Source: a virus. Taken from it: 64,000 nucleotides of DNA. How positions within the stretch are numbered: the first letter of the stretch is position 1; each line of letters begins with the position of its first letter. The position numbers and the translations under genes were made by a program. The notes beneath the pieces are model-generated. The model ran no database searches. It was not told where the DNA came from and was given only the letters and a program-made list of their open reading frames with translations. Where the stretch lies: IMG/VR virus record IMGVR_UViG_3300042882_000890, positions 42,605-106,604 of that record; one strand, written 5' to 3'. Shown here one piece after another: positions 1-64,000 of this stretch.

Positions 1-62
1 ACGGATTTAATTTTAAGTCTAATAGCGGTGATTATCACCGGTAACTATAAAAAGAATAAATT

Positions 63-170
63 ATGAAATTATTTGTATTAGGAGTTATAATCGGTTTTAC
101 GTTTGGCATTCTAGTAATTGGATTCTTGTGGGTAAAAACATTAAAAAAAGTTAGTAATCAAAAAAAGTAA
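63..170 (+). CDS. small membrane protein (35 aa)
   Basis: ATG63-TAA170 gives MKLFVLGVIIGFTFGILVIGFLWVKTLKKVSNQKK, one TM helix and a basic tail. Not in the ORF track because it is too short. Confidence 0.6.
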   Translation: MKLFVLGVIIGFTFGILVIGFLWVKTLKKVSNQKK

Positions 171-173
171 ATT

Positions 174-551
174 ATGAAAACATTATTAAACGGGTTAAAT
201 CCCTTGTCTTTTAGAACAAAAGTATATATAGCTACCGCTATTGCATTTTTGTTGCTTCTAGTAGCTTGTATCTTACTCTACCGGAGTAATCAAAACGCAA
301 AGAACGAACTAAAAATAGACAAAGTAGAAAAAGAAAAAGAAGTAACAAAAGAAGAAGTAAAACAATGGAACGATAAAATCGATTCCCACAACAAAGAGTT
401 CATAGAAACTCAAAAAGATTTAGTAAACAAAGCAAAAGAAGTTCGTAAAAACACAAAACCTAGTAAATTACCTAATTATGAAAAACCTGTTATCCATTCT
501 CGCAGTTACAATGATATGCTTGACACCTTGCTTATCGCACAGCCAAACTAG
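174..551 (+). CDS. putative inner-membrane spanin-like protein
   Basis: N-terminal TM helix (VYIATAIAFLLLLVACILLY) followed by a charged coiled coil. Overlaps the next ORF by 74 nt, as in overlapped two-component spanins. Confidence 0.5.
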   Translation: MKTLLNGLNPLSFRTKVYIATAIAFLLLLVACILLYRSNQNAKNELKIDKVEKEKEVTKEEVKQWNDKIDSHNKEFIETQKDLVNKAKEVRKNTKPSKLPNYEKPVIHSRSYNDMLDTLLIAQPN

Positions 552-930
552 AAGTTTAAATACTCCGGAGCGTGTCGAAGCACTCTACAAGATTAACGAA
601 CAGCGTAAAGCATATTACAAACAGATTCAAGACTGTAAAAATCGCTACAATGCTGAAGTGTCTAAGTACGAAAAAGCATTAGATTCCATTACGAGTATAG
701 CGGTTCAAATGGGGGAGAAGAGTGAAGAGTTTGTATCACATAACCTAGACCTACAAGAGGGGCTATTAGGCTCTTTGAAGAAACAAGAGCAACAAGAGAT
801 TGAATTAGCTAAGCTAAAAGCTAAAAGGAAGAAGCGTTTTGGGGTAGGTCTTTACGGGGGGTATGATGCTTTTCACACAAATTGGAGTGCTGGGGCAAGT
901 TTAAACTATAATCTTTTTTATCTGTTTTAG
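478..930 (+). CDS. putative outer-membrane spanin-like protein (signal peptide, coiled coil, C-terminal beta-hairpin)
   Basis: Signal peptide ending ..SHS|Q, long coiled coil, and C-terminal RFGVGLYGGYD..WSAGASLNYNLFYLF amphipathic strands ending in Phe. Confidence 0.5.
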   Translation: MKNLLSILAVTMICLTPCLSHSQTRSLNTPERVEALYKINEQRKAYYKQIQDCKNRYNAEVSKYEKALDSITSIAVQMGEKSEEFVSHNLDLQEGLLGSLKKQEQQEIELAKLKAKRKKRFGVGLYGGYDAFHTNWSAGASLNYNLFYLF

Positions 931-938
931 TACATCTT

Positions 939-1085
939 ATGAAAATAATCTATATGGAACAGACCTTAAAGCTTATAGCCAAGACACAAGGTGTCGAAGT
1001 AGCCAAAGCAATAGAAAAAACGGGGGAGATAAAATATCTAAAAGATGCTCCATATTTAGTTGTAGAATTAGAAAAGATTTTGTAA
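939..1085 (+). CDS. hypothetical protein (48 aa)
   Basis: ATG939-TAA1085 open frame fills the gap between neighbouring genes. Confidence 0.4.
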   Translation: MKIIYMEQTLKLIAKTQGVEVAKAIEKTGEIKYLKDAPYLVVELEKIL

Positions 1086-1090
1086 CTTTG
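1059..1090 (+). promoter_or_regulatory. Bacteroidota primary-sigma promoter
   Basis: GTTG-N20-TAACTTTG upstream of ORF 1111. Confidence 0.7.
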
Positions 1091-1110
1091 CAGTCTTAAT
1101 AAAAAACAAT

Positions 1111-1599
1111 ATGTCAGAAAAAGTATTAAAGGTATCCGACCTTGTAAAATTCTCGGAGAATGATTACCTAGAAACAAAAAAGACTCTAAAGGTAATGGAC
1201 GGTATGGTGCAAGAGTATGTAGGCAGTATTGATAACTTAGACCAGTTAGAAGACTTAAAGAAGAGGTTTAACGGGTACCTTGTATATCTAGCCGGATATT
1301 ACAGTAAAATTAGATGTTTTAGAGAAAACTTCGAGTACTTAGAGGCTCAGAGAAAGCGTATTAAAAGCGAGGCGATAGAAGACTTAATCAGAAATAGCGA
1401 AATAAAGCTAACTCAATCTGCCGCTGAGAAAGTTGTGTATTCACACCCGTATTACACAGAGCGAGTTAGTTTATTAGAACAGCTAAAAAGATTCTTCTAC
1501 TTAACCGAATTTAGTTACAACAACTACCAAGACGTTCAGAGAAGTATCTATCAGAGTATATCAGTATTATCAAAAGAAAAACAATCAACAATATCATAG
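1111..1599 (+). CDS. helical protein, possibly UvsY-like recombination mediator
   Basis: All-helical 162 aa with a KLTQSAAEKVVYSHPYY segment reminiscent of UvsY-like phage proteins. Weak. Confidence 0.4.
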   Translation: MSEKVLKVSDLVKFSENDYLETKKTLKVMDGMVQEYVGSIDNLDQLEDLKKRFNGYLVYLAGYYSKIRCFRENFEYLEAQRKRIKSEAIEDLIRNSEIKLTQSAAEKVVYSHPYYTERVSLLEQLKRFFYLTEFSYNNYQDVQRSIYQSISVLSKEKQSTIS

Positions 1600-1600
1600 T

Positions 1601-2032
1601 ATGGGAAGTGTAATGGGACACATAGAATGTCCAAGATGTAAAAGCGAAGAGTGTTTCGAGGATTATTATTACAAGACGGGGGAAGAGTATGTAAGCTGTC
1701 CGGATTGTGGTTATTCTAGGTCTTTTGTGTATGAGAGAGATGAAGAGGGGAATCTTATTAAAAAAGACGAGAGTAAAGGTTACGAGTTCGACAATCTAGT
1801 AGCAAAAGAAAATTTGTTGGAAGAACCTTTCGGGGCGTATATTATACGGTACAACAGTGGTGTTGGTTCGGGGGGAGCAATACCAACAGAAGACGACTAC
1901 AATATGTTTGTGTCAGACATAGTATCTTTGACCAATCAGCCAGACCATGAAATGGAGAGTGTAGTTGTCAGCAGATTTGTTGACGGGGAAATTAAAAAAG
2001 AAACAATATGGGAAACCGTTAATAAAGAATAA
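1601..2032 (+). CDS. Zn-ribbon protein
   Basis: CPRC ... CPDC near the N-terminus, acidic remainder. Confidence 0.65.
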   Translation: MGSVMGHIECPRCKSEECFEDYYYKTGEEYVSCPDCGYSRSFVYERDEEGNLIKKDESKGYEFDNLVAKENLLEEPFGAYIIRYNSGVGSGGAIPTEDDYNMFVSDIVSLTNQPDHEMESVVVSRFVDGEIKKETIWETVNKE

Positions 2033-2034
2033 TT

Positions 2035-2427
2035 ATGAAAAAGTTAATTTTATTTTTGCTGTTGGTTCTAACAATCAACACAACATTCGCACAAGAAACA
2101 CCACAACAGTTCAGACGAGTTTATTCAGAAATAGCTATCATAAAAGGCGATGATGTTTCAAGAGCAAAATCTGAAAATACTATCCTTTTTAACTACGGTA
2201 ACGAGGCAGTAATAAAAATGTATATGGCAGACGGTTCTATTAGATACTTCGACCAAGTAGCAGAAAGAGGTGAGGGTAATACCGAGGGGGGTATGGGTTA
2301 CAATGGTGCTATGTTTAAAGATAGATATCAAGGTATGACAGTTTACGTACAGCTTTTTGAAGACCGGCAATACGGTGTTAGGTTGATTTTTAAGAATGGG
2401 GATATGATACAATTTTTTGAGTACTAA
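2035..2427 (+). CDS. exported protein with signal peptide
   Basis: MKKLILFLLLVLTINTTFA|Q is a signal peptidase I site followed by Gln, typical of Bacteroidota. Confidence 0.7.
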   Translation: MKKLILFLLLVLTINTTFAQETPQQFRRVYSEIAIIKGDDVSRAKSENTILFNYGNEAVIKMYMADGSIRYFDQVAERGEGNTEGGMGYNGAMFKDRYQGMTVYVQLFEDRQYGVRLIFKNGDMIQFFEY

Positions 2428-2708
2428 TGAAAAACATACACGTATTACCACAAGAAGAACCTAAACAAACAGATGAAAAAGGAAGACCTATGACTTATTG
2501 GGGTGGATTAGAAGAACCTAAAAAAGAAACACTTGAAGAAGTTGCTGAAAATTTTTGGTTAAATGATGATTCTATGACTGATAATGACAGAATATCTTAT
2601 GTAAATGGTTTCTTAGCTTGTGCTAAATGGCAACAAGAACAGATAGGTAAGTCAGAATTTCTACAAAGATTAAGAGCAACATTATCTGACACGTTTAAAA
2701 AGAAATAA
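2427..2708 (+). CDS. mosaic small protein (ETLEE/KWQQE/FKKK family)
   Basis: Motifs EEPKKETLEEVAE, CAKWQQE and terminal FKKK* are shared with neighbouring ORFs. Confidence 0.7.
   Translation: MKNIHVLPQEEPKQTDEKGRPMTYWGGLEEPKKETLEEVAENFWLNDDSMTDNDRISYVNGFLACAKWQQEQIGKSEFLQRLRATLSDTFKKK
2694..2708 (+). repeat. dispersed 15-nt gene-junction box TTTAAAAAGAAATAA (6 copies)
   Basis: Copies at 2694-2708, 3028-3042, 3135-3149, 11317-11331, 11701-11715 (CTT variant) and 14013-14027. Confidence 0.85.
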
Positions 2709-2709
2709 G

Positions 2710-3042
2710 ATGAAACAAGAAACACCAAAAACATTCAAAGAATTGTTTGCCAACACAGGTATAGAACCAACAACAAATGAGAATGGTAACATACAATATA
2801 ATTTTAAAGCTACTATTAAAGAAAAATCTAAACAAGAAACACTTGAAGAAGTTGCTAAAAATTATGCAAACTATAATGAACAAATAAATAAAGCAGTACA
2901 AGAAGCAGTAAAATTTGGTTATAAATTAGGACAAGAAAAAAGTTATAGTGAAGAAGAAGTAATTAAGATTGTAGAAAAAAGCAGAGAAACAGGATTAACT
3001 GCTGAATTTTTACTTTTAACTGAACAATTTAAAAAGAAATAA
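2710..3042 (+). CDS. mosaic small protein (ETLEE/YSEEEV/FKKK family)
   Basis: KQETLEEVAK, YSEEEV and EQFKKK*. Confidence 0.7.
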   Translation: MKQETPKTFKELFANTGIEPTTNENGNIQYNFKATIKEKSKQETLEEVAKNYANYNEQINKAVQEAVKFGYKLGQEKSYSEEEVIKIVEKSRETGLTAEFLLLTEQFKKK

Positions 3043-3043
3043 T

Positions 3044-3139
3044 ATGGTAGAAGGTTATTGGAAAAAAGAAGATAGAGATGCGAGAATGTATTTTTATTAT
3101 GATGTTATTTTAGGATTAGTTTATTATTCAGGAATTTAA
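3044..3139 (+). CDS. hypothetical peptide (31 aa)
   Basis: ATG3044-TAA3139, flanked on both sides by the 15-nt junction box. Confidence 0.45.
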   Translation: MVEGYWKKEDRDARMYFYYDVILGLVYYSGI

Positions 3140-3150
3140 AAAGAAATAAG

Positions 3151-3471
3151 ATGATAAAAAAATTAACGGGTGCAATACTAATGAGATTAGGCATCAAAAG
3201 AGCAGTAGCTCACGCAAACGTGGAAGTAAAAGGTTGGTCAGACCAAGCCTACAATTACCTACTAGATTACGCTACAAAACACTCACAGTTTATGGTGGAA
3301 GATGTACGGGAAGCATCTAAGGGTGTTATACCGGTTCCTCCAAGTACGAGAGCGTGGGGTGGAGTTGTTGTCCGAGCATCAAGAGCCGGAGTAATCAGAA
3401 GAAAGGGTTTCCAAAATGTTAAAAACACCAAGGCACATTGCACACCGGCAACTTTGTGGGAAGTAATCTAG
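3151..3471 (+). CDS. hypothetical protein, possible winged helix
   Basis: ORF track, compact phage-type protein. Confidence 0.6.
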   Translation: MIKKLTGAILMRLGIKRAVAHANVEVKGWSDQAYNYLLDYATKHSQFMVEDVREASKGVIPVPPSTRAWGGVVVRASRAGVIRRKGFQNVKNTKAHCTPATLWEVI

Positions 3472-3476
3472 AAGTT

Positions 3477-3851
3477 ATGGAAAAAGAATTTATCCCTTAC
3501 GCAGAAGCATTAGCATTAAAAGAATTAGGATTTGATGAACCTTGTTTTGCTTATTATGGTGAAATTAATGGTGGAGAAATTATGTTGTTTCTTAAAAAGA
3601 ATTTTGATAATCAAGCATTATATTTTTTAGCACCACTTTACCAACAAGCATTTAGATGGTTTAGAGAGAAGTATGGTTTAGATAGTTGGGTATATAAATC
3701 AAGAGATTACGCTTATTTTTATTCTATACTTAAAGATAGTAGATATTTATCTCCAAGTATTGAATTTAATTCATACGAAGAAGCAGAACTTGAATGTCTC
3801 CGTAAATTAATAGAAATAGTAAAAGAAAAGTTTGCACAATTAAAAAATTAG
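3477..3851 (+). CDS. conserved phage hypothetical protein
   Basis: Start moved to ATG3477. Pattern KEFIPY.EAL.LKELGFDEPC ... APLYQQAFRWFREKY ... YEEAELECL. Confidence 0.65.
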   Translation: MEKEFIPYAEALALKELGFDEPCFAYYGEINGGEIMLFLKKNFDNQALYFLAPLYQQAFRWFREKYGLDSWVYKSRDYAYFYSILKDSRYLSPSIEFNSYEEAELECLRKLIEIVKEKFAQLKN

Positions 3852-3862
3852 TTGTAATTTTG
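3831..3862 (+). promoter_or_regulatory. Bacteroidota primary-sigma promoter
   Basis: TTTG-N20-TAATTTTG. Confidence 0.8.
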
Positions 3863-3887
3863 CACAGAATCTAAAAATATATAAAAA

Positions 3888-4961
3888 ATGAAGTTATTAA
3901 GAGACATTCCTACAAGACATTTTGTAGCGATTGACATTGAGACAGTGAGAATTGTCGAGAAGTACGAGGACTTATCCGATGAGTGGAAGTCAGCGTGGGA
4001 GTACAAGAACAAACAGTCCGGAGAGGTGCCTTTCTTTGAGGAGTTGTCAGACAGTTGGGAAAAAACAGCATCTTTGTATGCGGAGTTCAGTAAAGTTTGT
4101 GCTGTCAGCGTGACGTTCTTATCTAAAAGTGAAGACAAATTACTTTGTAAAGAGTTCTTCGGTACGGAAGAGAGTGTACTATTATATCAGTTAGGAGAGT
4201 TTTTAAACCAAATCTCTGGTAGTAGCAAAGATTTCAGATTGGTAGGACATGCCGCTAAGTACTTTGATTACCCTTTCTTATGTAAAAGGTATATCATCAA
4301 CAGTCTAGTAATACCGACATTGCTAGATACAGCCCACTTAAAACCTTGGGAAAGCAGAAACCTTTGTACCAATGCAGACATTTGGAAAATGGGTGGTACG
4401 GGTGCCGGTAGTTCTTTACAAGCGTTGTGTACTTCCTTGGCAATCCCAATCAGTAAGGTTGATTTAGTTGGAGATGAGGTTGGTAATGCGTATTACAGAG
4501 GAGAGGTAGAGAGAATTGCTCACTATTGTTCACTTGACACTATTGCTACGTTCAACGTAATTCGTAGAATTAAAGCAGAGAGAATCTTTCAGTTTGATGA
4601 AGTATCTTACCTAGACAGAAAAGAAAAGTCTAATGTAGCCAAACCGGTTGCTAAAAAAGAAGCTGTTGCTAAAAAGACCGCTACTAAAAAAGAGGTTGCT
4701 GAGAAAAGAGAGCCGGAAGATGTGTTGTTTGAGAAGTTACCTATACTTCACAGAATCTTAAATGCCACGGAGATACTTCCGGAAACAAGACAAGAGTTAG
4801 AGGCTTTGTTAAAGAAGAAAAAGATGACTAAGAAAGACCGAGTTATCGTGGAAGACATATTAGTTAATCTGTATGTTAACAGCGAGATGTTTAAGTCTGA
4901 CAAGCCGGAAGTAAAAGAGAGTAAAAAAGCCGAGATTAAAGAAATTTTAGATAGTATATAA
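3888..4961 (+). CDS. DEDDy 3'-5' exonuclease, PolB-exonuclease-related family
   Basis: ExoI DIET, ExoII GH...FDYPFL, KPWE, ExoIII YCSLD, and a Lys/Ala-rich linker to a C-terminal helical domain. Confidence 0.85.
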   Translation: MKLLRDIPTRHFVAIDIETVRIVEKYEDLSDEWKSAWEYKNKQSGEVPFFEELSDSWEKTASLYAEFSKVCAVSVTFLSKSEDKLLCKEFFGTEESVLLYQLGEFLNQISGSSKDFRLVGHAAKYFDYPFLCKRYIINSLVIPTLLDTAHLKPWESRNLCTNADIWKMGGTGAGSSLQALCTSLAIPISKVDLVGDEVGNAYYRGEVERIAHYCSLDTIATFNVIRRIKAERIFQFDEVSYLDRKEKSNVAKPVAKKEAVAKKTATKKEVAEKREPEDVLFEKLPILHRILNATEILPETRQELEALLKKKKMTKKDRVIVEDILVNLYVNSEMFKSDKPEVKESKKAEIKEILDSI

Positions 4962-5653
4962 TGACAAAAGAAAAAATGCTAGACTTACCAAAAGTCTATG
5001 AGAACGAGGGTGGTAATTATCCTCAACACGTAAACAAGCCGAAACTATCTTACTCAGCCTACAATTCTTTTTGTGAGGAGAGTTACAAAGGGGAGTTCTT
5101 TGCTAATTACTTCTTAGGTATTCGAGGCGAGGGTAATATCTTCACGGAGTATGGAAGTAAGTGTGGAGAGTATTTAGAGAAGCTAGAGAAGTCAGATTTA
5201 TCAGAGTTCGACATCTCAGTCCTAGAAAAGATTGAACGCCCTGAGAATGCTCGTTATGAGGTAGAAGTTGTAATCGACAGAGGTTCTTACGTTATCCAAG
5301 GGTTTATTGACCAAGAGTACAAAACCATAAATGGGTTACTAGTAATCAAGGATTTAAAAACCGGAGCGATTGACAAAAAAGCCAAAGACTATGCTGGGGG
5401 AGATTACCAACAGACAACTCTTTATGCTCACCAAAGAACATTAGAGGGGGAGAATGTAGTTTATTCAGGAGTTATGCTTTTAGACCGCAAAGGAAATGGT
5501 GCCGAAAAACACCCACTAAGACTTACTGGAGAGATTGCAGACATTCCTACACCTTATTCTAAAGAGAGAGCAGAAGAGTTCTTACAGAAGTTTGACAAGG
5601 TAGCAAAGCAGATTGAAGAGTACCACAAAGTTTACAAAAAATATTTTAAATAA
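4961..5653 (+). CDS. PD-(D/E)XK exonuclease (Cas4/RecB-like)
   Basis: LSYS, E..V, GFID, IKDLKTG and Q..LY motifs. Confidence 0.8.
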   Translation: MTKEKMLDLPKVYENEGGNYPQHVNKPKLSYSAYNSFCEESYKGEFFANYFLGIRGEGNIFTEYGSKCGEYLEKLEKSDLSEFDISVLEKIERPENARYEVEVVIDRGSYVIQGFIDQEYKTINGLLVIKDLKTGAIDKKAKDYAGGDYQQTTLYAHQRTLEGENVVYSGVMLLDRKGNGAEKHPLRLTGEIADIPTPYSKERAEEFLQKFDKVAKQIEEYHKVYKKYFK

Positions 5654-5655
5654 AG

Positions 5656-5687
5656 TTTGCAGGATTAAAAAATAAGTTGTACCTTTG
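5656..5687 (+). promoter_or_regulatory. Bacteroidota primary-sigma promoter driving the RNA island
   Basis: TTTG-N20-TACCTTTG. Confidence 0.85.
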
Positions 5688-5704
5688 CAAAACAAAATTA
5701 GAAC

Positions 5705-6365
5705 ATAACCTGTACCCCCGAAAAACTCGTATTAATGATAAGCAGGTTATCCCGACATAAAGGGGTAGGAGAATTAGGGAAAATAAAGATTATGAATGTG
5801 GTGCGACTTCTGCACAGATAGCTTAAAAGTCAGTAAACGAGCAGATAACTGAACTGCCACACAATCTTTATCTGTGTAAATATAGTAAATAGACGTAAGG
5901 CAGAGGGTCTTGAGTTAAATCGGACATTCCCCCCTACATAGGTAGCACGGAATTTATTTTTTAAGGTTAAACATTCAAACCTTTGTAATAGACTGTTAGG
6001 GGTCTTTAAGACGGAGTGCTACTTTACATAAAAGAAGTATTTTGCTTTACATAAAAAATGTTAATAGGTTAAACATTGAATACCTTTGTAAACAAAAAGC
6101 CTGCCTTAATGAGGTCTGCGTTAAAAGACTTGGCTATAGTAGTCTGTTTACATAAAGATACATGCAGTAATGTATGAACGTGAGTTGCCTTGAGAAAGCA
6201 ATAAATATTAAGAGTATTAAATTGATATACTACTCACGTAATGAGCCTCGGCAAGTAGTTAATCAGGTGTGAGTTCAGTAATCCTCCCAATTACACATCG
6301 AAAGGAGGTAGTTAACTACGTGACCCTACTCTTATGTCGCAAGACTATGGATAAGAAAGAGGGTG
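5705..6365 (+). ncRNA. large structured non-coding RNA (ROOL/GOLLD-like size class, family unassigned)
   Basis: About 700 nt with no credible ORF behind a promoter. Many helices: 5705-12/5743-50, 5753-69/6325-39, 5896-903/6101-08, 5942-48/6016-22, 6178-85/6232-39, 6255-63/6311-19. Confidence 0.65.
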
Positions 6366-6388
6366 CTAAAATTTTAAATAAATAAAAA

Positions 6389-6553
6389 ATGAAAAAAGTA
6401 TTTTTGGCATTAGCTGTTGTTATGGCGATTGCAGTTACAAGTTGTAAACCTGCACCGGCAGAAGTTACAGAAACTCCTACGACAGAAGTTGATACACCAA
6501 GTGTGGATACAACAACAGTTGATACTACCACTACTGTAGATACAGCTGAGTAG
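6389..6553 (+). CDS. small Thr/Asp-rich lipoprotein (54 aa)
   Basis: MKKVFLALAVVMAIAVTS|CKPAPAEVTETPTTEVDTPSVDTTTVDTTTTVDTAE with lipobox VTSC. Missing from the ORF track. Confidence 0.85.
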   Translation: MKKVFLALAVVMAIAVTSCKPAPAEVTETPTTEVDTPSVDTTTVDTTTTVDTAE

Positions 6554-6612
6554 TATTTAAGAGTCGAGGCTCAATCCTTTGATTTGAGCACGCTACCTCG
6601 GACTTTGACAAG

Positions 6613-6635
6613 TGCCCCCACACGGGGGATTTTTT
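6613..6635 (+). terminator. intrinsic terminator
   Basis: CCCCC-acac-GGGGG followed by a T6 tract. Confidence 0.6.
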
Positions 6636-6645
6636 AAAGAATGTT

Positions 6646-6755
6646 TTGGGTATGTTGAATGGTAAACAAGCACTGTGACCAGTGTGGCATAGAGTTGAGA
6701 GTCCGGATGTCAAAACTCTTATAAGTCCTTGGGGGTTCGAGTCCCTCTACCTAAT
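6646..6755 (+). ncRNA. tRNA-like RNA with 4-nt anticodon loop and 46-nt variable region
   Basis: Acceptor TTGGGTA/TACCTAA, D arm TTG-AATGGTAAA-CAA, stem CACTG-TGAC-CAGTG, T arm GGGGG-TTCGAGT-CCCTC. Confidence 0.65.
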
Positions 6756-6768
6756 CAAAATTATAGAT

Positions 6769-7134
6769 ATGGAAATAGTAGAAAGCGTAGTAAAAAGAGC
6801 TAATAGTTATTTAAGAGATACAGAAGACTGTATAGAATACCCCATACTAAATAAAGATGGCTATGGAGAAATGCAAACTTATTTATTAGGTAAGAAAAAG
6901 CATTATTTGATGCACAGAGTATCTTTCCAAATATTTAGCGGTATAGATATAAGTTCAGATAATATTATTTGTCATAAGTGTGATAACCCTAGTTGTATAA
7001 ACCCTAGACATTTAGTTTTAGGCACTCATTTAGAAAATGTAAAAGATAGGGTTATAAAAAACAGAAGTGCTAAAGGTAAAAATAATGGTAGGTATAAACA
7101 TGGTACCTATGTAAAAAATAACCCAAATGGGTAA
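6769..7134 (+). CDS. free-standing HNH homing endonuclease
   Basis: HRVSF...ICHKCDNPSCINPRHL..GTHLENVKD. Start moved to ATG6769 because the longer ORF overlaps the tRNA-like element. Confidence 0.9.
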   Translation: MEIVESVVKRANSYLRDTEDCIEYPILNKDGYGEMQTYLLGKKKHYLMHRVSFQIFSGIDISSDNIICHKCDNPSCINPRHLVLGTHLENVKDRVIKNRSAKGKNNGRYKHGTYVKNNPNG

Positions 7135-7140
7135 CAGAAA

Positions 7141-7473
7141 AGTAGTTTGTTGATATATTATTGAAGTTGACCAACACCCGAGTTCGACTCTCGGCATCTC
7201 CACTAATCACTTGGTATTAAGGTGGTTACAGTTTCCTTGAACTATAAACAAGGTGGTGGAGTCACTGAGCAATCAGTTGACCTAAAGGGGCTTTTGGAAG
7301 ATTGTGCCACTTTATAAAAAACAATCTATATAAGGGGATGACTGGTTTTGATTGGCAATAAGTAGGTAGTAAGGAGAATGTACTTTAAACACAAACGGAG
7401 ACGTTTACCAACTTGGTGGTGTTCAGCTTAGAGCTGTAGCATAACCACGCCTGAGGAGAGCGAAATCTCCTCA
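7141..7473 (+). ncRNA. ssrA: circularly permuted tmRNA
   Basis: The acceptor piece (T arm CCGAG-TTCGACT-CTCGG, CATCTCC-A 7195-7202) lies UPSTREAM of the coding piece (GGGGATGACTGGTTTTGA at 7334). G3.U70 Ala identity pair. Tag frame 7397-7444 reads GDVYQLGGVQLRAVA*. Confidence 0.88.
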
Positions 7474-7476
7474 AAT

Positions 7477-7550
7477 GCCCCCATAGCTCAGTTGGTCAGA
7501 GCAACTGACTCATAATCAGTAGGTCACAGGTTCAAGCCCTGTTGGGGGCA
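7477..7550 (+). tRNA. tRNA-CAU, most likely Ile2 (lysidine type), otherwise elongator Met
   Basis: Full cloverleaf, loop CTCATAA, C4-G69/C5-G68 and discriminator A. CCA is not encoded. Confidence 0.9.
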
Positions 7551-7569
7551 CAAACTAAAAACAAATAAT

Positions 7570-7851
7570 ATGATAAAAATTAATGAAAAGTACTCGATAA
7601 ACACATCGGGAGAAGGTTGCTCTTTAGAAGCCAAAGAGATGAAACAAAAAGATGAAGTTATTGACAAAGTAAAAACAGGAAAAAAAGTGGATTTCTTATC
7701 TAAGGAAGTTTATTACTACAGTACTGTTGAACAATGTCTTAACAAAATCTTATCTTTAGAGCTAGAAGACTCTGAGGATATTAAAGGAGTTTTAGCAAAA
7801 ATAGAAGAGGTTCGAGTTTTAATAAAAGGTTTAACTAATTTGCGAAAGTAA
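7570..7851 (+). CDS. hypothetical protein
   Basis: ORF track. Confidence 0.6.
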   Translation: MIKINEKYSINTSGEGCSLEAKEMKQKDEVIDKVKTGKKVDFLSKEVYYYSTVEQCLNKILSLELEDSEDIKGVLAKIEEVRVLIKGLTNLRK

Positions 7852-7870
7852 TTTTATTTTATTACCTTTG
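7839..7870 (+). promoter_or_regulatory. Bacteroidota primary-sigma promoter (nrdB)
   Basis: TTTG-N20-TACCTTTG. Confidence 0.75.
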
Positions 7871-7882
7871 CACTTAACATAG

Positions 7883-7916
7883 AGTATCTCTTTTAATTAG
7901 GGGATACTTTTTTTTA
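7883..7916 (+). terminator. intrinsic terminator-like hairpin in the nrdB leader
   Basis: AGTATCTCT...AGGGGATACT followed by a long T tract. Confidence 0.65.
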
Positions 7917-7940
7917 CCTTTAATAATTAAAAAATAAACC

Positions 7941-8918
7941 ATGAGCATCTTCGTAGAAAGAAAAAATTACAAGCCATTCGAGTATAATGGCATTACAGAC
8001 CCACTAATCAATGCAATGTGGGCGAGTCATTGGACTCACAACGAATTTAACTTCTTGAATGATATTCAAGACTATAAAACAAAACTAACAGTTGAAGAAC
8101 AAGGGGTAATAAAAAGAGCCATTTTGTTGACCTCGCAAGTAGAGGTTGCTGTAAAATCTTATTGGTCTAATATAGGAAAGTTACTTCCTAAACCGGAGAT
8201 AGCAGACATGGGTGCTGTTTTTGGTGGAGTTGAAGTTATTCACTCAAAAGCTTACGCAGAGATTTTATCTAAGCTAGGGTTAGAAGACCAGTTTAATGAT
8301 ATTTTTAACGAGCCGGTTGTTGTCGGTAGAGTTAACTACTTGTCAAAGTATATCAACAAGATTTATAAAAACGACCACAAGAACATTTGTTACTCTTTGG
8401 TTCTTTTTACATTGTTTACTGAGAACACAGCACTATTCTCTCAGTTTTACACTATCCTAGGTTTTAACAGATTTAGAGGTGTTTTGAAAGATGTTGCAAA
8501 TGTTGTTCAATACACATCAAAAGAGGAAAATTTACATGCTGAGGGGGGAATTGCTTTACTTAACCAAATCAGAGCAGAGCACCCAGAATTATTTGATTCG
8601 GAGTTTACTCAAAAAATCCAAGAAGAGGTACAAGAGGCTTTCATAGCTGAGTCGGACTTGATTGATTGGATTTTGGAAGGGTATCAGAATGAGTTTTTGT
8701 CTCCGGAAATATTGAAAGGGTACATCAAGATTAGATTAAATGATTCTTTGGTAAAAATTGGAATGGAGCCGGCATTTGAGATTGACTCAGAAATAAGAGA
8801 AAAGACACTATGGATGGAAGAAGAGGTTTACGCAAGTGCCTTGACTGACTTCTTTCACAAAAAGCCTATTGACTACTCTAAAAAAATGAAAGTATATAAC
8901 GAAGAAGGATTGTTTTAA
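7941..8918 (+). CDS. nrdB: ribonucleotide reductase class I beta subunit
   Basis: W..HW...E, EVIHSKAY, ENTALFSQF, KEENLH and C-terminal DFF....DY. Confidence 0.95.
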   Translation: MSIFVERKNYKPFEYNGITDPLINAMWASHWTHNEFNFLNDIQDYKTKLTVEEQGVIKRAILLTSQVEVAVKSYWSNIGKLLPKPEIADMGAVFGGVEVIHSKAYAEILSKLGLEDQFNDIFNEPVVVGRVNYLSKYINKIYKNDHKNICYSLVLFTLFTENTALFSQFYTILGFNRFRGVLKDVANVVQYTSKEENLHAEGGIALLNQIRAEHPELFDSEFTQKIQEEVQEAFIAESDLIDWILEGYQNEFLSPEILKGYIKIRLNDSLVKIGMEPAFEIDSEIREKTLWMEEEVYASALTDFFHKKPIDYSKKMKVYNEEGLF

Positions 8919-8919
8919 T

Positions 8920-10566
8920 ATGAAAAATTATTATTGGTTAAATGAAGATTCTAGGAAATTCCTAGCAAAAGATTATTTACTTCCGGAAGCTACACCGGAA
9001 GCACGTGTTAGAGAGATTGCAGAAACAGCCGAAAAGATTCTAGGTATACAAGGTTTTGCAGACAAATTTGAAGGGTATATGGCTAGAGGATTTTTCTCTT
9101 TGGCTACACCGGTTTGGATGAACTTTGGGTTAGACCGTGGTTTACCTATTTCTTGTTATGGAATTGACATACAAGACGACACCATGGATATTTTAAGAGC
9201 AAATGCTGAGATTGGTGCCCTCACAAAAATGGGCGGTGGTACTGCCGGTTACTTCGGAAAGTTGAGAGGGCGAGGGGCTCCTATCAGAAACAACGGAGTT
9301 TCTAACGGGGCTGTTAGCTTCTTGTTACCATTCCAAACTACAACAGATGTTATCACCCAAGGACAAGCACGTAGAGGTTACTTTGCGGCTTACTACCCAG
9401 TAGATGGTGCTGACATCGAGGAGTTCTTACACTGTCGAGAAGAGGGGCACATTATCCAAAATATAGCATTGGGGGTTTGTATCTCAGATGAGTGGATGGA
9501 AGCGGTGGAAGCCGGAGATAAAGATAAGAGAAAGATTTTAGCTAAGATACACCAAAAGAGAGCTGAGTCAGGTTTTCCTTATATCTTCTTTACTGGGAAT
9601 GTTAACAAAAACAAGCCTAAGGTTTACAAAGACAAAGATATGCAGATTAACCACTCTCAGATGTGTACCGAGATTTTAGAATACACAGACGAGTTCAAGT
9701 CTTTTGTTTGCTGTTTATCTTCTATAAACCTTTTACATTGGGACGAGATTGTAGAGACAGATGCTGTTGAAACTTTGGCTTACTTCTTAGATGCAGTTTA
9801 CACAGAGTTTATTCAAAAAGCCGAGGGTATTCCTTTTATGGAAAAAGCTTTATTGTTTGCAAAAGAACACAGAAGTATCGGTATTGGAGTTCTAGGTTGG
9901 CATAGTTTATTGCAGTCTAAGTTAATTCCTTTTGAGGGGTTAGAGTCTAAGATGTTGAACGCTGAGATATTCAGAACAATCAACGATAAGAGTTTGATTG
10001 CTAGTATGCAGTTGGCTACAATGTTTGGAGAGCCAAAAATGTTAGAGGGTTATGGGCAAAGATTTACCACTAGGTTAGCTATTGCCCCTACAACTAGTTC
10101 TTCTTTCATTCTTGGACAAGTTAGTCCGGGAATCGAGCCACTAGAATCTAATTATTTTATCAAGGATTTAGCTAAAGGTAAGTTCGTTTACAGAAACCCT
10201 TACTTGAAACAGCTACTAAAAGATAAAGGGCAGGACGTTCCGGAAGTATGGAATACAATCCTGTTAAAAGGTGGCTCAGTACAGCACCTAGATTTCTTAG
10301 ACGAAAGAGAAAAAGGAGTCTTCAAAACATTTGGTGAGATTAGCCAATTAGAGATTGTACAACAAGCTGCTCAAAGACAAAAATTTATTGACCAAGGGCA
10401 ATCATTAAATTTGATGATTCATCCGGATGTACCATTAAAAGAAGTTAACGCTTTGTTTTATGAGGCATGGAAACTTGGTATCAAAACCTTATATTATCAA
10501 CGTAGTGTGAATATGGCTCAGCAAGTCGGAAGAGAACTTATGAACTGTAGTTCGTGTGAAGGGTAA
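8920..10566 (+). CDS. nrdA: ribonucleotide reductase class I alpha subunit
   Basis: LPISC, SQMCTEI, VCCLSS, AIAPTTSSS, IDQGQSLN, KTLYY and C-terminal CSSC. No ATP cone. Confidence 0.95.
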   Translation: MKNYYWLNEDSRKFLAKDYLLPEATPEARVREIAETAEKILGIQGFADKFEGYMARGFFSLATPVWMNFGLDRGLPISCYGIDIQDDTMDILRANAEIGALTKMGGGTAGYFGKLRGRGAPIRNNGVSNGAVSFLLPFQTTTDVITQGQARRGYFAAYYPVDGADIEEFLHCREEGHIIQNIALGVCISDEWMEAVEAGDKDKRKILAKIHQKRAESGFPYIFFTGNVNKNKPKVYKDKDMQINHSQMCTEILEYTDEFKSFVCCLSSINLLHWDEIVETDAVETLAYFLDAVYTEFIQKAEGIPFMEKALLFAKEHRSIGIGVLGWHSLLQSKLIPFEGLESKMLNAEIFRTINDKSLIASMQLATMFGEPKMLEGYGQRFTTRLAIAPTTSSSFILGQVSPGIEPLESNYFIKDLAKGKFVYRNPYLKQLLKDKGQDVPEVWNTILLKGGSVQHLDFLDEREKGVFKTFGEISQLEIVQQAAQRQKFIDQGQSLNLMIHPDVPLKEVNALFYEAWKLGIKTLYYQRSVNMAQQVGRELMNCSSCEG

Positions 10567-10591
10567 TTAGTTGTTATGTTATTTTTAGTTT

Positions 10592-10620
10592 AAGCCCTCC
10601 AGAAATGGGGGGTTTTTGTT
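10592..10620 (+). terminator. intrinsic terminator after nrdA
   Basis: AAGCCCTCCA-GAAA-TGGGGGGTTT followed by a T tract. Confidence 0.8.
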
Positions 10621-10644
10621 TAATTAAAAAAAGTTTAACTTTTA

Positions 10645-10676
10645 TTTGCACATGTTAAATATTCTCCATATCTTTG
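10645..10676 (+). promoter_or_regulatory. Bacteroidota primary-sigma promoter
   Basis: TTTG-N20-TATCTTTG. Confidence 0.8.
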
Positions 10677-10703
10677 CAAAGTAAAATTGAAACATTAAAA
10701 ATT

Positions 10704-10907
10704 ATGAAGATAGTATTGCTTTTATTAGGAGTTGTAACATTGTCTTGCTCTTCTGTTGAAGAAAGGATAAAAGACCACTCTTACACAAACGAATGGTACC
10801 AATTAAATACCGAAATGTACCAAGTGTACAAAACAAGAACCGGTAAAAAGTACATCACAGTGCTTAACGATAAACAAACTAATTTAAAACGTAAATACAT
10901 TAACTAA
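10704..10907 (+). CDS. small lipoprotein
   Basis: MKIVLLLLGVVTLS|CSS lipobox, start at ATG10704. Confidence 0.7.
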   Translation: MKIVLLLLGVVTLSCSSVEERIKDHSYTNEWYQLNTEMYQVYKTRTGKKYITVLNDKQTNLKRKYIN

Positions 10908-10908
10908 T

Positions 10909-11331
10909 ATGCACATAATAACAGTATGCCCAAGATGTAATGAGGATTTTATGTACCACGCTTCAGACAGTCATCTATTCAGAGATGAAACTATAGTTGA
11001 TGAAGTTGGTAATAACGAGGTAGTAGAAACAGTTATCTGCCAAGACTGTTGCCAAAAAGAGGTAGTAAAAATTATAGAAGAGTCTAAAAGAGAAGTGTAC
11101 TTAGTAAACGCCAATGAAGTTGTTGATACTAGAAACCCTCTTCTTATAGACGAATCTGGACATTGGAATTTCCCAAGACCCAAGATGTATAGTGAAGAAG
11201 AGGTTATTGAACTATTACAAAAAGCACTTACACATAGAGATGATAGAGAAACAGGTAGTTTAGTTACAGCACAAGGGGAAATAAGAACAGCTAACTTTTT
11301 TAGTTGGTTTGAGCGATTTAAAAAGAAATAA
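10909..11331 (+). CDS. Zn-finger protein fused to a YSEEEV/FKKK module
   Basis: CPRC...CQDC and C-terminal MYSEEEV...WFERFKKK*. Confidence 0.65.
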   Translation: MHIITVCPRCNEDFMYHASDSHLFRDETIVDEVGNNEVVETVICQDCCQKEVVKIIEESKREVYLVNANEVVDTRNPLLIDESGHWNFPRPKMYSEEEVIELLQKALTHRDDRETGSLVTAQGEIRTANFFSWFERFKKK

Positions 11332-11335
11332 CTAT

Positions 11336-11695
11336 ATGATTGGATTAAAATATTCAACTAGGATTGTAATAATACTCAAGAATGTAGTTATCAAAATACC
11401 TATAAGCAGAAGAGGTTATCTACAAGGAATCAACGAAAAAAAGATTTGGGATAAATATAAAAATATTACATCATTAGCAGAACTAAAATGGATGTTTATG
11501 GGTATAGTCTGTCAAAAGAGATATGATGGTATTCAATCAATACCAAACAGTGTTGTTAAACTTAACAAATCATTAATGCGTGAATTTGATTTTGAGAACT
11601 GTGATTTATACAATCCTGAAAACTGGGGAATTGATGGTAAAAAATATATTTTACTTGATTATGGTATTAATGAACACATTGCAAGTTTATACTAA
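11336..11695 (+). CDS. minimal protein-kinase-like protein
   Basis: STRIV...VVIKIP (Lys), helix-C Glu (NEKK), DLYNPENWG catalytic loop and LLDYG. Confidence 0.7.
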   Translation: MIGLKYSTRIVIILKNVVIKIPISRRGYLQGINEKKIWDKYKNITSLAELKWMFMGIVCQKRYDGIQSIPNSVVKLNKSLMREFDFENCDLYNPENWGIDGKKYILLDYGINEHIASLY

Positions 11696-11772
11696 AACAA
11701 CTTAAAAAGAAATAACCTTTAACAACAAGATAAACCCTAAAATTTGGGGTTTATGTAATAACAAAAAGTAAT

Positions 11773-11910
11773 ATGAAATTTGAAACGTGGTTAGACGAAA
11801 ATTACCCATACAGAAACAGAAACTACAAACAAGAGACACTGTATGCTAAGAGCAAGTATGATGAAACGTATTTAAAAAATGAATTATTAGAAATATACAA
11901 CGAATTATGA
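11773..11910 (+). CDS. hypothetical protein (45 aa)
   Basis: ATG11773-TGA11910, with an ATGA overlap to the next ORF. Confidence 0.45.
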   Translation: MKFETWLDENYPYRNRNYKQETLYAKSKYDETYLKNELLEIYNEL

Positions 11911-11999
11911 AGTACTTATTAATATGGGCGGCTTATGAGTTTATCAGACCAAAAATGATTTGGTTGTTTTATTATCTAATTAGAAAAGGAGAGAGATAA
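11907..11999 (+). CDS. hypothetical hydrophobic peptide (30 aa)
   Basis: MKYLLIWAAYEFIRPKMIWLFYYLIRKGER*. Confidence 0.4.
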   Translation: MKYLLIWAAYEFIRPKMIWLFYYLIRKGER

Positions 12000-12102
12000 A
12001 AAAGGGTTATGAGTGATAAAGAAGAAAAAGTACCCTACTACAAATGGTGCTACGGAAAGTTTATCCTAGTAGGGTATGTAACAAAAGATAAAAAATAAAA
12101 TT

Positions 12103-12663
12103 ATGTACAGATTTAATCGAGAAAAGTTAGCTTACGAAAAAGTTAACGTCAGGAAGTATATCGGGATGATAATGCTTTCTTTTTTAGCAGTCCTAGTTTT
12201 GAGCTCTTTTATTTTAAAAGAAGTAGTTGTAGTTCACGCAGAAAAAGAAGTGGTATTAAAGACTAATGACAGTTTCTCTAAAGAAAAGCTGTTCTTGGAA
12301 ATAGACAAGTATTCTTTCAAATACCCCGATATTATTAAGGCACAGGCTTTAGTGGAAAGTGGGCATTTCAAATCACCAGTTTTCAAGCAAAACAGTAATA
12401 TGTTTGGTATGAAACAAGCCATGGTTAGAGTGACAACCGCACAAGGCTCAAACTTGAACCATGCCTATTATACCAACTGGAAAGATTGTGTTATTGACAG
12501 GGCTTTGTATGAAGCTAGGTTCCTATCAAAACTGACTAAAGAAGAATACTTTTCATACTTAGACCAAACTTATGCTGAGGGAAAAGGTTACAGCAATCTA
12601 TTAAAGCAAGTAATTCAAAAAAACAATTTAAGTAGTGATACAGCAGAAGAAAAAGTTTTGTAA
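12103..12663 (+). CDS. membrane-anchored glucosaminidase-domain (GH73) peptidoglycan hydrolase
   Basis: N-terminal TM, then AQALVESG, NMFGMK, Y..W..CV.D and YAE..Y. Confidence 0.8.
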   Translation: MYRFNREKLAYEKVNVRKYIGMIMLSFLAVLVLSSFILKEVVVVHAEKEVVLKTNDSFSKEKLFLEIDKYSFKYPDIIKAQALVESGHFKSPVFKQNSNMFGMKQAMVRVTTAQGSNLNHAYYTNWKDCVIDRALYEARFLSKLTKEEYFSYLDQTYAEGKGYSNLLKQVIQKNNLSSDTAEEKVL

Positions 12664-13162
12664 GAACTGCCAGACAGAGCAATATATTTTCTCAAAAGGT
12701 AGGTGCCAAAGATGTGCTACTATTGAAGACAGCAAGCCCATATCTAGGGGTTCCACTATTAAGAAGCAGACCGATAAAAACAAGGCAAATCGCAAATCGC
12801 AATTTGCGATACGAGAAGTGTACTTTGACTATCATATACGTAATTGTAGGAGTTCAGAGCATAGTGGTGCCATTATTTTTTACCCTACTAGAGCAAATTG
12901 CTGTCATCTTTTTGATAAAGCCCGGCACCCAAGCGTACAAGGTAATTTGATAAACTGTGTTTACTTGACTCTGGATGAGCATACCAAGTTTGACCAGTTG
13001 TTGTACAGTCACGAGTTTGATAAGTTGGAAGAAGAGTTCCCAAATGCTTGGAAAATTGCTAGTAGTAGAATGGTGTTATTATTACCGGAAGTAAAAGAAG
13101 AAACTAAATTTAAAAATAAGTTTGAAGAATGGATACAATTAAAACAGTTAGAGATAGACTAA
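12635..13162 (+). CDS. Zn-finger / HNH-like nuclease (NinG/Ref-like)
   Basis: CKNC..CQRC, then NCCHLFDK..HPSV....NCVYL...EH. Confidence 0.55.
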   Translation: MIQQKKKFCKNCQTEQYIFSKGRCQRCATIEDSKPISRGSTIKKQTDKNKANRKSQFAIREVYFDYHIRNCRSSEHSGAIIFYPTRANCCHLFDKARHPSVQGNLINCVYLTLDEHTKFDQLLYSHEFDKLEEEFPNAWKIASSRMVLLLPEVKEETKFKNKFEEWIQLKQLEID

Positions 13163-13275
13163 ATCATGTGAAGTCCGACTTATCTCAACTATTACAGCCA
13201 AAGATGGGTAAGAGTTATTTTGATAACCAAAGAATCTTTACTCTGGAGCAAGAAAAAAAAGTTTTAGAAGAAAAG

Positions 13276-13307
13276 CTTGCAGAACTAAAAAACAATTCGT
13301 AACTTTG
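13276..13307 (+). promoter_or_regulatory. Bacteroidota primary-sigma promoter
   Basis: CTTG-N20-TAACTTTG. Confidence 0.8.
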
Positions 13308-13320
13308 CAAAAAAATAATT

Positions 13321-13557
13321 ATGATAGGGACAGTAAAAAAAGACAAAGAAGGTAACTTTATAGTAGTTTACCACAAAGAGTGCATAGAAGATTCAGATGC
13401 TGTAGTAAGAGTTTCTTGTAATCTAATGCCTAGTTATAAGTATTGCAAATTTGAAGATGGCGAAACTATAGAGTTTGAGCTATTGGAGTTTGTACAAAAG
13501 GACGGTAGTTTTGATATCTATGCTAAGCCTTATTTTGATAACTTTAGTAGGATGTAA
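13321..13557 (+). CDS. hypothetical protein
   Basis: ORF directly after a promoter. Confidence 0.55.
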   Translation: MIGTVKKDKEGNFIVVYHKECIEDSDAVVRVSCNLMPSYKYCKFEDGETIEFELLEFVQKDGSFDIYAKPYFDNFSRM

Positions 13558-13561
13558 TATT

Positions 13562-14017
13562 ATGAAAGAACAGCAAAAAAAGCATCTAATCGAGATGATG
13601 CAACAGGACGAAGAGTTGGGGTTGTACGAAGAAATCAAATTAGAAGATGTCTTCAACGATGGTAAAAGAGAGAATATTAAAAAGTTTATTGATGAAATAA
13701 ATAATTCTCCCGAACCAAATCAAGCACTTAAAGATGCTGCTGAAAAATATGCTGAAATTTATAGATGTCCAGCAACAAATTCGGATGAGTATTGCAGACA
13801 CGATATTATATCAGCAATAAATTTTGGTATTAAGTTGCAACAAGAACAAGACAGATGGAAAACAGTCTTTGAAGAAATACCACCAAGCAATATCGAGCTA
13901 TTAGCTGAAAGTCCTGATGGAGTTATTCACTTAACAGACTGGAGAGCAGGATATCAAATCTTCTCTTGCCAAGCTAAGTCAGAGTCAACTGATGGTTGGA
14001 AATGGAAAATAATTTAA
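13562..14017 (+). CDS. mosaic hypothetical protein
   Basis: Start ATG13562. LKDAAEKYA..GIKLQQEQ module plus a DUF551-like W-rich tail. Confidence 0.6.
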   Translation: MKEQQKKHLIEMMQQDEELGLYEEIKLEDVFNDGKRENIKKFIDEINNSPEPNQALKDAAEKYAEIYRCPATNSDEYCRHDIISAINFGIKLQQEQDRWKTVFEEIPPSNIELLAESPDGVIHLTDWRAGYQIFSCQAKSESTDGWKWKII

Positions 14018-14028
14018 AAAGAAATAAT

Positions 14029-14235
14029 ATGAAACCTTGGATAACAACAAAAATACAAAACCACTGTGAGCAAGTCATAGAAATAACAGCAGATGAATCA
14101 TTTTCTTCAATCGAGTTTTCTTTTTCAGAAGCAGATGGTACCCACATGACAAACCCTCTTTATATTAATAAAGATGAACTTCCGGTGCTTATACAAAAAT
14201 TACAAGAAATGATGGAGTACGTAACAACTAAATAA
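14029..14235 (+). CDS. hypothetical protein
   Basis: Start ATG14029 right after a junction box. Confidence 0.55.
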   Translation: MKPWITTKIQNHCEQVIEITADESFSSIEFSFSEADGTHMTNPLYINKDELPVLIQKLQEMMEYVTTK

Positions 14236-14236
14236 A

Positions 14237-14533
14237 ATGAAAATAGTAATATCAGAGCATTGTTTTGGCAATGACGTTTATGTTGATGGTGTAGATTTAA
14301 CAGAGGCAGAAGAGGGATTGTTTGACCCCCAAAAACAGAAGGACTGTCGTGGGGCTATTCTTCTTGAAATTATGCAGAATATGGATAATATCTCGGCATA
14401 CCATTGGAATGAATTAGTACAAATGGCAGTAGAAAATAATCCAAGATACCAATTAAACGCAGAAGAAAGTTCTAGTGAAGTTTGTGAGCAATGTGGGAAT
14501 TGGAACAGTAGCACAGTATATGACAAAATATGA
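14237..14533 (+). CDS. hypothetical protein
   Basis: ORF track, with CEQC. Confidence 0.6.
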   Translation: MKIVISEHCFGNDVYVDGVDLTEAEEGLFDPQKQKDCRGAILLEIMQNMDNISAYHWNELVQMAVENNPRYQLNAEESSSEVCEQCGNWNSSTVYDKI

Positions 14534-14775
14534 GAGATAGTTTAAAACTTTTCACAACAGGGTTTGTGCAGGTATTTTTTGTAGCGGTTAACACTTACTT
14601 TCTGAGTAAAAGCTTTTTTGTGGGGGTGTTTATATGTGGGTTTATGATTTCATTTATATGGAGTTGGAATGTTAAAAAAGTTGCATTTGGAACAATGCAC
14701 GATAGAATAGCTTACGCAAGTGGAGCCGGATTTGGTTCCTTAATAGGATTAATAATTTCAAAATTTATAATTTAA
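14530..14775 (+). CDS. small multi-pass membrane protein
   Basis: Three hydrophobic segments. Confidence 0.65.
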   Translation: MRDSLKLFTTGFVQVFFVAVNTYFLSKSFFVGVFICGFMISFIWSWNVKKVAFGTMHDRIAYASGAGFGSLIGLIISKFII

Positions 14776-14776
14776 T

Positions 14777-15304
14777 ATGCAAGTAAAAGTAAAAAGATTA
14801 TCAGAAGATGCAGTAATCCCTATGTATGGGAAACCGGGGGATGCCGGTATGGATTTAACAGCAACTTCAAGACACTTCGATTCAGACGGTAACGTGGTTT
14901 ACGGAACAGATTTAGCCTTTGAAATACCGGAAGGTTTTGTAGGATTACTGTTTCCTAGGAGCTCCAATGCCAAGAAAGATTTAACATTAACTAATTCGGT
15001 AGGTGTTATCGACAGTGGCTATAGAGGAGAAGTGTCGTTTAAATTCAAACCAGCCGCTTTCTTTGCAGAAGATTCGTGGGAAAATCCTGGAGATAAAGAT
15101 ATTAAAAGTTATTGGTTTGATTACACTATGTTACCAAAAGGTCAAAATCAAGATAGTGATAACTACGGATGTGAGTTATACAAAATTGGAGATAGAATAG
15201 GTCAAATTATAATTATGCCTTACCCCCAAGTAACCTTTGAAGAGGTTTCAGAACTTTCATCTACAGAGCGTGGAGAAGGTGGTTTTGGTAGTACTGGTAA
15301 ATAA
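14777..15304 (+). CDS. dut: trimeric dUTPase
   Basis: AGMDL, PRSS, GVIDSGYRGE, RIGQ and RGEGGFGSTG. Confidence 0.95.
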   Translation: MQVKVKRLSEDAVIPMYGKPGDAGMDLTATSRHFDSDGNVVYGTDLAFEIPEGFVGLLFPRSSNAKKDLTLTNSVGVIDSGYRGEVSFKFKPAAFFAEDSWENPGDKDIKSYWFDYTMLPKGQNQDSDNYGCELYKIGDRIGQIIIMPYPQVTFEEVSELSSTERGEGGFGSTGK

Positions 15305-15306
15305 AT

Positions 15307-15337
15307 TTTGTTTATTGTAAAATAAGTTGTATCTTTG
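15307..15337 (+). promoter_or_regulatory. Bacteroidota primary-sigma promoter
   Basis: TTTG-N19-TATCTTTG. Confidence 0.75.
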
Positions 15338-15444
15338 CAGAATGAAAAAAAGAATTATGTTTTGGTTATGGGTACTCTGGTACTTTTTTATAATAGGTGT
15401 CGAGATATATTGTTCAATTTGGTTATTAAAAAAAGTTTTCTAAG

Positions 15445-16047
15445 ATGTACATAAATTTTGAATTAGCTAAAACAAAAGGGTTGACCCCCACAGATGTAGT
15501 TAACCTACAACTTATTTCTCAGAACAAGACAGAGAATTTAGAAGGGGTTATTTTTGATAATATCCCCCTTCGTATTCTTCACTCTTACCAAGAGCAAGAA
15601 CTTGTTACGTTAATCAAAGCAAAGAACAAAAGCGAATCTATTCATAATAGAGTTAGGCTAACACCAAAGGGGCATGCTTTACTAGAAGACTTACAAGTAC
15701 CTGAGGTAAATGAGGATGATTTACAACTGTACGGTTGGCTAGAATCAACTTACCAAAGAGAGGGCAAAGAGTTAGGTAACAGAAAGAAGACTAAGCTTTA
15801 TATTGCTTTATTCAGAGGACACTCAGGTATTGATAGAAACAAGTTAGCCCTTCTTTGTAAAGCTTTTATGAATGACAGCAGTCAATTTGAGTGGTCAAAG
15901 AGATTAGAGTTTTTGTTCTTTAAGCCCGGAAATGTGTTCTCAGTTAGGTTTGATTTAGAGCAGTCCAAGTTGTACCAATACTACATAAAGCACAAAGAAG
16001 AATTTGATGATAAATTTAAAAAAATAGACGAAAAAGAAAATGATTAG
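15445..16047 (+). CDS. putative replication protein (winged-helix N-terminus), possibly an initiator or helicase loader
   Basis: VRLTPKG wing motif, and overlaps the helicase start. Confidence 0.45.
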   Translation: MYINFELAKTKGLTPTDVVNLQLISQNKTENLEGVIFDNIPLRILHSYQEQELVTLIKAKNKSESIHNRVRLTPKGHALLEDLQVPEVNEDDLQLYGWLESTYQREGKELGNRKKTKLYIALFRGHSGIDRNKLALLCKAFMNDSSQFEWSKRLEFLFFKPGNVFSVRFDLEQSKLYQYYIKHKEEFDDKFKKIDEKEND

Positions 16048-17197
16048 ACCCTTAGGAGAAGTAGTAGACAGGTCGTTTAGAGACTTAAACAAATACCAAA
16101 AAGGTAAAAGTAAGCCAGTTAAGACTGGGAGAGAGTGGTTAGATGAAATCTTTGGGGGGCTATTGCCAGGAGACATTACCACTATTGCCGGACAATCCGG
16201 GGGTGGTAAGTCCTTTGAGTTACAGCGTATCAAAAACTTTGTAATGCAGGTAGATAACAATGTAGATGCCAAAGATTTTATTTGGTTAGACTATGCTTGG
16301 GAGATGCGTTTTTTGTCTAATATTCTTCGTGACCTTAACAAGAGCTTGAAGAAGACTAAGAAAGAAATCTTAACAGAAGAGTTCTCAGATGAGGAAAAAG
16401 CGTTAGTTAAATCTTATGCAGAAAATTTATCTGACGGTAGATTTTTTATTAACGAGGAAACTATAACTCCCAGAGCCTTTGAAAAAGAGGCTAGGGCTTT
16501 CTTAGAGCAACACAAAGATAAAAAAGGTGTCTTTATATCAGTTGACCACATTGCGTTGGCTATGGACGAAACAGGAGAGAAAAAAGCCACTGTAGATGCA
16601 ATCATTGAGATTATCAACAGATTAAAGAAAGAGTTTCCTAATACATACTGGATTATCTTATCGCAGATGAACCGTAACATACTAGGTAGAATTAAAGATA
16701 AGGACATAAACGCTATGCCAAATAGGTCAGACATCTTTCAGTCAGATGCTATGTTCTTTATTTCCGATTACTTATATGTTTGTCACAATCCATATAGACT
16801 TGGTATCAAGCAGTTCTCTAGGGTTAATGAAGAAGCTTACGAATATTTAAGTAACCATTTCTGTGAGGAAAAGAACGGTAAGGTATCGTTTGACACTTTA
16901 GGTAAGATGTTCTACCTTGTACTTAAATCTAGAGAGTCAGACGTAATGTTTAAAGATATCTTTATTGAGGATGTTGGTGTTAAAGATAAAGAAAAATACC
17001 GGGATAAGCCAGAGTCGGTTACTCAATCAATTGATGTGCCCTTTTTCAAAAACAAAGTTGAGGATGTTATATTTGAGCCCCCTGCTCCTAAACTATCTAA
17101 TCCGCAAGAGGCTTTTGGTGCAGCTTTTGATAGTACCAAAGCTTTTTCTTTTAGTCAACCACCTGTTGATGACGATGACGACAATGCACCGTTTTAA
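16040..17197 (+). CDS. DnaB-like (SF4) replicative helicase
   Basis: Walker A AGQSGGGKS, WEM, Walker B ISVDH, LSQMNR, P.RSD and an acidic DDDDDNAPF tail. Confidence 0.9.
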   Translation: MIRPLGEVVDRSFRDLNKYQKGKSKPVKTGREWLDEIFGGLLPGDITTIAGQSGGGKSFELQRIKNFVMQVDNNVDAKDFIWLDYAWEMRFLSNILRDLNKSLKKTKKEILTEEFSDEEKALVKSYAENLSDGRFFINEETITPRAFEKEARAFLEQHKDKKGVFISVDHIALAMDETGEKKATVDAIIEIINRLKKEFPNTYWIILSQMNRNILGRIKDKDINAMPNRSDIFQSDAMFFISDYLYVCHNPYRLGIKQFSRVNEEAYEYLSNHFCEEKNGKVSFDTLGKMFYLVLKSRESDVMFKDIFIEDVGVKDKEKYRDKPESVTQSIDVPFFKNKVEDVIFEPPAPKLSNPQEAFGAAFDSTKAFSFSQPPVDDDDDNAPF

Positions 17198-17201
17198 TAC
17201 T

Positions 17202-17233
17202 AGCCCCCTCTATTAACTTAGTGGGGGTTTTTT
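17202..17233 (+). terminator. intrinsic terminator
   Basis: AGCCCCC...GGGGGTT followed by a T tract. Confidence 0.75.
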
Positions 17234-17307
17234 GTTCATTATAATTCAGTGTTCACGTAGAATGAACAGAGCAAAAAAATGAACATTAAAAAATATTTAC
17301 AAAAAAG

Positions 17308-17339
17308 CTTGTGTAATTAAAAAACTTATCGTAATTTTG
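17308..17339 (+). promoter_or_regulatory. Bacteroidota primary-sigma promoter
   Basis: CTTG-N20-TAATTTTG. Confidence 0.8.
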
Positions 17340-17363
17340 CAAAGTGAAATTAAAACATTAATT

Positions 17364-17552
17364 ATGAGCAATAAAATTAAATCCGTATTCAATGCTTTCA
17401 AAAAAGATTTTATTAATGACTATCCCGATAACGAGGGTTGTGATAAATTCCTAGTAAGACCAGAGAATGTTTACTCAAAGAAAACATTAACCCTAAACAG
17501 AGATTTAGGTATTCATAAACTAAATAAAAAACAAAATGACAAAGTACGATAA
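17364..17552 (+). CDS. hypothetical protein
   Basis: Start ATG17364 after a promoter. Confidence 0.5.
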   Translation: MSNKIKSVFNAFKKDFINDYPDNEGCDKFLVRPENVYSKKTLTLNRDLGIHKLNKKQNDKVR

Positions 17553-17790
17553 CCTAATGAAGCATTTTTTAGACAAAGGTTTTTCTGTTAAAGAGGATGT
17601 CTATATAGAGACTGTAGGGTATGATAAACCTACAGAAGAGTATGGCTTTACTGTACAAATAAAAAAATCTAAAAAGAAAGTTGTAGAGCTTTTTTATAGC
17701 TTCAAAGACAACAAGGACGTTATTGATTACGTCCAAATGTGGGAAACAAAATTCAAGTTAGTAGAAAAAGAACAAAAACAAATTTTTTAA
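17536..17790 (+). CDS. hypothetical protein
   Basis: ORF track. Confidence 0.55.
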   Translation: MTKYDNLMKHFLDKGFSVKEDVYIETVGYDKPTEEYGFTVQIKKSKKKVVELFYSFKDNKDVIDYVQMWETKFKLVEKEQKQIF

Positions 17791-17791
17791 T

Positions 17792-18478
17792 ATGGTAATA
17801 GGTATTAGTGGGCGATTAGGCTCAGGAAAAGACACAGTAGGAGAAATTATCCAGTATTTAACTTTGCCAGGAGAACGTGGTGAATACATAGGATTTCAAA
17901 CTTATGATAATACTACTCTTGAAAGAAACTCTACTTTTAAGATTAAGAAATTCGCAGGGAAGTTAAAAACTATTGCATCATTGCTTACAGGTATCCCTGT
18001 AGAAAGATTTGAAGACCAAGAGTTTAAGAAGCAGTATATGGAACTTGAATGGGAGATGACTTACAGAGAGTTTCTTCAGAAGCTTGGTACAGAAGCAATG
18101 CGTGAAGGGTTACATAAAAATGTATGGGTGAATGCTTTGTTTGCTGATTATAAATGTGAACATGAAATTATATTTGACTCGCAAAGAACTAACAATCCTT
18201 TACAACCTAAGGAAGTTACTAATGAATTACTTCAGTATCCTAACTGGATTCTGACAGACATGAGATTTCCTAATGAGATGGAAGCTGTTGAATTAAGAGA
18301 AGGTATTACTATTAGAGTAAATAGAAATAATGGTACAAGAGCAATTGATGTAAATCCTCATCCAAGCGAAACAGCTCTTGATGATGCTAAGTTTGATTAT
18401 GTAATTGATAACGATGGAACTTTGGATGAGTTAGTTGAAAAAGTTCGTGTAATATTAACCAAAGAAAAAATAATATAA
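17792..18478 (+). CDS. deoxynucleoside monophosphate kinase
   Basis: GISGRLGSGKDT, KFAGKLK, REFLQKLGTE, TDMRFPNE and HPSE. Confidence 0.9.
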   Translation: MVIGISGRLGSGKDTVGEIIQYLTLPGERGEYIGFQTYDNTTLERNSTFKIKKFAGKLKTIASLLTGIPVERFEDQEFKKQYMELEWEMTYREFLQKLGTEAMREGLHKNVWVNALFADYKCEHEIIFDSQRTNNPLQPKEVTNELLQYPNWILTDMRFPNEMEAVELREGITIRVNRNNGTRAIDVNPHPSETALDDAKFDYVIDNDGTLDELVEKVRVILTKEKII

Positions 18479-18762
18479 TGGAGTATGTAGGAATTAATGA
18501 AGAGTTCGATACTTGGAGAGACTCTTGGCAGGATAGTAAGTTTATAATTGAACTTAACCAGAGACAACGAGAAAAAGATTTCCGTGAAGGTTATAGGAGA
18601 GGTTTTGAGATGGCTATAAAAGTAGCAGAAAAAGTAACAAGACTAGAAGTAATACAACATTCTGCTCCATACAACGGAAGAGCTTACACAAACTATGCCG
18701 CCAAAGAGGTGGAAGTTCAATATCAAGATGGTGGCAGAACACTCAAAGTATTTTGTAAATAA
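18478..18762 (+). CDS. hypothetical protein
   Basis: ORF track, with TAATG overlaps at both ends. Confidence 0.6.
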   Translation: MEYVGINEEFDTWRDSWQDSKFIIELNQRQREKDFREGYRRGFEMAIKVAEKVTRLEVIQHSAPYNGRAYTNYAAKEVEVQYQDGGRTLKVFCK

Positions 18763-20708
18763 TGGATTTAGATGATAAAATATACATAATAGATTTTGAG
18801 TCAGACGGACTCGTTGACCAAGCCACAAAGATATGGACTATGGGAGTCGGGTGGAAAGACAAAAAGGGGGAATGGAAAGTTAAGTCTACTACGAATTATG
18901 ATGATATGCGAAAAGTTCTTGGTAATCCGGAGAACACTGTAGTATGTCATAATATAATAAGGTTTGATGTACCTCTGTATGAGAAGATTATAGGAGAAAA
19001 AGTACAGGCAAACATTGTGGACTCCTTAGGGTTGTCTTGGTACTTGTACCCGGAAAGGGGACAAGGAGAGCATGGATTAGCTGTTTGGGGCGAGTTTTTT
19101 GGTGTGCCAAAACCTAAGATTGATGATTGGGAAAACCTTACTATAGAAGAGTACTGTCATCGTGTGGAAGAGGATATAAAAATCAACATTAAACTTTGGG
19201 TAAAACAATACGAATATCTCAAGGAAATCTACGAAGAGCCTAAAGACATAGCCAGAATTATCCACTACCTGAACTTTAAACTAACTTGTTTGAAAATACA
19301 AGAGGACGAAAAGATTTTGATTGATATAAAGCAATGCCAAAAAAACTTAGATTTCTTACAAGGTATCGAAGGAGAGAAAAAAGGTTTATTAGAGGCTGCT
19401 ATGCCAAAACTACCAATAATAAAAAATATGACTAAGCCAAAAGTGATGTTCAAGAAAAACGGTTCTCTGAGTATTGCCGGTACTAAGTGGTTTGAGATAT
19501 TAGAAGCAAATAATATACCGAGAGATTACGAAGGAGAATTAAACATTACAACGGGTTTTGAGGAGCCAAATGCAGGTAGTCCAACTCAAGTTAAAGATTG
19601 GTTAATGAAACTTGGATGGAAACCTTTACTGTTTGAAGACGGTAGAAACGGTAAAGTCCCCCAAGTACGTGATAAAGATAAGATGCTTTGTAAAAGTGTT
19701 TTGGCTCTGAAAGAAGTTGAGCCGGCAATCGAACACTTAGAAGGGTTGTCTGTAGTGACACACAGAGCTGGGTATTTGAAAGGTTTCTTAGAAAAAGTAG
19801 ATGAGAATGGTTACGCTGTAGCATTTGCCCACGGGTTCACAAAAACTCTAAGGTTGAAACATGCCAAGCCATTTGTTAACTTACCTAAACCTACATCACC
19901 TTATGGGGATTTAGTTCGTGGTGTTATGATTGCACCGGAAGGGAGTGTGCTAGTTGGTTCCGATGTTAGTAGTTTGGAAGATAAAATGAAACAGATTTCT
20001 ATCTACCCCTATGACCCGGAGTATGTTGAAGATATGAATAGACCGGGATGGGATGCTCACCTTGATATTGGTATCCGAAGTGGTATGATTTCTCAAGATG
20101 AATCAGACTTTTTTAGATGGTATAAAAAGAAAGATAAAAAGATAGAGGATTTACCGGAGTCTTTCAAAGATTTTTCTGATGAGCGATTGTCTGAAGAGTT
20201 TGAAAAAGTAACTAAAAAAAGAGCTGTTGCTAAGACTGTTAACTATGCTTGTACATACGGTGCCGGTGTTGCTAAGATTGCAGAGTCTTCTAGTTTACCT
20301 CAGAAAGATGCCAAAAAGTTACATGTTGGTTACTGGGATAGAAATTGGTCTGTTAAAAAATATGCTGAAGACCAAAGAGTAAAAAATGTTAATGGTAAGT
20401 CTTGGATTTGGAATCCTATTACTAATTTTTATTACTTCTTGGCTTCAGAAAAAGACCGCTTTTCTGCTTGTAATCAGTCTGCCGGTGTTCGAGTGTTTGA
20501 TGGGTATGTGTATGAGATGATTAAACGTGGTGTAAAACCTATTTTTCAAGCCCATGACGAGGTTTTATTAAGAGTTAAGAATGAAGATGTGGATTCTACT
20601 ACAAGTGCCCTTAAAGAGGCTATAAATAGAGTGAATGCACAATACAAGTTTCCAGTAGAGATTGAGATAGATATTCAAACAGGTATGAATTATGCAGAAG
20701 TACATTAA
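18762..20708 (+). CDS. polA: family A DNA polymerase (T7-like, with 3'-5' exonuclease)
   Basis: DFESDG, HNIIRFD, YC...D, motif A GSDVSSLE, motif B RAVAKTVNYACTYG (Tyr at the 762-equivalent position) and motif C HDE. Confidence 0.95.
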   Translation: MDLDDKIYIIDFESDGLVDQATKIWTMGVGWKDKKGEWKVKSTTNYDDMRKVLGNPENTVVCHNIIRFDVPLYEKIIGEKVQANIVDSLGLSWYLYPERGQGEHGLAVWGEFFGVPKPKIDDWENLTIEEYCHRVEEDIKINIKLWVKQYEYLKEIYEEPKDIARIIHYLNFKLTCLKIQEDEKILIDIKQCQKNLDFLQGIEGEKKGLLEAAMPKLPIIKNMTKPKVMFKKNGSLSIAGTKWFEILEANNIPRDYEGELNITTGFEEPNAGSPTQVKDWLMKLGWKPLLFEDGRNGKVPQVRDKDKMLCKSVLALKEVEPAIEHLEGLSVVTHRAGYLKGFLEKVDENGYAVAFAHGFTKTLRLKHAKPFVNLPKPTSPYGDLVRGVMIAPEGSVLVGSDVSSLEDKMKQISIYPYDPEYVEDMNRPGWDAHLDIGIRSGMISQDESDFFRWYKKKDKKIEDLPESFKDFSDERLSEEFEKVTKKRAVAKTVNYACTYGAGVAKIAESSSLPQKDAKKLHVGYWDRNWSVKKYAEDQRVKNVNGKSWIWNPITNFYYFLASEKDRFSACNQSAGVRVFDGYVYEMIKRGVKPIFQAHDEVLLRVKNEDVDSTTSALKEAINRVNAQYKFPVEIEIDIQTGMNYAEVH

Positions 20709-21213
20709 TAAATTAGCGGTTTTGTTTTTTGTAGCTCTATTTTTAGTAGGGTTTTCCAAAGTTTCCAAATCAGGATTAAAAAAGGGAGATACCATTGATT
20801 GCATAGAGGTTTACAAAGATAACAGAGAGATGAGAGTTTACTCAAAGGGTAAGCTTTTGAAGACTTATGATATAGCTTTAGGTTTTAGACCTAGAGGTAA
20901 GAAGCACTTCCAGGGGGACGGAAAGACCCCCGAAGGTGTGTATTACATAAACGATAAGAACCCGAATAGCATAGCTCATAAAAACTTAGGTGTATCTTAC
21001 CCAAATTCTGAGGATATAAGGTATGCTAGAGAAAGTGGAATGTCGCCTGGTGGAGAGATAAAAATCCATGGTCTTATGAAAAAATGGAAGTTCTATGGTA
21101 GCTTTCATAAGTATGTAGATTGGACTGGCGGTTGTATAGCTGTAACAAATTCCGAGATGGATGAGTTATATAAGCATGTTAAAATAGGTGCTAAAATAAA
21201 AATTTTTGAATAA
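20692..21213 (+). CDS. L,D-transpeptidase family protein (YkuD fold, YafK/DpaA-like)
   Basis: N-terminal signal/TM, GDGKTPEGVY, SYPN, GGEIKIHG and WTGGCIAV (catalytic His/Cys). Confidence 0.9.
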   Translation: MQKYINKLAVLFFVALFLVGFSKVSKSGLKKGDTIDCIEVYKDNREMRVYSKGKLLKTYDIALGFRPRGKKHFQGDGKTPEGVYYINDKNPNSIAHKNLGVSYPNSEDIRYARESGMSPGGEIKIHGLMKKWKFYGSFHKYVDWTGGCIAVTNSEMDELYKHVKIGAKIKIFE

Positions 21214-21216
21214 AAG

Positions 21217-21248
21217 CTTGCAGGATTAAAAAACAGTTCGTATCTTTG
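21217..21248 (+). promoter_or_regulatory. Bacteroidota primary-sigma promoter
   Basis: CTTG-N20-TATCTTTG, nearly identical to the 5656 promoter. Confidence 0.8.
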
Positions 21249-21267
21249 CAAAATAAAATTAGAAAAT

Positions 21268-21414
21268 ATGGTATTAATATCTTTATTAGCTCTAGCGATG
21301 GTTGTTGAGGGCATCTGGTCTCCGAGATTTGATTATATCTCTAAAGAGAATATGTTATTGTTACACTACAATAAAAAGTGGTCAAGAAATTATTTAGTAA
21401 TCTTTAAATTTTAA
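21268..21414 (+). CDS. hypothetical protein (48 aa)
   Basis: ATG21268-TAA21414 after a promoter. Confidence 0.5.
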   Translation: MVLISLLALAMVVEGIWSPRFDYISKENMLLLHYNKKWSRNYLVIFKF

Positions 21415-21417
21415 AAA

Positions 21418-21651
21418 ATGGAAATGGAAATAGAATACTTAGGTGTGCCCCTTTCAATAGAGGGTAATTATTATCCTTCTGAAGCTCAAGTTACGTATTA
21501 TTCAGACATGTCAGGCTACCCCGGAAGTCCGGCAGAATTTGAAATTATAAAAATAACTGTGACAGACAGTGATGTGGATATTTGGGAACTTTTTTCACAA
21601 AGACAAATTGATGAAATTACTGAGCTAGTAATCCAAAAAACAGAGGAGTAG
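21418..21651 (+). CDS. acidic hypothetical protein
   Basis: ORF track, with YPGSPAEFEI motif. Confidence 0.6.
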   Translation: MEMEIEYLGVPLSIEGNYYPSEAQVTYYSDMSGYPGSPAEFEIIKITVTDSDVDIWELFSQRQIDEITELVIQKTEE

Positions 21652-21923
21652 TGCAAGCAACAAAAAAAGAAGAGGGTATAATTTTGGATATCTATCGAGA
21701 GCTTTACAAAGAGTCTACTCCAATCGGAGATTTTGACAAGTTGATAAGCTCAGAGAAAAAGGATGTCTTTTTTATGGATTATGAAATACCTGAAGAGACT
21801 TTTTTTAAAATACTAGAAAGTCACCTAAAAGGAAAAAGAATAACTAAGTTAAAAAAACAAGCGATTCGTAATACTATACTATTAGGTTGCAGCCCTAAAT
21901 TTACAAACCCTATAAAAGATTAA
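21651..21923 (+). CDS. hypothetical protein
   Basis: ORF track, GTG start overlapping the upstream stop. Confidence 0.6.
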   Translation: MQATKKEEGIILDIYRELYKESTPIGDFDKLISSEKKDVFFMDYEIPEETFFKILESHLKGKRITKLKKQAIRNTILLGCSPKFTNPIKD

Positions 21924-21940
21924 ATTAAATGTGTATTAAC

Positions 21941-22102
21941 ATGATAAATATAGAATTTGTAATAGGTTGCTTTTTAGTACTCCTGATAATAGTTGGGTTA
22001 ATAGTGTTTGGTGTCTGGTTTGTGAAAAAGATAAGTTCAAGACCAGAAGAAGATTTTAAAGATTGGGATATAACTTTAATGGACGGTTTAAAAGATAAAT
22101 AA
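21941..22102 (+). CDS. small membrane protein (53 aa)
   Basis: TM helix followed by DWDITLMDGL. Confidence 0.6.
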   Translation: MINIEFVIGCFLVLLIIVGLIVFGVWFVKKISSRPEEDFKDWDITLMDGLKDK

Positions 22103-22110
22103 ATAAAAAT

Positions 22111-22371
22111 ATGCACTACAGATTAATTAGAGAAGAAGATGGACTTATGAAAGAGTCCAAAGACATCAAATGGATTGAGTTTGATGAGCAAGGTAAATTT
22201 AAGAAAGCTTACAAAACCCCTAAGAAGGGTAGAAGCTTATTGATGAGTCCTTTTAATATGTTTTTTACTTGGCAAACAACAGAGGTTGTAAAAGTAGTAG
22301 AAAAAACAGAAACTATGGTTCATTTCAAAACCAAAAATTCAGAATATAAACTTTATAAGGTAGAAAACTAA
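22111..22371 (+). CDS. hypothetical protein
   Basis: ORF track, with FTWQTT..FKTKNSEY. Confidence 0.65.
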   Translation: MHYRLIREEDGLMKESKDIKWIEFDEQGKFKKAYKTPKKGRSLLMSPFNMFFTWQTTEVVKVVEKTETMVHFKTKNSEYKLYKVEN

Positions 22372-22541
22372 TGGGAAATTTAATTGTATTACAGCATATT
22401 TTTAATGCGTTTTGTATAGTATTTTGTTTATGGATGTGCTTTAGGTGGACAACAAAAACATTCCCGGACTCAATGATAAAAGTATTTTTATTTTTAGTGT
22501 CCCTTATAGGAGTATTAGTAGAACTAAAAAATATAAGCTAA
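22371..22541 (+). CDS. small two-TM protein (56 aa)
   Basis: TAATG overlaps at both ends and two hydrophobic segments. Confidence 0.55.
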   Translation: MGNLIVLQHIFNAFCIVFCLWMCFRWTTKTFPDSMIKVFLFLVSLIGVLVELKNIS

Positions 22542-23107
22542 TGGAAGGCATTTTAAGATTTCAACAAGCAACAGATAGCTGGGTTATAGAGCACGAAGAG
22601 CACTTCAGAACTGTAAAAGACGAAAATGGTAATGCTTATGGTGCCGATACTATTGTAAAAACAATTCAAGTAGAGCCACATTCATGCCCAGGAAATTACC
22701 CTACAGATATAATAACTCACGATGGTATGAAAGTAGTTTTTGAAGTAGTTACTTTAGTTTTTGAAAAAGATGAGTTCAATATCCAAGAGGGGGATTTTGC
22801 TAAGATTAATTGGGAAACTCCTAAAAACGATGTTTCAGTAGAAGAAGACGATGATTCTTATTCTCCTTATTGCCCGGTGTGTACCGGTTGTGGAGAAGCA
22901 GGTTGTTGTAGTCCTTTACATTGTGAGCCGGATAACCCGGAGTGCCAATACCCTAAAACTTATATCGAAGACCTTAAACTAGGATACCGTACTTTTGAGA
23001 AATGGTATAATTTACTAGATGAAAACGAATGGTTCGGTAAAAAGGATGAGTTTATGAAGATTTACCACGAAATGTTAGAAATTAGATTTAGACAAGATGA
23101 AGAATAA
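22541..23107 (+). CDS. Cys-rich hypothetical protein
   Basis: Start moved to ATG22541. YCPVCTGCGEAGCCSPLHC...CQYP. Confidence 0.6.
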   Translation: MEGILRFQQATDSWVIEHEEHFRTVKDENGNAYGADTIVKTIQVEPHSCPGNYPTDIITHDGMKVVFEVVTLVFEKDEFNIQEGDFAKINWETPKNDVSVEEDDDSYSPYCPVCTGCGEAGCCSPLHCEPDNPECQYPKTYIEDLKLGYRTFEKWYNLLDENEWFGKKDEFMKIYHEMLEIRFRQDEE

Positions 23108-23564
23108 GTTTATAAAATTATTTGAGTACTTTTTTGGAAAAAGGAAAGTAGTACATACACCCTCGGACATACTACATAGCCAAGTTACTTGCTTAGAGTG
23201 TGGTGAGGTATTGGTTAGTAAAAGTAGACACGATTACAAAACTTGCTCTTGTCCTAATGAAACTATGATTGACGGGGGTAACGAATACGTTAGATTTGGG
23301 GGTAAGGACTTGTCAAAAATCGATGTTTTTACAGTTTTTGATACTGACGATTTTAAGTTTGTTCGTAGGTATGCTTCTCGTGGAGGTCGTGGTGTTAACG
23401 GGGATGAGCCACTAACTTGGACTAAATTGTGTGATATGAATGACAGTTGGTTAGAAGCTGTCTTGAGATACTACCCTGAGGGCACCGATAACTCACACTT
23501 GAGACTTATTCGTAAAGAAATTGAATACCGTAAACAACACAGAATACATGGAAAAAACGTATAG
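23097..23564 (+). CDS. Zn-binding phage protein
   Basis: CLECG..L.S..RHD...CSC....IDGG. Confidence 0.65.
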   Translation: MKNKFIKLFEYFFGKRKVVHTPSDILHSQVTCLECGEVLVSKSRHDYKTCSCPNETMIDGGNEYVRFGGKDLSKIDVFTVFDTDDFKFVRRYASRGGRGVNGDEPLTWTKLCDMNDSWLEAVLRYYPEGTDNSHLRLIRKEIEYRKQHRIHGKNV

Positions 23565-24000
23565 AAAAGTAGGTAAGAGGTATGTTGAGATTGAACAATC
23601 TTTACCTTTGAATCAAGAAATTGTATTGAGTTGTGCCTTTAGATATGCTTTAGGTAGAGCTACATACGTAGTTGGCTCTATTTGTGAAGAGCTTATCAGG
23701 TTACTTGATGTTCTACCAGAGAATTTTAAATACCGGACAGCTAAAGAAATACAAGAGTACCAAGACGAACATGGTAAAGCTGGTTGGGATTGTGATAACG
23801 ATGAATGGAACTACATAAAGTGGTTATTTACTCCAGAAAGAAGAGTTATACTAGAAGCAAATTATTATCAAACTGATAAGTGGAAAGAAGTAGAAGCAGT
23901 GCGAAGCGATGAGTTAGACGAAAATGGTGAAGTAAAGTATTTATCATTAACAGACAAAGACAGTTATTATTTTAAAGTAAGAAACGTAAGAAACAAGTAA
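23548..24000 (+). CDS. hypothetical protein
   Basis: Start ATG23548, with AFRYALGRATY motif. Confidence 0.6.
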   Translation: MEKTYRKVGKRYVEIEQSLPLNQEIVLSCAFRYALGRATYVVGSICEELIRLLDVLPENFKYRTAKEIQEYQDEHGKAGWDCDNDEWNYIKWLFTPERRVILEANYYQTDKWKEVEAVRSDELDENGEVKYLSLTDKDSYYFKVRNVRNK

Positions 24001-24896
24001 TGAATGAAATATCCTTTTTTTACTACCCGGCAGACATCCGGATACCTACTCCAATTGGAAGAGTTACTTTTCAACAATTCTTGAAAGCTAACAAAAGTCC
24101 TAAGGGAGAGATTGTATCTCTTTTTGAACAAATAGAAGAAGCTACAAAAAAAGGGGATTTAGAGTTAAAAAGTAAACTTAAAGAAAAGCTGTATTACTTT
24201 ACACCTTGTGTAGAAACAGATGGGATTGGTCGTTGTTACTCTAACATAAGGAGTTTTAATGGTTTAGCAGTCCTTGACTTTGATAAGTTGCCAGATGCAC
24301 CGGCTTTTAAGCAATTCTTGTTCGATAACTTGAAGTGTGTTGTGGCGGCTTATCTTTCACCCTCAAAAAAAGGTTGTAAGTTCATAGTTAGAATACCTAA
24401 ATGCCAAACCATAGATGAGTTCAAAAGCTATTTTTATGGTTTGGGTTTTTATATGGAGAAATATGAAGGTTTTGACCCCTCTACACAGAATTGTATCCTA
24501 CCATTGTACTTATCTATTGACCCGGACTTATTATACCGAGAAGATGCAGAAGTGTGGGATATTAAAGGAGAGAAGCTAGATGAGTTCAAAGTGTTTGATG
24601 GGGTAATCGAGGTTCTAGATAACATTACAGAGGATGATAAAGACAGAGTCAAAAGTATTATTAAAAGGTCAATGGAAAAGATAGTAGATTCTGGTCATTA
24701 TATTGTCAGGTCAACTTCTTTATCTGGTGGTGGGTATGTTGCTAGTGGGTATTGCACCCAAGAAGAAATGGAAGATTTGATTTACGAGCTTATAGAAAAT
24801 AATGATTACTGTAAAAAGAATATTAGGGGCTATAAACAAACAGCCAAGGAAATGATTATTAGGGGTATGAAAAGCCCTTTATATTTAAGAGATTAA
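24000..24896 (+). CDS. BT4734/VirE-N-like archaeo-eukaryotic primase family protein
   Basis: LK.KLYYFTP, GLAVLDFD, YLSPSKKGCKFIV, D.S....LS.DP and a C-terminal helical domain. Confidence 0.7.
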   Translation: MNEISFFYYPADIRIPTPIGRVTFQQFLKANKSPKGEIVSLFEQIEEATKKGDLELKSKLKEKLYYFTPCVETDGIGRCYSNIRSFNGLAVLDFDKLPDAPAFKQFLFDNLKCVVAAYLSPSKKGCKFIVRIPKCQTIDEFKSYFYGLGFYMEKYEGFDPSTQNCILPLYLSIDPDLLYREDAEVWDIKGEKLDEFKVFDGVIEVLDNITEDDKDRVKSIIKRSMEKIVDSGHYIVRSTSLSGGGYVASGYCTQEEMEDLIYELIENNDYCKKNIRGYKQTAKEMIIRGMKSPLYLRD

Positions 24897-24959
24897 ATTA
24901 TGACCAAAAAAGACTTTTATAGGAAAGATTTTTTAACATACAAACAAAAATTTAATAAA

Positions 24960-24991
24960 TTTGGAGAAACCAAAAAAGATTCGTAATTTTG
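24960..24991 (+). promoter_or_regulatory. Bacteroidota primary-sigma promoter
   Basis: TTTG-N20-TAATTTTG. Confidence 0.7.
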
Positions 24992-25017
24992 TAAGAGTAT
25001 TAACCAATTAAAAAAAT

Positions 25018-26247
25018 ATGGAATTAAACAAAGAAAGGTTACGTGAACTCTTCGAGCAAGAGCAAAGCAAAACCAATGCCGCTAAAGCCTACTGTAAAGA
25101 GATGGGTATTGAGTACTCAGAGTCATTTAGAAAAAAAGCAAATTCTGCTATTTTATCAAGTGCTAGTAAAACCAACGATTTAGAAAACGAAACAGAAACT
25201 GAGACTAACCAGTACACAACTTCTCCTCTATCAGCCCTCAAAGAAGACGGTAAGATTATGAGTATCCAGGAGTACTGTGAATTTTATAATATCCCTTTTG
25301 AGCAAGTGCGAACTTTTAAGTTGGTTACTCATACCGGTAAAGGTGCTTATTACAACATAGCCTCTAACGCTATCGAAGGAGATGGTTTTAAGGCGTTTTA
25401 CGAACAGATGTTAAAAGACATAGCTGATATACCAAATAAGCCTAAAACTATTCTTAGATTCCCAGAAATGTCTCTTACAGATAAAGAGGAATACTTGCTT
25501 GTTATAGACCCATGTGATTTACATATTGGTAAACTAGCTGAAAGTTTTGAAACAGGTGAAGATTATGATAGTCAGATAGCTGTAAAAAGAGCTAAAGAAG
25601 GTGTTAAAGGTATTTTAGATAAGACTAAAGGTTTTAGTATTGACAAAATACTTTTTATAGGGGGTAATGATATTCTTCATATAGATACACCTAAAAGAAC
25701 AACTACATCAGGTACGCCACAAGACACTGTAGGTAGTTGGTATTCAAATTTCTTAGTGGCTAAAGAATTGTATATAGATATTTTAAGTGAGCTTATTGAA
25801 GTCGCTGATGTACATTTTGTATTTAACCCCAGTAACCACGATTGGACTCATGGATTCTTTTTAGCAGATGTGATTCAAACTTATTTTAAAGATTGTGAAA
25901 ACATTACTTTTGACTGTGACTTAACACATAGAAAGTACTTTAGATATTTTGATAATTTAATAGGTTCAACACATGGGGATAGTGCAAAAATACCAGACTT
26001 ACCTCTACTTATGGCACATGAAAGTGCTGATTGGAGCTTTTGTAAACACAAATATATTTATACGCACCATGTACATCACAAATCAAGTAAAGATTATATG
26101 GGAGTAAATGTTGAGTCTATGAGAAGTGCTAGTGGTACAGACGGTTGGCATCACAGGTCAGGATATGCTCACGCCCCTAAGGCGATTGAAGGATTTTTGC
26201 ACTCTAAGATTCATGGTCAAATTTGTAGAATTGTGCATATTTTTTAG
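25018..26247 (+). CDS. calcineurin-like metallophosphoesterase
   Basis: DLH, GGND, SNHD, HGD and HHVHH. Confidence 0.85.
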   Translation: MELNKERLRELFEQEQSKTNAAKAYCKEMGIEYSESFRKKANSAILSSASKTNDLENETETETNQYTTSPLSALKEDGKIMSIQEYCEFYNIPFEQVRTFKLVTHTGKGAYYNIASNAIEGDGFKAFYEQMLKDIADIPNKPKTILRFPEMSLTDKEEYLLVIDPCDLHIGKLAESFETGEDYDSQIAVKRAKEGVKGILDKTKGFSIDKILFIGGNDILHIDTPKRTTTSGTPQDTVGSWYSNFLVAKELYIDILSELIEVADVHFVFNPSNHDWTHGFFLADVIQTYFKDCENITFDCDLTHRKYFRYFDNLIGSTHGDSAKIPDLPLLMAHESADWSFCKHKYIYTHHVHHKSSKDYMGVNVESMRSASGTDGWHHRSGYAHAPKAIEGFLHSKIHGQICRIVHIF

Positions 26248-26249
26248 AT

Positions 26250-26864
26250 ATGGAAAAAATTTGTGGTATTTATAAAATAACTTCCCCTAATGGAAAAATC
26301 TACATAGGTGAAAGCTCTGATATTGATACTAGAAAATATTATTATAAAATAGTAAGTTGCCATAAACAAATTAAATTATACAACTCTTTAAAAAAGTATG
26401 GGTGGAATGCTCATACTTTTGAGATTTTAGAAGAATGTGATTTTGGGGAATTACTCTGTAGAGAAAGATACTGGCAAGATTTCTATGATGTTTTAGGAAG
26501 CAAGGGTTTAAACTTAGAGCTTACTAATTGTGGAGACAAAAAAAGAGTACTAAGTCAATTAAGTAAAGATAAAATAAGCAAGGCTAATTCTGGAGTAAAT
26601 AACGGTATGTTTGGTAGGAGTCTTTCCAAGGAACACTTAAAAATTTTACAAGAGCACAAGCATACAAATGAGGCTATTCTAAAAATAAGGGAAAGGAGTT
26701 TTGGGGAAAATAACCCAAATGCAAAGTTGGTTCTAAATACAGAAACTGGTATATTTTATGGTTGTGTAAAAGATGCAGCTTTTACTATAGGTATGTTAAG
26801 AGATACCTTAAAACAACAACTTAATGGGAGAAGAAAAAACAAAACTTCTTTTATGTATGTATAA
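26250..26864 (+). CDS. GIY-YIG homing endonuclease (NUMOD3-type repeats, C-terminal HTH)
   Basis: GIYKIT...KIYIGES, RERYW and GVNNGMFG/GENNPN repeats. Confidence 0.9.
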   Translation: MEKICGIYKITSPNGKIYIGESSDIDTRKYYYKIVSCHKQIKLYNSLKKYGWNAHTFEILEECDFGELLCRERYWQDFYDVLGSKGLNLELTNCGDKKRVLSQLSKDKISKANSGVNNGMFGRSLSKEHLKILQEHKHTNEAILKIRERSFGENNPNAKLVLNTETGIFYGCVKDAAFTIGMLRDTLKQQLNGRRKNKTSFMYV

Positions 26865-26908
26865 AAAATAAACCCCCAAAGACTTAAAAATCTGAGGGGG
26901 TTTTTCTT
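26863..26908. terminator. bidirectional terminator where the two arms converge
   Basis: A tract, then AACCCCC...GGGGGTT, then a T tract. Confidence 0.8.
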
Positions 26909-26991
26909 TGCTTATACCTAACACCACTTACACCTATTGGCTGGATTCAGAACTGCCGGGGACACCCCAACAGCGATAAGCTACATGTATT

Positions 26992-29900
26992 TTAAATATC
27001 TTCTTCGTCTAATACCCAAGCTACTGGAATAAGAGCTTCCTCTTTGTTAAAGTAGTCAAAGGCATCTCTCTGAGATTTTAAGTTCTCTGCATTCCAAACA
27101 TCAAACATAGATTTAGCACCTGTTATATTTTTGATAAGATAAACTTGTTGTTTTGTCAAACCTTGATATCTACCTCTCTCAACTACGCTTGTGTCTAGTA
27201 AGTTCCCAATTTTAACTAAATTCTCAATTTTTTGTAAACCTACTACAGGCTCTTTGAAAGATGAATAAAATTCACCAAAAGAACCTAATTGAGAAGAAGC
27301 TACCTCGGTTGTTGTTCTTTCAAACAAGTATGCTGATAGTTGTGCTCCCCACAAATCTTCTTCGTCATCTGCAAAACTAGATAAGAATATGGTTAGCAAG
27401 AACAAACCTGAAAGGAATAACAACTCTTTACTGGCTCTTTCAAGATTTTTTCTAGTTGTTTCATCACCGTTAATATATAAGTCTTTAAACTCATTCATTA
27501 TACCTTTTAGCTTACCTTTTTTGTAACCCATATTTATTGCATCAACAAAGTAGTTAGCTGCTGTAACGTATGTCCCTTCTTCTACTTTACCTGTCTGGAA
27601 GTTTATGTGTCTTCTTTTAAAACGGTTAGCGGCAGATATTGCTAACCAACCTTTATGTGTCATTACAAATCTACCTAAAACGTCTCTCTGTAAAGTTGTT
27701 CTTTCTTCATTTGTGATTTGACCGTCAATTCTTTCGACTAGTTTCTTAGTCTTAGATATAACGCCTAACTCAATATTCCGGAAATCTTTTCTGAACTCTT
27801 CGTCATTAGCTCTATTCATATCCTTAGCCAAAGATTCAAACTCGTAAGTCATAGTTGGATAAGGTTTGCCATTTTTATCTTCTGTAAGAATGTAATTGTA
27901 TAAAGCTTTGCTTTCTAAGGCTTTCCAGGCTGCGGTTACATCTTTGATATTAGCTCTTGAACCTAAAGCGTTATTAAACATTACTTTAAACTGCTCAAAA
28001 TCTACTATCTTGCCTTCATAAACTCTGTTACCATATAGCTGCGATAGCATAGCTTTTGATAGTGGTACGAAGTTACCAGCTGTATGTAAAATATACATCG
28101 ACTTACTAAGTGCTCTAGGAGCCTTATTATACATAGAGTCTTGGAATCTACGGTCTAAATCAAATATTCCGAAGTACTCCCCCATCAATGATAATTTAGC
28201 TCTGGAATTTAACTCCAAACTTTCTTTCATTGCCGGTGTAGATAGTTTGTAAAACTCTTTTCTGGCTAAGTTGTAAGAACCAGAATCTACATATTGCTCT
28301 AGTAATCTCTCTATAATTAAGGAAGCTTCTGCTGTCATCCAAGAAGTTATAGGAACAATAAAGTTTCTACCAAGAGAGTTATTTCTAAGCCAGTTGTGTA
28401 GTTTGTTAATAACTTTTGTAACATCTACTTGTCCTAAAACAGGTAAGTTTACTCTCCAGTTTCTTCTTTCTTTTACTCCAAATAAGTTGTAATCCATATA
28501 AGACTTAAACATCTTATAGGTGTTGGTAGCCTCAGCTGATTTACCCCCTGGGTAAGCTCTATTTAAAGCTTTGTCATTAAGGGTTGCGAACTCAGAATAC
28601 CTATCTTTTTTAGATTTGTATAACTCTGCTTGTTGAGCCATCAAAGCTGAAGTATAAAATAAATCCTCTGACACAAAATCCTTTTCAGAGAGTCTGTTCA
28701 AGAAGTACTTAGGTATTACTCTAAAACCTTCATTCTTTATAAAAGCTTCTCCCTTGTTTGCCTCATCTCCAAAAGCTTGTTCATCTATTCTAAATCTCAA
28801 GAAATCCTGCCACATATCTTTTGTAGAACCTTTTGGGTCTTTCAAGAAATCCATAGTTTTATTAAAACTTGTTTTTGATATTTGTGGTGCCAAATACAAG
28901 TTGTGTAATCCTAGTTCTCCATAAGAACGTAAAGTATCTTTTTGGAAGTTTATGTACTCTTTGTATAACTCAAATAACTCTTTATTAGAGTTTGCTTGCA
29001 TATTGCCATCAGCATCTAATACCGGGTTGTTTTCAGAGTCTCTTTTAGGGTTAAATAGCTGAACGAATCTACTGTTTGAATACTGTGATAATTTAGGTTG
29101 TCTTGAACCACCCTCAAAATCTTCTCTGTAATTACTGTTCTTAAATTTAATCTCCCCCATTTCGTAATAAGAGAAGTTATTGCTAACTTTTACATCATCT
29201 CTATTATTCAAAGAATTAACTAATCCAAAAACATTACCGTTGCCCTCTTTTAGGTTCGTGTAAAACTCAGACAATCCTACTGGAGCAAAAGCTTTGTAGT
29301 ACATTGCTATTTTTGACTCTGCGTATTTTAAAACAATGTCTTCTACCTCTTCTTTTAAGATATCTTCTCTACCTACTATGTTCTCTATTAACTTTTTGCT
29401 TGCGGCAGTTATAGGTCTATTTTTGGTAAAGTTTTCTAGTGCATCTCTTAATCTTTCTACTCTTCTTCTATTGGTAAGAGTCATGTTTTTTAATGCAAAA
29501 TCTATTTTGTCAGAAGTCTCTGTTATACCTTTGTCTTTTAAAGAATCGTAGTAAGCTTGGTTTGGGGTTACTTCTGAAACTTTTTCAGCTTCTTCACCCA
29601 TTTCACTTATAGTACTCTTTTGAAAAGTTTTGTATAATTCAGAATACAACTCATCAATCCTTTCTGATAAATCTAACACATTTTTTCTAATATCATCCGA
29701 CATTTCGTCTGCCAAAATATTAGTATAGTTTCTAGAGTCCTGGAACTTTTTTAGTATAGCTTTTCTTTTATCTAAGCTTTCTTTGTATTCGTTTATTTTT
29801 AGTATTGTTAACTCATCTGCTTCCGGGTCTTGTTCATACAAATCAAGCTCTGTCATCAATGTTTCAGAAGAATTAAAGCTGTTCCAAAAATCATTTGAGA

Positions 29901-32721
29901 AACCTACAGTGGAGTTCAACAAGAAGAACTCAACAGCTGCCTCTCTACCTTCTTCCGTTTCTATTCTACTAAGCTCTTCTAAGAACTTCGGTGCTAATTT
30001 ATCTACATCAATTTTTTGACCAGACAGCTCAGCCTCTCTTTTCTTTTGTGCTAATACATCAAGGTCTAGTTTAGTTATTTCAAAAGCAGTTCTTGAATCT
30101 GGGTCGTTTGGATTAGCTAATTCATAGTAAGTACCGTTTACTTCTAGTGTTTCATTAGAAGGAAAATTTACTTTTTTAATCCCACTTCTTAGAGTACCGT
30201 CATTTTCAAAAAAAGATTTTAGTTGCTTTCTTTTTAGATTAAAACCATCTAATTCGTGTTTATCTTGTAATGTGTATCTTGGTAATCCTTTTTCTGTTTT
30301 AACCCTAGCCATAAGCTCCCCTAAATCCATAGATAAAAGGCTTAGCTCTGTTTTTGTTGTTTCAGAAATACCTAGTCTAGTATAACGGTCTTCTCTTTCT
30401 TGGTAGTACTCATCTGTAAAGCTTCTCTCTACGATAGAGTTTACAGCTTTGCTTACTTCTTGTTTGTATAAAAACTCATTGCCACCATCTGCCGCATCTT
30501 TTATTTTAGGTAAACTATTTGTATTAAGCCCTTCAATTATTTCTGCATCAGTCATATTGTGACCGCTATATTTTTTGAAGTTTTCTACTTTTATATTAAG
30601 TATATCTTTCTCAAATTTAGACCAGTCGTACATACTTACAATATAGCCATCTTCATCAAAAAACTTGGTTAAGTCTTTTTCAGTAAAACCTAACTCTCTA
30701 ACCTTCATTTGAAAGGCTTTAGTTCTGTTTATGTATGTTAATTCTGCATCTCTGTTCATATCAGAAATTACAGTACTCAACATATTTAGTATGGGGTCAT
30801 TTGCGTGTGAAAGCTGTCCAAATAGAGCGTAAACCATTTGAGTATCTCTCATAGCTACATCTATAGCTTTCTCTAACTCAGGTCTTAAATCATCACTTAG
30901 GTTGTGTCTTACCATTAACCTGTTTACGATTTCATCTATAATCTTAGTTTCCGTAAGTTGTACTTTTGCTGTAACTGCTGATATAGAAGTCTCTACACTT
31001 TCTAAATCTGGAATCAAAGTTTTTAAGCTTGGGTCATTTTGTACTATTACCCTAAGCTTGCTCAGTAATGGGCTAATTTCATCCTTTAAACTACGAAGTA
31101 CAATGCCCTCTTCATTAGACAAAGTTTTACCTTTTTTATTTGCGTTGTCAATAGCAAACCCTACGTATCTAGCTTGGCTTTTTGCTAGAGAAATTAGGTC
31201 TAAAGCGGAACTCTTTGTAAGCTCTTTGTCCAGGATATCGTTAAGTTTTTGAATTGTGGCTCTAGAACCTCTACCTGCTTTTCTTAGATTTTTTTCTTGC
31301 TCAATCAAAGACATAACCAATTGTTTTGAAACAGCCGATTTAGCATCTAAAGCTGGGTCTCCGCTTGGATTCAATTGATACATTCTAAACTTTTTCTCTT
31401 TAGCTTTTTCTAATTTTAGATACTGGTTTACGTTTTTGGTTATAATTAAATCTTCTACTTTATCAGTAAGCTTTGCTATATCGTCATAGAAGCTTTGTTC
31501 AGAAATTATACTATCAAAAAAGTTTTTAAATAGCTCAAAAATCCTAGCTAAGATATTAGTTTGTATTTCTGTTTTACCTTCTGTACTAAATCTGTTTTGT
31601 AAGGCTTTGGCTAGTTCTTTTCCTAATATCTCTCTTCTTAATAGGTTCTCTATTTGCTCAGATGACATAGCAGGATTCTCAGAAATATAAACCTCTCTGT
31701 AATTCTGTGATAACTCTTGGTAAGTTTGTGTTTTGTGTATGTTTCTAAGAATATTTTCAATATCAGCATCATCCCAAGTTTCAACTATAAAGTGAGATGT
31801 CTCTTCTAGTAAACCGTCTGTGGATATCTCTCCATCTCTGTACGCTATCACTTGTTGTGATATGTCTAATAGCGTTTTAGCATCCGGAGAAATCCCATTT
31901 CTTATTTCGTAGTTTTTTACGTATTCGTCTATAGACATTACACTAACGCCCATTGCGTTAAGTAAGTCCATCAATCTCATTTTTAATGATTCTTCATTAG
32001 TATCTATGGTTTCCCCACTTAGCCCCGAAGGTAAAACTTCTCTAACTAACTTATTCAAAAATAAAGACTTTCCTTGAGCTTCCCCAAACTTTGACTTTAA
32101 ATCTTCCATAGAAGCTTTTGCAATCTCTTCAGTTGTAGCTGTCTTACCGTTAGACTCAATTTTGTTTTTACCGTCTTTTAGCTCTATTCTACCGTCTTTG
32201 AATATTTTTGTGTTGCTTTTTCCTAAACGAATTATAGCTTCATCTTTTATGATTTGCTCATTAGCTAATTGTAAGATTTGGTTGGTTCCCTCTGCCTTAT
32301 GGTAATTCTTTCCTGATTCTATTATTTTTTCATCAGACAACATATCCTCTTTGATAAGGCTGTTTATAAAACCTTCGTATGTTTCTGTGTTTGTGTTTGA
32401 AGATATTTTTTGTAATACTGTAAATGTGTCATTAACCGGTATTCCCACTTCAATCTCCCCACCTGTAGAGTCTTTCAATGCCTCTTTGAAAGAGTTGAAT
32501 GTGTTTCCTTTATCTGACTTAAAAGATAAGTTTGGCTCCACTTCCTGATTAGATAAGTTTATCTTATCTGAATAGACATTTTTAAAAGTCTCTAGGGCTT
32601 CTTCCAGGGAGCTGGTATGAGGCAGTCTGGCAATTTGTTTAAACAATCTACTTTCTGTGCCATTAGGCGTAAGTACATTATCTATTCCCCCGGTTTTATT
32701 AAATTTTATTGTACAAGTCAT
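26992..32721 (-). CDS. giant virion cargo/ejection protein (1909 aa)
   Basis: Helical, with a degenerate zincin motif (EETSH..REILGK), a C-terminal TM segment and a single Cys at residue 3. Position matches crAss-like cargo genes. Confidence 0.7.
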   Translation of the reverse strand: MTCTIKFNKTGGIDNVLTPNGTESRLFKQIARLPHTSSLEEALETFKNVYSDKINLSNQEVEPNLSFKSDKGNTFNSFKEALKDSTGGEIEVGIPVNDTFTVLQKISSNTNTETYEGFINSLIKEDMLSDEKIIESGKNYHKAEGTNQILQLANEQIIKDEAIIRLGKSNTKIFKDGRIELKDGKNKIESNGKTATTEEIAKASMEDLKSKFGEAQGKSLFLNKLVREVLPSGLSGETIDTNEESLKMRLMDLLNAMGVSVMSIDEYVKNYEIRNGISPDAKTLLDISQQVIAYRDGEISTDGLLEETSHFIVETWDDADIENILRNIHKTQTYQELSQNYREVYISENPAMSSEQIENLLRREILGKELAKALQNRFSTEGKTEIQTNILARIFELFKNFFDSIISEQSFYDDIAKLTDKVEDLIITKNVNQYLKLEKAKEKKFRMYQLNPSGDPALDAKSAVSKQLVMSLIEQEKNLRKAGRGSRATIQKLNDILDKELTKSSALDLISLAKSQARYVGFAIDNANKKGKTLSNEEGIVLRSLKDEISPLLSKLRVIVQNDPSLKTLIPDLESVETSISAVTAKVQLTETKIIDEIVNRLMVRHNLSDDLRPELEKAIDVAMRDTQMVYALFGQLSHANDPILNMLSTVISDMNRDAELTYINRTKAFQMKVRELGFTEKDLTKFFDEDGYIVSMYDWSKFEKDILNIKVENFKKYSGHNMTDAEIIEGLNTNSLPKIKDAADGGNEFLYKQEVSKAVNSIVERSFTDEYYQEREDRYTRLGISETTKTELSLLSMDLGELMARVKTEKGLPRYTLQDKHELDGFNLKRKQLKSFFENDGTLRSGIKKVNFPSNETLEVNGTYYELANPNDPDSRTAFEITKLDLDVLAQKKREAELSGQKIDVDKLAPKFLEELSRIETEEGREAAVEFFLLNSTVGFSNDFWNSFNSSETLMTELDLYEQDPEADELTILKINEYKESLDKRKAILKKFQDSRNYTNILADEMSDDIRKNVLDLSERIDELYSELYKTFQKSTISEMGEEAEKVSEVTPNQAYYDSLKDKGITETSDKIDFALKNMTLTNRRRVERLRDALENFTKNRPITAASKKLIENIVGREDILKEEVEDIVLKYAESKIAMYYKAFAPVGLSEFYTNLKEGNGNVFGLVNSLNNRDDVKVSNNFSYYEMGEIKFKNSNYREDFEGGSRQPKLSQYSNSRFVQLFNPKRDSENNPVLDADGNMQANSNKELFELYKEYINFQKDTLRSYGELGLHNLYLAPQISKTSFNKTMDFLKDPKGSTKDMWQDFLRFRIDEQAFGDEANKGEAFIKNEGFRVIPKYFLNRLSEKDFVSEDLFYTSALMAQQAELYKSKKDRYSEFATLNDKALNRAYPGGKSAEATNTYKMFKSYMDYNLFGVKERRNWRVNLPVLGQVDVTKVINKLHNWLRNNSLGRNFIVPITSWMTAEASLIIERLLEQYVDSGSYNLARKEFYKLSTPAMKESLELNSRAKLSLMGEYFGIFDLDRRFQDSMYNKAPRALSKSMYILHTAGNFVPLSKAMLSQLYGNRVYEGKIVDFEQFKVMFNNALGSRANIKDVTAAWKALESKALYNYILTEDKNGKPYPTMTYEFESLAKDMNRANDEEFRKDFRNIELGVISKTKKLVERIDGQITNEERTTLQRDVLGRFVMTHKGWLAISAANRFKRRHINFQTGKVEEGTYVTAANYFVDAINMGYKKGKLKGIMNEFKDLYINGDETTRKNLERASKELLFLSGLFLLTIFLSSFADDEEDLWGAQLSAYLFERTTTEVASSQLGSFGEFYSSFKEPVVGLQKIENLVKIGNLLDTSVVERGRYQGLTKQQVYLIKNITGAKSMFDVWNAENLKSQRDAFDYFNKEEALIPVAWVLDEEDI

Positions 32722-32740
32722 CTTTTTTATTTGTTTTGTG

Positions 32741-32772
32741 CAAAATTAATATTTTTTTTTGAATTACGCAAA
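32741..32772 (-). promoter_or_regulatory. Bacteroidota primary-sigma promoter
   Basis: Minus strand TTTG-N20-TAATTTTG. Confidence 0.75.
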
Positions 32773-32777
32773 TAGAT

Positions 32778-32808
32778 TAAAAAAGTTAGGCTACTTTTCA
32801 GTAGCCTT
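32778..32808 (-). terminator. intrinsic terminator
   Basis: AGGCTAC/GTAGCCT hairpin followed by a T tract on the minus strand. Confidence 0.6.
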
Positions 32809-32813
32809 TCTTT

Positions 32814-35800
32814 TTATTGACATCCGAAGTATTCTTCGTTTATGTCATCCAACTCTTTCTTAGAGTAATAATTTTTAGAAGTTTTAAAAGCTTCCGGTGC
32901 ATTTGCCAAGTACATGTATTCTTGAAAACTTATGTCTGAGAAAGGTGCTTCCACATTTACTTTCTTATATCCTGTTCTCTTATCTGTATCTAACTTACCG
33001 TAGAATTTTATATTCTCGAACTCAAATATCTTTTCAAAAACTCCTATTGGTGTCTTTACAAAAGTCTCACTTTCATTTTTTACAGCTAAAACTCCGTCTT
33101 TTAAGTAGGTGTATTGCCCTGATACTTTTTTGACTCTATCTGGGTTATTAACCGCTTTTTGTCTTTGTTCTAATTGAGTATTTATATCTTCTGGCTTCTC
33201 TTCTAACAAAGGCATCTCCAGGTTCAAACTGTCTGATATGATGTTGTATTCTGCCAGCTCTTGTTTGAATCTTTCTGGTACACTATCAACAGCTTCAGAC
33301 TTAGACATTTCATCGCTGTTTACCAATTCTATACCTTTACCAGTCACTTTAAAGTACGGGTTAGATGTTGTCAGTATCCACTTGTTGAAATCTTTCAAGA
33401 ACTCATCTGTCAAGTACTCCTCTGAATTAGTTATCTTATTGAAATTATCAACTTTAACAGTAGGTCTTTGTGTAGACATCGGGAAATCAAAAAACTTTTT
33501 GTAAAGGAATATTTTCTCCAAGTTATCAACATCAACTTCGTAATCAGAAACTTCTAGTAAACTTGCATTTCTCTCTACATATAGTTTTAAAGCTTCAAGT
33601 GTATCTATACCTTCCGGTAGTAAATTTTTGTATTCAAAAAAGCTTTCGTACAAGCTGTCCAAAGACTGTTCTTTTACCTTTCTATAGATACCATCATCCT
33701 TCTTAATTAATCCGAACTCAGAAAACATCTCGTATTCAGATAAAGGCTCTTCAACAACTACATCATTTTCACTATTAGTTTTTATAACTTCTGTTTTAGC
33801 TTCTTTATCACCGAGTATCTTGTAATATCTTTCAGTGAACTCAATCATGTTTTCTGGGTTACTAGGGTCTTCTATAACATCCTCCATAGAATCTAAAAAT
33901 CCTAGTACCTCGTCTCTTGATAACTCTAAAGCTAGGGTAGGGAAGTTTCTTAAATCAATACCATTTACCTGAACATTTTTCTTAATCTTATTAAGGACTT
34001 TTGATACATTTTTTAAATCACTATTGAATATCTCTTTGTCAATACCTTGTCTCAAAAACGCAATATCTTCAGTAATAGAAATGTCTAAATCATCAGTCAT
34101 TGTATTTAATAGCATACCTTCGACATCTTCTGTTTTGTCCACCAACTCCCCATCCACTACAGTTTTTATTGGAGCCTTTTTGTGGTCTCTAGCAATAGAA
34201 TCTACTGTTTCTTTGAAGTTAGGGTCTGTATAGTATTTGTTAGAGAAAGTTGTTGGTAAAGCTTCGTCAATTTCTGACTCTTCTAACCCGGCTACACTTT
34301 CTACTAAGTCTTTTTCTACAATACTAGGATTAGTAACCTCTTGCTTTCCGAACTGGTTTACTTCTCTACCTTGTGGTATAATAAAGTTTTCATCGTAATC
34401 TAATTCAAATGGCTCACTGTTTCTTAGAGATAGTAAGCTTTCTTTTATTTGCTTTTGTAACTTAGGTGAACTAAGTATAGTGTTTATTTCAAAAATGTTG
34501 TACAGTTTACTTCTTTGTAAAGATAGCTTATCAAACAGTACAATACCATTCTTCATCAAAGCTTTCTCCATTTTTTCAACTAACTCTTTTGAACTTTTCA
34601 CTTTTAAAGCCATTGCTGCGTTCTTTGCAGCTTTTAATCCTTCTAAACCTAAAGGTTTAACTTTAGAGTTTGAAAAATCCATCAGAGTTTTTATAGAGGG
34701 CTCTCCGTTAGAGTCCGTATCTTTTAAAGAAACTGGTCTAGCTTTTCTTACCATCTCAAAATCGGAAGTTTTTTCAAATCCTAAAGAAGTATAAAAAGAC
34801 TCAAGTCTTTCAGGCTTAGTGGTGGTGTCTCTTGGGCTTACCATCAAGTAAACATCTTTTCCTTGTGCATCGGTTCCATTTAAGAACAACTCCGCAGCTT
34901 TCCTTGCATTACCTTGACCTCTTTCAGTAGACTCTATAAGTTCCCACTCAACGCCCTCAAGTTTCTCTCCGGTTATCGGATTAACTCTATCCTTTGCAAA
35001 TATTTTAGTACCGTTTAACTCTAAGGAGGGCTGTCTGGTTACAGTAGGTGTGGTTGGTGTATTTAATACTGACATCCTTTTACCTTCTGGAGAATTTACG
35101 ATACTACTATATGTGCTCTTATACTCCTGAGGTAAATCAGAGTTATTTATTATATCTGAAATCTCTTCTTGGCTCAGTTTGGTATAATTCTCGTTTAAGC
35201 TGTATACACTATCATATCTATTCTCTCTATTTCTATAGTTATTTAAGTCTAGATATAGTTGTTTTAGTTTTTCGTTTTTAGGAACTGGTATTATAGATTT
35301 GTAACCTTTTGATGAATTGCTATCATAATTTTCTTGAAAAGGTTTTTTTACAGTTGCCCCCTCAGATACTTGCGTATCATTAGGCTTGTGTTCTTTAATA
35401 CTTTGAGCTCTAGTTCTGTTTTGCCATTCTGCTACAACCATCTCATATCCAAAATCTGCTGCTACTTTTGTAACATAAGCAACTTGGGTATTTGGGTCAA
35501 AGGCTTTTCCTGGATACTCTTTAGAATGGAGTTCTCTTGCTTTTTCAATAAGGTTCAAGCTATCTGTATTAAAGTCATAAACTTTATCCATAGGTATTTT
35601 TACCATGTATTTAGACTCTCCTCTAATCATGGTTTCACTGTCCTCTGGTCTAGAATAGTACATAGCAAGTCCTCCTACTTTTGCTAAAGCTTGAGCTTCT
35701 TCTCTAGAAGTTGCTGTAGTGTCTCCAGAAGTTCTTTTTATCACCTCATAGCCACTTGTACCTACATGGTAGAAAACAAAATTTCCTTGTCCATCTTCTG

Positions 35801-38800
35801 TCAAGTTTGCATAATTAGAAGAGTTCTCAGAAGTTATGTTTTCTGTTTTTGGCATAGACACCCACTCTGGTAAAAGTCCCACTTTTTGTTCTGCAAAAGA
35901 CATCTCTTCATAAACTTCCTCAGTTAACTTTTTGGCTTCTTCTAGTTTACCTTCTTGTCTTAAAACTCTAGCTTTATCTCTTTTTTTGAAAGCTTCGTCA
36001 TTTACCCCTGAGAAATTTACCCATGAATTTTGACCTCTTGTTTCTGTAGTCATAGCTCTTCTAGCTAGTGGAGAATACATTCTTGCATGAATGTTCCAAG
36101 CATTCTCTTCTCCAATTGCTCCAAAACCATTCCCAAACTTAGCGTGTCCAAAAAAGTCGTGCACAAATCGGAATACATCATTGGCTAATAAAGGTAATCC
36201 ATTAACATCTTTGTACTTAGTTTCTTGTAACAAAAGATTATCCTCTCTTTGTTTATCTGTTATTGCCTCATCACCAAAACCGGATTCTGTAGAAAAGATT
36301 TTCATACGTTTGTTGTCACGTAAGTCTGAAATCATATCAGCAGAACTGTCATAAGGTTCTAAATTGTTTATTTCTACTTTGTAACCTTTGCTTAGTATTT
36401 TTTCGTATTGCTCTAATGTCTCTTCTACCATTGCATTATATGCGGCTTTAGTTTGAGGGTCATTAGGTGTAGCTTGCATTTTATCAAACTCTTGAGCTAT
36501 TCTTTTACTGTTTTCTTTATCCAATTTTGTTATTTTTTGGATAGGTGCAGTACTCATTTTTTTATCAGCCATGTATTCATCTGCTATGATAGATGCTTCT
36601 TCTAAAGGCTCATTAAATAATTTATTCCCTGAAACAATAGAAAAGTTTATGTTTGGGTCTGTATCTCCAAACTTGGCTTTTGCTTCTTGGGTTTTTTCGT
36701 AAACTTTTTTGAAGTCTTCAAAAGATAAATCCTTTCTTCTAGCATAGGCTCTTATCATATACATTCCTCCAAAAGTGCCGGCATCTAAATGTACAGGTTT
36801 ACCCTCTTTTATACCCCAATTTGCTATATTTGTTAAATCTCCATAGATTATATCATAATCTAGAAAATCTTGTAATCCATAGCTTTTAAGTACCTCTATT
36901 AAGTCTGGATTTCTAGTATCAAAATCAGCTTGCCCATAAGGTGTCAGCTCTTGTATCATAACATCTGCATCTTCAGTATCGTACTGCTTTCCAGTATTGA
37001 TATCGTAAACAGGTACTTTTGCTTTATTTTCGAGCACTTCTAGTTTTTCAACCACTACATAGTTCAATCCTGTTTCATAAACTTGTGGAAGTAACCCCTT
37101 AGATATTAAATCAGAGTCTCCCTCTTGCATATTTTGTGCAAGACCCCTAGCTGTATTAGCCACTTTTAGAACTTTACCTTCTCCTAAGTCAAATACGACT
37201 CTATCAGAGCCTGAAGATATTTTAGTTAAGTTTGGTATATCAAATCTTTCTCTAGCTACTTGGTTAGTATCATATTTATATCTTAGGTAAGCGTTATTTT
37301 CACCCATATTTCTTGTTATCCTATTCCCGGATAACATCTCTGTAGCCGAAGCTGTTCCGAAATCAGCCAATGTCATATTAGCTACTTCGTCTGCTGTGTA
37401 ACTAGTCAATCCTAAGATATCTTTGATAGACTCCCAAACACTTTTTAACCAATCTGCTATACTGTCTTCTTTTTTAGAATTAACTAATTTAGCACCTTGG
37501 TCTCCAATCACTTGTGCTAGTACCTCATTGTTAAATTTTTCTGAGCCCTCTTCTAAATCAGGTTGAGTTTCTTTTACAATATCAATATACTGTTGAGCCT
37601 CTTCTTTATTTTTACCAATAAGAGATAGTCCGGCTTGGTATAAGTCAGTTCTATTTTCTTTTAGCCAATCTAGATGTAAATGCCCAAATTCGTGAATAGG
37701 GGTATCTAATCGCATAGCATCTGTGTTTAAATACACATCTCCTTTGTAGGTAAATCCAGCTGTGGTTAACTGTACACCATTGTAACTTAGCCTTTCAAAT
37801 TCTTCTCTTTCTAATATCTGACTTTCAATGTACTCATCAGATAACAAGTAAAGATAATCCTCTTCTGGGATATTGTTTTCTATTTGGTAAGGTCTTAATA
37901 CTTCCTCTGCTATACTTTTTCTTGTATTGTTATTGGTTAGTAACTCCTCTATAAAATTAACATAGTCTTGGTCTGTATAAGTAGAATCTCCATTATCATC
38001 TCTGATTTCAGAATTTTCCCAAAGACTCTGAGCTATTTGGTTTATAGACGGGGCAGTTTTACTTATTAAGCTCATTCTTGCTTTTACTTCCCCCTTACTA
38101 TTTCTGTATAGCTTTTTTATAGATTCTTCAGATACTCTTCCTCCGGATAAAAAGTAATTGGCTACTTCTACCTCTGGGGTATAAGCCTCTATTTTTAGAG
38201 CCTCTTTTATTACTTTTAATCTTGTATCCCTTCTTGCTAACTGTTTTGAAAATTGTATTTGCTCATCTATTGTTACATCATTTTCATCAAATACTACATA
38301 GTTAAACCCTCTTGCTGTGTCTGAAGTTGCTCCACGAGCAATACTTTCAGCAGGGTATTTTATTCCGTCAATACCTGACTCTAATAAAAATAATGAAGCT
38401 TCTTTTTGCCCTTCAAAATATCCACTTAAATATCTGTATAAATTTGCTCCATCTAAAACTTTGTCGCTAACAGATGCAGGTATAATACCCTCGTTAACCC
38501 ACATATCTAAAACTTCTGCTATTTGTTTATTTTTTTCAGACAGTGTTTTAATTACCCCTTTACTTACAGGCTTGTCCCACTCTAACCAATTATACTCTCC
38601 TACTTCTTTTCCTTTTTGTAAAGATACTTTGTATATATTTTTTGAAGGTTTATTAAAAGTTATGTTATCAAAGACAGCCTTTTCTTCATTTACTTTTTCT
38701 AAAGCTTCTTTATAATAGTTGTCTTTAGTATCTAAATACTCTTTTTCTAATAATTTTATTTGGTTTTTGTAAAAATTGTTTCCTATTTCTTTAAATTCTT

Positions 38801-40568
38801 CAAAACTTTCTAAATCAGTATAAGATATATTTTCAGTAGACCCATAAAATCTATTTCTCAAAACATAGTCGGTTTGGACTTCTGCTAGTCTTGTTGCATA
38901 TTCTTTTGCAATATCTTCTAAATCAGTAAAATATAATCCCCATCCAAATGCTTGATTACCTTCTCCAGTACCCATTTTTTCAGTGGTAAAACGGTCAAAA
39001 GAATAAGGTGAACCATGATAAGCCACTACACTTTTGGCTGTCTCTGGGCTTATGCCAAGTTCTATTAACTTTGCTTCTATCTCGGCATTAGTCATTTTAT
39101 AGACATTATTAGCTAGACCGGATTGTTCTAAACGGTCTGTAACTTGGTCTAATACTTCTTTTTGATTTGATTCTATTTGATTAAAAGATGTTCTGTTCTG
39201 AGGAATAAATATTTGATTTTCTCTAGCATTCTCCTCTGTGTCTTGTAGCAAAGAATACAGTCTTTCTTTAGGAGTCATCTTTAAACGTTTTTCTACGTTT
39301 CTAGCTTCTTCCTCCCCCATAGCAGAACGGTATTTTTTATATAAATAATCCGAAGGTGCAAATATAATGTCTCTAATTTCAGAAGGTGCATCATACCATT
39401 TTTTGCCCTCTTTTGTTAATTTTTCTTGGGCTTTTTTCTTTTCTTCAGATAAGTTTTTATACTCATTTTGTTGCTCTTGTGTTAAATAAGAGTATATCGC
39501 AACAGTGTTTGACCCTCTTGCAAAGCCTTCTTTTTGTTGAATCCAGTGCTGTATTTCGTGTAGGGTTACGGGTAACAATACAGCGTTTAAGTTATTAAAA
39601 TCTGATTTTTGTAATGCTTCATCTGAACCCCTTTTAAAATTTCTTACTAATTCCGAAAATTTATCATTATAAGTTAAAAAATCAGAGCCATAAGTCGTCT
39701 TATTCACGTTTGCATAACCAAACTTATTAAGTATTTCTAAGTCTGCATCTCTTTCTTCTCTTGTATATTTTTCGTAGGCTTTACGATAGGCATCTGAATA
39801 AGACATCCCGGCATCTCTAAGAGAATCCTCATAGGCATCTATTTCTATAAACTTTTTTACCACTCTTATGACTTCAGGGTCTAATTTTTTAAACTCCTCA
39901 GCTTTGCTTTTAGCTTCAAAAAAATCCTTTAGTTTATTACTTTCTATACCCAATACAATTTGGCTACCGTCAAAGAATCCCTCTGTGGTAGTACCTCCTT
40001 TTTTAGATACAGATATTTTAACATCGTTCAATTCTGGGTACGCTTTGAATAACTCCGGGTAATTTAGTATACTTTTTAAACTGTATTTTTTACCAAGCTT
40101 GTTAATAGAATCTATGTTTAGATTCAAAGAGGCTTTTGAACTATCTAATTCATACTTCCATTGATTATCAGCACCTCTTTGCCATCCGGTAGCTATTTTT
40201 ATTTTAAGAGGCGTTTCATTGCTCCTCTCCATTTCTATAGCCACCTCTAAATTGTCTACTATTACAGTACTACCTGAAATAGTATCTAAATTTTGTGCTC
40301 CTTTTAACCCCACTATAGAAAATCTTGCATCTGCTGGAGCTACTTTTACTATGTTTTTAAAACGCTCTTTAAATGCGTTTAATTTAGCCGCCATAGCATC
40401 TTTTAACTCTTCAACTTCGGTTAGGGCATAAATGTTTAAGGCGGTATTTCTATTACCGCCTGTTATATTTACTAGATTGTCAAAAAGTTTACTTCTGTTA
40501 CCGTTCTCGGCATTAACAAAATCTATCTGACCTTTTTCATCTCTGAAAACTCTACATTTTAAGCTCAT
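32814..40568 (-). CDS. large polyvalent virion protein (2584 aa): LPD23, zincin peptidases, ADP-ribosyltransferase, protein kinase, GNAT
   Basis: ATGWQRGAD.QWKYE; HEIQH..GEEEAR; YHGSP..GWGLYF..YVVFD; HEFGH..EVLA; GSDRVV..VLKVA..DL...NWG..LDAG; HDFFGH; RGQG..FY..LGF. Confidence 0.85.
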   Translation of the reverse strand: MSLKCRVFRDEKGQIDFVNAENGNRSKLFDNLVNITGGNRNTALNIYALTEVEELKDAMAAKLNAFKERFKNIVKVAPADARFSIVGLKGAQNLDTISGSTVIVDNLEVAIEMERSNETPLKIKIATGWQRGADNQWKYELDSSKASLNLNIDSINKLGKKYSLKSILNYPELFKAYPELNDVKISVSKKGGTTTEGFFDGSQIVLGIESNKLKDFFEAKSKAEEFKKLDPEVIRVVKKFIEIDAYEDSLRDAGMSYSDAYRKAYEKYTREERDADLEILNKFGYANVNKTTYGSDFLTYNDKFSELVRNFKRGSDEALQKSDFNNLNAVLLPVTLHEIQHWIQQKEGFARGSNTVAIYSYLTQEQQNEYKNLSEEKKKAQEKLTKEGKKWYDAPSEIRDIIFAPSDYLYKKYRSAMGEEEARNVEKRLKMTPKERLYSLLQDTEENARENQIFIPQNRTSFNQIESNQKEVLDQVTDRLEQSGLANNVYKMTNAEIEAKLIELGISPETAKSVVAYHGSPYSFDRFTTEKMGTGEGNQAFGWGLYFTDLEDIAKEYATRLAEVQTDYVLRNRFYGSTENISYTDLESFEEFKEIGNNFYKNQIKLLEKEYLDTKDNYYKEALEKVNEEKAVFDNITFNKPSKNIYKVSLQKGKEVGEYNWLEWDKPVSKGVIKTLSEKNKQIAEVLDMWVNEGIIPASVSDKVLDGANLYRYLSGYFEGQKEASLFLLESGIDGIKYPAESIARGATSDTARGFNYVVFDENDVTIDEQIQFSKQLARRDTRLKVIKEALKIEAYTPEVEVANYFLSGGRVSEESIKKLYRNSKGEVKARMSLISKTAPSINQIAQSLWENSEIRDDNGDSTYTDQDYVNFIEELLTNNNTRKSIAEEVLRPYQIENNIPEEDYLYLLSDEYIESQILEREEFERLSYNGVQLTTAGFTYKGDVYLNTDAMRLDTPIHEFGHLHLDWLKENRTDLYQAGLSLIGKNKEEAQQYIDIVKETQPDLEEGSEKFNNEVLAQVIGDQGAKLVNSKKEDSIADWLKSVWESIKDILGLTSYTADEVANMTLADFGTASATEMLSGNRITRNMGENNAYLRYKYDTNQVARERFDIPNLTKISSGSDRVVFDLGEGKVLKVANTARGLAQNMQEGDSDLISKGLLPQVYETGLNYVVVEKLEVLENKAKVPVYDINTGKQYDTEDADVMIQELTPYGQADFDTRNPDLIEVLKSYGLQDFLDYDIIYGDLTNIANWGIKEGKPVHLDAGTFGGMYMIRAYARRKDLSFEDFKKVYEKTQEAKAKFGDTDPNINFSIVSGNKLFNEPLEEASIIADEYMADKKMSTAPIQKITKLDKENSKRIAQEFDKMQATPNDPQTKAAYNAMVEETLEQYEKILSKGYKVEINNLEPYDSSADMISDLRDNKRMKIFSTESGFGDEAITDKQREDNLLLQETKYKDVNGLPLLANDVFRFVHDFFGHAKFGNGFGAIGEENAWNIHARMYSPLARRAMTTETRGQNSWVNFSGVNDEAFKKRDKARVLRQEGKLEEAKKLTEEVYEEMSFAEQKVGLLPEWVSMPKTENITSENSSNYANLTEDGQGNFVFYHVGTSGYEVIKRTSGDTTATSREEAQALAKVGGLAMYYSRPEDSETMIRGESKYMVKIPMDKVYDFNTDSLNLIEKARELHSKEYPGKAFDPNTQVAYVTKVAADFGYEMVVAEWQNRTRAQSIKEHKPNDTQVSEGATVKKPFQENYDSNSSKGYKSIIPVPKNEKLKQLYLDLNNYRNRENRYDSVYSLNENYTKLSQEEISDIINNSDLPQEYKSTYSSIVNSPEGKRMSVLNTPTTPTVTRQPSLELNGTKIFAKDRVNPITGEKLEGVEWELIESTERGQGNARKAAELFLNGTDAQGKDVYLMVSPRDTTTKPERLESFYTSLGFEKTSDFEMVRKARPVSLKDTDSNGEPSIKTLMDFSNSKVKPLGLEGLKAAKNAAMALKVKSSKELVEKMEKALMKNGIVLFDKLSLQRSKLYNIFEINTILSSPKLQKQIKESLLSLRNSEPFELDYDENFIIPQGREVNQFGKQEVTNPSIVEKDLVESVAGLEESEIDEALPTTFSNKYYTDPNFKETVDSIARDHKKAPIKTVVDGELVDKTEDVEGMLLNTMTDDLDISITEDIAFLRQGIDKEIFNSDLKNVSKVLNKIKKNVQVNGIDLRNFPTLALELSRDEVLGFLDSMEDVIEDPSNPENMIEFTERYYKILGDKEAKTEVIKTNSENDVVVEEPLSEYEMFSEFGLIKKDDGIYRKVKEQSLDSLYESFFEYKNLLPEGIDTLEALKLYVERNASLLEVSDYEVDVDNLEKIFLYKKFFDFPMSTQRPTVKVDNFNKITNSEEYLTDEFLKDFNKWILTTSNPYFKVTGKGIELVNSDEMSKSEAVDSVPERFKQELAEYNIISDSLNLEMPLLEEKPEDINTQLEQRQKAVNNPDRVKKVSGQYTYLKDGVLAVKNESETFVKTPIGVFEKIFEFENIKFYGKLDTDKRTGYKKVNVEAPFSDISFQEYMYLANAPEAFKTSKNYYSKKELDDINEEYFGCQ

Positions 40569-40588
40569 TGTTTTGATTTATTTTTATG

Positions 40589-40620
40589 CAAAATTAAGAA
40601 TTTATTTTATAAAAAACAAA
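40589..40620 (-). promoter_or_regulatory. Bacteroidota primary-sigma promoter
   Basis: Minus strand TTTG-N20-TAATTTTG. Confidence 0.75.
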
Positions 40621-40634
40621 TTTGTTAACTTTTT

Positions 40635-43600
40635 TTATTCGCAAGGTTTATTTTTTTCGCTGTCTACATCTTTTTGAGATTGGTTGTTTAGCTCATACAG
40701 TCTGTCCAATGCTTCTGTAACTCTATCGCTTTGTACAAATTGAGCTTCCTGTAAAGATATCTTCTTTCTTAAAAATATTTTAGTAGCTATCTCTAGAGCT
40801 TTCTCTTCACTAACATCCCCTTCTCTCTCAGCTTCTGTATACCAATCTTTTACTCCCTCTTTTAATTCATCTAACTCTATGATAGGTTTTGGTGAAGAGA
40901 ACATGTTGTTAGCCATATCTAAGCCTATACTAGCCTCATTGGCTAAGTCAGTAGTTGTGTGCTCAGGTAACATCCAATCTTTAACACTACTTACGTTTGT
41001 AACACTGGCTAAGTCATCTATAGCTTTTAGTAAATCTTTTGTAGGGAATCCTTCAGAATCTAATATGTTTTGGTTACTTTCGTCCATATAAAACAAATTG
41101 TAAGCTGCTGGAGAAAAACCGTTGTCTGCTAATAGCTGATTAAGTTTTATAGCTGCTTCAGCTCTATTTTTAGAGTCTGTGAATATGTCAGTAACTTGGT
41201 CAGATAAGTTAGCTTCGGATTCTTTTAAAGCTACTGGGAAAGCTATCAAGTACTTGCCTTGTTTAACTACAACCACTGGTTGGTTTGTTCTTCCTAGTAA
41301 TCCTTTTATAAAATCTTCTCTTACCCCTTTTGTATTGTTTTTTAGAACTAGTTTACCGTCTTCAATATAACCGTAGTCTATAACTTGCTCCGGTATAATG
41401 TCAAACATTTTTATAGCTCCATTTTCAAAAGTAAAATTAGGAGAGCCTAAAAATATATGTTTTATGTAACTTGTTTTTGATAGTGAAGCTACACCCATAA
41501 TACCAGACTCCATTCTTGATTTGAATATCTCAAAAGCCTCTCTTCTCAAGTCTAAGTATCCTGGGATACCTGCTATATCGTAAGCTGCTTTTAAATCCCC
41601 AAGTTTTCTACCGTCTGTATCAAGTACGTTTACTTTTATGTTTTCAAAAAGTTCTTTTTCTAGTTCCTCAACATTCCTTCCTTCGTCTAAGCCCTCTTCG
41701 TATTTTTGGATAAGTTTTAGATTATACTCATCATTCATATCCAGGCTGAAAGTAACTTCTGCTGATTCCCCCGGCTCCATATTATAGATTTCTCTAGGAG
41801 AATATTCAGATGCGTTTCTGTAGTCTGTTTTTAGCTTCTCTCCGGTCTCCAAATCATAAACAGGAGAATACCCCCCATTTCTATTTAGAGTGCCTTCTAC
41901 ATGCTTCATATTAGCTTCAGCCATAACTTTAGGGAAGTCTTCGCTTTTCAAAGATATAGCACCACTTCTTTCTACTGTTAAATTAACTTTGCTTCCATCT
42001 GCAAGTGTAACTATAAAGTTAGCTCCAGGTAAAGAGTTTTCCTCTACTTCTTCTGGTGTAATTACTTTAGCTGAACCTTTTACTTCTACATTTTTACCTT
42101 TTTCCCATTTAGTTTGTACATAACCTATATCACCGGTTATTCCCATTCTTTCTAAAAGTCCAGGAAGAGTTAAATGTGATATTTGTACAGAGTTTCCTTT
42201 CTTTTTAACAAATACATTTTCGTATACTTGTATGTACTGTTCGTTTCTAATACCGCTGGCTCCGTCTACTTCTAGAGGCTCGTTATCAGATAAGTTTATT
42301 AAGTCTGAGTCTGTAAGTTTTTCTCTGATTATCGGCTCTACTGTTTGTCTAACTGCTACAGCTTGTGTTATCATTTGTTGTAGAGATACTCCGTTTTCGT
42401 TTTGGTATCCTTCTATCAACTGCCAGTTAGCCATCTTTTGGTTTAGCTCTTGTAATCTAGTTATTTCAGCCTTTGTTAAAGACGGTCTTGTTGTAGGAGA
42501 AAATCTCTTAGAGTCGTAAGGGTTTTTAAAAGCCACTAACTCCGTATCAATACGTGGGTCATCAATAGCTTTAGCCGCTAAGTCATAAAACTCTTCTATC
42601 TCGGCTTCAGTAGGAACTAAGTCTAAGATATTTTCACCAAAATTCTCTAGTAAGTATGGACTGTTTTTTACCATTTCAACTATAGAGTCTATCAGTGACT
42701 TTTTCTCTTGTACCGGCTCTTGCGTTTTGTCTTGATATTTTTTATCAATAGCATCTAACTTAGCTTGTTTTTCTTTTTCAAGCTTTTTGATTTCCTTGCT
42801 GTTGTCTGCTTTTTGTTGTGTGTTACCTATTTTTGATAACTCTTCATTTAGTAAAGCTAGAGTACTATTAACATGTGCGTAAAACTCATTTGAGTCAGTA
42901 TTTTTACCGGCAGGTTTTGTAGGTAAATTCATTGTGTTATTAAAAGATTCTAAATCTTCTTTAGAATCACTTAAAAAACCTATACCATCTTTTAGTTTAC
43001 CATTACCGTTATCTTCTCTACTTTCGATACCCCCTATCCCTTCGTTAAGTATTTTAGAAAGTTTTTCAAATAGTTGAAAGCCATAACTATTATTTATCTG
43101 CTCTTCTGAACCTTTGTTTATCCATCCAGCTTCTACCCCGATACCAAAAACAGCATACCAATTACCTGCTTTTACACTTTTCTTACCTGCTTGACCAGTA
43201 CTAATGTAAAAAGGTATATTGTATTTACCTATTTTCATCATTACCATTACTCTATCTGAGTAATCAACTACATTGTAATCTTTACCATTGATATTTATTG
43301 AAGAGAGTAAATTATTATCTTTTAACCAATTTAACTTTTCTTCTAATGTGTTTAGTTTATTTAACTCTGCTACTATGTCTGCTACTGGAGTAGATATTAT
43401 ATTAACACCTTCTTGACCTTTTAACAACGGTGTTATTAGCTTGTCATATCTATCATAGATTTCTTCAAACTTAGCTATATCTTCTGGATTAGTTAATTTG
43501 TTTTTGTCTACTTTACCATCTGTCAGGGCATTTTTTGCCTCCGGTATAGCTGCAAGTAATTCTTTTTGTTCTTGCTCTCTTAACTTAGCTATTTGTTTAG

Positions 43601-46532
43601 GGCTGTCTTCTACATCAACTACCTCTTCGGCTGTTGTTTGTAAACCTGCTATCTTGGCATCATACTCGTCTCTTACTTTTTGCTTTTCTGCTTCTTTTGC
43701 GGCTTGTTTTTCCTCAGCTGTAGGCATAGGTATAGTATCCCCATCTTTTTGAGTTTCTCTGACTTCTTCAGGTGCCTTACCTTCTTCTCCTTTGTCTGTA
43801 ACATCTTGTACTGCTTTGTTACCCTCAACAGTAGCTTCAACAACTTGGTTTTTAGCTTGTACCATTCTAGGTAGCAAAGATTCAATCATTTCGATTGTAG
43901 CCTCATTAGGAGATTTGTCTCTTTTGATTTCAGATATAAAATTTCTTTTACCTCTAAGTCCTAATTTAGGGTCTGTGATTTGTCTTGCTAAATCTGCGTA
44001 TCTTTGGAAAGAGCTCAGTGATTTAGTATACTCCTCTACTAATTTTTGTAGCTCTAAGGCATCTTGTGGGCTTACTCTTTCATAAGAAGATACTAAGTCT
44101 TTTATAGCTTTAGATTGCTCTTGTAAAACTTCTAGTTTAGCAGCTGTAATAATTACGTTTGAACCGTCTTTACTAAAAGGGTTGCTTAGCTTAGCTGTGC
44201 TAAACAATATGTCTGTTTCTTTAGCTAGATTAGTTCTTTCTTGTTCTAGCTGTGCTTTTTTGGAAGTTATTGCATCCATCTTTCCTAGCAAGCTTTTCTT
44301 CTGTTCTTCAGAAGTAGAGTTGTAGAAAGTGGTTTCTAATTTTTTATATTGTTCGTCTAAAGACATCATCTCAGACTTTAATTTCGTTATCTGAGAAACT
44401 TTCTTTTCAACTTGTCTTTTTGTATCTTTACCGGCTTTTGATAATACATGCTCAATATCTAGGGTGTCAGATATATCTTGACCTAGTATTGTGGTACCAA
44501 CTTTATTTTTTATAGCTTGTAGAATATTGCTAGAAAAAGTATCCATTTCGGCACCCATGGTCAATTCGTAAGCTAAAGCTTCTCTAAGAGCTGTTACATC
44601 GTGCTCTTTAAGTTCTGCCTTTTCCTCTTTTGATAGTTTTGAGTTTATAAAATAATTAGCAAAATCGCTATTCTTTTTATAGTTATTTGCTGTAGTTTTA
44701 TACTCCTCTATCATACTTTGTTTCAACTCATCTGCACCTTTCTCATCTACACCGTACTCTTGCATTATAGTTTCATTATCCATATTTTTGATAGCTGTAA
44801 CAGTATCTGAAACAGCATCATCCATATACCCTAGATTATATGCAAAATTTAATTGGGCTAATGCAGCATCTTTTCTAGACACCTCTTGCCCTACAAAGTC
44901 TCCGGCTGCTTCTGCTTTTTGAGAGTTTGCTTGTGCTTGTTGTACCCTATTACCATAAGCCATAGTTTCGGCAACTCTGGTACCTGAATATGTATTTCGA
45001 GTGTCTACAATAAGTTTATTTTCAGCTACTGCTCTGCTATATTCCGGGTTCCATTTACCAGTGGCAATCTTATTACCGGCAGTTCCTCCTATTAAACCAA
45101 TGAGCATACCCATTTGTATTTCTTTCCATCCCTCAGCTGTACCATAGGTTTTAGCCAAGCCCTCAGAAAAGGCATCAATTAGCCCTAAACCATTTTTAGT
45201 ATACTGTGGGTCATACTTTGCTTCTACCCAATTTTTACCGGTGTTCTGAACTACAGATTGCATACCTTCTTCCCAAATACCCTCTGTAAACATAGGTTTA
45301 GCAAATGAGTAACTTTTTCCTATAGCTTTTTGGAGTTTGTTTGCAGAAGTCTCTACAAACTCTTCTCCTACTTTTTTATAACCTACACCAAAAAGTTTTG
45401 AGTCCATCCATTTTCCAGGTGCCGATAATGGGTTTTTTATATCAAACCACTTGCCCATAATAGCTAAGTTAGATGAGCCAACGATAGCCATATTAGTTGC
45501 AAAAACACCATCAGAAGCTGTTTTTAGATTCCTTCTAAACTCCATTTCCTCTTCTCTTGTTGGCATTCTACCATTCAATCTTTCAAAATCTGTGTAGTAA
45601 CCTTCTTCCATCTCTTTTTTGAAGGCGTTTGCTTCAAATGCGGACTCAAATCCTGCACTAGTAGCTGTAAATCTTGCTGTGTTTAATAGCTCTCCTGCTC
45701 TTCCTAAATTTGTAGCAAGCTTTGTTTCTAATTGCCCTGTAGCAAAAACTTTAGCTGCTGGATTAGATAGTGTTCTAGCTTTATTCAGTGTGTTTAAGAA
45801 TCTTTCTGATTGAGCTAATTTTGCTCCCCATCTTGCGGCAGCGGTTGACATAGCTGCTCCACCTGTAGCCCACTCCAAAGCAACCTCTGAAAGAATAGCT
45901 CCTCCAAAAAACGCCATACCATTTGCGAAATCGTCTGCCCAAGTTGTGGCATTAGTAAGGTAATCTATACCGGTAGCTTCTCTATCAGCTTTTGATTTAT
46001 ATGTTGGTAGCTTGTTATCCATATACGTATTAACATCATTCACGTAATCCATGAACTTGTTATCATATAAGGATTGCATACTGCCTGTCTGAGCAGAGTC
46101 AAATAACCCATAAGCTATACCACCAAGTTGACCACCAGTGTTAGTTAGCAACTTACCCCAAAATTTAGGTAAAGCGTTACCCCAAAGTTCCCCAGATGTT
46201 TGTTTACTAGCAGCATAGTCCTCTTGGTCTGTAGCTGTTATAGAGTATGGTTTTTCGTATCTAGCAACAAATTCTCCATCAGAATATTCTTTGAATAAGT
46301 CTTCAAATTTAACATCAGAATACCCCTCCATTTTAACTTTGTTGGTATCTGCCATAACAAAGTCCATAACAGACTTTTGCTTAGGTATTTTCCCTGCCAT
46401 TTGTAAATTACTTATGATACCATCAATTGGGGCTACTACTGATAAAGCTTTTTCTAAGTTTTTATCTCTTAAATCAGTGGCTATAAACCCTAATTCTTGG
46501 TCTTTTATGTTTAAGATGTTATCTTCTTGCAT
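40635..46532 (-). CDS. giant virion cargo/ejection protein with membrane-inserting N-terminal region (1965 aa)
   Basis: Gly/Ala-rich hydrophobic helices (AFFGGAILSEV..ATGGAA, EG..EEGMQ, GMLIGLIGG), coiled coils and a single Cys as the penultimate residue. Confidence 0.7.
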   Translation of the reverse strand: MQEDNILNIKDQELGFIATDLRDKNLEKALSVVAPIDGIISNLQMAGKIPKQKSVMDFVMADTNKVKMEGYSDVKFEDLFKEYSDGEFVARYEKPYSITATDQEDYAASKQTSGELWGNALPKFWGKLLTNTGGQLGGIAYGLFDSAQTGSMQSLYDNKFMDYVNDVNTYMDNKLPTYKSKADREATGIDYLTNATTWADDFANGMAFFGGAILSEVALEWATGGAAMSTAAARWGAKLAQSERFLNTLNKARTLSNPAAKVFATGQLETKLATNLGRAGELLNTARFTATSAGFESAFEANAFKKEMEEGYYTDFERLNGRMPTREEEMEFRRNLKTASDGVFATNMAIVGSSNLAIMGKWFDIKNPLSAPGKWMDSKLFGVGYKKVGEEFVETSANKLQKAIGKSYSFAKPMFTEGIWEEGMQSVVQNTGKNWVEAKYDPQYTKNGLGLIDAFSEGLAKTYGTAEGWKEIQMGMLIGLIGGTAGNKIATGKWNPEYSRAVAENKLIVDTRNTYSGTRVAETMAYGNRVQQAQANSQKAEAAGDFVGQEVSRKDAALAQLNFAYNLGYMDDAVSDTVTAIKNMDNETIMQEYGVDEKGADELKQSMIEEYKTTANNYKKNSDFANYFINSKLSKEEKAELKEHDVTALREALAYELTMGAEMDTFSSNILQAIKNKVGTTILGQDISDTLDIEHVLSKAGKDTKRQVEKKVSQITKLKSEMMSLDEQYKKLETTFYNSTSEEQKKSLLGKMDAITSKKAQLEQERTNLAKETDILFSTAKLSNPFSKDGSNVIITAAKLEVLQEQSKAIKDLVSSYERVSPQDALELQKLVEEYTKSLSSFQRYADLARQITDPKLGLRGKRNFISEIKRDKSPNEATIEMIESLLPRMVQAKNQVVEATVEGNKAVQDVTDKGEEGKAPEEVRETQKDGDTIPMPTAEEKQAAKEAEKQKVRDEYDAKIAGLQTTAEEVVDVEDSPKQIAKLREQEQKELLAAIPEAKNALTDGKVDKNKLTNPEDIAKFEEIYDRYDKLITPLLKGQEGVNIISTPVADIVAELNKLNTLEEKLNWLKDNNLLSSININGKDYNVVDYSDRVMVMMKIGKYNIPFYISTGQAGKKSVKAGNWYAVFGIGVEAGWINKGSEEQINNSYGFQLFEKLSKILNEGIGGIESREDNGNGKLKDGIGFLSDSKEDLESFNNTMNLPTKPAGKNTDSNEFYAHVNSTLALLNEELSKIGNTQQKADNSKEIKKLEKEKQAKLDAIDKKYQDKTQEPVQEKKSLIDSIVEMVKNSPYLLENFGENILDLVPTEAEIEEFYDLAAKAIDDPRIDTELVAFKNPYDSKRFSPTTRPSLTKAEITRLQELNQKMANWQLIEGYQNENGVSLQQMITQAVAVRQTVEPIIREKLTDSDLINLSDNEPLEVDGASGIRNEQYIQVYENVFVKKKGNSVQISHLTLPGLLERMGITGDIGYVQTKWEKGKNVEVKGSAKVITPEEVEENSLPGANFIVTLADGSKVNLTVERSGAISLKSEDFPKVMAEANMKHVEGTLNRNGGYSPVYDLETGEKLKTDYRNASEYSPREIYNMEPGESAEVTFSLDMNDEYNLKLIQKYEEGLDEGRNVEELEKELFENIKVNVLDTDGRKLGDLKAAYDIAGIPGYLDLRREAFEIFKSRMESGIMGVASLSKTSYIKHIFLGSPNFTFENGAIKMFDIIPEQVIDYGYIEDGKLVLKNNTKGVREDFIKGLLGRTNQPVVVVKQGKYLIAFPVALKESEANLSDQVTDIFTDSKNRAEAAIKLNQLLADNGFSPAAYNLFYMDESNQNILDSEGFPTKDLLKAIDDLASVTNVSSVKDWMLPEHTTTDLANEASIGLDMANNMFSSPKPIIELDELKEGVKDWYTEAEREGDVSEEKALEIATKIFLRKKISLQEAQFVQSDRVTEALDRLYELNNQSQKDVDSEKNKPCE

Positions 46533-46533
46533 T

Positions 46534-49383
46534 TTACATTGTTTGTTTATACAAAGCCTTTTTTCTCATTTCTGAAATCTGGTCTCCTATGTATTTATTA
46601 ATTAAAACTGCTGTTATCTTATTAAAATTAGAAGTATTATAATCTACAGCTAAGGGTTCTTTTTGAGCCACTTTCTTACCATCTTTTACAATATATGGTA
46701 TAAAACCTCCTCCACCTCTAGGTTTTTCAAACTCCACTGAGTAATTAGAATTTAAAACGTCATTATAAAACAGTTTTGCATCTTCTGCCGGTAAATACCT
46801 AGAGGCTTCATTTATAAATTCTTCTCTAGTTTTAAATTCTGAAAAATTAGAGCTTTGGTAAAAACTTGCTTCCTCTTGAGAAAGATTGTTATTTTCTAAA
46901 AACTTTTTTGTAAACTCATATCTAGAATCCAAATCATTAAATGGCTTGTAGCTAAAAGTTGTTTTCATTGGTGTGGGATTTCTAGAAGAAAAATCCCAAT
47001 TTGTTTCTTGTCCTAAGCTTTTTATTAAAGGTGCTGGTAGATTGCTAACAGGTATCTGTTTTTCAGTAAGTACTTGCTCTTTTGTTTGACCGCCTTTTTC
47101 TTTAGGTATAAGTACTAACTCTGTGTAAGAAACTGTTGCTACTCCATCTTTTATCCCTTTAATGGTAATAAAGTTGTTATCTTTATCCGGAGAGCCGCCT
47201 GCTGCAACAATAGCTGCTTCTATTTGACCTATATAAGCTTTATCTACTTTACTTTCTTTATTTAAAACTATAGAAGTTTCGTAAGGAGCGTTAGCTAGAT
47301 TAGGTTTTAGTATTTTATCAAATCTATCTTTTACAGAATCTTTAGATGCTGTCACTCTATCCCATACACCTTCTGATTTACCTAGTTTTATATCATCAGC
47401 TTGTACTTGTCTAAGGTCTGAATCAGTCGCTAACATTTTGTCTATTGCAAAACCACCTTGTCTATTACCTTTTAATATTTGTTCCCAATTATCTTTTATA
47501 CCTTTCTTAACTCCTGCCTCACCCTCTCTTTGGGCTTTATCTCTCCAATCAAACAAAGTTGTACCTATAACTCTGCCTGCTGTACCAATTGTCAGTCCAA
47601 ACGCCCCAGACAAAGTATTTCCAACTCCGTCCCAAAAACCTTCTTCTACAGGCTTGTATTTAATTAAGTCTTTTTCGGATATTTTATTTTTTTGTCTGAA
47701 GTTTCCGATAAAAAAGTCCATTCTTTCTTTGTCTTCATCTTCATCAAGTACATATTCTCTTATGTTTTTGGCTATCTCATATTGTGCTAATATTTTATCT
47801 CTAGCTGGAACCTGTGAAGCATCTTTATATTTTTTTAATAACTCCGCAGTTTTTGGTGCAGTTATAGATAAACCTTCTACGTTTAGGTCTTTATTTTTAC
47901 CACCAAAAAGACCGGTAAATATCTCGTTTACATCTTTACCATAGTACTCTTCTGCTTGTTTAGATAAATGGTAAGATTGCTTATTATACTGCTCTACTTT
48001 TTTGTAATTGTCAATAACATCTGATGGGTAAGCTTGTGCATTGACATCAAAACCGGTTTTAGATGCTTCTCTTAGACCCACATAAAAATTTTCAATATCT
48101 TTTGCAGATGTGCCTTTTCCTTCTTTTGCTAGTTGTTGTTTTATGGTGCCTTGTAATGTATTCCAAGCTTGTTGTCTACCATCTTTATACCTTTTTAGAA
48201 CTGAACCTTTTTTCTCTTCTCCCTCTTGGTATGCTTTAGCCTCTTCTGGAGTTAAGTCTCTTTTAAAAGCGGTGCCTGCTGGTAAACCTGGTGTACCTAA
48301 ACCTCCTGCACCTGAAGTACCAGTTCCATCTTTTTTATTAGCTGCATCTAAAAACATATCATTAAAATCGATATCTGTAATTGCTGCGTAGCTATAAGTC
48401 TTCTTGTAGGATTCGGTTAGGTTGTTTACATAGTTGTTAAATAAAAAACTATCTCTATTATAACCTTGACCATTAGCTTGAGCTTCTGTAAACTCTTTTT
48501 TCTTAGTAATAGTGGCTTTTTTCTGATTTAGTATTTGAAGTCTTTCTGCATTATCTGGGTTGGTATTTTTTATTTGGTAGTCTATTTCAGTCATCTGCAT
48601 GTTCATATTATCAAGTACAGGTTTAACTACTTCTTTATAATTACTTAATAAAGCTTCATCAGAAACCCCCCTATACTTGTAATGTGAATCTATCATTAAC
48701 TGCTGTTTAAGATTAGAATCTGTTAGTATTCTGTTTTCTACAAAGTTTGCTATTTGTTCTTCAGATAGAGTTTTTCCTTTTACTGTTTTATAAATATAGC
48801 CCCCTTCAACACTAGAGTCTACTACCTTTTCAAAACCCATTTCTTTAGCCCATTTATCTAATGGTTCGTTTAAGTTTTTTGGGACATCGTAATAAGGTTT
48901 ATATTGTAAATTTCCTAAATCATCGGTCTCACCATTCATGTAAGCAGCATACCCTGATTTATCCATAGCATACGCATAGTTTGCATCGTTATACAACTCA
49001 GGTTTTTCTTTTTTAATCCTTGCGGCTTCTTGTTGAAAGCTTTGTATTTTTTGAGAGTTACCTATTTGCGTTTTTACATTATCATCAATAGCAGTACTTA
49101 TGTAATTAGATATTTGTCTAGTTACATTATTATTGGTCATATCAACTTTAGAATTAGCATCAACCATTGACAGTAATCCGTTTAGCCTATCCCCAAGATA
49201 CTTTTTATCTTGGTCTCTAACTAAAGGTACGCTTGTAATTTTTTGTATAAGGTCATCAACCTTGGCTACATTTACATCAAACCTTTGTTGTAAGGCTGTT
49301 TGTACTTGCCCCGTAAGTTGAGCTATATCCATTGTGGATATCGTAGGACTGTATGTTAATGGGGCTGTATATGCGTTTGCCAT
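46534..49383 (-). CDS. virion cargo protein (949 aa)
   Basis: Helical N-terminus, no Cys seen, located in the cargo cluster. Confidence 0.6.
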   Translation of the reverse strand: MANAYTAPLTYSPTISTMDIAQLTGQVQTALQQRFDVNVAKVDDLIQKITSVPLVRDQDKKYLGDRLNGLLSMVDANSKVDMTNNNVTRQISNYISTAIDDNVKTQIGNSQKIQSFQQEAARIKKEKPELYNDANYAYAMDKSGYAAYMNGETDDLGNLQYKPYYDVPKNLNEPLDKWAKEMGFEKVVDSSVEGGYIYKTVKGKTLSEEQIANFVENRILTDSNLKQQLMIDSHYKYRGVSDEALLSNYKEVVKPVLDNMNMQMTEIDYQIKNTNPDNAERLQILNQKKATITKKKEFTEAQANGQGYNRDSFLFNNYVNNLTESYKKTYSYAAITDIDFNDMFLDAANKKDGTGTSGAGGLGTPGLPAGTAFKRDLTPEEAKAYQEGEEKKGSVLKRYKDGRQQAWNTLQGTIKQQLAKEGKGTSAKDIENFYVGLREASKTGFDVNAQAYPSDVIDNYKKVEQYNKQSYHLSKQAEEYYGKDVNEIFTGLFGGKNKDLNVEGLSITAPKTAELLKKYKDASQVPARDKILAQYEIAKNIREYVLDEDEDKERMDFFIGNFRQKNKISEKDLIKYKPVEEGFWDGVGNTLSGAFGLTIGTAGRVIGTTLFDWRDKAQREGEAGVKKGIKDNWEQILKGNRQGGFAIDKMLATDSDLRQVQADDIKLGKSEGVWDRVTASKDSVKDRFDKILKPNLANAPYETSIVLNKESKVDKAYIGQIEAAIVAAGGSPDKDNNFITIKGIKDGVATVSYTELVLIPKEKGGQTKEQVLTEKQIPVSNLPAPLIKSLGQETNWDFSSRNPTPMKTTFSYKPFNDLDSRYEFTKKFLENNNLSQEEASFYQSSNFSEFKTREEFINEASRYLPAEDAKLFYNDVLNSNYSVEFEKPRGGGGFIPYIVKDGKKVAQKEPLAVDYNTSNFNKITAVLINKYIGDQISEMRKKALYKQTM

Positions 49384-49401
49384 ATTGTATTAAAATTTAT
49401 G

Positions 49402-49433
49402 CAAAATTACGAATTATAATTGTTTTTTACAAA
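49402..49433 (-). promoter_or_regulatory. Bacteroidota primary-sigma promoter
   Basis: Minus strand TTTG-N20-TAATTTTG. Confidence 0.75.
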
Positions 49434-49442
49434 TTAATTAAA

Positions 49443-51374
49443 TTATTTTTTAAACCTACCTCCAAATTTTGCTGTGGCTGTCTTAGTTTTTTTACTGGTC
49501 TTGGTTTTTTTATCTTCCTTATTAAGGTTTTCTATATAGGGTACATTCCCAGTACCATAACCTATATCTCTATTTACTTCGTACCCCTCACCCGTAAACT
49601 GTACATCTGGATTTAAGGCATTATATCTATTCAAAGCTTCTATGTACTTGTAATTGTTAATCTGGTTTGATGCAAGCTTGTCATAGTATCCTTGAATCTC
49701 CTTGTCGTAATTGCCTAAAGCAGTTTGAGTTCTTTGTTCATAGCTTAAAGCATCACCTGCTGAAGCATTTTCTTCTGCATCTGAGACTTTTGCATTATAA
49801 GTATCAACAGCGTTTCTAGCGGCAGCATTTGCTCTGTTTACATCTGCTATTGCTTTATTAGACATCATATTTTCATTAGCTGTAAGTCCTATTTCAGCTG
49901 CTGCTCTTTGCTGTGGTGTTAGTTCTTGTAGTGACTGTCTAGAAGCTGCTGCTGAACGGTTCATTTCTGTTAGCTGTTGTTCTGGAGATATGTCGTTATA
50001 ACCAATTCTACTAAACCTTCTTTGTACTTTTAGGCTAGGTAGCAAGTTAGGCAACATAGGTGATTGGTCTGGTAATAGCAAAAGACCTCTTCTATTTTTT
50101 TTACCGGGGGCAGCTGCTACATTAGATTGTTCTGGAGTTTCTTCCTCTGGTAAAGTTTGGTTTGTAACATTTGGTGCTTTATATAATGGGGCAACTGGCA
50201 TAGGTGCTTTGTATTCTGGTTTTTTTGGAACACCAGCCGCTAAAGTAGGAAATCTCCAATCCCATTTATCGTCATTAAAGCCCTCTAATAAGAAATTGTT
50301 ATAGTCTTCCTTTTTTATCGCTCCATCTGGTTCTCCTGTTTGTCCTAATGGATAAGACTGTTTAAGCTTATCTTTTTCCTCTTTTGTGTAAGAAGCTGAA
50401 TCTTTATCTGGAGAGATACCAGTGTTTTCAAATACCCATGGGGCATTCTTTTTTAGCATATCTACGTGCTTTGCTGTAAGTGGTTGCCCAGAGTCTGTAA
50501 AGTATTTTATTACTTCTTCTGGTCTATTTTTAACCATCCATGCTTGTAACTTACCAGCTTCTTTTCCTAAATCTTTGGCGTTAGGGTTTACATCACCTTC
50601 ATACCCGGCTGCTTCTGCACTTTTAACAAAATCCTTAAATCTTTTTCTTCTATCTTCTTCGGTATATTCTGCTACTGCATCTTGATAGTGTGGTAAGCTT
50701 GATAAAAGTTCCTTAGCTCTTTTTGGGTCTATGCCATATCTAGAAGCTGTTTCTAAATAGCTACCGCCCATTTGCATCTTACTTCCTGATTGTTCTTTCT
50801 TAGACATCTCTTGTTCCTCAAAAAGCATCTCAAAAAACCCAGCCATCTCTTTTTCTAATGGTTGTTTTTGTTTGTTTTTAGAGTTCAAAGTGTTATTTAA
50901 AAATTGATTGTTTATAGCAAAAGTCGTTTTATCTTTTGATTTTTCTAAATCCATTTTTAAGATAAGATTCTCTATCTCTTTGTTTAGTTTAGGTAAGTCT
51001 GAAGCATTGTTAAACCTATCCAGAGCTTTTGCATAAGTGTCTGTAGCTCTAAACGGTAGTTTTAAGCTTTTAGTTAACTGCTTGGCTAAATCGGCACCAA
51101 TTTTTAAGTGGTCACTAAGTATTCTTGCACCCTCTTCTAGCTTGACTGGTGTACCACCTTTTTCGTGAGTATTCCCACCAAACTTTCTAATACCGTTTGA
51201 GTCAAAAACATACTCGTTTTTTTCCACTTCAGCGTTAGCTAAATACAATCTGTCTTTAGTCAAAGGAGCCTGGTAATTACCGGCAAGCTCCTTTGCTAAT
51301 TCTTTTTTTGTTCCCCCTTCTGAAAAGAAGATATTTTCAAATACTTCTCTAGGTATTTCTATTTTATTATTCAT
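49443..51374 (-). CDS. crAss-like cargo protein (643 aa)
   Basis: NAEVEKNE...G.THEKGG...ILSDHL domain, Ala/Asn-rich coiled coil and C-terminal AKFGGRFKK. Confidence 0.6.
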   Translation of the reverse strand: MNNKIEIPREVFENIFFSEGGTKKELAKELAGNYQAPLTKDRLYLANAEVEKNEYVFDSNGIRKFGGNTHEKGGTPVKLEEGARILSDHLKIGADLAKQLTKSLKLPFRATDTYAKALDRFNNASDLPKLNKEIENLILKMDLEKSKDKTTFAINNQFLNNTLNSKNKQKQPLEKEMAGFFEMLFEEQEMSKKEQSGSKMQMGGSYLETASRYGIDPKRAKELLSSLPHYQDAVAEYTEEDRRKRFKDFVKSAEAAGYEGDVNPNAKDLGKEAGKLQAWMVKNRPEEVIKYFTDSGQPLTAKHVDMLKKNAPWVFENTGISPDKDSASYTKEEKDKLKQSYPLGQTGEPDGAIKKEDYNNFLLEGFNDDKWDWRFPTLAAGVPKKPEYKAPMPVAPLYKAPNVTNQTLPEEETPEQSNVAAAPGKKNRRGLLLLPDQSPMLPNLLPSLKVQRRFSRIGYNDISPEQQLTEMNRSAAASRQSLQELTPQQRAAAEIGLTANENMMSNKAIADVNRANAAARNAVDTYNAKVSDAEENASAGDALSYEQRTQTALGNYDKEIQGYYDKLASNQINNYKYIEALNRYNALNPDVQFTGEGYEVNRDIGYGTGNVPYIENLNKEDKKTKTSKKTKTATAKFGGRFKK

Positions 51375-54300
51375 AGCTTACTATATATGAGTCTGTTTTT
51401 GGATTATATGTGTAGTTTTTAATAGTCTTACCTACTAAAGCTCTCATGTATTTGCCTCCTTTTGACATTTGTGGAGTACCTTCTTCTTCCTCTTCTTCAC
51501 CACCTTGCATTTCTTGAAGTATCTCTTGTATCATTTGCATAGCTTCTTCTTCAGGCATTCCCATTTGAACTAGCTGTTGTAATATTTGCTGAGGGTCTGC
51601 TCCTTGTTTTAAAGCTTGCTCTACTTGGTCTTCGATTTGTTCTGACATTGCAGATTCGTTTTCCATACCTTCGTTTTCTTCTTCCATATCATCTTCCATC
51701 ATTTCTCCACCTTCTTGCCAAGTGCCAAACTTTTTGTGCCAATATAAAGGGCTAAATGGGTCGTTTGCTTTAGCTGAATCTTTTCCTCCCATTCTGTTCC
51801 AGAAATTCTTTTTCCTGTCCTCTGAACCGTGTTGAGAAAAATCTTTCATTTTGCTATCTCCACCGTGAACTACTTTGTATTGGTCTCCTTTTTTGGCAAG
51901 AACCATCCATTTTTTACCTGGTCTTGTAGACTGTCTTTTTACTCCTACTTTTGTAAAACCATCATTTTTATATCTTTCAGGTATACCACCGCCATCTCTC
52001 ATTTGAGGAGTGTCTTGTGGTGCTTGCATTTGTTGCATTACCGCTTGAACCAGTTGTATTGCTTGGTCTTCTGGAATACCGGCTTCTACCAACATTTGTA
52101 GTACCTCTTCTGGCTGTGCTCCTTGTTGTAACATTTGTGCTACCTGTTGCATCATTTCTTGAGCTGGGTCTGCTTCAGGCTCCATACCTCCTTCTTGGTA
52201 CATATTAGACATAATTTTAGCCTGTACCTCTTTAGGTAGAGCTTTAAATCCTGGGTTATTTATACCACCTTCAGCGTACATATAGCCACCCATTTCTTTT
52301 TTATTGGCTTTTATTTTTCTTTCTTGTTCTAACATTTCTTTAGTTGGTTCTTTTCCGGAACCTGCATTATCTCTAATGTTATCCCAAAGACCTCTTCTTG
52401 AATACGAACCATCTTTACGCTTAATCATTTCTCCACCTCTTCTCATTTGTGGTGTTCCTTCCTCCATTTGTTGCCCTTGTTGTTGAACCTGCTCCATAAT
52501 AGCTTGAACCAGTTGTATTGCTTGGTCTTCAGTCATTCCAGATTCCATTAACATAGCCATAGCTTCTTGAGGTTGCATACCTTGTTGCATAGCTTGTGCT
52601 ACTTGTTGGGCTATTTGTTGTTCTCCACCATCTTGGTAGTATCCTCCGTCATAAAACATTGGTTCTACCCCTATGTAGTCTAAGCCTCTGTTTAAAGTAC
52701 CCCTGAAACCTGTAGAAGAAGGTTTTGTTTTTTTATACTCTTCTCTCCAGTTTGTTGGTAAGTATTTATCTGAACCTTCCAAAGATAACTCACGTTTAGT
52801 AGACATACCCTCTCCCGGCTTTCCGTAGCTAATAATGTTCAAAAACTCTTGTGGGGACATCTTATATTGTTTAGCTAAAGAGTTCACTTCAGATTTTGTT
52901 AATCCAGTGTTTCCTCCTGAATGTCTTACCATATCATTATCCTTAAAGCTTTTTTCATCATAAGTGTCGTAATCCCCACCATCTTGGTATTTTATAAATG
53001 GTGTGCTAGAAGGTATTTTTCCCCATACGTCTTCCAACTCTTTTTGTCTTTTTATCTTATTTTTATATTGTGCTAAATGGTATGCGTTTGCTTCTTCTGC
53101 TGTAGCATTCGCTCTTAGCCTAGGCATTCTTCTTCCGCTGTCATCAAGTGGTGGTAGAGTTATTGATGACGAGAAGTTTCTTTCTAGGAAGTTTAATGGT
53201 TTTCCGTCTAGTCCTACCATTACTCCTTTTGCATTTCTTAAATCACCCTCACTATCATTATACCACCCTTTATAAGGGTCTACATAGTTATTTTTTTTAG
53301 GTCTTGTAACTACAACTTCTTTTAGTTGACCCCCGTTATATGTCTTCTCACCCTTCGGTGATGATTTTCTTAGGTATTCTTTTTTAAATCTTGGGTCATT
53401 AAGCTCTGATAAAAGCTTCATATTATCCTTAGCAGTACCACTAGTATAACCTAGTCTTTTAGCTTCAGACCAAGGCATTCCGGTTTTAGCCACCCAAGTA
53501 TCTCTAGCTGAATTTTTGTCATAGCTTGGAGTTTCCTCTTCTTTTGTTGAAGAAGTAGCTTCAACTGCTGATTCAATAGCAGGGCTTGTTGCTAATTCAC
53601 GCTGAGTAAAATTTTGTTGCTTGCCCATCAAACTAGGCTTATTTATCATGTAATTAGGCTCTTCCTCGTATTCATACCCATATCCTTCTTCATCCTCCTC
53701 ATCTTCTCCACCATCTTTATAGTACATCATACCTCCTCTTTTTAATTGAGGTGTTGAGCCTTGTATTTCTTGCATTACAGCTTCAACCATTTGAACTGCT
53801 TGTTCTTCTGGTATTCCCATTTGAACTAGTTGTTGAATAACTTGTTGTGGGTCGGCTCCTTGTTGTAACATCTGTGCTACTTCTCCCATTATTTGCTGCT
53901 CTTGCCCTTGTTGCTCCATACCTTCTTCCATTCCTGGTTGCATTCCTCCTTCTTGGTAGTAACCTCCAAATCTACCTAGTGGTTTTTCTCTGCCTTCTCC
54001 TGTCATACCCTCTCTTTGTTTTTCGTAAGATTGTTGAGTCATATAGTTCTTTCTTCTTTCTTGACCCATACCTCCTAAAAAGTTTCTGGCTAAGCCTGTA
54101 GCTAACTTTAATCCGGAGCCTACTATACCTAGGGTATCCCCACTTTCTATAGACGAGCCTAAAGTACTTGCTGCTGTTGGTATATCAAAACCAGAGTAAG
54201 GATTAAAAAATTGGAATGGCTGTTCTCCTTTTACGTCTAGTGGAGCTACATCTGATTTTTCTTTTTCCTTAGCTCCTTCTTCTCCAAATATATTTTTGTC

Positions 54301-56163
54301 GAATGACTTGGATTCAACTAGAGGATTACCTTCTGTTTTTTGTATTGTATCAGGTACCCCGTTGTTATCTATATCCCAACTATTAACGTTTCCTGGAGCA
54401 AAAGTATTTTGTCCACTAGCTTGGTTATTTATGATTGGTGTTGGATTAGGCTGTGGTTTAGGTAATGGTTGACCATACTCATCTAACTCAGCGGTTCCTG
54501 CTAATTGGTATTTTGGTAATTGATAACCACCGTTACCGTGTACATTCTCATACATACTATAGGCAATAGCTACAGCTTGTTTTTGAGGATAGCCTTCTCT
54601 TACTAACGTAGATATTTTATCACTTATCCAGTCACTTTTTTGTCCACCTTTTCTAAACTCTGGTGTATCCCCTAATAAAAATTGATTAAAAGTCTTTTTG
54701 CCTCTTATGTTTCTATTAAAGGCTGAATTTGTTGTATTGTCCATATTATTTTGTTTACTGTTTGAAGGTCTTGTTTGTCTACTGTTTGAAGGTCTTTTAT
54801 TCCCCATGTCTGATAAAATACCGTTTTTTTGGGCTTCTATTAGAAGGTCGTGTTTACTTTCTTCTGTGATTGGAAGCGTTCCTACTACACTTCCCACAAA
54901 ATTATTATATAAATCAGATGCGTGTTCTTTAAAACTATTAGGTGAGTTCACTTCATGTGCTAATCCTGCAAGATTGGTCATTGCTATATTAGCAGATAAA
55001 CCCCCCGGTAAAGCATTAGCCCAACTAGGTAATATAGAAGATGTAGCAGCTGCACTTGAAGAGTGTCTTATAGCATCTAATCCTCCATTGTGTATACCAG
55101 TTCTTATACCTTTCTGCTTGGCTCTTTCCATAGCTCTTTTTGTTACTGGGTCTACGTACTTGCTTAAAAGCTGTCTTTCTAAGCTGGGGTTTATTTTACT
55201 TTTACCCCCTGTTTGATAACGAGGAATTAACTTTCTTGTATCTCCTGATTCTTCAGATAATTGTCTTAATGATTCATTGTTTTCAGGATACCATTTATAA
55301 TTAGTTTGACTCTTTCCATTGTTTACAATATCTTCTACATCATAGTATTCAGGTATTCTTACAACAGGTCTTAATCCTGACATGTCAGCACTTAATTCTA
55401 TATCACTTTGTATTAAACCTTCTGGTTTTAAATTGTTTTGTATTGATTTTATAGGTTGTCTAGAAACTTGGGGTGGTTCAATATAAACAATATCATATTT
55501 ACTTGGTTTTTCGTTTTTTCTATAAAACATGTTTTTTAAATCTCCTTCATATCTACCTTTAGCTATTTCAGGTGTTAAAGGTGTCCAGCTTGTATTAGCA
55601 GGTTTTACTATTACTTGTTGTTGTTGTGGTTTTTTAAATACAGGTATATACGTATCTTTTTTTCTATCAGAAAAAATTATACTAGTAGGTTTTATGTTTG
55701 ATTTTTTTACATCTTCATCATAATATTTTTTTAAAGCTTCTTTGTATTCTTTAGAATTTTTATTAGAATTTACTGTTTTTTTAAATTTTTTATCTGATGC
55801 CCATGGTTCTTTAAATCTTGATGATGTATGATTATATAACTTTAAACTATCCTGATAAGCTGTATATCTAGGGTCATTTTCTGATTCTACATATATTTTT
55901 TTACCACCTGCTTGGAAAAATGGTATTTCCTCTACATAAGATGCCCCTTTAAATTTATATTCCCCCCCAGGTTGCATAACCAGACCATTTCCCATAGGAT
56001 TACCGTTTTGGTCTAAAGGAGTGGCATATACTGGGTAAGGCGTATTAGCCATGGTTATATCCTCACTTGGTATATAGTTTACAGGATTTTTCTCTGTATC
56101 ATATCCAGGAGTATACCCTGTTTTGTTGATAAGGTTACGCTTCTTTTTTTGGCTCCTTTTCAT
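51367..56163 (-). CDS. modular virion protein / candidate polyprotein with repeated xxxGG junctions (1598 aa)
   Basis: About 18 [FYMW/K]-x-x-GG motifs separate small domains, plus four Q/M-rich helical repeats. Confidence 0.75.
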   Translation of the reverse strand: MKRSQKKKRNLINKTGYTPGYDTEKNPVNYIPSEDITMANTPYPVYATPLDQNGNPMGNGLVMQPGGEYKFKGASYVEEIPFFQAGGKKIYVESENDPRYTAYQDSLKLYNHTSSRFKEPWASDKKFKKTVNSNKNSKEYKEALKKYYDEDVKKSNIKPTSIIFSDRKKDTYIPVFKKPQQQQVIVKPANTSWTPLTPEIAKGRYEGDLKNMFYRKNEKPSKYDIVYIEPPQVSRQPIKSIQNNLKPEGLIQSDIELSADMSGLRPVVRIPEYYDVEDIVNNGKSQTNYKWYPENNESLRQLSEESGDTRKLIPRYQTGGKSKINPSLERQLLSKYVDPVTKRAMERAKQKGIRTGIHNGGLDAIRHSSSAAATSSILPSWANALPGGLSANIAMTNLAGLAHEVNSPNSFKEHASDLYNNFVGSVVGTLPITEESKHDLLIEAQKNGILSDMGNKRPSNSRQTRPSNSKQNNMDNTTNSAFNRNIRGKKTFNQFLLGDTPEFRKGGQKSDWISDKISTLVREGYPQKQAVAIAYSMYENVHGNGGYQLPKYQLAGTAELDEYGQPLPKPQPNPTPIINNQASGQNTFAPGNVNSWDIDNNGVPDTIQKTEGNPLVESKSFDKNIFGEEGAKEKEKSDVAPLDVKGEQPFQFFNPYSGFDIPTAASTLGSSIESGDTLGIVGSGLKLATGLARNFLGGMGQERRKNYMTQQSYEKQREGMTGEGREKPLGRFGGYYQEGGMQPGMEEGMEQQGQEQQIMGEVAQMLQQGADPQQVIQQLVQMGIPEEQAVQMVEAVMQEIQGSTPQLKRGGMMYYKDGGEDEEDEEGYGYEYEEEPNYMINKPSLMGKQQNFTQRELATSPAIESAVEATSSTKEEETPSYDKNSARDTWVAKTGMPWSEAKRLGYTSGTAKDNMKLLSELNDPRFKKEYLRKSSPKGEKTYNGGQLKEVVVTRPKKNNYVDPYKGWYNDSEGDLRNAKGVMVGLDGKPLNFLERNFSSSITLPPLDDSGRRMPRLRANATAEEANAYHLAQYKNKIKRQKELEDVWGKIPSSTPFIKYQDGGDYDTYDEKSFKDNDMVRHSGGNTGLTKSEVNSLAKQYKMSPQEFLNIISYGKPGEGMSTKRELSLEGSDKYLPTNWREEYKKTKPSSTGFRGTLNRGLDYIGVEPMFYDGGYYQDGGEQQIAQQVAQAMQQGMQPQEAMAMLMESGMTEDQAIQLVQAIMEQVQQQGQQMEEGTPQMRRGGEMIKRKDGSYSRRGLWDNIRDNAGSGKEPTKEMLEQERKIKANKKEMGGYMYAEGGINNPGFKALPKEVQAKIMSNMYQEGGMEPEADPAQEMMQQVAQMLQQGAQPEEVLQMLVEAGIPEDQAIQLVQAVMQQMQAPQDTPQMRDGGGIPERYKNDGFTKVGVKRQSTRPGKKWMVLAKKGDQYKVVHGGDSKMKDFSQHGSEDRKKNFWNRMGGKDSAKANDPFSPLYWHKKFGTWQEGGEMMEDDMEEENEGMENESAMSEQIEDQVEQALKQGADPQQILQQLVQMGMPEEEAMQMIQEILQEMQGGEEEEEEGTPQMSKGGKYMRALVGKTIKNYTYNPKTDSYIVSYE
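51505..53900 (-). repeat. four dispersed ~45-aa Gln/Met-rich repeats (V.QMLQQGA.P..V..QLV..G.PE.QA.Q.V)
   Basis: Copies near 53760-53900, 52470-52620, 52025-52160 and 51505-51640. 29-nt identity between 52043-52071 and 52502-52530. Confidence 0.85.
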
Positions 56164-56173
56164 TATGTTTTAA

Positions 56174-58879
56174 TTAAAGTTTTTTTGCTTTTTTTAGTTC
56201 AGATTTCCACTTAGCAACATTTTTATTTAGTAGTAAATTGTCTGAAGTTGTTTTGTAGGATTTTTTACCGTCTGATACATCAAAAATATTAGAGAAGTTA
56301 AGTACCTTATTAGTATAATCTACATCATAAGTTTTTGCCCAATCTTCTACTTTTTTACCATTTACTACACGACCCATACTGCTGTTGTAGTTTGTTACAG
56401 CTCTGTATAGTGCATCTTTTTTACTAAATCCTTTATTTAAGAATTTTTTATAATCCCTAGAAACCTTATACATTGTAGTTAAAGATACTTTGTCCTCATC
56501 ATTGAAATTATCTTTTGTGATTCCTATTTCTGTCAAATCATCGTTTCCAAAATTGGTTTCGTATTTCATTTGACCTGCACCTTTTGATACTTCATCTTTT
56601 TTGTATCCTACAGCTTTAAAGCCTGTGGCTACTGCTCTTTTTGTACCCGTAGTATATAGCTCATTTGTACCAAAATCTGACTCTTGACCTAAAATACCTA
56701 AAGAAGCTTTTGCTAAAGAGTTGTATTCGTCATCTCCTAAATTGAATACCTTTGATAAAGCTTTTTTATTTTTAGAATCATTCAAAGGTTTTATATAGTA
56801 GTTTTCTAGTTTCTCTTTTGCTGATTTAGAAGTAAAGCGGTTGTTATAATCTCCAGAAGAGAGGATTGCTGATTTTTTAGGGTCTATTCTTATAGCTAAG
56901 TCTTCTCTAATAATCTTCTTTTCTCCACTTTCTACAGCTTCGTATTTTGGTCTAAAGGCGTGTTTTACTGTAAAATTATGAATGCCGGTTGTATTATTTT
57001 TTACTAGTTCTCTATATTCTCTACCTTGCCAGTTATCTTTTGAGCCAGTGTGGTTATTATGTAGTATATAATAACTACCATCTGGGTTTACTTTATCTAC
57101 AATACCTACGTGAGTTGTACCTGTACCTGCTGCATCTGCCTCTCTTTGATAAGCACTACTACCTCCAGTATACATAGTAACTACGTCTCCGGGTTTTACA
57201 GTTTTTCTGTCTACTTCTTTACCTCCTTTAGTAGTTATGTTCTTACCAATATCCCAAGCATTACCATAAAGTCCTGTCTTAGTATTCCACTCTTGCCTAG
57301 ATACATTTGGTTGAATATTTCTAAATAACTCATTTTGAGCATACTCAGAGCATTGTCCTTCTGTACACTGTCCTAATAGTCCTTCTCCTTCTTTAAAACT
57401 ATGGTAGTTTGGGTTTGATAAGTTCTTATTGTACTCTTGGACTGCTTTTAAGGTTACTTTACCAATCTTACCATCAATACCTTGATTTTCAAACTTACCT
57501 TCTGGGTTTAAGTTATACCCTTGGTCTACTAAAAAGCTTTGTAGTTTTTTTCTTTCTGCGACTGTTTTGTAGTTAGACAGTCCTATACCTAAGTCAATGT
57601 CTTTATTCTCTATTGTATCTTCTAGTGTAGCTTTACTTGCTAATTCTTTTGAGTACTGGTCTAAATCGTTTAACGTAGTTTTTTCTTTATACTCTTTCTT
57701 TTTTGCTTGGGCTTCTATGTTTCTTTTTACTGGGGCTTCTAAGTTTGATAAGTTATCTCTTTTTGTAGTTTTATAGAGATTCTCTTTATTTTGGTTAATG
57801 ACTTCATCTACCGTTTTTTTCTTGTATTCAAACTTTGGTATTAATGGCTTCTTAGTTCCAGGTTTAGGTTTACCTTCGTCTTCTGTCTCAGTGTCTGCCT
57901 CTAACTCTACATCTGAATAGGTGTCTACAAAATCTCCTCCTTCTTCAAATCTTTTCAAGATTTTATTGAACTTTGTATAATCTATTCCACCTTGAACTCC
58001 ACCTTCTTCAAAATAGCTTGGTGCTTGTTGTGCTTGAATTTCTGGTAATTCCGGCATATACAATTGATATCCGGATTGTTGTGCGGCATAGTTTTGACCT
58101 TGTGCAAATTCTTGTTGTTGCTGTTGTGTTCTTTGGAAGTCCTCCATAAAGTTCTTCTCTTGCTGGGCTTGTGCTAACTCTTGTTTGGCAACATTTCCTT
58201 CGTTGTCTTCTTTAGACTCCTCTGTTTCGTAATAATCATTGGCTGACATATACTCCCCAGAGTTTTCGTTTAGTCTTATTGTGCTATCTACGTAGTAGTC
58301 ACCTAAAGGTTGTTCATCTTCTTGGTATTTTTGAGTTTCTTTTATAGGTTCCTCTGTATAATAGCCCTCTTCTGCATCTTTGAAATCATAAGGTTTTTTT
58401 AAAGTGTCTTTAAACACATTTTTTAAATGCTCTAGCTTTTTAGCTTTTTGATTCCTATAAACTCCTTTTCCTGATGTAGTTGGAAGTGATGCCCAAACTG
58501 GGGATGCTAAATGTGTGGCAGAGTTAAAATCTCCCTCTAAAAGTTTTTTTAGTGAACCACTTTTTCTTAATAGTTCTACCGCAGCTATATCTTGAGACTG
58601 CCTAGAAAAATCATTTAGTCCTAAATCTCTAGAAAGCCCTTCCCAAGTTGAATTTAAAAATTGATACGCTCCTTCTGCTGATGAGTAATCTTTAATAGAA
58701 GGTATCCAAACTTTTTTACCTGGTTTTTTGTCTAAATTATTAAAATATGTATACCCTACTCTTGTGTTATAACCTCTATCATTGTCTGTACCTTCTGCAT
58801 TACGTATAACACGTAGCATAGCTTGTACCTCCGGCTTTCTTAATAATTCTAAATTTTCTTTGTATCTACTTGTAGCCAT
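56174..58879 (-). CDS. virion-associated multi-domain peptidoglycan hydrolase (lambda-R-type lysozyme, PG-binding, CHAP-like, SLT-like)
   Basis: IRNAEGT..SSAEGAYQF..FS..SQD..WASLP; LQSFL..G..DGKIG..T; QCSEYA..GNAW..PGD..HVGIV; GQESDFG..KGAGQMK..YN. Confidence 0.85.
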   Translation of the reverse strand: MATSRYKENLELLRKPEVQAMLRVIRNAEGTDNDRGYNTRVGYTYFNNLDKKPGKKVWIPSIKDYSSAEGAYQFLNSTWEGLSRDLGLNDFSRQSQDIAAVELLRKSGSLKKLLEGDFNSATHLASPVWASLPTTSGKGVYRNQKAKKLEHLKNVFKDTLKKPYDFKDAEEGYYTEEPIKETQKYQEDEQPLGDYYVDSTIRLNENSGEYMSANDYYETEESKEDNEGNVAKQELAQAQQEKNFMEDFQRTQQQQQEFAQGQNYAAQQSGYQLYMPELPEIQAQQAPSYFEEGGVQGGIDYTKFNKILKRFEEGGDFVDTYSDVELEADTETEDEGKPKPGTKKPLIPKFEYKKKTVDEVINQNKENLYKTTKRDNLSNLEAPVKRNIEAQAKKKEYKEKTTLNDLDQYSKELASKATLEDTIENKDIDLGIGLSNYKTVAERKKLQSFLVDQGYNLNPEGKFENQGIDGKIGKVTLKAVQEYNKNLSNPNYHSFKEGEGLLGQCTEGQCSEYAQNELFRNIQPNVSRQEWNTKTGLYGNAWDIGKNITTKGGKEVDRKTVKPGDVVTMYTGGSSAYQREADAAGTGTTHVGIVDKVNPDGSYYILHNNHTGSKDNWQGREYRELVKNNTTGIHNFTVKHAFRPKYEAVESGEKKIIREDLAIRIDPKKSAILSSGDYNNRFTSKSAKEKLENYYIKPLNDSKNKKALSKVFNLGDDEYNSLAKASLGILGQESDFGTNELYTTGTKRAVATGFKAVGYKKDEVSKGAGQMKYETNFGNDDLTEIGITKDNFNDEDKVSLTTMYKVSRDYKKFLNKGFSKKDALYRAVTNYNSSMGRVVNGKKVEDWAKTYDVDYTNKVLNFSNIFDVSDGKKSYKTTSDNLLLNKNVAKWKSELKKAKKL

Positions 58880-58882
58880 ATA

Positions 58883-58918
58883 AAAAATTTGCCCCTAAAA
58901 ATTAAATTAGAGGCAAAA
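58883..58918 (-). terminator. intrinsic terminator overlapping the promoter -7 box
   Basis: Minus strand TTTGCCTCTA...TAGGGGCAAA followed by T6. Confidence 0.6.
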
Positions 58919-58944
58919 TTACTAAAAATTATTGTAACTTCAAA
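58914..58944 (-). promoter_or_regulatory. Bacteroidota primary-sigma promoter
   Basis: Minus strand TTTG-N19-TAATTTTG. Confidence 0.65.
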
Positions 58945-58956
58945 ATTAGTTAAATT

Positions 58957-61900
58957 TTATGTGTTCTGAGATTCGTTTAACACAAACTTTAATGTTAGAC
59001 TAAATCTACTGTCGGCATCATAAGTCAACCTGTTTAAGAACCAGTCTCCTTCCATTTTTTTAAGTGGGTTAATACCGTAGAATTTAATTACTGCTGGATT
59101 AGGTTGCTTGTCAATCTGGTTCTTATCTTGAAGTAAGAATGGTATGTTAGTCGTGTTGTACTTAATCCTATTAAAGATATAATCATAAGTAAACTGGAAG
59201 TTATCCTTATTGGTAATCAATATGTTTTGCGTATTATTTTGATTTGTTTTAGGATAGTTTTTTGTGTTAGCTAAGTTTGGCTTTTGTATATCTAGTATTA
59301 GTTGACCTGAGCATCCTACATTGTTGTAAATCAGAGATTTATTAAATGTTAAGTCAGGTGTTACAGAGAAATCGTAATCATTACTATACCTTTTTGCTTC
59401 CGTCCATAGCTTAATCCCTTTTAACCTTTTTGTCGTATACTCAGCTTTTATAGGATATTCAACAGTGAATGATTTCTTTTTACCATAAAATACTTGGTAT
59501 GATTTGTTTGTTAGTAAGTGAGACCATAAGCCTAATTCTGAACTGTCTACTGCGTTATTCCTACCTGTTTGGAAGTAAGTATTGTGACTGATGTAGTAGT
59601 TAGGGTAAAAGCTGTAAAAACTCATCCATGAACCTGTATTCAAAGAAAAAGCTATAGTCCAAGATACATCCTCAAAGTAGTTAGTGTTCGTCACGCTTAC
59701 TGGTGTTACTACAGTCTCTTGCTCTGGTGTGCCTCTGCCTGTAACTTCTACACATACATATCCTACGCCTTCCACAAATTCTACACAAGGTTTAGGTATA
59801 TAGTCTTTTTTAGTTATAAAGATTCTTCTGTATCTACTATCCCACCCCATTGTGATACCAACTCCATTATATGGATTGTCTATATCTGCATTTGGTATAG
59901 ATTTTAGTATCTTGAAAGGTAAGTGCTCTTTGAACCAGTTTCTCATTCCACTAGGTCTGTTTCCAATTGAAGTAGATATTTCTTGAATGCCGCCACTGTT
60001 TGGTGGTACCATTAATACTTGACCTCTTTTTGCATCTACCCAAAAATGACCTGCTTCACAAGAAATACTTGCAAAATTTTGAGTTCCACCATACCCTATC
60101 TTAGCATTAACAAAAGATGTGCTAGCTCTTTGGAAAAACATATTTCCTCCTAAAACTGTTGCAGTTATTGCTGAACCGGTATCTATTTTTGTGTCTATCT
60201 TATTATACAATACAGAAGTGTTGTCAAATCTAGTTAGTATAGCTCCACTTTCTACATCTATTATGTCTTTAAGTTTCCCGTAATTAGAGGGGAACTCAAA
60301 CGTGTCTAAAGGTCTATATATTAACCATGGGTCGTATATCGAGTTTTCTGTACTGTCTCTTAAACTAGCCATTATACCATTTGGCATATCTTGTACGCAA
60401 TCATCAAACTCTTTATTATAGGTAGGACTTAAAGTTCTACTTCTTATAAAAGTTGAGCTTTTTGAGTATACTGTGTTGTATTTAAAGATGTTTGGTTCTC
60501 TTATTGGTACCACACTTTCTTGTGTCCACTCTCCTAAATCTCCGCAAACAGGGTAAAAGCTTTCTCTTTTTTCTTTGCCGGAATATCTATAGTTGGTATT
60601 TATACGTGTTTCTGTTAAAAAGTTTGGTACACCATAGTAGTACAAATAAAACTTAGATGGTGGCACAAAGTAGTTACCAGAACTAGTCCTGTTATCAAAG
60701 CTAAAATCACTGCTTATATCTGGGAAAGCTTTACCACTACTGCTAAAATCTTTGTTTTGTTCGTAGCTAACATAGTACTTAGGGTTTCTACCTATATTGC
60801 TGTAGTAGAAATAGTTAAAAGGTGTTAAATCAGCTTGTTTCATAGCTGTAACTAAGAACAGTGGTATCTTTCTTTTAAAACTGTGTCTTGTTATAAATGT
60901 ATCGCCACCAAAAATAGGTAGTACTTCTACACAACTATCATTTATATTTGTTAGAGAGCCTACAAAAGATGTGGTAAGCCATTTTATAGAGTTTATTGTA
61001 TTGTACTGAGATGGTAAATAGTTTTTTAAAGCTACATAAGGGGATGCGATGTCTTTTGCAATTTCAGGGCTTCTGCCTATTGAGTTCAAACTAGACAAAA
61101 ACATTGTGGTTAAACTAGAATTATTTTTGTCATGTGTTTTGTAATAATCTGGGTAATTTACTAGAGACTTGCCTGTTGACAATATTACTGTCTTTTCTCT
61201 GTCTATATTATTAACCTTAAAAGTTTCTCTAGTAACTTCATTTGTTACATTATACCTTCCATCGCCTAGGTATTTTGCAATGTTTAAGGCTCTTAAATTA
61301 GAACCTCTCTTTGTTTCTGTATTCATATAGTTATAAAAACCCTCTGAATAATAGTAGTAGGCAAAATTTTGTGGGGCACCTAAATCTCTAAATATTTTTA
61401 GCCACTCATATCTATATCTTCCATACTTATAAACAATAGCGGTTGCGGTCTGTGCAACAAGTACAAGTGCGGCTCCTACTATACCTCCTGGGAAAACAGT
61501 ATTTGCGAAACCTATTACCCAGTTTGTGTTTGATATAGATTCTGCTACAGACATTGCTATTTCAGCTATAACTTCGAGTGTTGCTAAAGATGCGGCTAAA
61601 TTATAAGCAGAGCCAGATAGTATAACCCATCTTGGGTGTTGTCTTACTTCGTCAAAATAACCACTAGAGTTTCCAAACATATAGCCTTGAATAGACATCT
61701 CAGAAGGTAACGTAGGTTTCCCATAATCTGTTTCAGGAGAATGGAATGTATAATTTCTGTTTGAATTACCCCAAACTACTCCTTCGCTATCTATGGTTGT
61801 AATACTATCCAAGTTCAATACGTCTTTAGAGTAAGTATTGTATGGATAGTTGGAGTAGAAAACCTGTCTACCTCTTTCATTATACCTACGCATATCAAAA

Positions 61901-64000
61901 AGTAATCCTGAAGATATTACACTTCTGTCTAAAGATATATCCCCTCTGAATATCTCGTAGCTGACTATTTTTTTTCTATCTTCTGGAGATAAAAGATTGT
62001 TGTCAACAGCTATATCCAAAAAAGTGTTTATGACATTTTCATCTATTGTTATACCCATCGGATAAATAACAGATTCTGAAAATGGTAATTTTTGTTGATT
62101 ATATAAAAAAGGTGCTACTTTATTGTCTGGAAATTTAAAATGTCTTATGTTTCTACAAGTAAAATCAGCAACTTCTTTTGTTGTGTTTTGCCAAGGTTCG
62201 GATTTAAAAATATAATTGCCATCCTCTACACCGTCTGTAAAAACTTCTTTGAACTCTGTTATCGTTTCGTTAGTTAATTTGCTAGATACCCCTTCTATTC
62301 TTTCTTCGCTTATCAGAAGATTAGCTGAGTTATAAAGTTCATTATTGTCTGGGTATGTTTGTTCACTTTCCCAAAAAGCTGGTATTCCTGTTTTGTAAGG
62401 TATTGCTTTACAAGACTGGGCTACTGGTTCTTCAAAAGTACATATTGCTGTGTATAATATTTTTTTACTTAATTTTAAATTACTCCAAGATACAAAAATT
62501 CTACTGTATTCCATATCTCTTTTAGTTAGTGTGTAACAACCCTTTGTTGGGGAATTTACCCACACTGGTACTACATTACTGTTTACACAAGCACCTGACT
62601 CTAGCTCTTTTAGCTGTATTGTTAGTGGAGTATCTACAGCTATCAAATACTTACTATTTGCGAACCATCCTCCAGGTATAAGTGTAGAGGTGCCTTGTAA
62701 GTCTGTTATTAATAAATCTGTTGTGTTTTTTCTTTCAAATAAAAACGTGCCTTGACCAGCAGAGCTTGATAAATCCACGAATTTGGAAAATAAAGCTTGG
62801 GAGTCTGTACATCTTTTGAACAAGCTAAATCTAACAGTTGAGGCTATAGCTATTAAATCATCTCCTTGTGGGTCTATTTGCTTTGATAAATCTATAATAA
62901 ACCTTTCTTTAGTTTCTGTGTTACCTTTGAACCAAAGTGTGTTTTTACTTAATCTTGGATAAAATAATTGTCCTGAAAGATTCCCATTTAGATACGTTGT
63001 TTTATCACTGTACTGTAAGCTATCTGGGGTATTTGTTATCTCTCTAATTAAATTGTTTGCTTGGTCTGCTATATATAAAGTGTTCCAACCACCAAAGTCA
63101 GTATTTGGTACTAGAGCTATATCCACTGGTTCGTTAAATCTTGCTGACCAATCTACTCCATCAATTTCGACACCTGTTCCTACAAGACCTGCTGTGCCAC
63201 CAAGACCTGCTATGGTAGTAACTATTGTTTGTGTAGGATTGTTGTAAAATGATATTTTTCTAATTGCGTGGTTGTATGAATCTGCTACATAAAGGTCTCC
63301 GTTAGAGTCAATTTTTATTCCTATTGGGTTATTAAATCTTGCAACGGTAGAAACTCCGTTTGCATATCCTGGTGAAGGACTTGATGGATTACCTGCAACA
63401 AGAACCAGAGACCCTCCTGTTGCTGGTATTTTAAATATCCTATTGCTACCAGAAGATACAATATAGAGTGTTGAATCGTCTGGGCTAATAGCTATTCCAC
63501 CTAGGTCTCCTAAGCCAGTTGAGGTACCTGAGACAATAGATATGCCTAAAGTAGCCATATTTAATTCTCTTACATCATCAAGAGTTCCAGAAGTATTTGT
63601 AAAATAAATAAATGTGTCATCGGAGTTAATGGTTATACCGTATACATCTGCAAATATTGGGTCAGTTTTGAAAGTACTAACAACACGAGCTGGTGTAATT
63701 TTTCTGATTGCACTATTACCTGTATCAACTACGTAAAGATTGCCTAAAGAGTCAATAGTTATTGCGGATGGGCTATTGAATGTTGCGGCAGTTCCGGTAG
63801 CATTACCAAAGCCAGAAGCACCTGAAGTTGAACCAGCAAAAGTGGTTACTTCACCAGATGGCGTGATTTTTCTAATTGAGTGTGCGACAAAATCAGTTGC
63901 ATAAATATTACCAGATGAGTCTGATATCATACCAAGTAGCGTAGTAAATTCAGCATCAGTACCTTCACCGTCTTCAGTACCGTCCTCTCCAGAACCAGCT
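58957..64000 (-). CDS. tail muzzle / stabilisation protein (crAss-like, P22 gp10-related) with NHL beta-propeller repeats; 5' partial
   Basis: FGGDTFI, DPWLIYRP, GYGGTQ, WVDAKRG, GMRNWF, WTIAFS...WMSFYSFYP and NHL repeats (ARFNNPIGI..D..G.LYVADSYNHAIRKI). The frame stays open to the window edge. Confidence 0.8.
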   Translation of the reverse strand, partial: AGSGEDGTEDGEGTDAEFTTLLGMISDSSGNIYATDFVAHSIRKITPSGEVTTFAGSTSGASGFGNATGTAATFNSPSAITIDSLGNLYVVDTGNSAIRKITPARVVSTFKTDPIFADVYGITINSDDTFIYFTNTSGTLDDVRELNMATLGISIVSGTSTGLGDLGGIAISPDDSTLYIVSSGSNRIFKIPATGGSLVLVAGNPSSPSPGYANGVSTVARFNNPIGIKIDSNGDLYVADSYNHAIRKISFYNNPTQTIVTTIAGLGGTAGLVGTGVEIDGVDWSARFNEPVDIALVPNTDFGGWNTLYIADQANNLIREITNTPDSLQYSDKTTYLNGNLSGQLFYPRLSKNTLWFKGNTETKERFIIDLSKQIDPQGDDLIAIASTVRFSLFKRCTDSQALFSKFVDLSSSAGQGTFLFERKNTTDLLITDLQGTSTLIPGGWFANSKYLIAVDTPLTIQLKELESGACVNSNVVPVWVNSPTKGCYTLTKRDMEYSRIFVSWSNLKLSKKILYTAICTFEEPVAQSCKAIPYKTGIPAFWESEQTYPDNNELYNSANLLISEERIEGVSSKLTNETITEFKEVFTDGVEDGNYIFKSEPWQNTTKEVADFTCRNIRHFKFPDNKVAPFLYNQQKLPFSESVIYPMGITIDENVINTFLDIAVDNNLLSPEDRKKIVSYEIFRGDISLDRSVISSGLLFDMRRYNERGRQVFYSNYPYNTYSKDVLNLDSITTIDSEGVVWGNSNRNYTFHSPETDYGKPTLPSEMSIQGYMFGNSSGYFDEVRQHPRWVILSGSAYNLAASLATLEVIAEIAMSVAESISNTNWVIGFANTVFPGGIVGAALVLVAQTATAIVYKYGRYRYEWLKIFRDLGAPQNFAYYYYSEGFYNYMNTETKRGSNLRALNIAKYLGDGRYNVTNEVTRETFKVNNIDREKTVILSTGKSLVNYPDYYKTHDKNNSSLTTMFLSSLNSIGRSPEIAKDIASPYVALKNYLPSQYNTINSIKWLTTSFVGSLTNINDSCVEVLPIFGGDTFITRHSFKRKIPLFLVTAMKQADLTPFNYFYYSNIGRNPKYYVSYEQNKDFSSSGKAFPDISSDFSFDNRTSSGNYFVPPSKFYLYYYGVPNFLTETRINTNYRYSGKEKRESFYPVCGDLGEWTQESVVPIREPNIFKYNTVYSKSSTFIRSRTLSPTYNKEFDDCVQDMPNGIMASLRDSTENSIYDPWLIYRPLDTFEFPSNYGKLKDIIDVESGAILTRFDNTSVLYNKIDTKIDTGSAITATVLGGNMFFQRASTSFVNAKIGYGGTQNFASISCEAGHFWVDAKRGQVLMVPPNSGGIQEISTSIGNRPSGMRNWFKEHLPFKILKSIPNADIDNPYNGVGITMGWDSRYRRIFITKKDYIPKPCVEFVEGVGYVCVEVTGRGTPEQETVVTPVSVTNTNYFEDVSWTIAFSLNTGSWMSFYSFYPNYYISHNTYFQTGRNNAVDSSELGLWSHLLTNKSYQVFYGKKKSFTVEYPIKAEYTTKRLKGIKLWTEAKRYSNDYDFSVTPDLTFNKSLIYNNVGCSGQLILDIQKPNLANTKNYPKTNQNNTQNILITNKDNFQFTYDYIFNRIKYNTTNIPFLLQDKNQIDKQPNPAVIKFYGINPLKKMEGDWFLNRLTYDADSRFSLTLKFVLNESQNT

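Follow-up and report, generated by a model that had tools for sequence, protein, structure and literature searches.

A conserved hydrophobic-x-x-Gly-Gly joint strings together the modules of probably injected proteins in a crAss-related phage

Three adjacent genes of a crAss-related phage encode proteins that share a short joint, hydrophobic-x-x-Gly-Gly, placed between small modules, and this joint is under selection at the protein level. The genes lie between the muzzle-slot gene and the giant cargo genes in a window of 64,000 nucleotides (positions 42,605 to 106,604 of IMG/VR virus record IMGVR_UViG_3300042882_000890), and their products are probably packed into the particle and injected. 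Judged from their sequence and from structure models, the joints are candidate cut sites, a reading that we take as a serious possibility although one short of probable. We found no published description of such a GG-jointed cassette architecture.

Results

Three neighbouring genes share the joint

Written as [FYWM]xxGG, the motif occurs 15 times in the 1598-aa protein P0001 (9.4 per 1000 aa) against 1.83 expected, and none of 300 residue shuffles reaches 15. Residue shuffles likewise give 0.50 expected for the three motifs of the 901-aa protein P0003 (p=0.003) and 0.23 for the two of the 643-aa protein P0002 (p=0.01). All motifs listed in the first-pass annotation of this DNA were found again in the genes that it named, and the motif that it described as common to three adjacent virion-block genes is indeed enriched in each of them. 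The remaining 121 ORFs of the 106.6-kb record hold nine motifs in 29,314 aa (0.31 per 1000 aa), which is near background. Across about 25 related phage loci the motif recurs in these gene slots and passes over the genes of the muzzle slot, the C2 slot and the giant cargo. Being confined to this set of three genes, the motif is not a general property of virion or cargo proteins. The same joint pattern is present in hundreds of homologues, in Cellulophaga phage phi17:2 and in crAss001 gp45.

The genes and their parts are listed by position in the window, with residue numbers of the respective protein.

51367..56163, minus strand: P0001, 1598-aa GG-jointed modular protein without cysteine; canonical joints with GG at residues 66, 86, 319, 506, 697, 739, 818, 944, 1062, 1173, 1179, 1243, 1299, 1325, 1391, 1485, 1554 and 1569; variant joints with GG at residues 545, 733, 810 and 1292
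55903..56163, minus strand: P0001 N-terminal module, residues 1-87, ending FFQAGG
54643..55203, minus strand: P0001 helical module, residues 321-507, with YQTGG and FRKGG at its borders; weakly DUF6973 / SAA-like
54526..54642, minus strand: P0001 small KQAVAIAYS module, residues 508-546; phrog_2423
53962..54525, minus strand: P0001 Pro/Asn-rich linker and hydrophobic Gly-rich segment (about residues 650-700)
53707..53961, minus strand: P0001 Q/M-rich module 1, residues 735-819, joints on both sides
52432..52641, minus strand: P0001 Q/M-rich three-helix module 2, residues 1175-1244; pLDDT 86-93
52264..52431, minus strand: P0001 GLWDNIR module, residues 1245-1300
52186..52263, minus strand: P0001 NPGFKALP mini-module, residues 1301-1326
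51988..52185, minus strand: P0001 Q/M-rich three-helix module 3, residues 1327-1392; AlphaFold model
51706..51987, minus strand: P0001 DUF5754-like module, residues 1393-1486, IPERYK...FGTW, then QEGG
51454..51705, minus strand: P0001 Q/M-rich three-helix module 4, residues 1487-1570; AlphaFold model
51370..51453, minus strand: P0001 C-terminal beta-hairpin, residues 1571-1598, ...IKNYTYNPKTDSYIVSYE
49443..51374, minus strand: P0002, 643-aa protein; its start lies 8 nt ahead of the P0001 stop
56174..58879, minus strand: P0003, 901-aa protein with lysozyme, two joints, CHAP and C-terminal domain
57935..58015, minus strand: P0003 joints YFEEGG and RFEEGG, residues 289-315, GG at 293 and 314

The gene caller of the public record starts the P0001 frame at Met57, which corrects its earlier length to 1542 aa. 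P0002 runs from a 21-residue leader ending FFSEGG through a beta-rich domain, a KMQMGG joint and a long helical hairpin to a C-terminal AKFGG-RFKK. Most relatives, and phi17:2 gp041, have a fused one-gene form, of which P0002 represents the C-terminal two thirds. The lysozyme (phrog_90, residues 16-163) and CHAP (PF05257, residues 508-609) domains assigned earlier to P0003 were confirmed. Nearby, the upstream protein of 1657 aa has a match to virion protein phrog_37948, and the downstream one of 949 aa to phrog_32131. Searches of the three joint-bearing proteins against Pfam, PHROGs and PDB sequences returned weak or partial domain matches only.

Joints coincide with module boundaries

The AlphaFold model of P0001 residues 1160-1598 consists of confident small modules (pLDDT 85-96) separated by low-confidence linkers, which agrees with the earlier view of independent mini-modules strung together in one protein. 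A GG dipeptide is found in each of the seven segments with pLDDT <50; six of these hold at least one full joint, while the seventh (1555-1565) holds G1555 of MQGG and stops four residues ahead of MSKGG. Ends of BLAST alignments against 119 homologues lie at most 8 residues from a joint in 66% of cases versus 18% expected, a figure partly inflated by the Q/M repeats. Together with the indel breakpoints described below, the linkers and alignment ends place the motif at module boundaries, as had been proposed. Foldseek and VIA-align gave no specific fold match for either AlphaFold model; an adenovirus precursor protein, the best match of the multi-module model at E 0.27, was treated as noise.

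Internal modules close in the same way, with a last hydrophobic residue, two polar residues and then Gly-Gly, and unrelated modules have Phe, Tyr, Trp or Met at identical distance from the GG. An extended form, (T/I)-P-x-hydrophobic-x-x-G-G, is retained within the disordered linkers, and the GG columns are invariant in both families despite a mean column identity of 32-62%. Because the Gly codons vary between joints, the constraint acts on the protein, and conservation of the joints as repeats in the DNA was rejected on the same ground. Pro directly after GG is 4-fold depleted at the motif but also 2.4-fold depleted after non-motif GG, and this is not decisive.

Modules are gained, lost and moved at joints

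Relatives differ by whole-module insertions and deletions with both ends at joints (seven aligned proteins). The N-terminal module is kept in about 96 of 119 homologues and in phi17:2 gp041, and the hydrophobic Gly-rich segment across the whole family and in gp041. Other modules come and go: homologue P0035 has a different module in place of the DUF6973-like one, the KQAVAIAYS module stands first in P0076 (M-KQDWIS...), the GLWDNIR module is present in P0001 and P0005-P0007 and missing from P0012, P0013 and P0035, and the NPGFKALP mini-module occurs, among the seven aligned proteins, in P0001 and P0005 only. The C-terminal beta-hairpin is found only in relatives whose gene is split from the next gene. 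Homologues carry DUF5754, YkuD, CHAP, amidase, glucosaminidase, PG_binding, UBA-like and other domains in varying order. Some of the modules (DUF5754, DUF5872-like) also occur in giant viruses of algae.

The DUF5754-like module (94 aa) matches 255 protein clusters at E<=1e-30, with 73-96% identity among the 150 matches listed, and occurs at any position in the protein. When first, it starts M-IPERYK; when last, it ends ...FGTW, the final Trp being the end of the protein. When internal, it is preceded by GG, with 0 to 4 residues between this GG and the module start, and the next GG comes exactly two residues after its end in 191 of 191 cases. As the two residues and GG appear only when the module is internal, the joint belongs between modules; the proposal that each module carries the motif as a capsid-binding packaging tag is not supported, the module being without it when first or last. 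This placement and the alignment of relatives bear out the notion of cassettes gained, lost and moved with breakpoints at the motif. All family members inspected have a short leader and a joint at the start, and most end in hydrophobic-GG and a few basic residues, an arrangement poorly explained by a mere hinge. Moreover, the gene is split in two in this sub-lineage, so that one continuous chain is not required.

Relation to phi17:2 gp041 and crAss001 gp45

A true homologue is phi17:2 gp041 / phi4:1 gp40 (phrog_36695), in which residues 235-321 match P0001 and residues 357-581 match P0002. The phrog_36695 profile finds P0002 at E 3e-53 and P0001 at E 5e-22, and tblastn aligns 71 residues with phi17:2 and phi4:1 at 52% identity. 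In phi17:2, gp041 carries the annotation of virion structural protein and is a compact one-gene form of 895 aa with six canonical joints and a terminal KWGG-KKR tail, lacking the Q/M, DUF5754, GLWDNIR and DUF6973-like modules.

crAss001 gp45 is cargo protein C1 (Pfam PF25725, crAss_CARG1; Bayfield et al. 2023, PMC10172136). Like P0001 and P0002, it is encoded between the muzzle gene on one side and C2 with the giant polymerase-associated cargo on the other. Its N-terminal leader is likewise basic and closes with a hydrophobic-x-x-GG at residue 21. Further shared features are a hydrophobic stretch rich in Gly (that of P0001 appears to resemble the predicted membrane segment of gp45), hydrophobic-GG motifs scattered near the borders of resolved segments, a long helical part towards the C terminus and a basic tail that follows GG at the C-terminal end. 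Unlike gp45, which has only three canonical joints, the phage studied here has two genes, the first grown to 1598 aa by about 15 added modules. PF25725 (a portal-binding domain profile of 133 positions, cut-off 27 bits) has no match in the phage's own record at E<=10. Comparison of the P0002 family with gp45 by hhalign gives a probability of 3% and E 0.013 over 66 columns of C-terminal helix, and a profile search of PDB sequences did not retrieve gp45. Foldseek and VIA-align on the 643-residue model found generic helical hairpins only and not gp45, the BLAST link is not significant, and a homologue search with gp45 returned near-identical sequences only, which offer no bridge. The resemblance to C1 lies in gene position and architecture; detectable homology was not found.

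Search for a protease and for cut products

Peptidase_C48, C39, C5, S78 and ClpP have no match in five complete relatives, nor C48 and C39 in the window's own record (about 70% complete). The first-pass annotation had suggested looking for a protease in the head module outside the window, and Pfam found no protease family in eight ORFs of the upstream minus-strand (head-side) block; a ClpP-like candidate ORF at genome positions 22985-23497 has no Pfam match. A Crassvirales review and the crAss001 structure paper (PMC10172136) mention no protease, and our literature search on crAss cargo cleavage, on the joint and on DUF5754 found nothing relevant. The protease negatives, which we count against cutting, leave room for a novel or host protease. 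Peptidase-type domains do adjoin the joint-bearing proteins, with CHAP here versus two HExxH domains in phi17:2 gp042; since they vary among relatives, variable cell-wall enzymes fit them better than a dedicated processing enzyme, which also speaks against cutting. Re-matching of MALDI peak lists, as published for gel bands of crAss001 virions, put gp45 (91 kDa) at decoy level in all bands of at least 70 kDa, whereas the portal, of equal expected copy number, had 12 matched peaks. The missing gp45 signal, though negative evidence, is a weak hint of cutting.

Discussion

We tentatively propose that these genes follow a true polyprotein strategy for injected cargo, in which a precursor would be diced at ubiquitin-tail-like hydrophobic-x-x-Gly-Gly sites by a phage or host protease of an unrecognised kind. 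In this model, the joints would be the recognition sites of a protease that cuts after Gly-Gly, either inside the particle or after injection. The conserved end modules would carry the product of one gene into the particle, and this gene would thereby supply at least a dozen separate mini-proteins; simple insertion between joints could add a new module. Gly-Gly-specific proteases (adenain, ASFV pS273R, the SUMO and ubiquitin proteases, coronavirus PLpro) recognise the upstream side of their site and leave the downstream residues free. The fixed spacing upstream of GG and the variable spacing downstream is the pattern of such proteases, and in models and alignments the candidate sites lie in accessible linkers between units, conserved upstream and free downstream. 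We further count in favour of cutting the confinement of the motif to three genes here and to the same slots in the related loci, the low pLDDT of the joints between confident modules, the identical distance of the aromatic residue or Met from GG in unrelated modules, the retention of the extended motif in disordered linkers, the invariant GG columns, the whole-module indels and the split gene. Against cutting, crAss001 gp45 was modelled as one chain from tail barrel to portal, and its portal-bound domain was built unbroken through a non-canonical AFGG-W junction (PMC10172136).

It is also conceivable, if rather doubtful, that the joint is an uncut standard hinge: the chain would stay intact, Gly-Gly would free the beads for packing and for threading through portal and tail one by one, and the joint would serve as a universal in-frame adaptor, such that rare recombination between joints yields working proteins. 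This would suit the absence of the protease families searched for in the five relatives, the own record and the head-side ORFs, the disorder of the joints and their position between modules only, and the module indel breakpoints at joints. Joints also share 8-11 nt of similar sequence (e.g. TAC CAA GAW GGW GGW), possibly as microhomology, and C1 of crAss001 was modelled as a single extended chain that passes through the portal and, partly unfolding, is ejected from N to C (PMC10172136). However, a passive linker should accept Ser, Asn or a change in length, whereas GG does not vary and its distance from the hydrophobic residue stays the same, in 191/191 cases and across unrelated modules. A hinge also leaves unexplained the conserved TPQM/TPxF stretch in disordered linkers, as well as joints that follow a leader of 10-20 residues or precede a basic tail of 3-5 residues.

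We consider it unlikely that the joints stay uncut and act as short linear docking motifs, which would bind either a host factor or a site repeated in the particle (tail-barrel rings, portal, capsid wall or DNA) and keep the string in register. That a short motif is so strictly conserved in disordered segments, and confined to three proteins in the slot of the tail-/portal-associated cargo of crAss001, agrees with docking. So does gp45, whose resolved segments (214-245 at the barrel rings, 425-552 at the portal) begin at or just past a hydrophobic-GG, with FAEGG (260-264) and FAYGG (559-563) coming 14 and 6 residues past the segment ends. However, not every module needs a motif, the first or last of a protein being without one; tandem joints only 4-6 residues apart are common; and the motif is missing from the giant cargo proteins, although these too must be retained in the capsid.

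Finally, that the motif has no function and is a by-product of Gly-rich composition (Gly is 9.4% of P0001) and of the four duplicated Q/M repeats, whose modules are bordered by eight joints, is very improbable and already contradicted: shuffles yield 1.8 motifs versus 15 seen, joints are found after unrelated modules as well and in two further genes, the pattern persists in hundreds of homologues, phi17:2 and crAss001 gp45, the module context of the DUF5754-like module speaks against it, and the joints are retained though the four repeats, present as first described, are only 42-58% identical to one another in protein sequence.

Injected phage proteins govern the first minutes of infection, and a universal joint that strings, exchanges and perhaps releases modules would explain the fast diversification of cargo in crAss-related phages. 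If the polyprotein reading is true, a standard site makes the cargo set freely extensible. With the joint as a simple sequence rule, hundreds of giant "hypothetical" virion proteins can be divided into units. It also points either to an undiscovered Gly-Gly-specific protease or to a new principle by which proteins thread through a tail.

Cutting of phage virion proteins has precedents. In T4 and phiKZ-like phages, a prohead protease cuts internal or ejected head proteins at a short consensus, and the lactococcal tail lysin Tal2009 cleaves itself in a Gly-rich stretch beside a cell-wall hydrolase domain. These systems use other consensus sequences and their proteases are known, whereas no S78- or ClpP-type protease was found in the five complete relatives. 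Comparable too are the well-established sites of adenovirus protease and ASFV pS273R and the tails of SUMO (YQEQTGG) and ubiquitin: as in the joint, a hydrophobic residue lies upstream, Gly-Gly forms the end and the downstream side is free, and the sites stand between units of virion precursors. The joint differs from these clan CE sites (adenovirus, ASFV) in that its hydrophobic residue is at P5 and not at P4, and neither a C5 nor a C48 protease was found in the five complete relatives, nor C48 in the own record.

The proteins also recall the polyvalent proteins of phages and conjugative elements (Iyer, Burroughs, Anand, de Souza and Aravind 2017, PMC5512222), which combine many unrelated domains, including lysozyme and peptidase domains, in one virion-delivered polypeptide with extensive mosaicism. 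With about 15 modules, P0001 has the 2-15 unrelated domains and mosaic architecture that define them. Pfam found none of the LPD/effector domains of that study in P0001 or P0002, and a classical polyvalent protein in the same block (2584 aa, LPD23 and ART-PolyVal) is without joints. No conserved joint is described in the polyvalent paper, from whose text the words 'linker' and 'glycine' are absent (PMC5512222). Processing into separate domains has already been proposed for polyvalent proteins (PMC5512222); unlike theirs, the modules strung together here are mostly tiny (25-110 aa) and non-enzymatic.

The joint motif is confined to three genes of a virion block

The joint, [FYWM]xxGG, occurs in a minus-strand block of virion genes, listed here in order of transcription.

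58957-63930, minus strand: 1657-aa protein, first in the block
56174-58879, minus strand: 901-aa protein, second
51367-56163, minus strand: 1598-aa protein, third
49443-51374, minus strand: 643-aa protein, fourth
46534-49383, minus strand: 949-aa protein, fifth
Minus strand: three giants of 1965, 2584 and 1909 aa, closing the block

For the 1657-aa protein there is a match to a virion structural family, and the best cultured relatives of this protein are from Cellulophaga phages phi4:1 and phi17:2, together with an epsilon crAss-like gut phage; LPD23 and ART-PolyVal domains mark the 2584-aa protein as a classical polyvalent protein. The window is the final 64 kb of a linear 106.6-kb record with a completeness rating of about 70%. 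Its complete relatives are longer (four metagenomic genomes of 130-160 kb rated 100% complete, three with direct terminal repeats, and phi17:2 at 145 kb), so the record probably lacks part of the genome.

All motifs reported in the first-pass annotation are present, and its observation that three neighboring genes share the motif holds: the 1598-aa, 901-aa and 643-aa proteins carry 15, three and two copies (1.83, 0.50 and 0.23 expected from residue shuffles). Another 9 copies are spread over the 29,314 residues of the remaining 121 ORFs in the record. Across 119 homologues of the 1598-aa protein, residues upstream of GG are strongly biased, with Tyr, Met, Phe or Trp at P5, Gln (or, less often, Lys, Ala, Glu or Arg) at P4, Glu or Asp at P3 and commonly Pro or Gly at P7; after GG come Glu, Met or Tyr. 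Gly codons vary between joints, so what is constrained is the protein sequence rather than a DNA repeat.

Joints separate exchangeable modules

The claim that the motifs sit at module boundaries agrees with an AlphaFold model of residues 1160-1598 of the 1598-aa protein (61 input sequences), in which joints are predicted to fall in low-pLDDT stretches between small folds. All seven segments with pLDDT <50 contain a GG dipeptide and six contain at least one full joint; the seventh, 1555-1565, includes G1555 of MQGG and stops four residues short of MSKGG. Between these segments lie confident small folds: three-helix Q/M bundles (pLDDT 86-96), a DUF5754-like unit made of a hairpin plus a helix, and a hairpin at the end. 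In the model of the 643-aa protein the pattern repeats at residues 10-21, 193-204 and 621-643.

Alignment of the 1598-aa protein with six close homologues bears out the proposed cassette-like gain, loss and relocation of modules with breakpoints at joints. Differences comprise whole modules with joints at both ends: of the seven proteins, only two carry the DUF5754-like unit (1393-1486), four the GLWDNIR unit and two the NPGFKALP unit, the stretch between two YQDGG joints (1063-1174) is wholly missing in one homologue, and another module has a different location in each of two homologues. None of the GG columns varies.

Searched against the full library, the 94-residue DUF5754-like unit matched 387 cluster representatives, 255 at E<=1e-30, with 73-96% identity among the 150 matches listed, and the unit occupies any position within carriers of 108 to 2662 residues. 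Where it is last, the protein stops at ...FGTW (12-13 cases); where first, the N-terminus is M-IPERYK; where internal, GG lies directly upstream in 159 cases and with one residue between in 19, and Trp, exactly two residues and GG follow one another in 191/191. These sharp edges make the joint a between-module element, which rules out the suggestion that every module needs it as a packing tag: a terminal DUF5754-like unit does without one.

The DUF5754-like module (window 51706-51987, minus strand) is far better conserved than its carriers (cluster representatives <50% identical). The few papers naming DUF5754 or DUF5872 deal with polinton-like viruses and with giant viruses that infect algae, so that the module is common to phages and eukaryotic viruses. 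The four Q/M-rich modules of the 1598-aa protein (51367-56163) have a joint on both sides and alternate with other modules, tandem joints (GG-YYQxGG) appearing where the intervening module is absent; three of the four are modeled as three-helix bundles, precomputed Pfam hits in homologues make them UBA-like, and they look like spacers or handles.

Related loci and the split gene

A profile of the 643-aa family retrieved about 25 diverse loci; in these, the ORF matching that family and the ORF immediately upstream are enriched for the motif, which is virtually missing from the downstream ~950-aa ORF, the giant ORFs and the muzzle-slot ORF. Most relatives have a single fused gene (900-1370 aa), and the two-gene split in the window is a sub-lineage trait. 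In phi17:2 the compact fused form is gp041, whose annotation is virion structural protein and which has six canonical joints and a terminal tail. Inspected family members begin with a short leader and then a joint, and most end in hydrophobic-GG and a few basic residues.

Window 49446-49475, minus strand; phi17:2 locus (L001) 11254-13941; locus of another relative (L002) 11988-14516: conserved extreme C-terminus, hydrophobic-GG plus 3-5 basic residues

Examples are AKFGG-RFKK in the window, KWGG-KKR in phi17:2 gp041 and RFGG-KI in others. The slot of the 901-aa protein is taken in phi17:2 by gp042 (L001 9035-11254, annotated 'tail protein'), in which the N-terminus is tail-lysozyme-like and two HExxH (zincin-like) domains are set apart by joints FLKEGG and YAQAGG, whereas the window has lysozyme plus CHAP instead.

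The genes of the 1598-aa and 643-aa proteins overlap by 8 nt. In every split-form relative the upstream protein ends in a C-terminal beta-hairpin (...IKNYTYNxxTxxYxVxYE; window 51367-51453, minus strand) and the downstream protein has a conserved N-terminal peptide (M..KIxIPKExFENIFFxxGG; window 51312-51374, minus strand); fused relatives have neither. Hairpin and peptide may re-associate as one split module, in which case the two halves would be held together non-covalently.

Function of the joints

We tentatively read the joints as cut sites, at which a protease would recognize fixed residues before GG and leave downstream residues free. The fixed upstream pattern with free downstream residues, the conservation of an extended motif inside disordered linkers, the leader-plus-joint and joint-plus-tail layout and the tolerance of the chain to a genetic split in this lineage speak for cutting. 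Against it, searches of five complete relatives found no C48, C39, C5, S78 or ClpP protease, C48 and C39 were not found in the window's own record either, and neither a Crassvirales review nor the crAss001 structure paper (Bayfield et al. 2023, PMC10172136) mentions a protease. The first-pass annotation had pointed to the head-side block as the place to seek one; eight ORFs of the upstream minus-strand (head-side) block gave no Pfam protease. Nor did Pfam return any match at E<=0.01 for a 170-aa ORF outside the window (record 22985-23497).

MALDI peak lists of crAss001 virion gel bands were deposited with the 2018 paper (PMC6235969, supplementary file 14), and we matched bands 1-10 against crAss001 virion proteins. 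Clean assignments were gp44; gp50 with gp47; gp49 with gp44; portal gp20; gp26 with gp22; gp22 with gp25; gp25; and gp23. Cargo protein C1 (gp45; predicted 91 kDa, 12 copies expected, as for the portal) did not rise above decoy level in any band of at least 70 kDa, which is only a hint, being negative evidence from mixed bands with low-mass bands outside the set. In bands 1-2 the muzzle protein gp44 migrates above 300 kDa, suggestive of an oligomer that resists SDS or is linked by disulfides.

Somewhat less probably, the chain stays uncut and the joint is a flexible linker; such a passive hinge requires no extra factor and is consistent with the threading model of crAss001 C1, but leaves the invariant GG, fixed spacing and conserved hydrophobic position unexplained. 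An uncut docking motif would account for the conservation but is improbable, as it does not fit well with motif-free modules at protein ends or with other cargo proteins that have no motif.

Comparison with known systems

The idea of multi-domain injected phage proteins, possibly processed, is not new (Iyer et al. 2017, PMC5512222); our literature searches returned no paper on cassette exchange at a standard hydrophobic-x-x-Gly-Gly joint. In the window's own record nothing matched the Pfam model of the C1 portal-binding domain, hhalign against gp45 was not significant, and fold searches returned generic helical hairpins only and no gp45. This absence of a C1-family match agrees with the structure paper (PMC10172136), according to which epsilon-group crassviruses have no detectable gp45 homologue. 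The likeness to C1 is one of gene position and architecture: gp45 likewise has a leader-plus-joint start and a hydrophobic-GG and basic end, with GG-rich basic repeats at its C-terminus, and the crAss001 order of muzzle, cargo C1, cargo C2 and giant polymerase-associated cargo is mirrored by the block described here.
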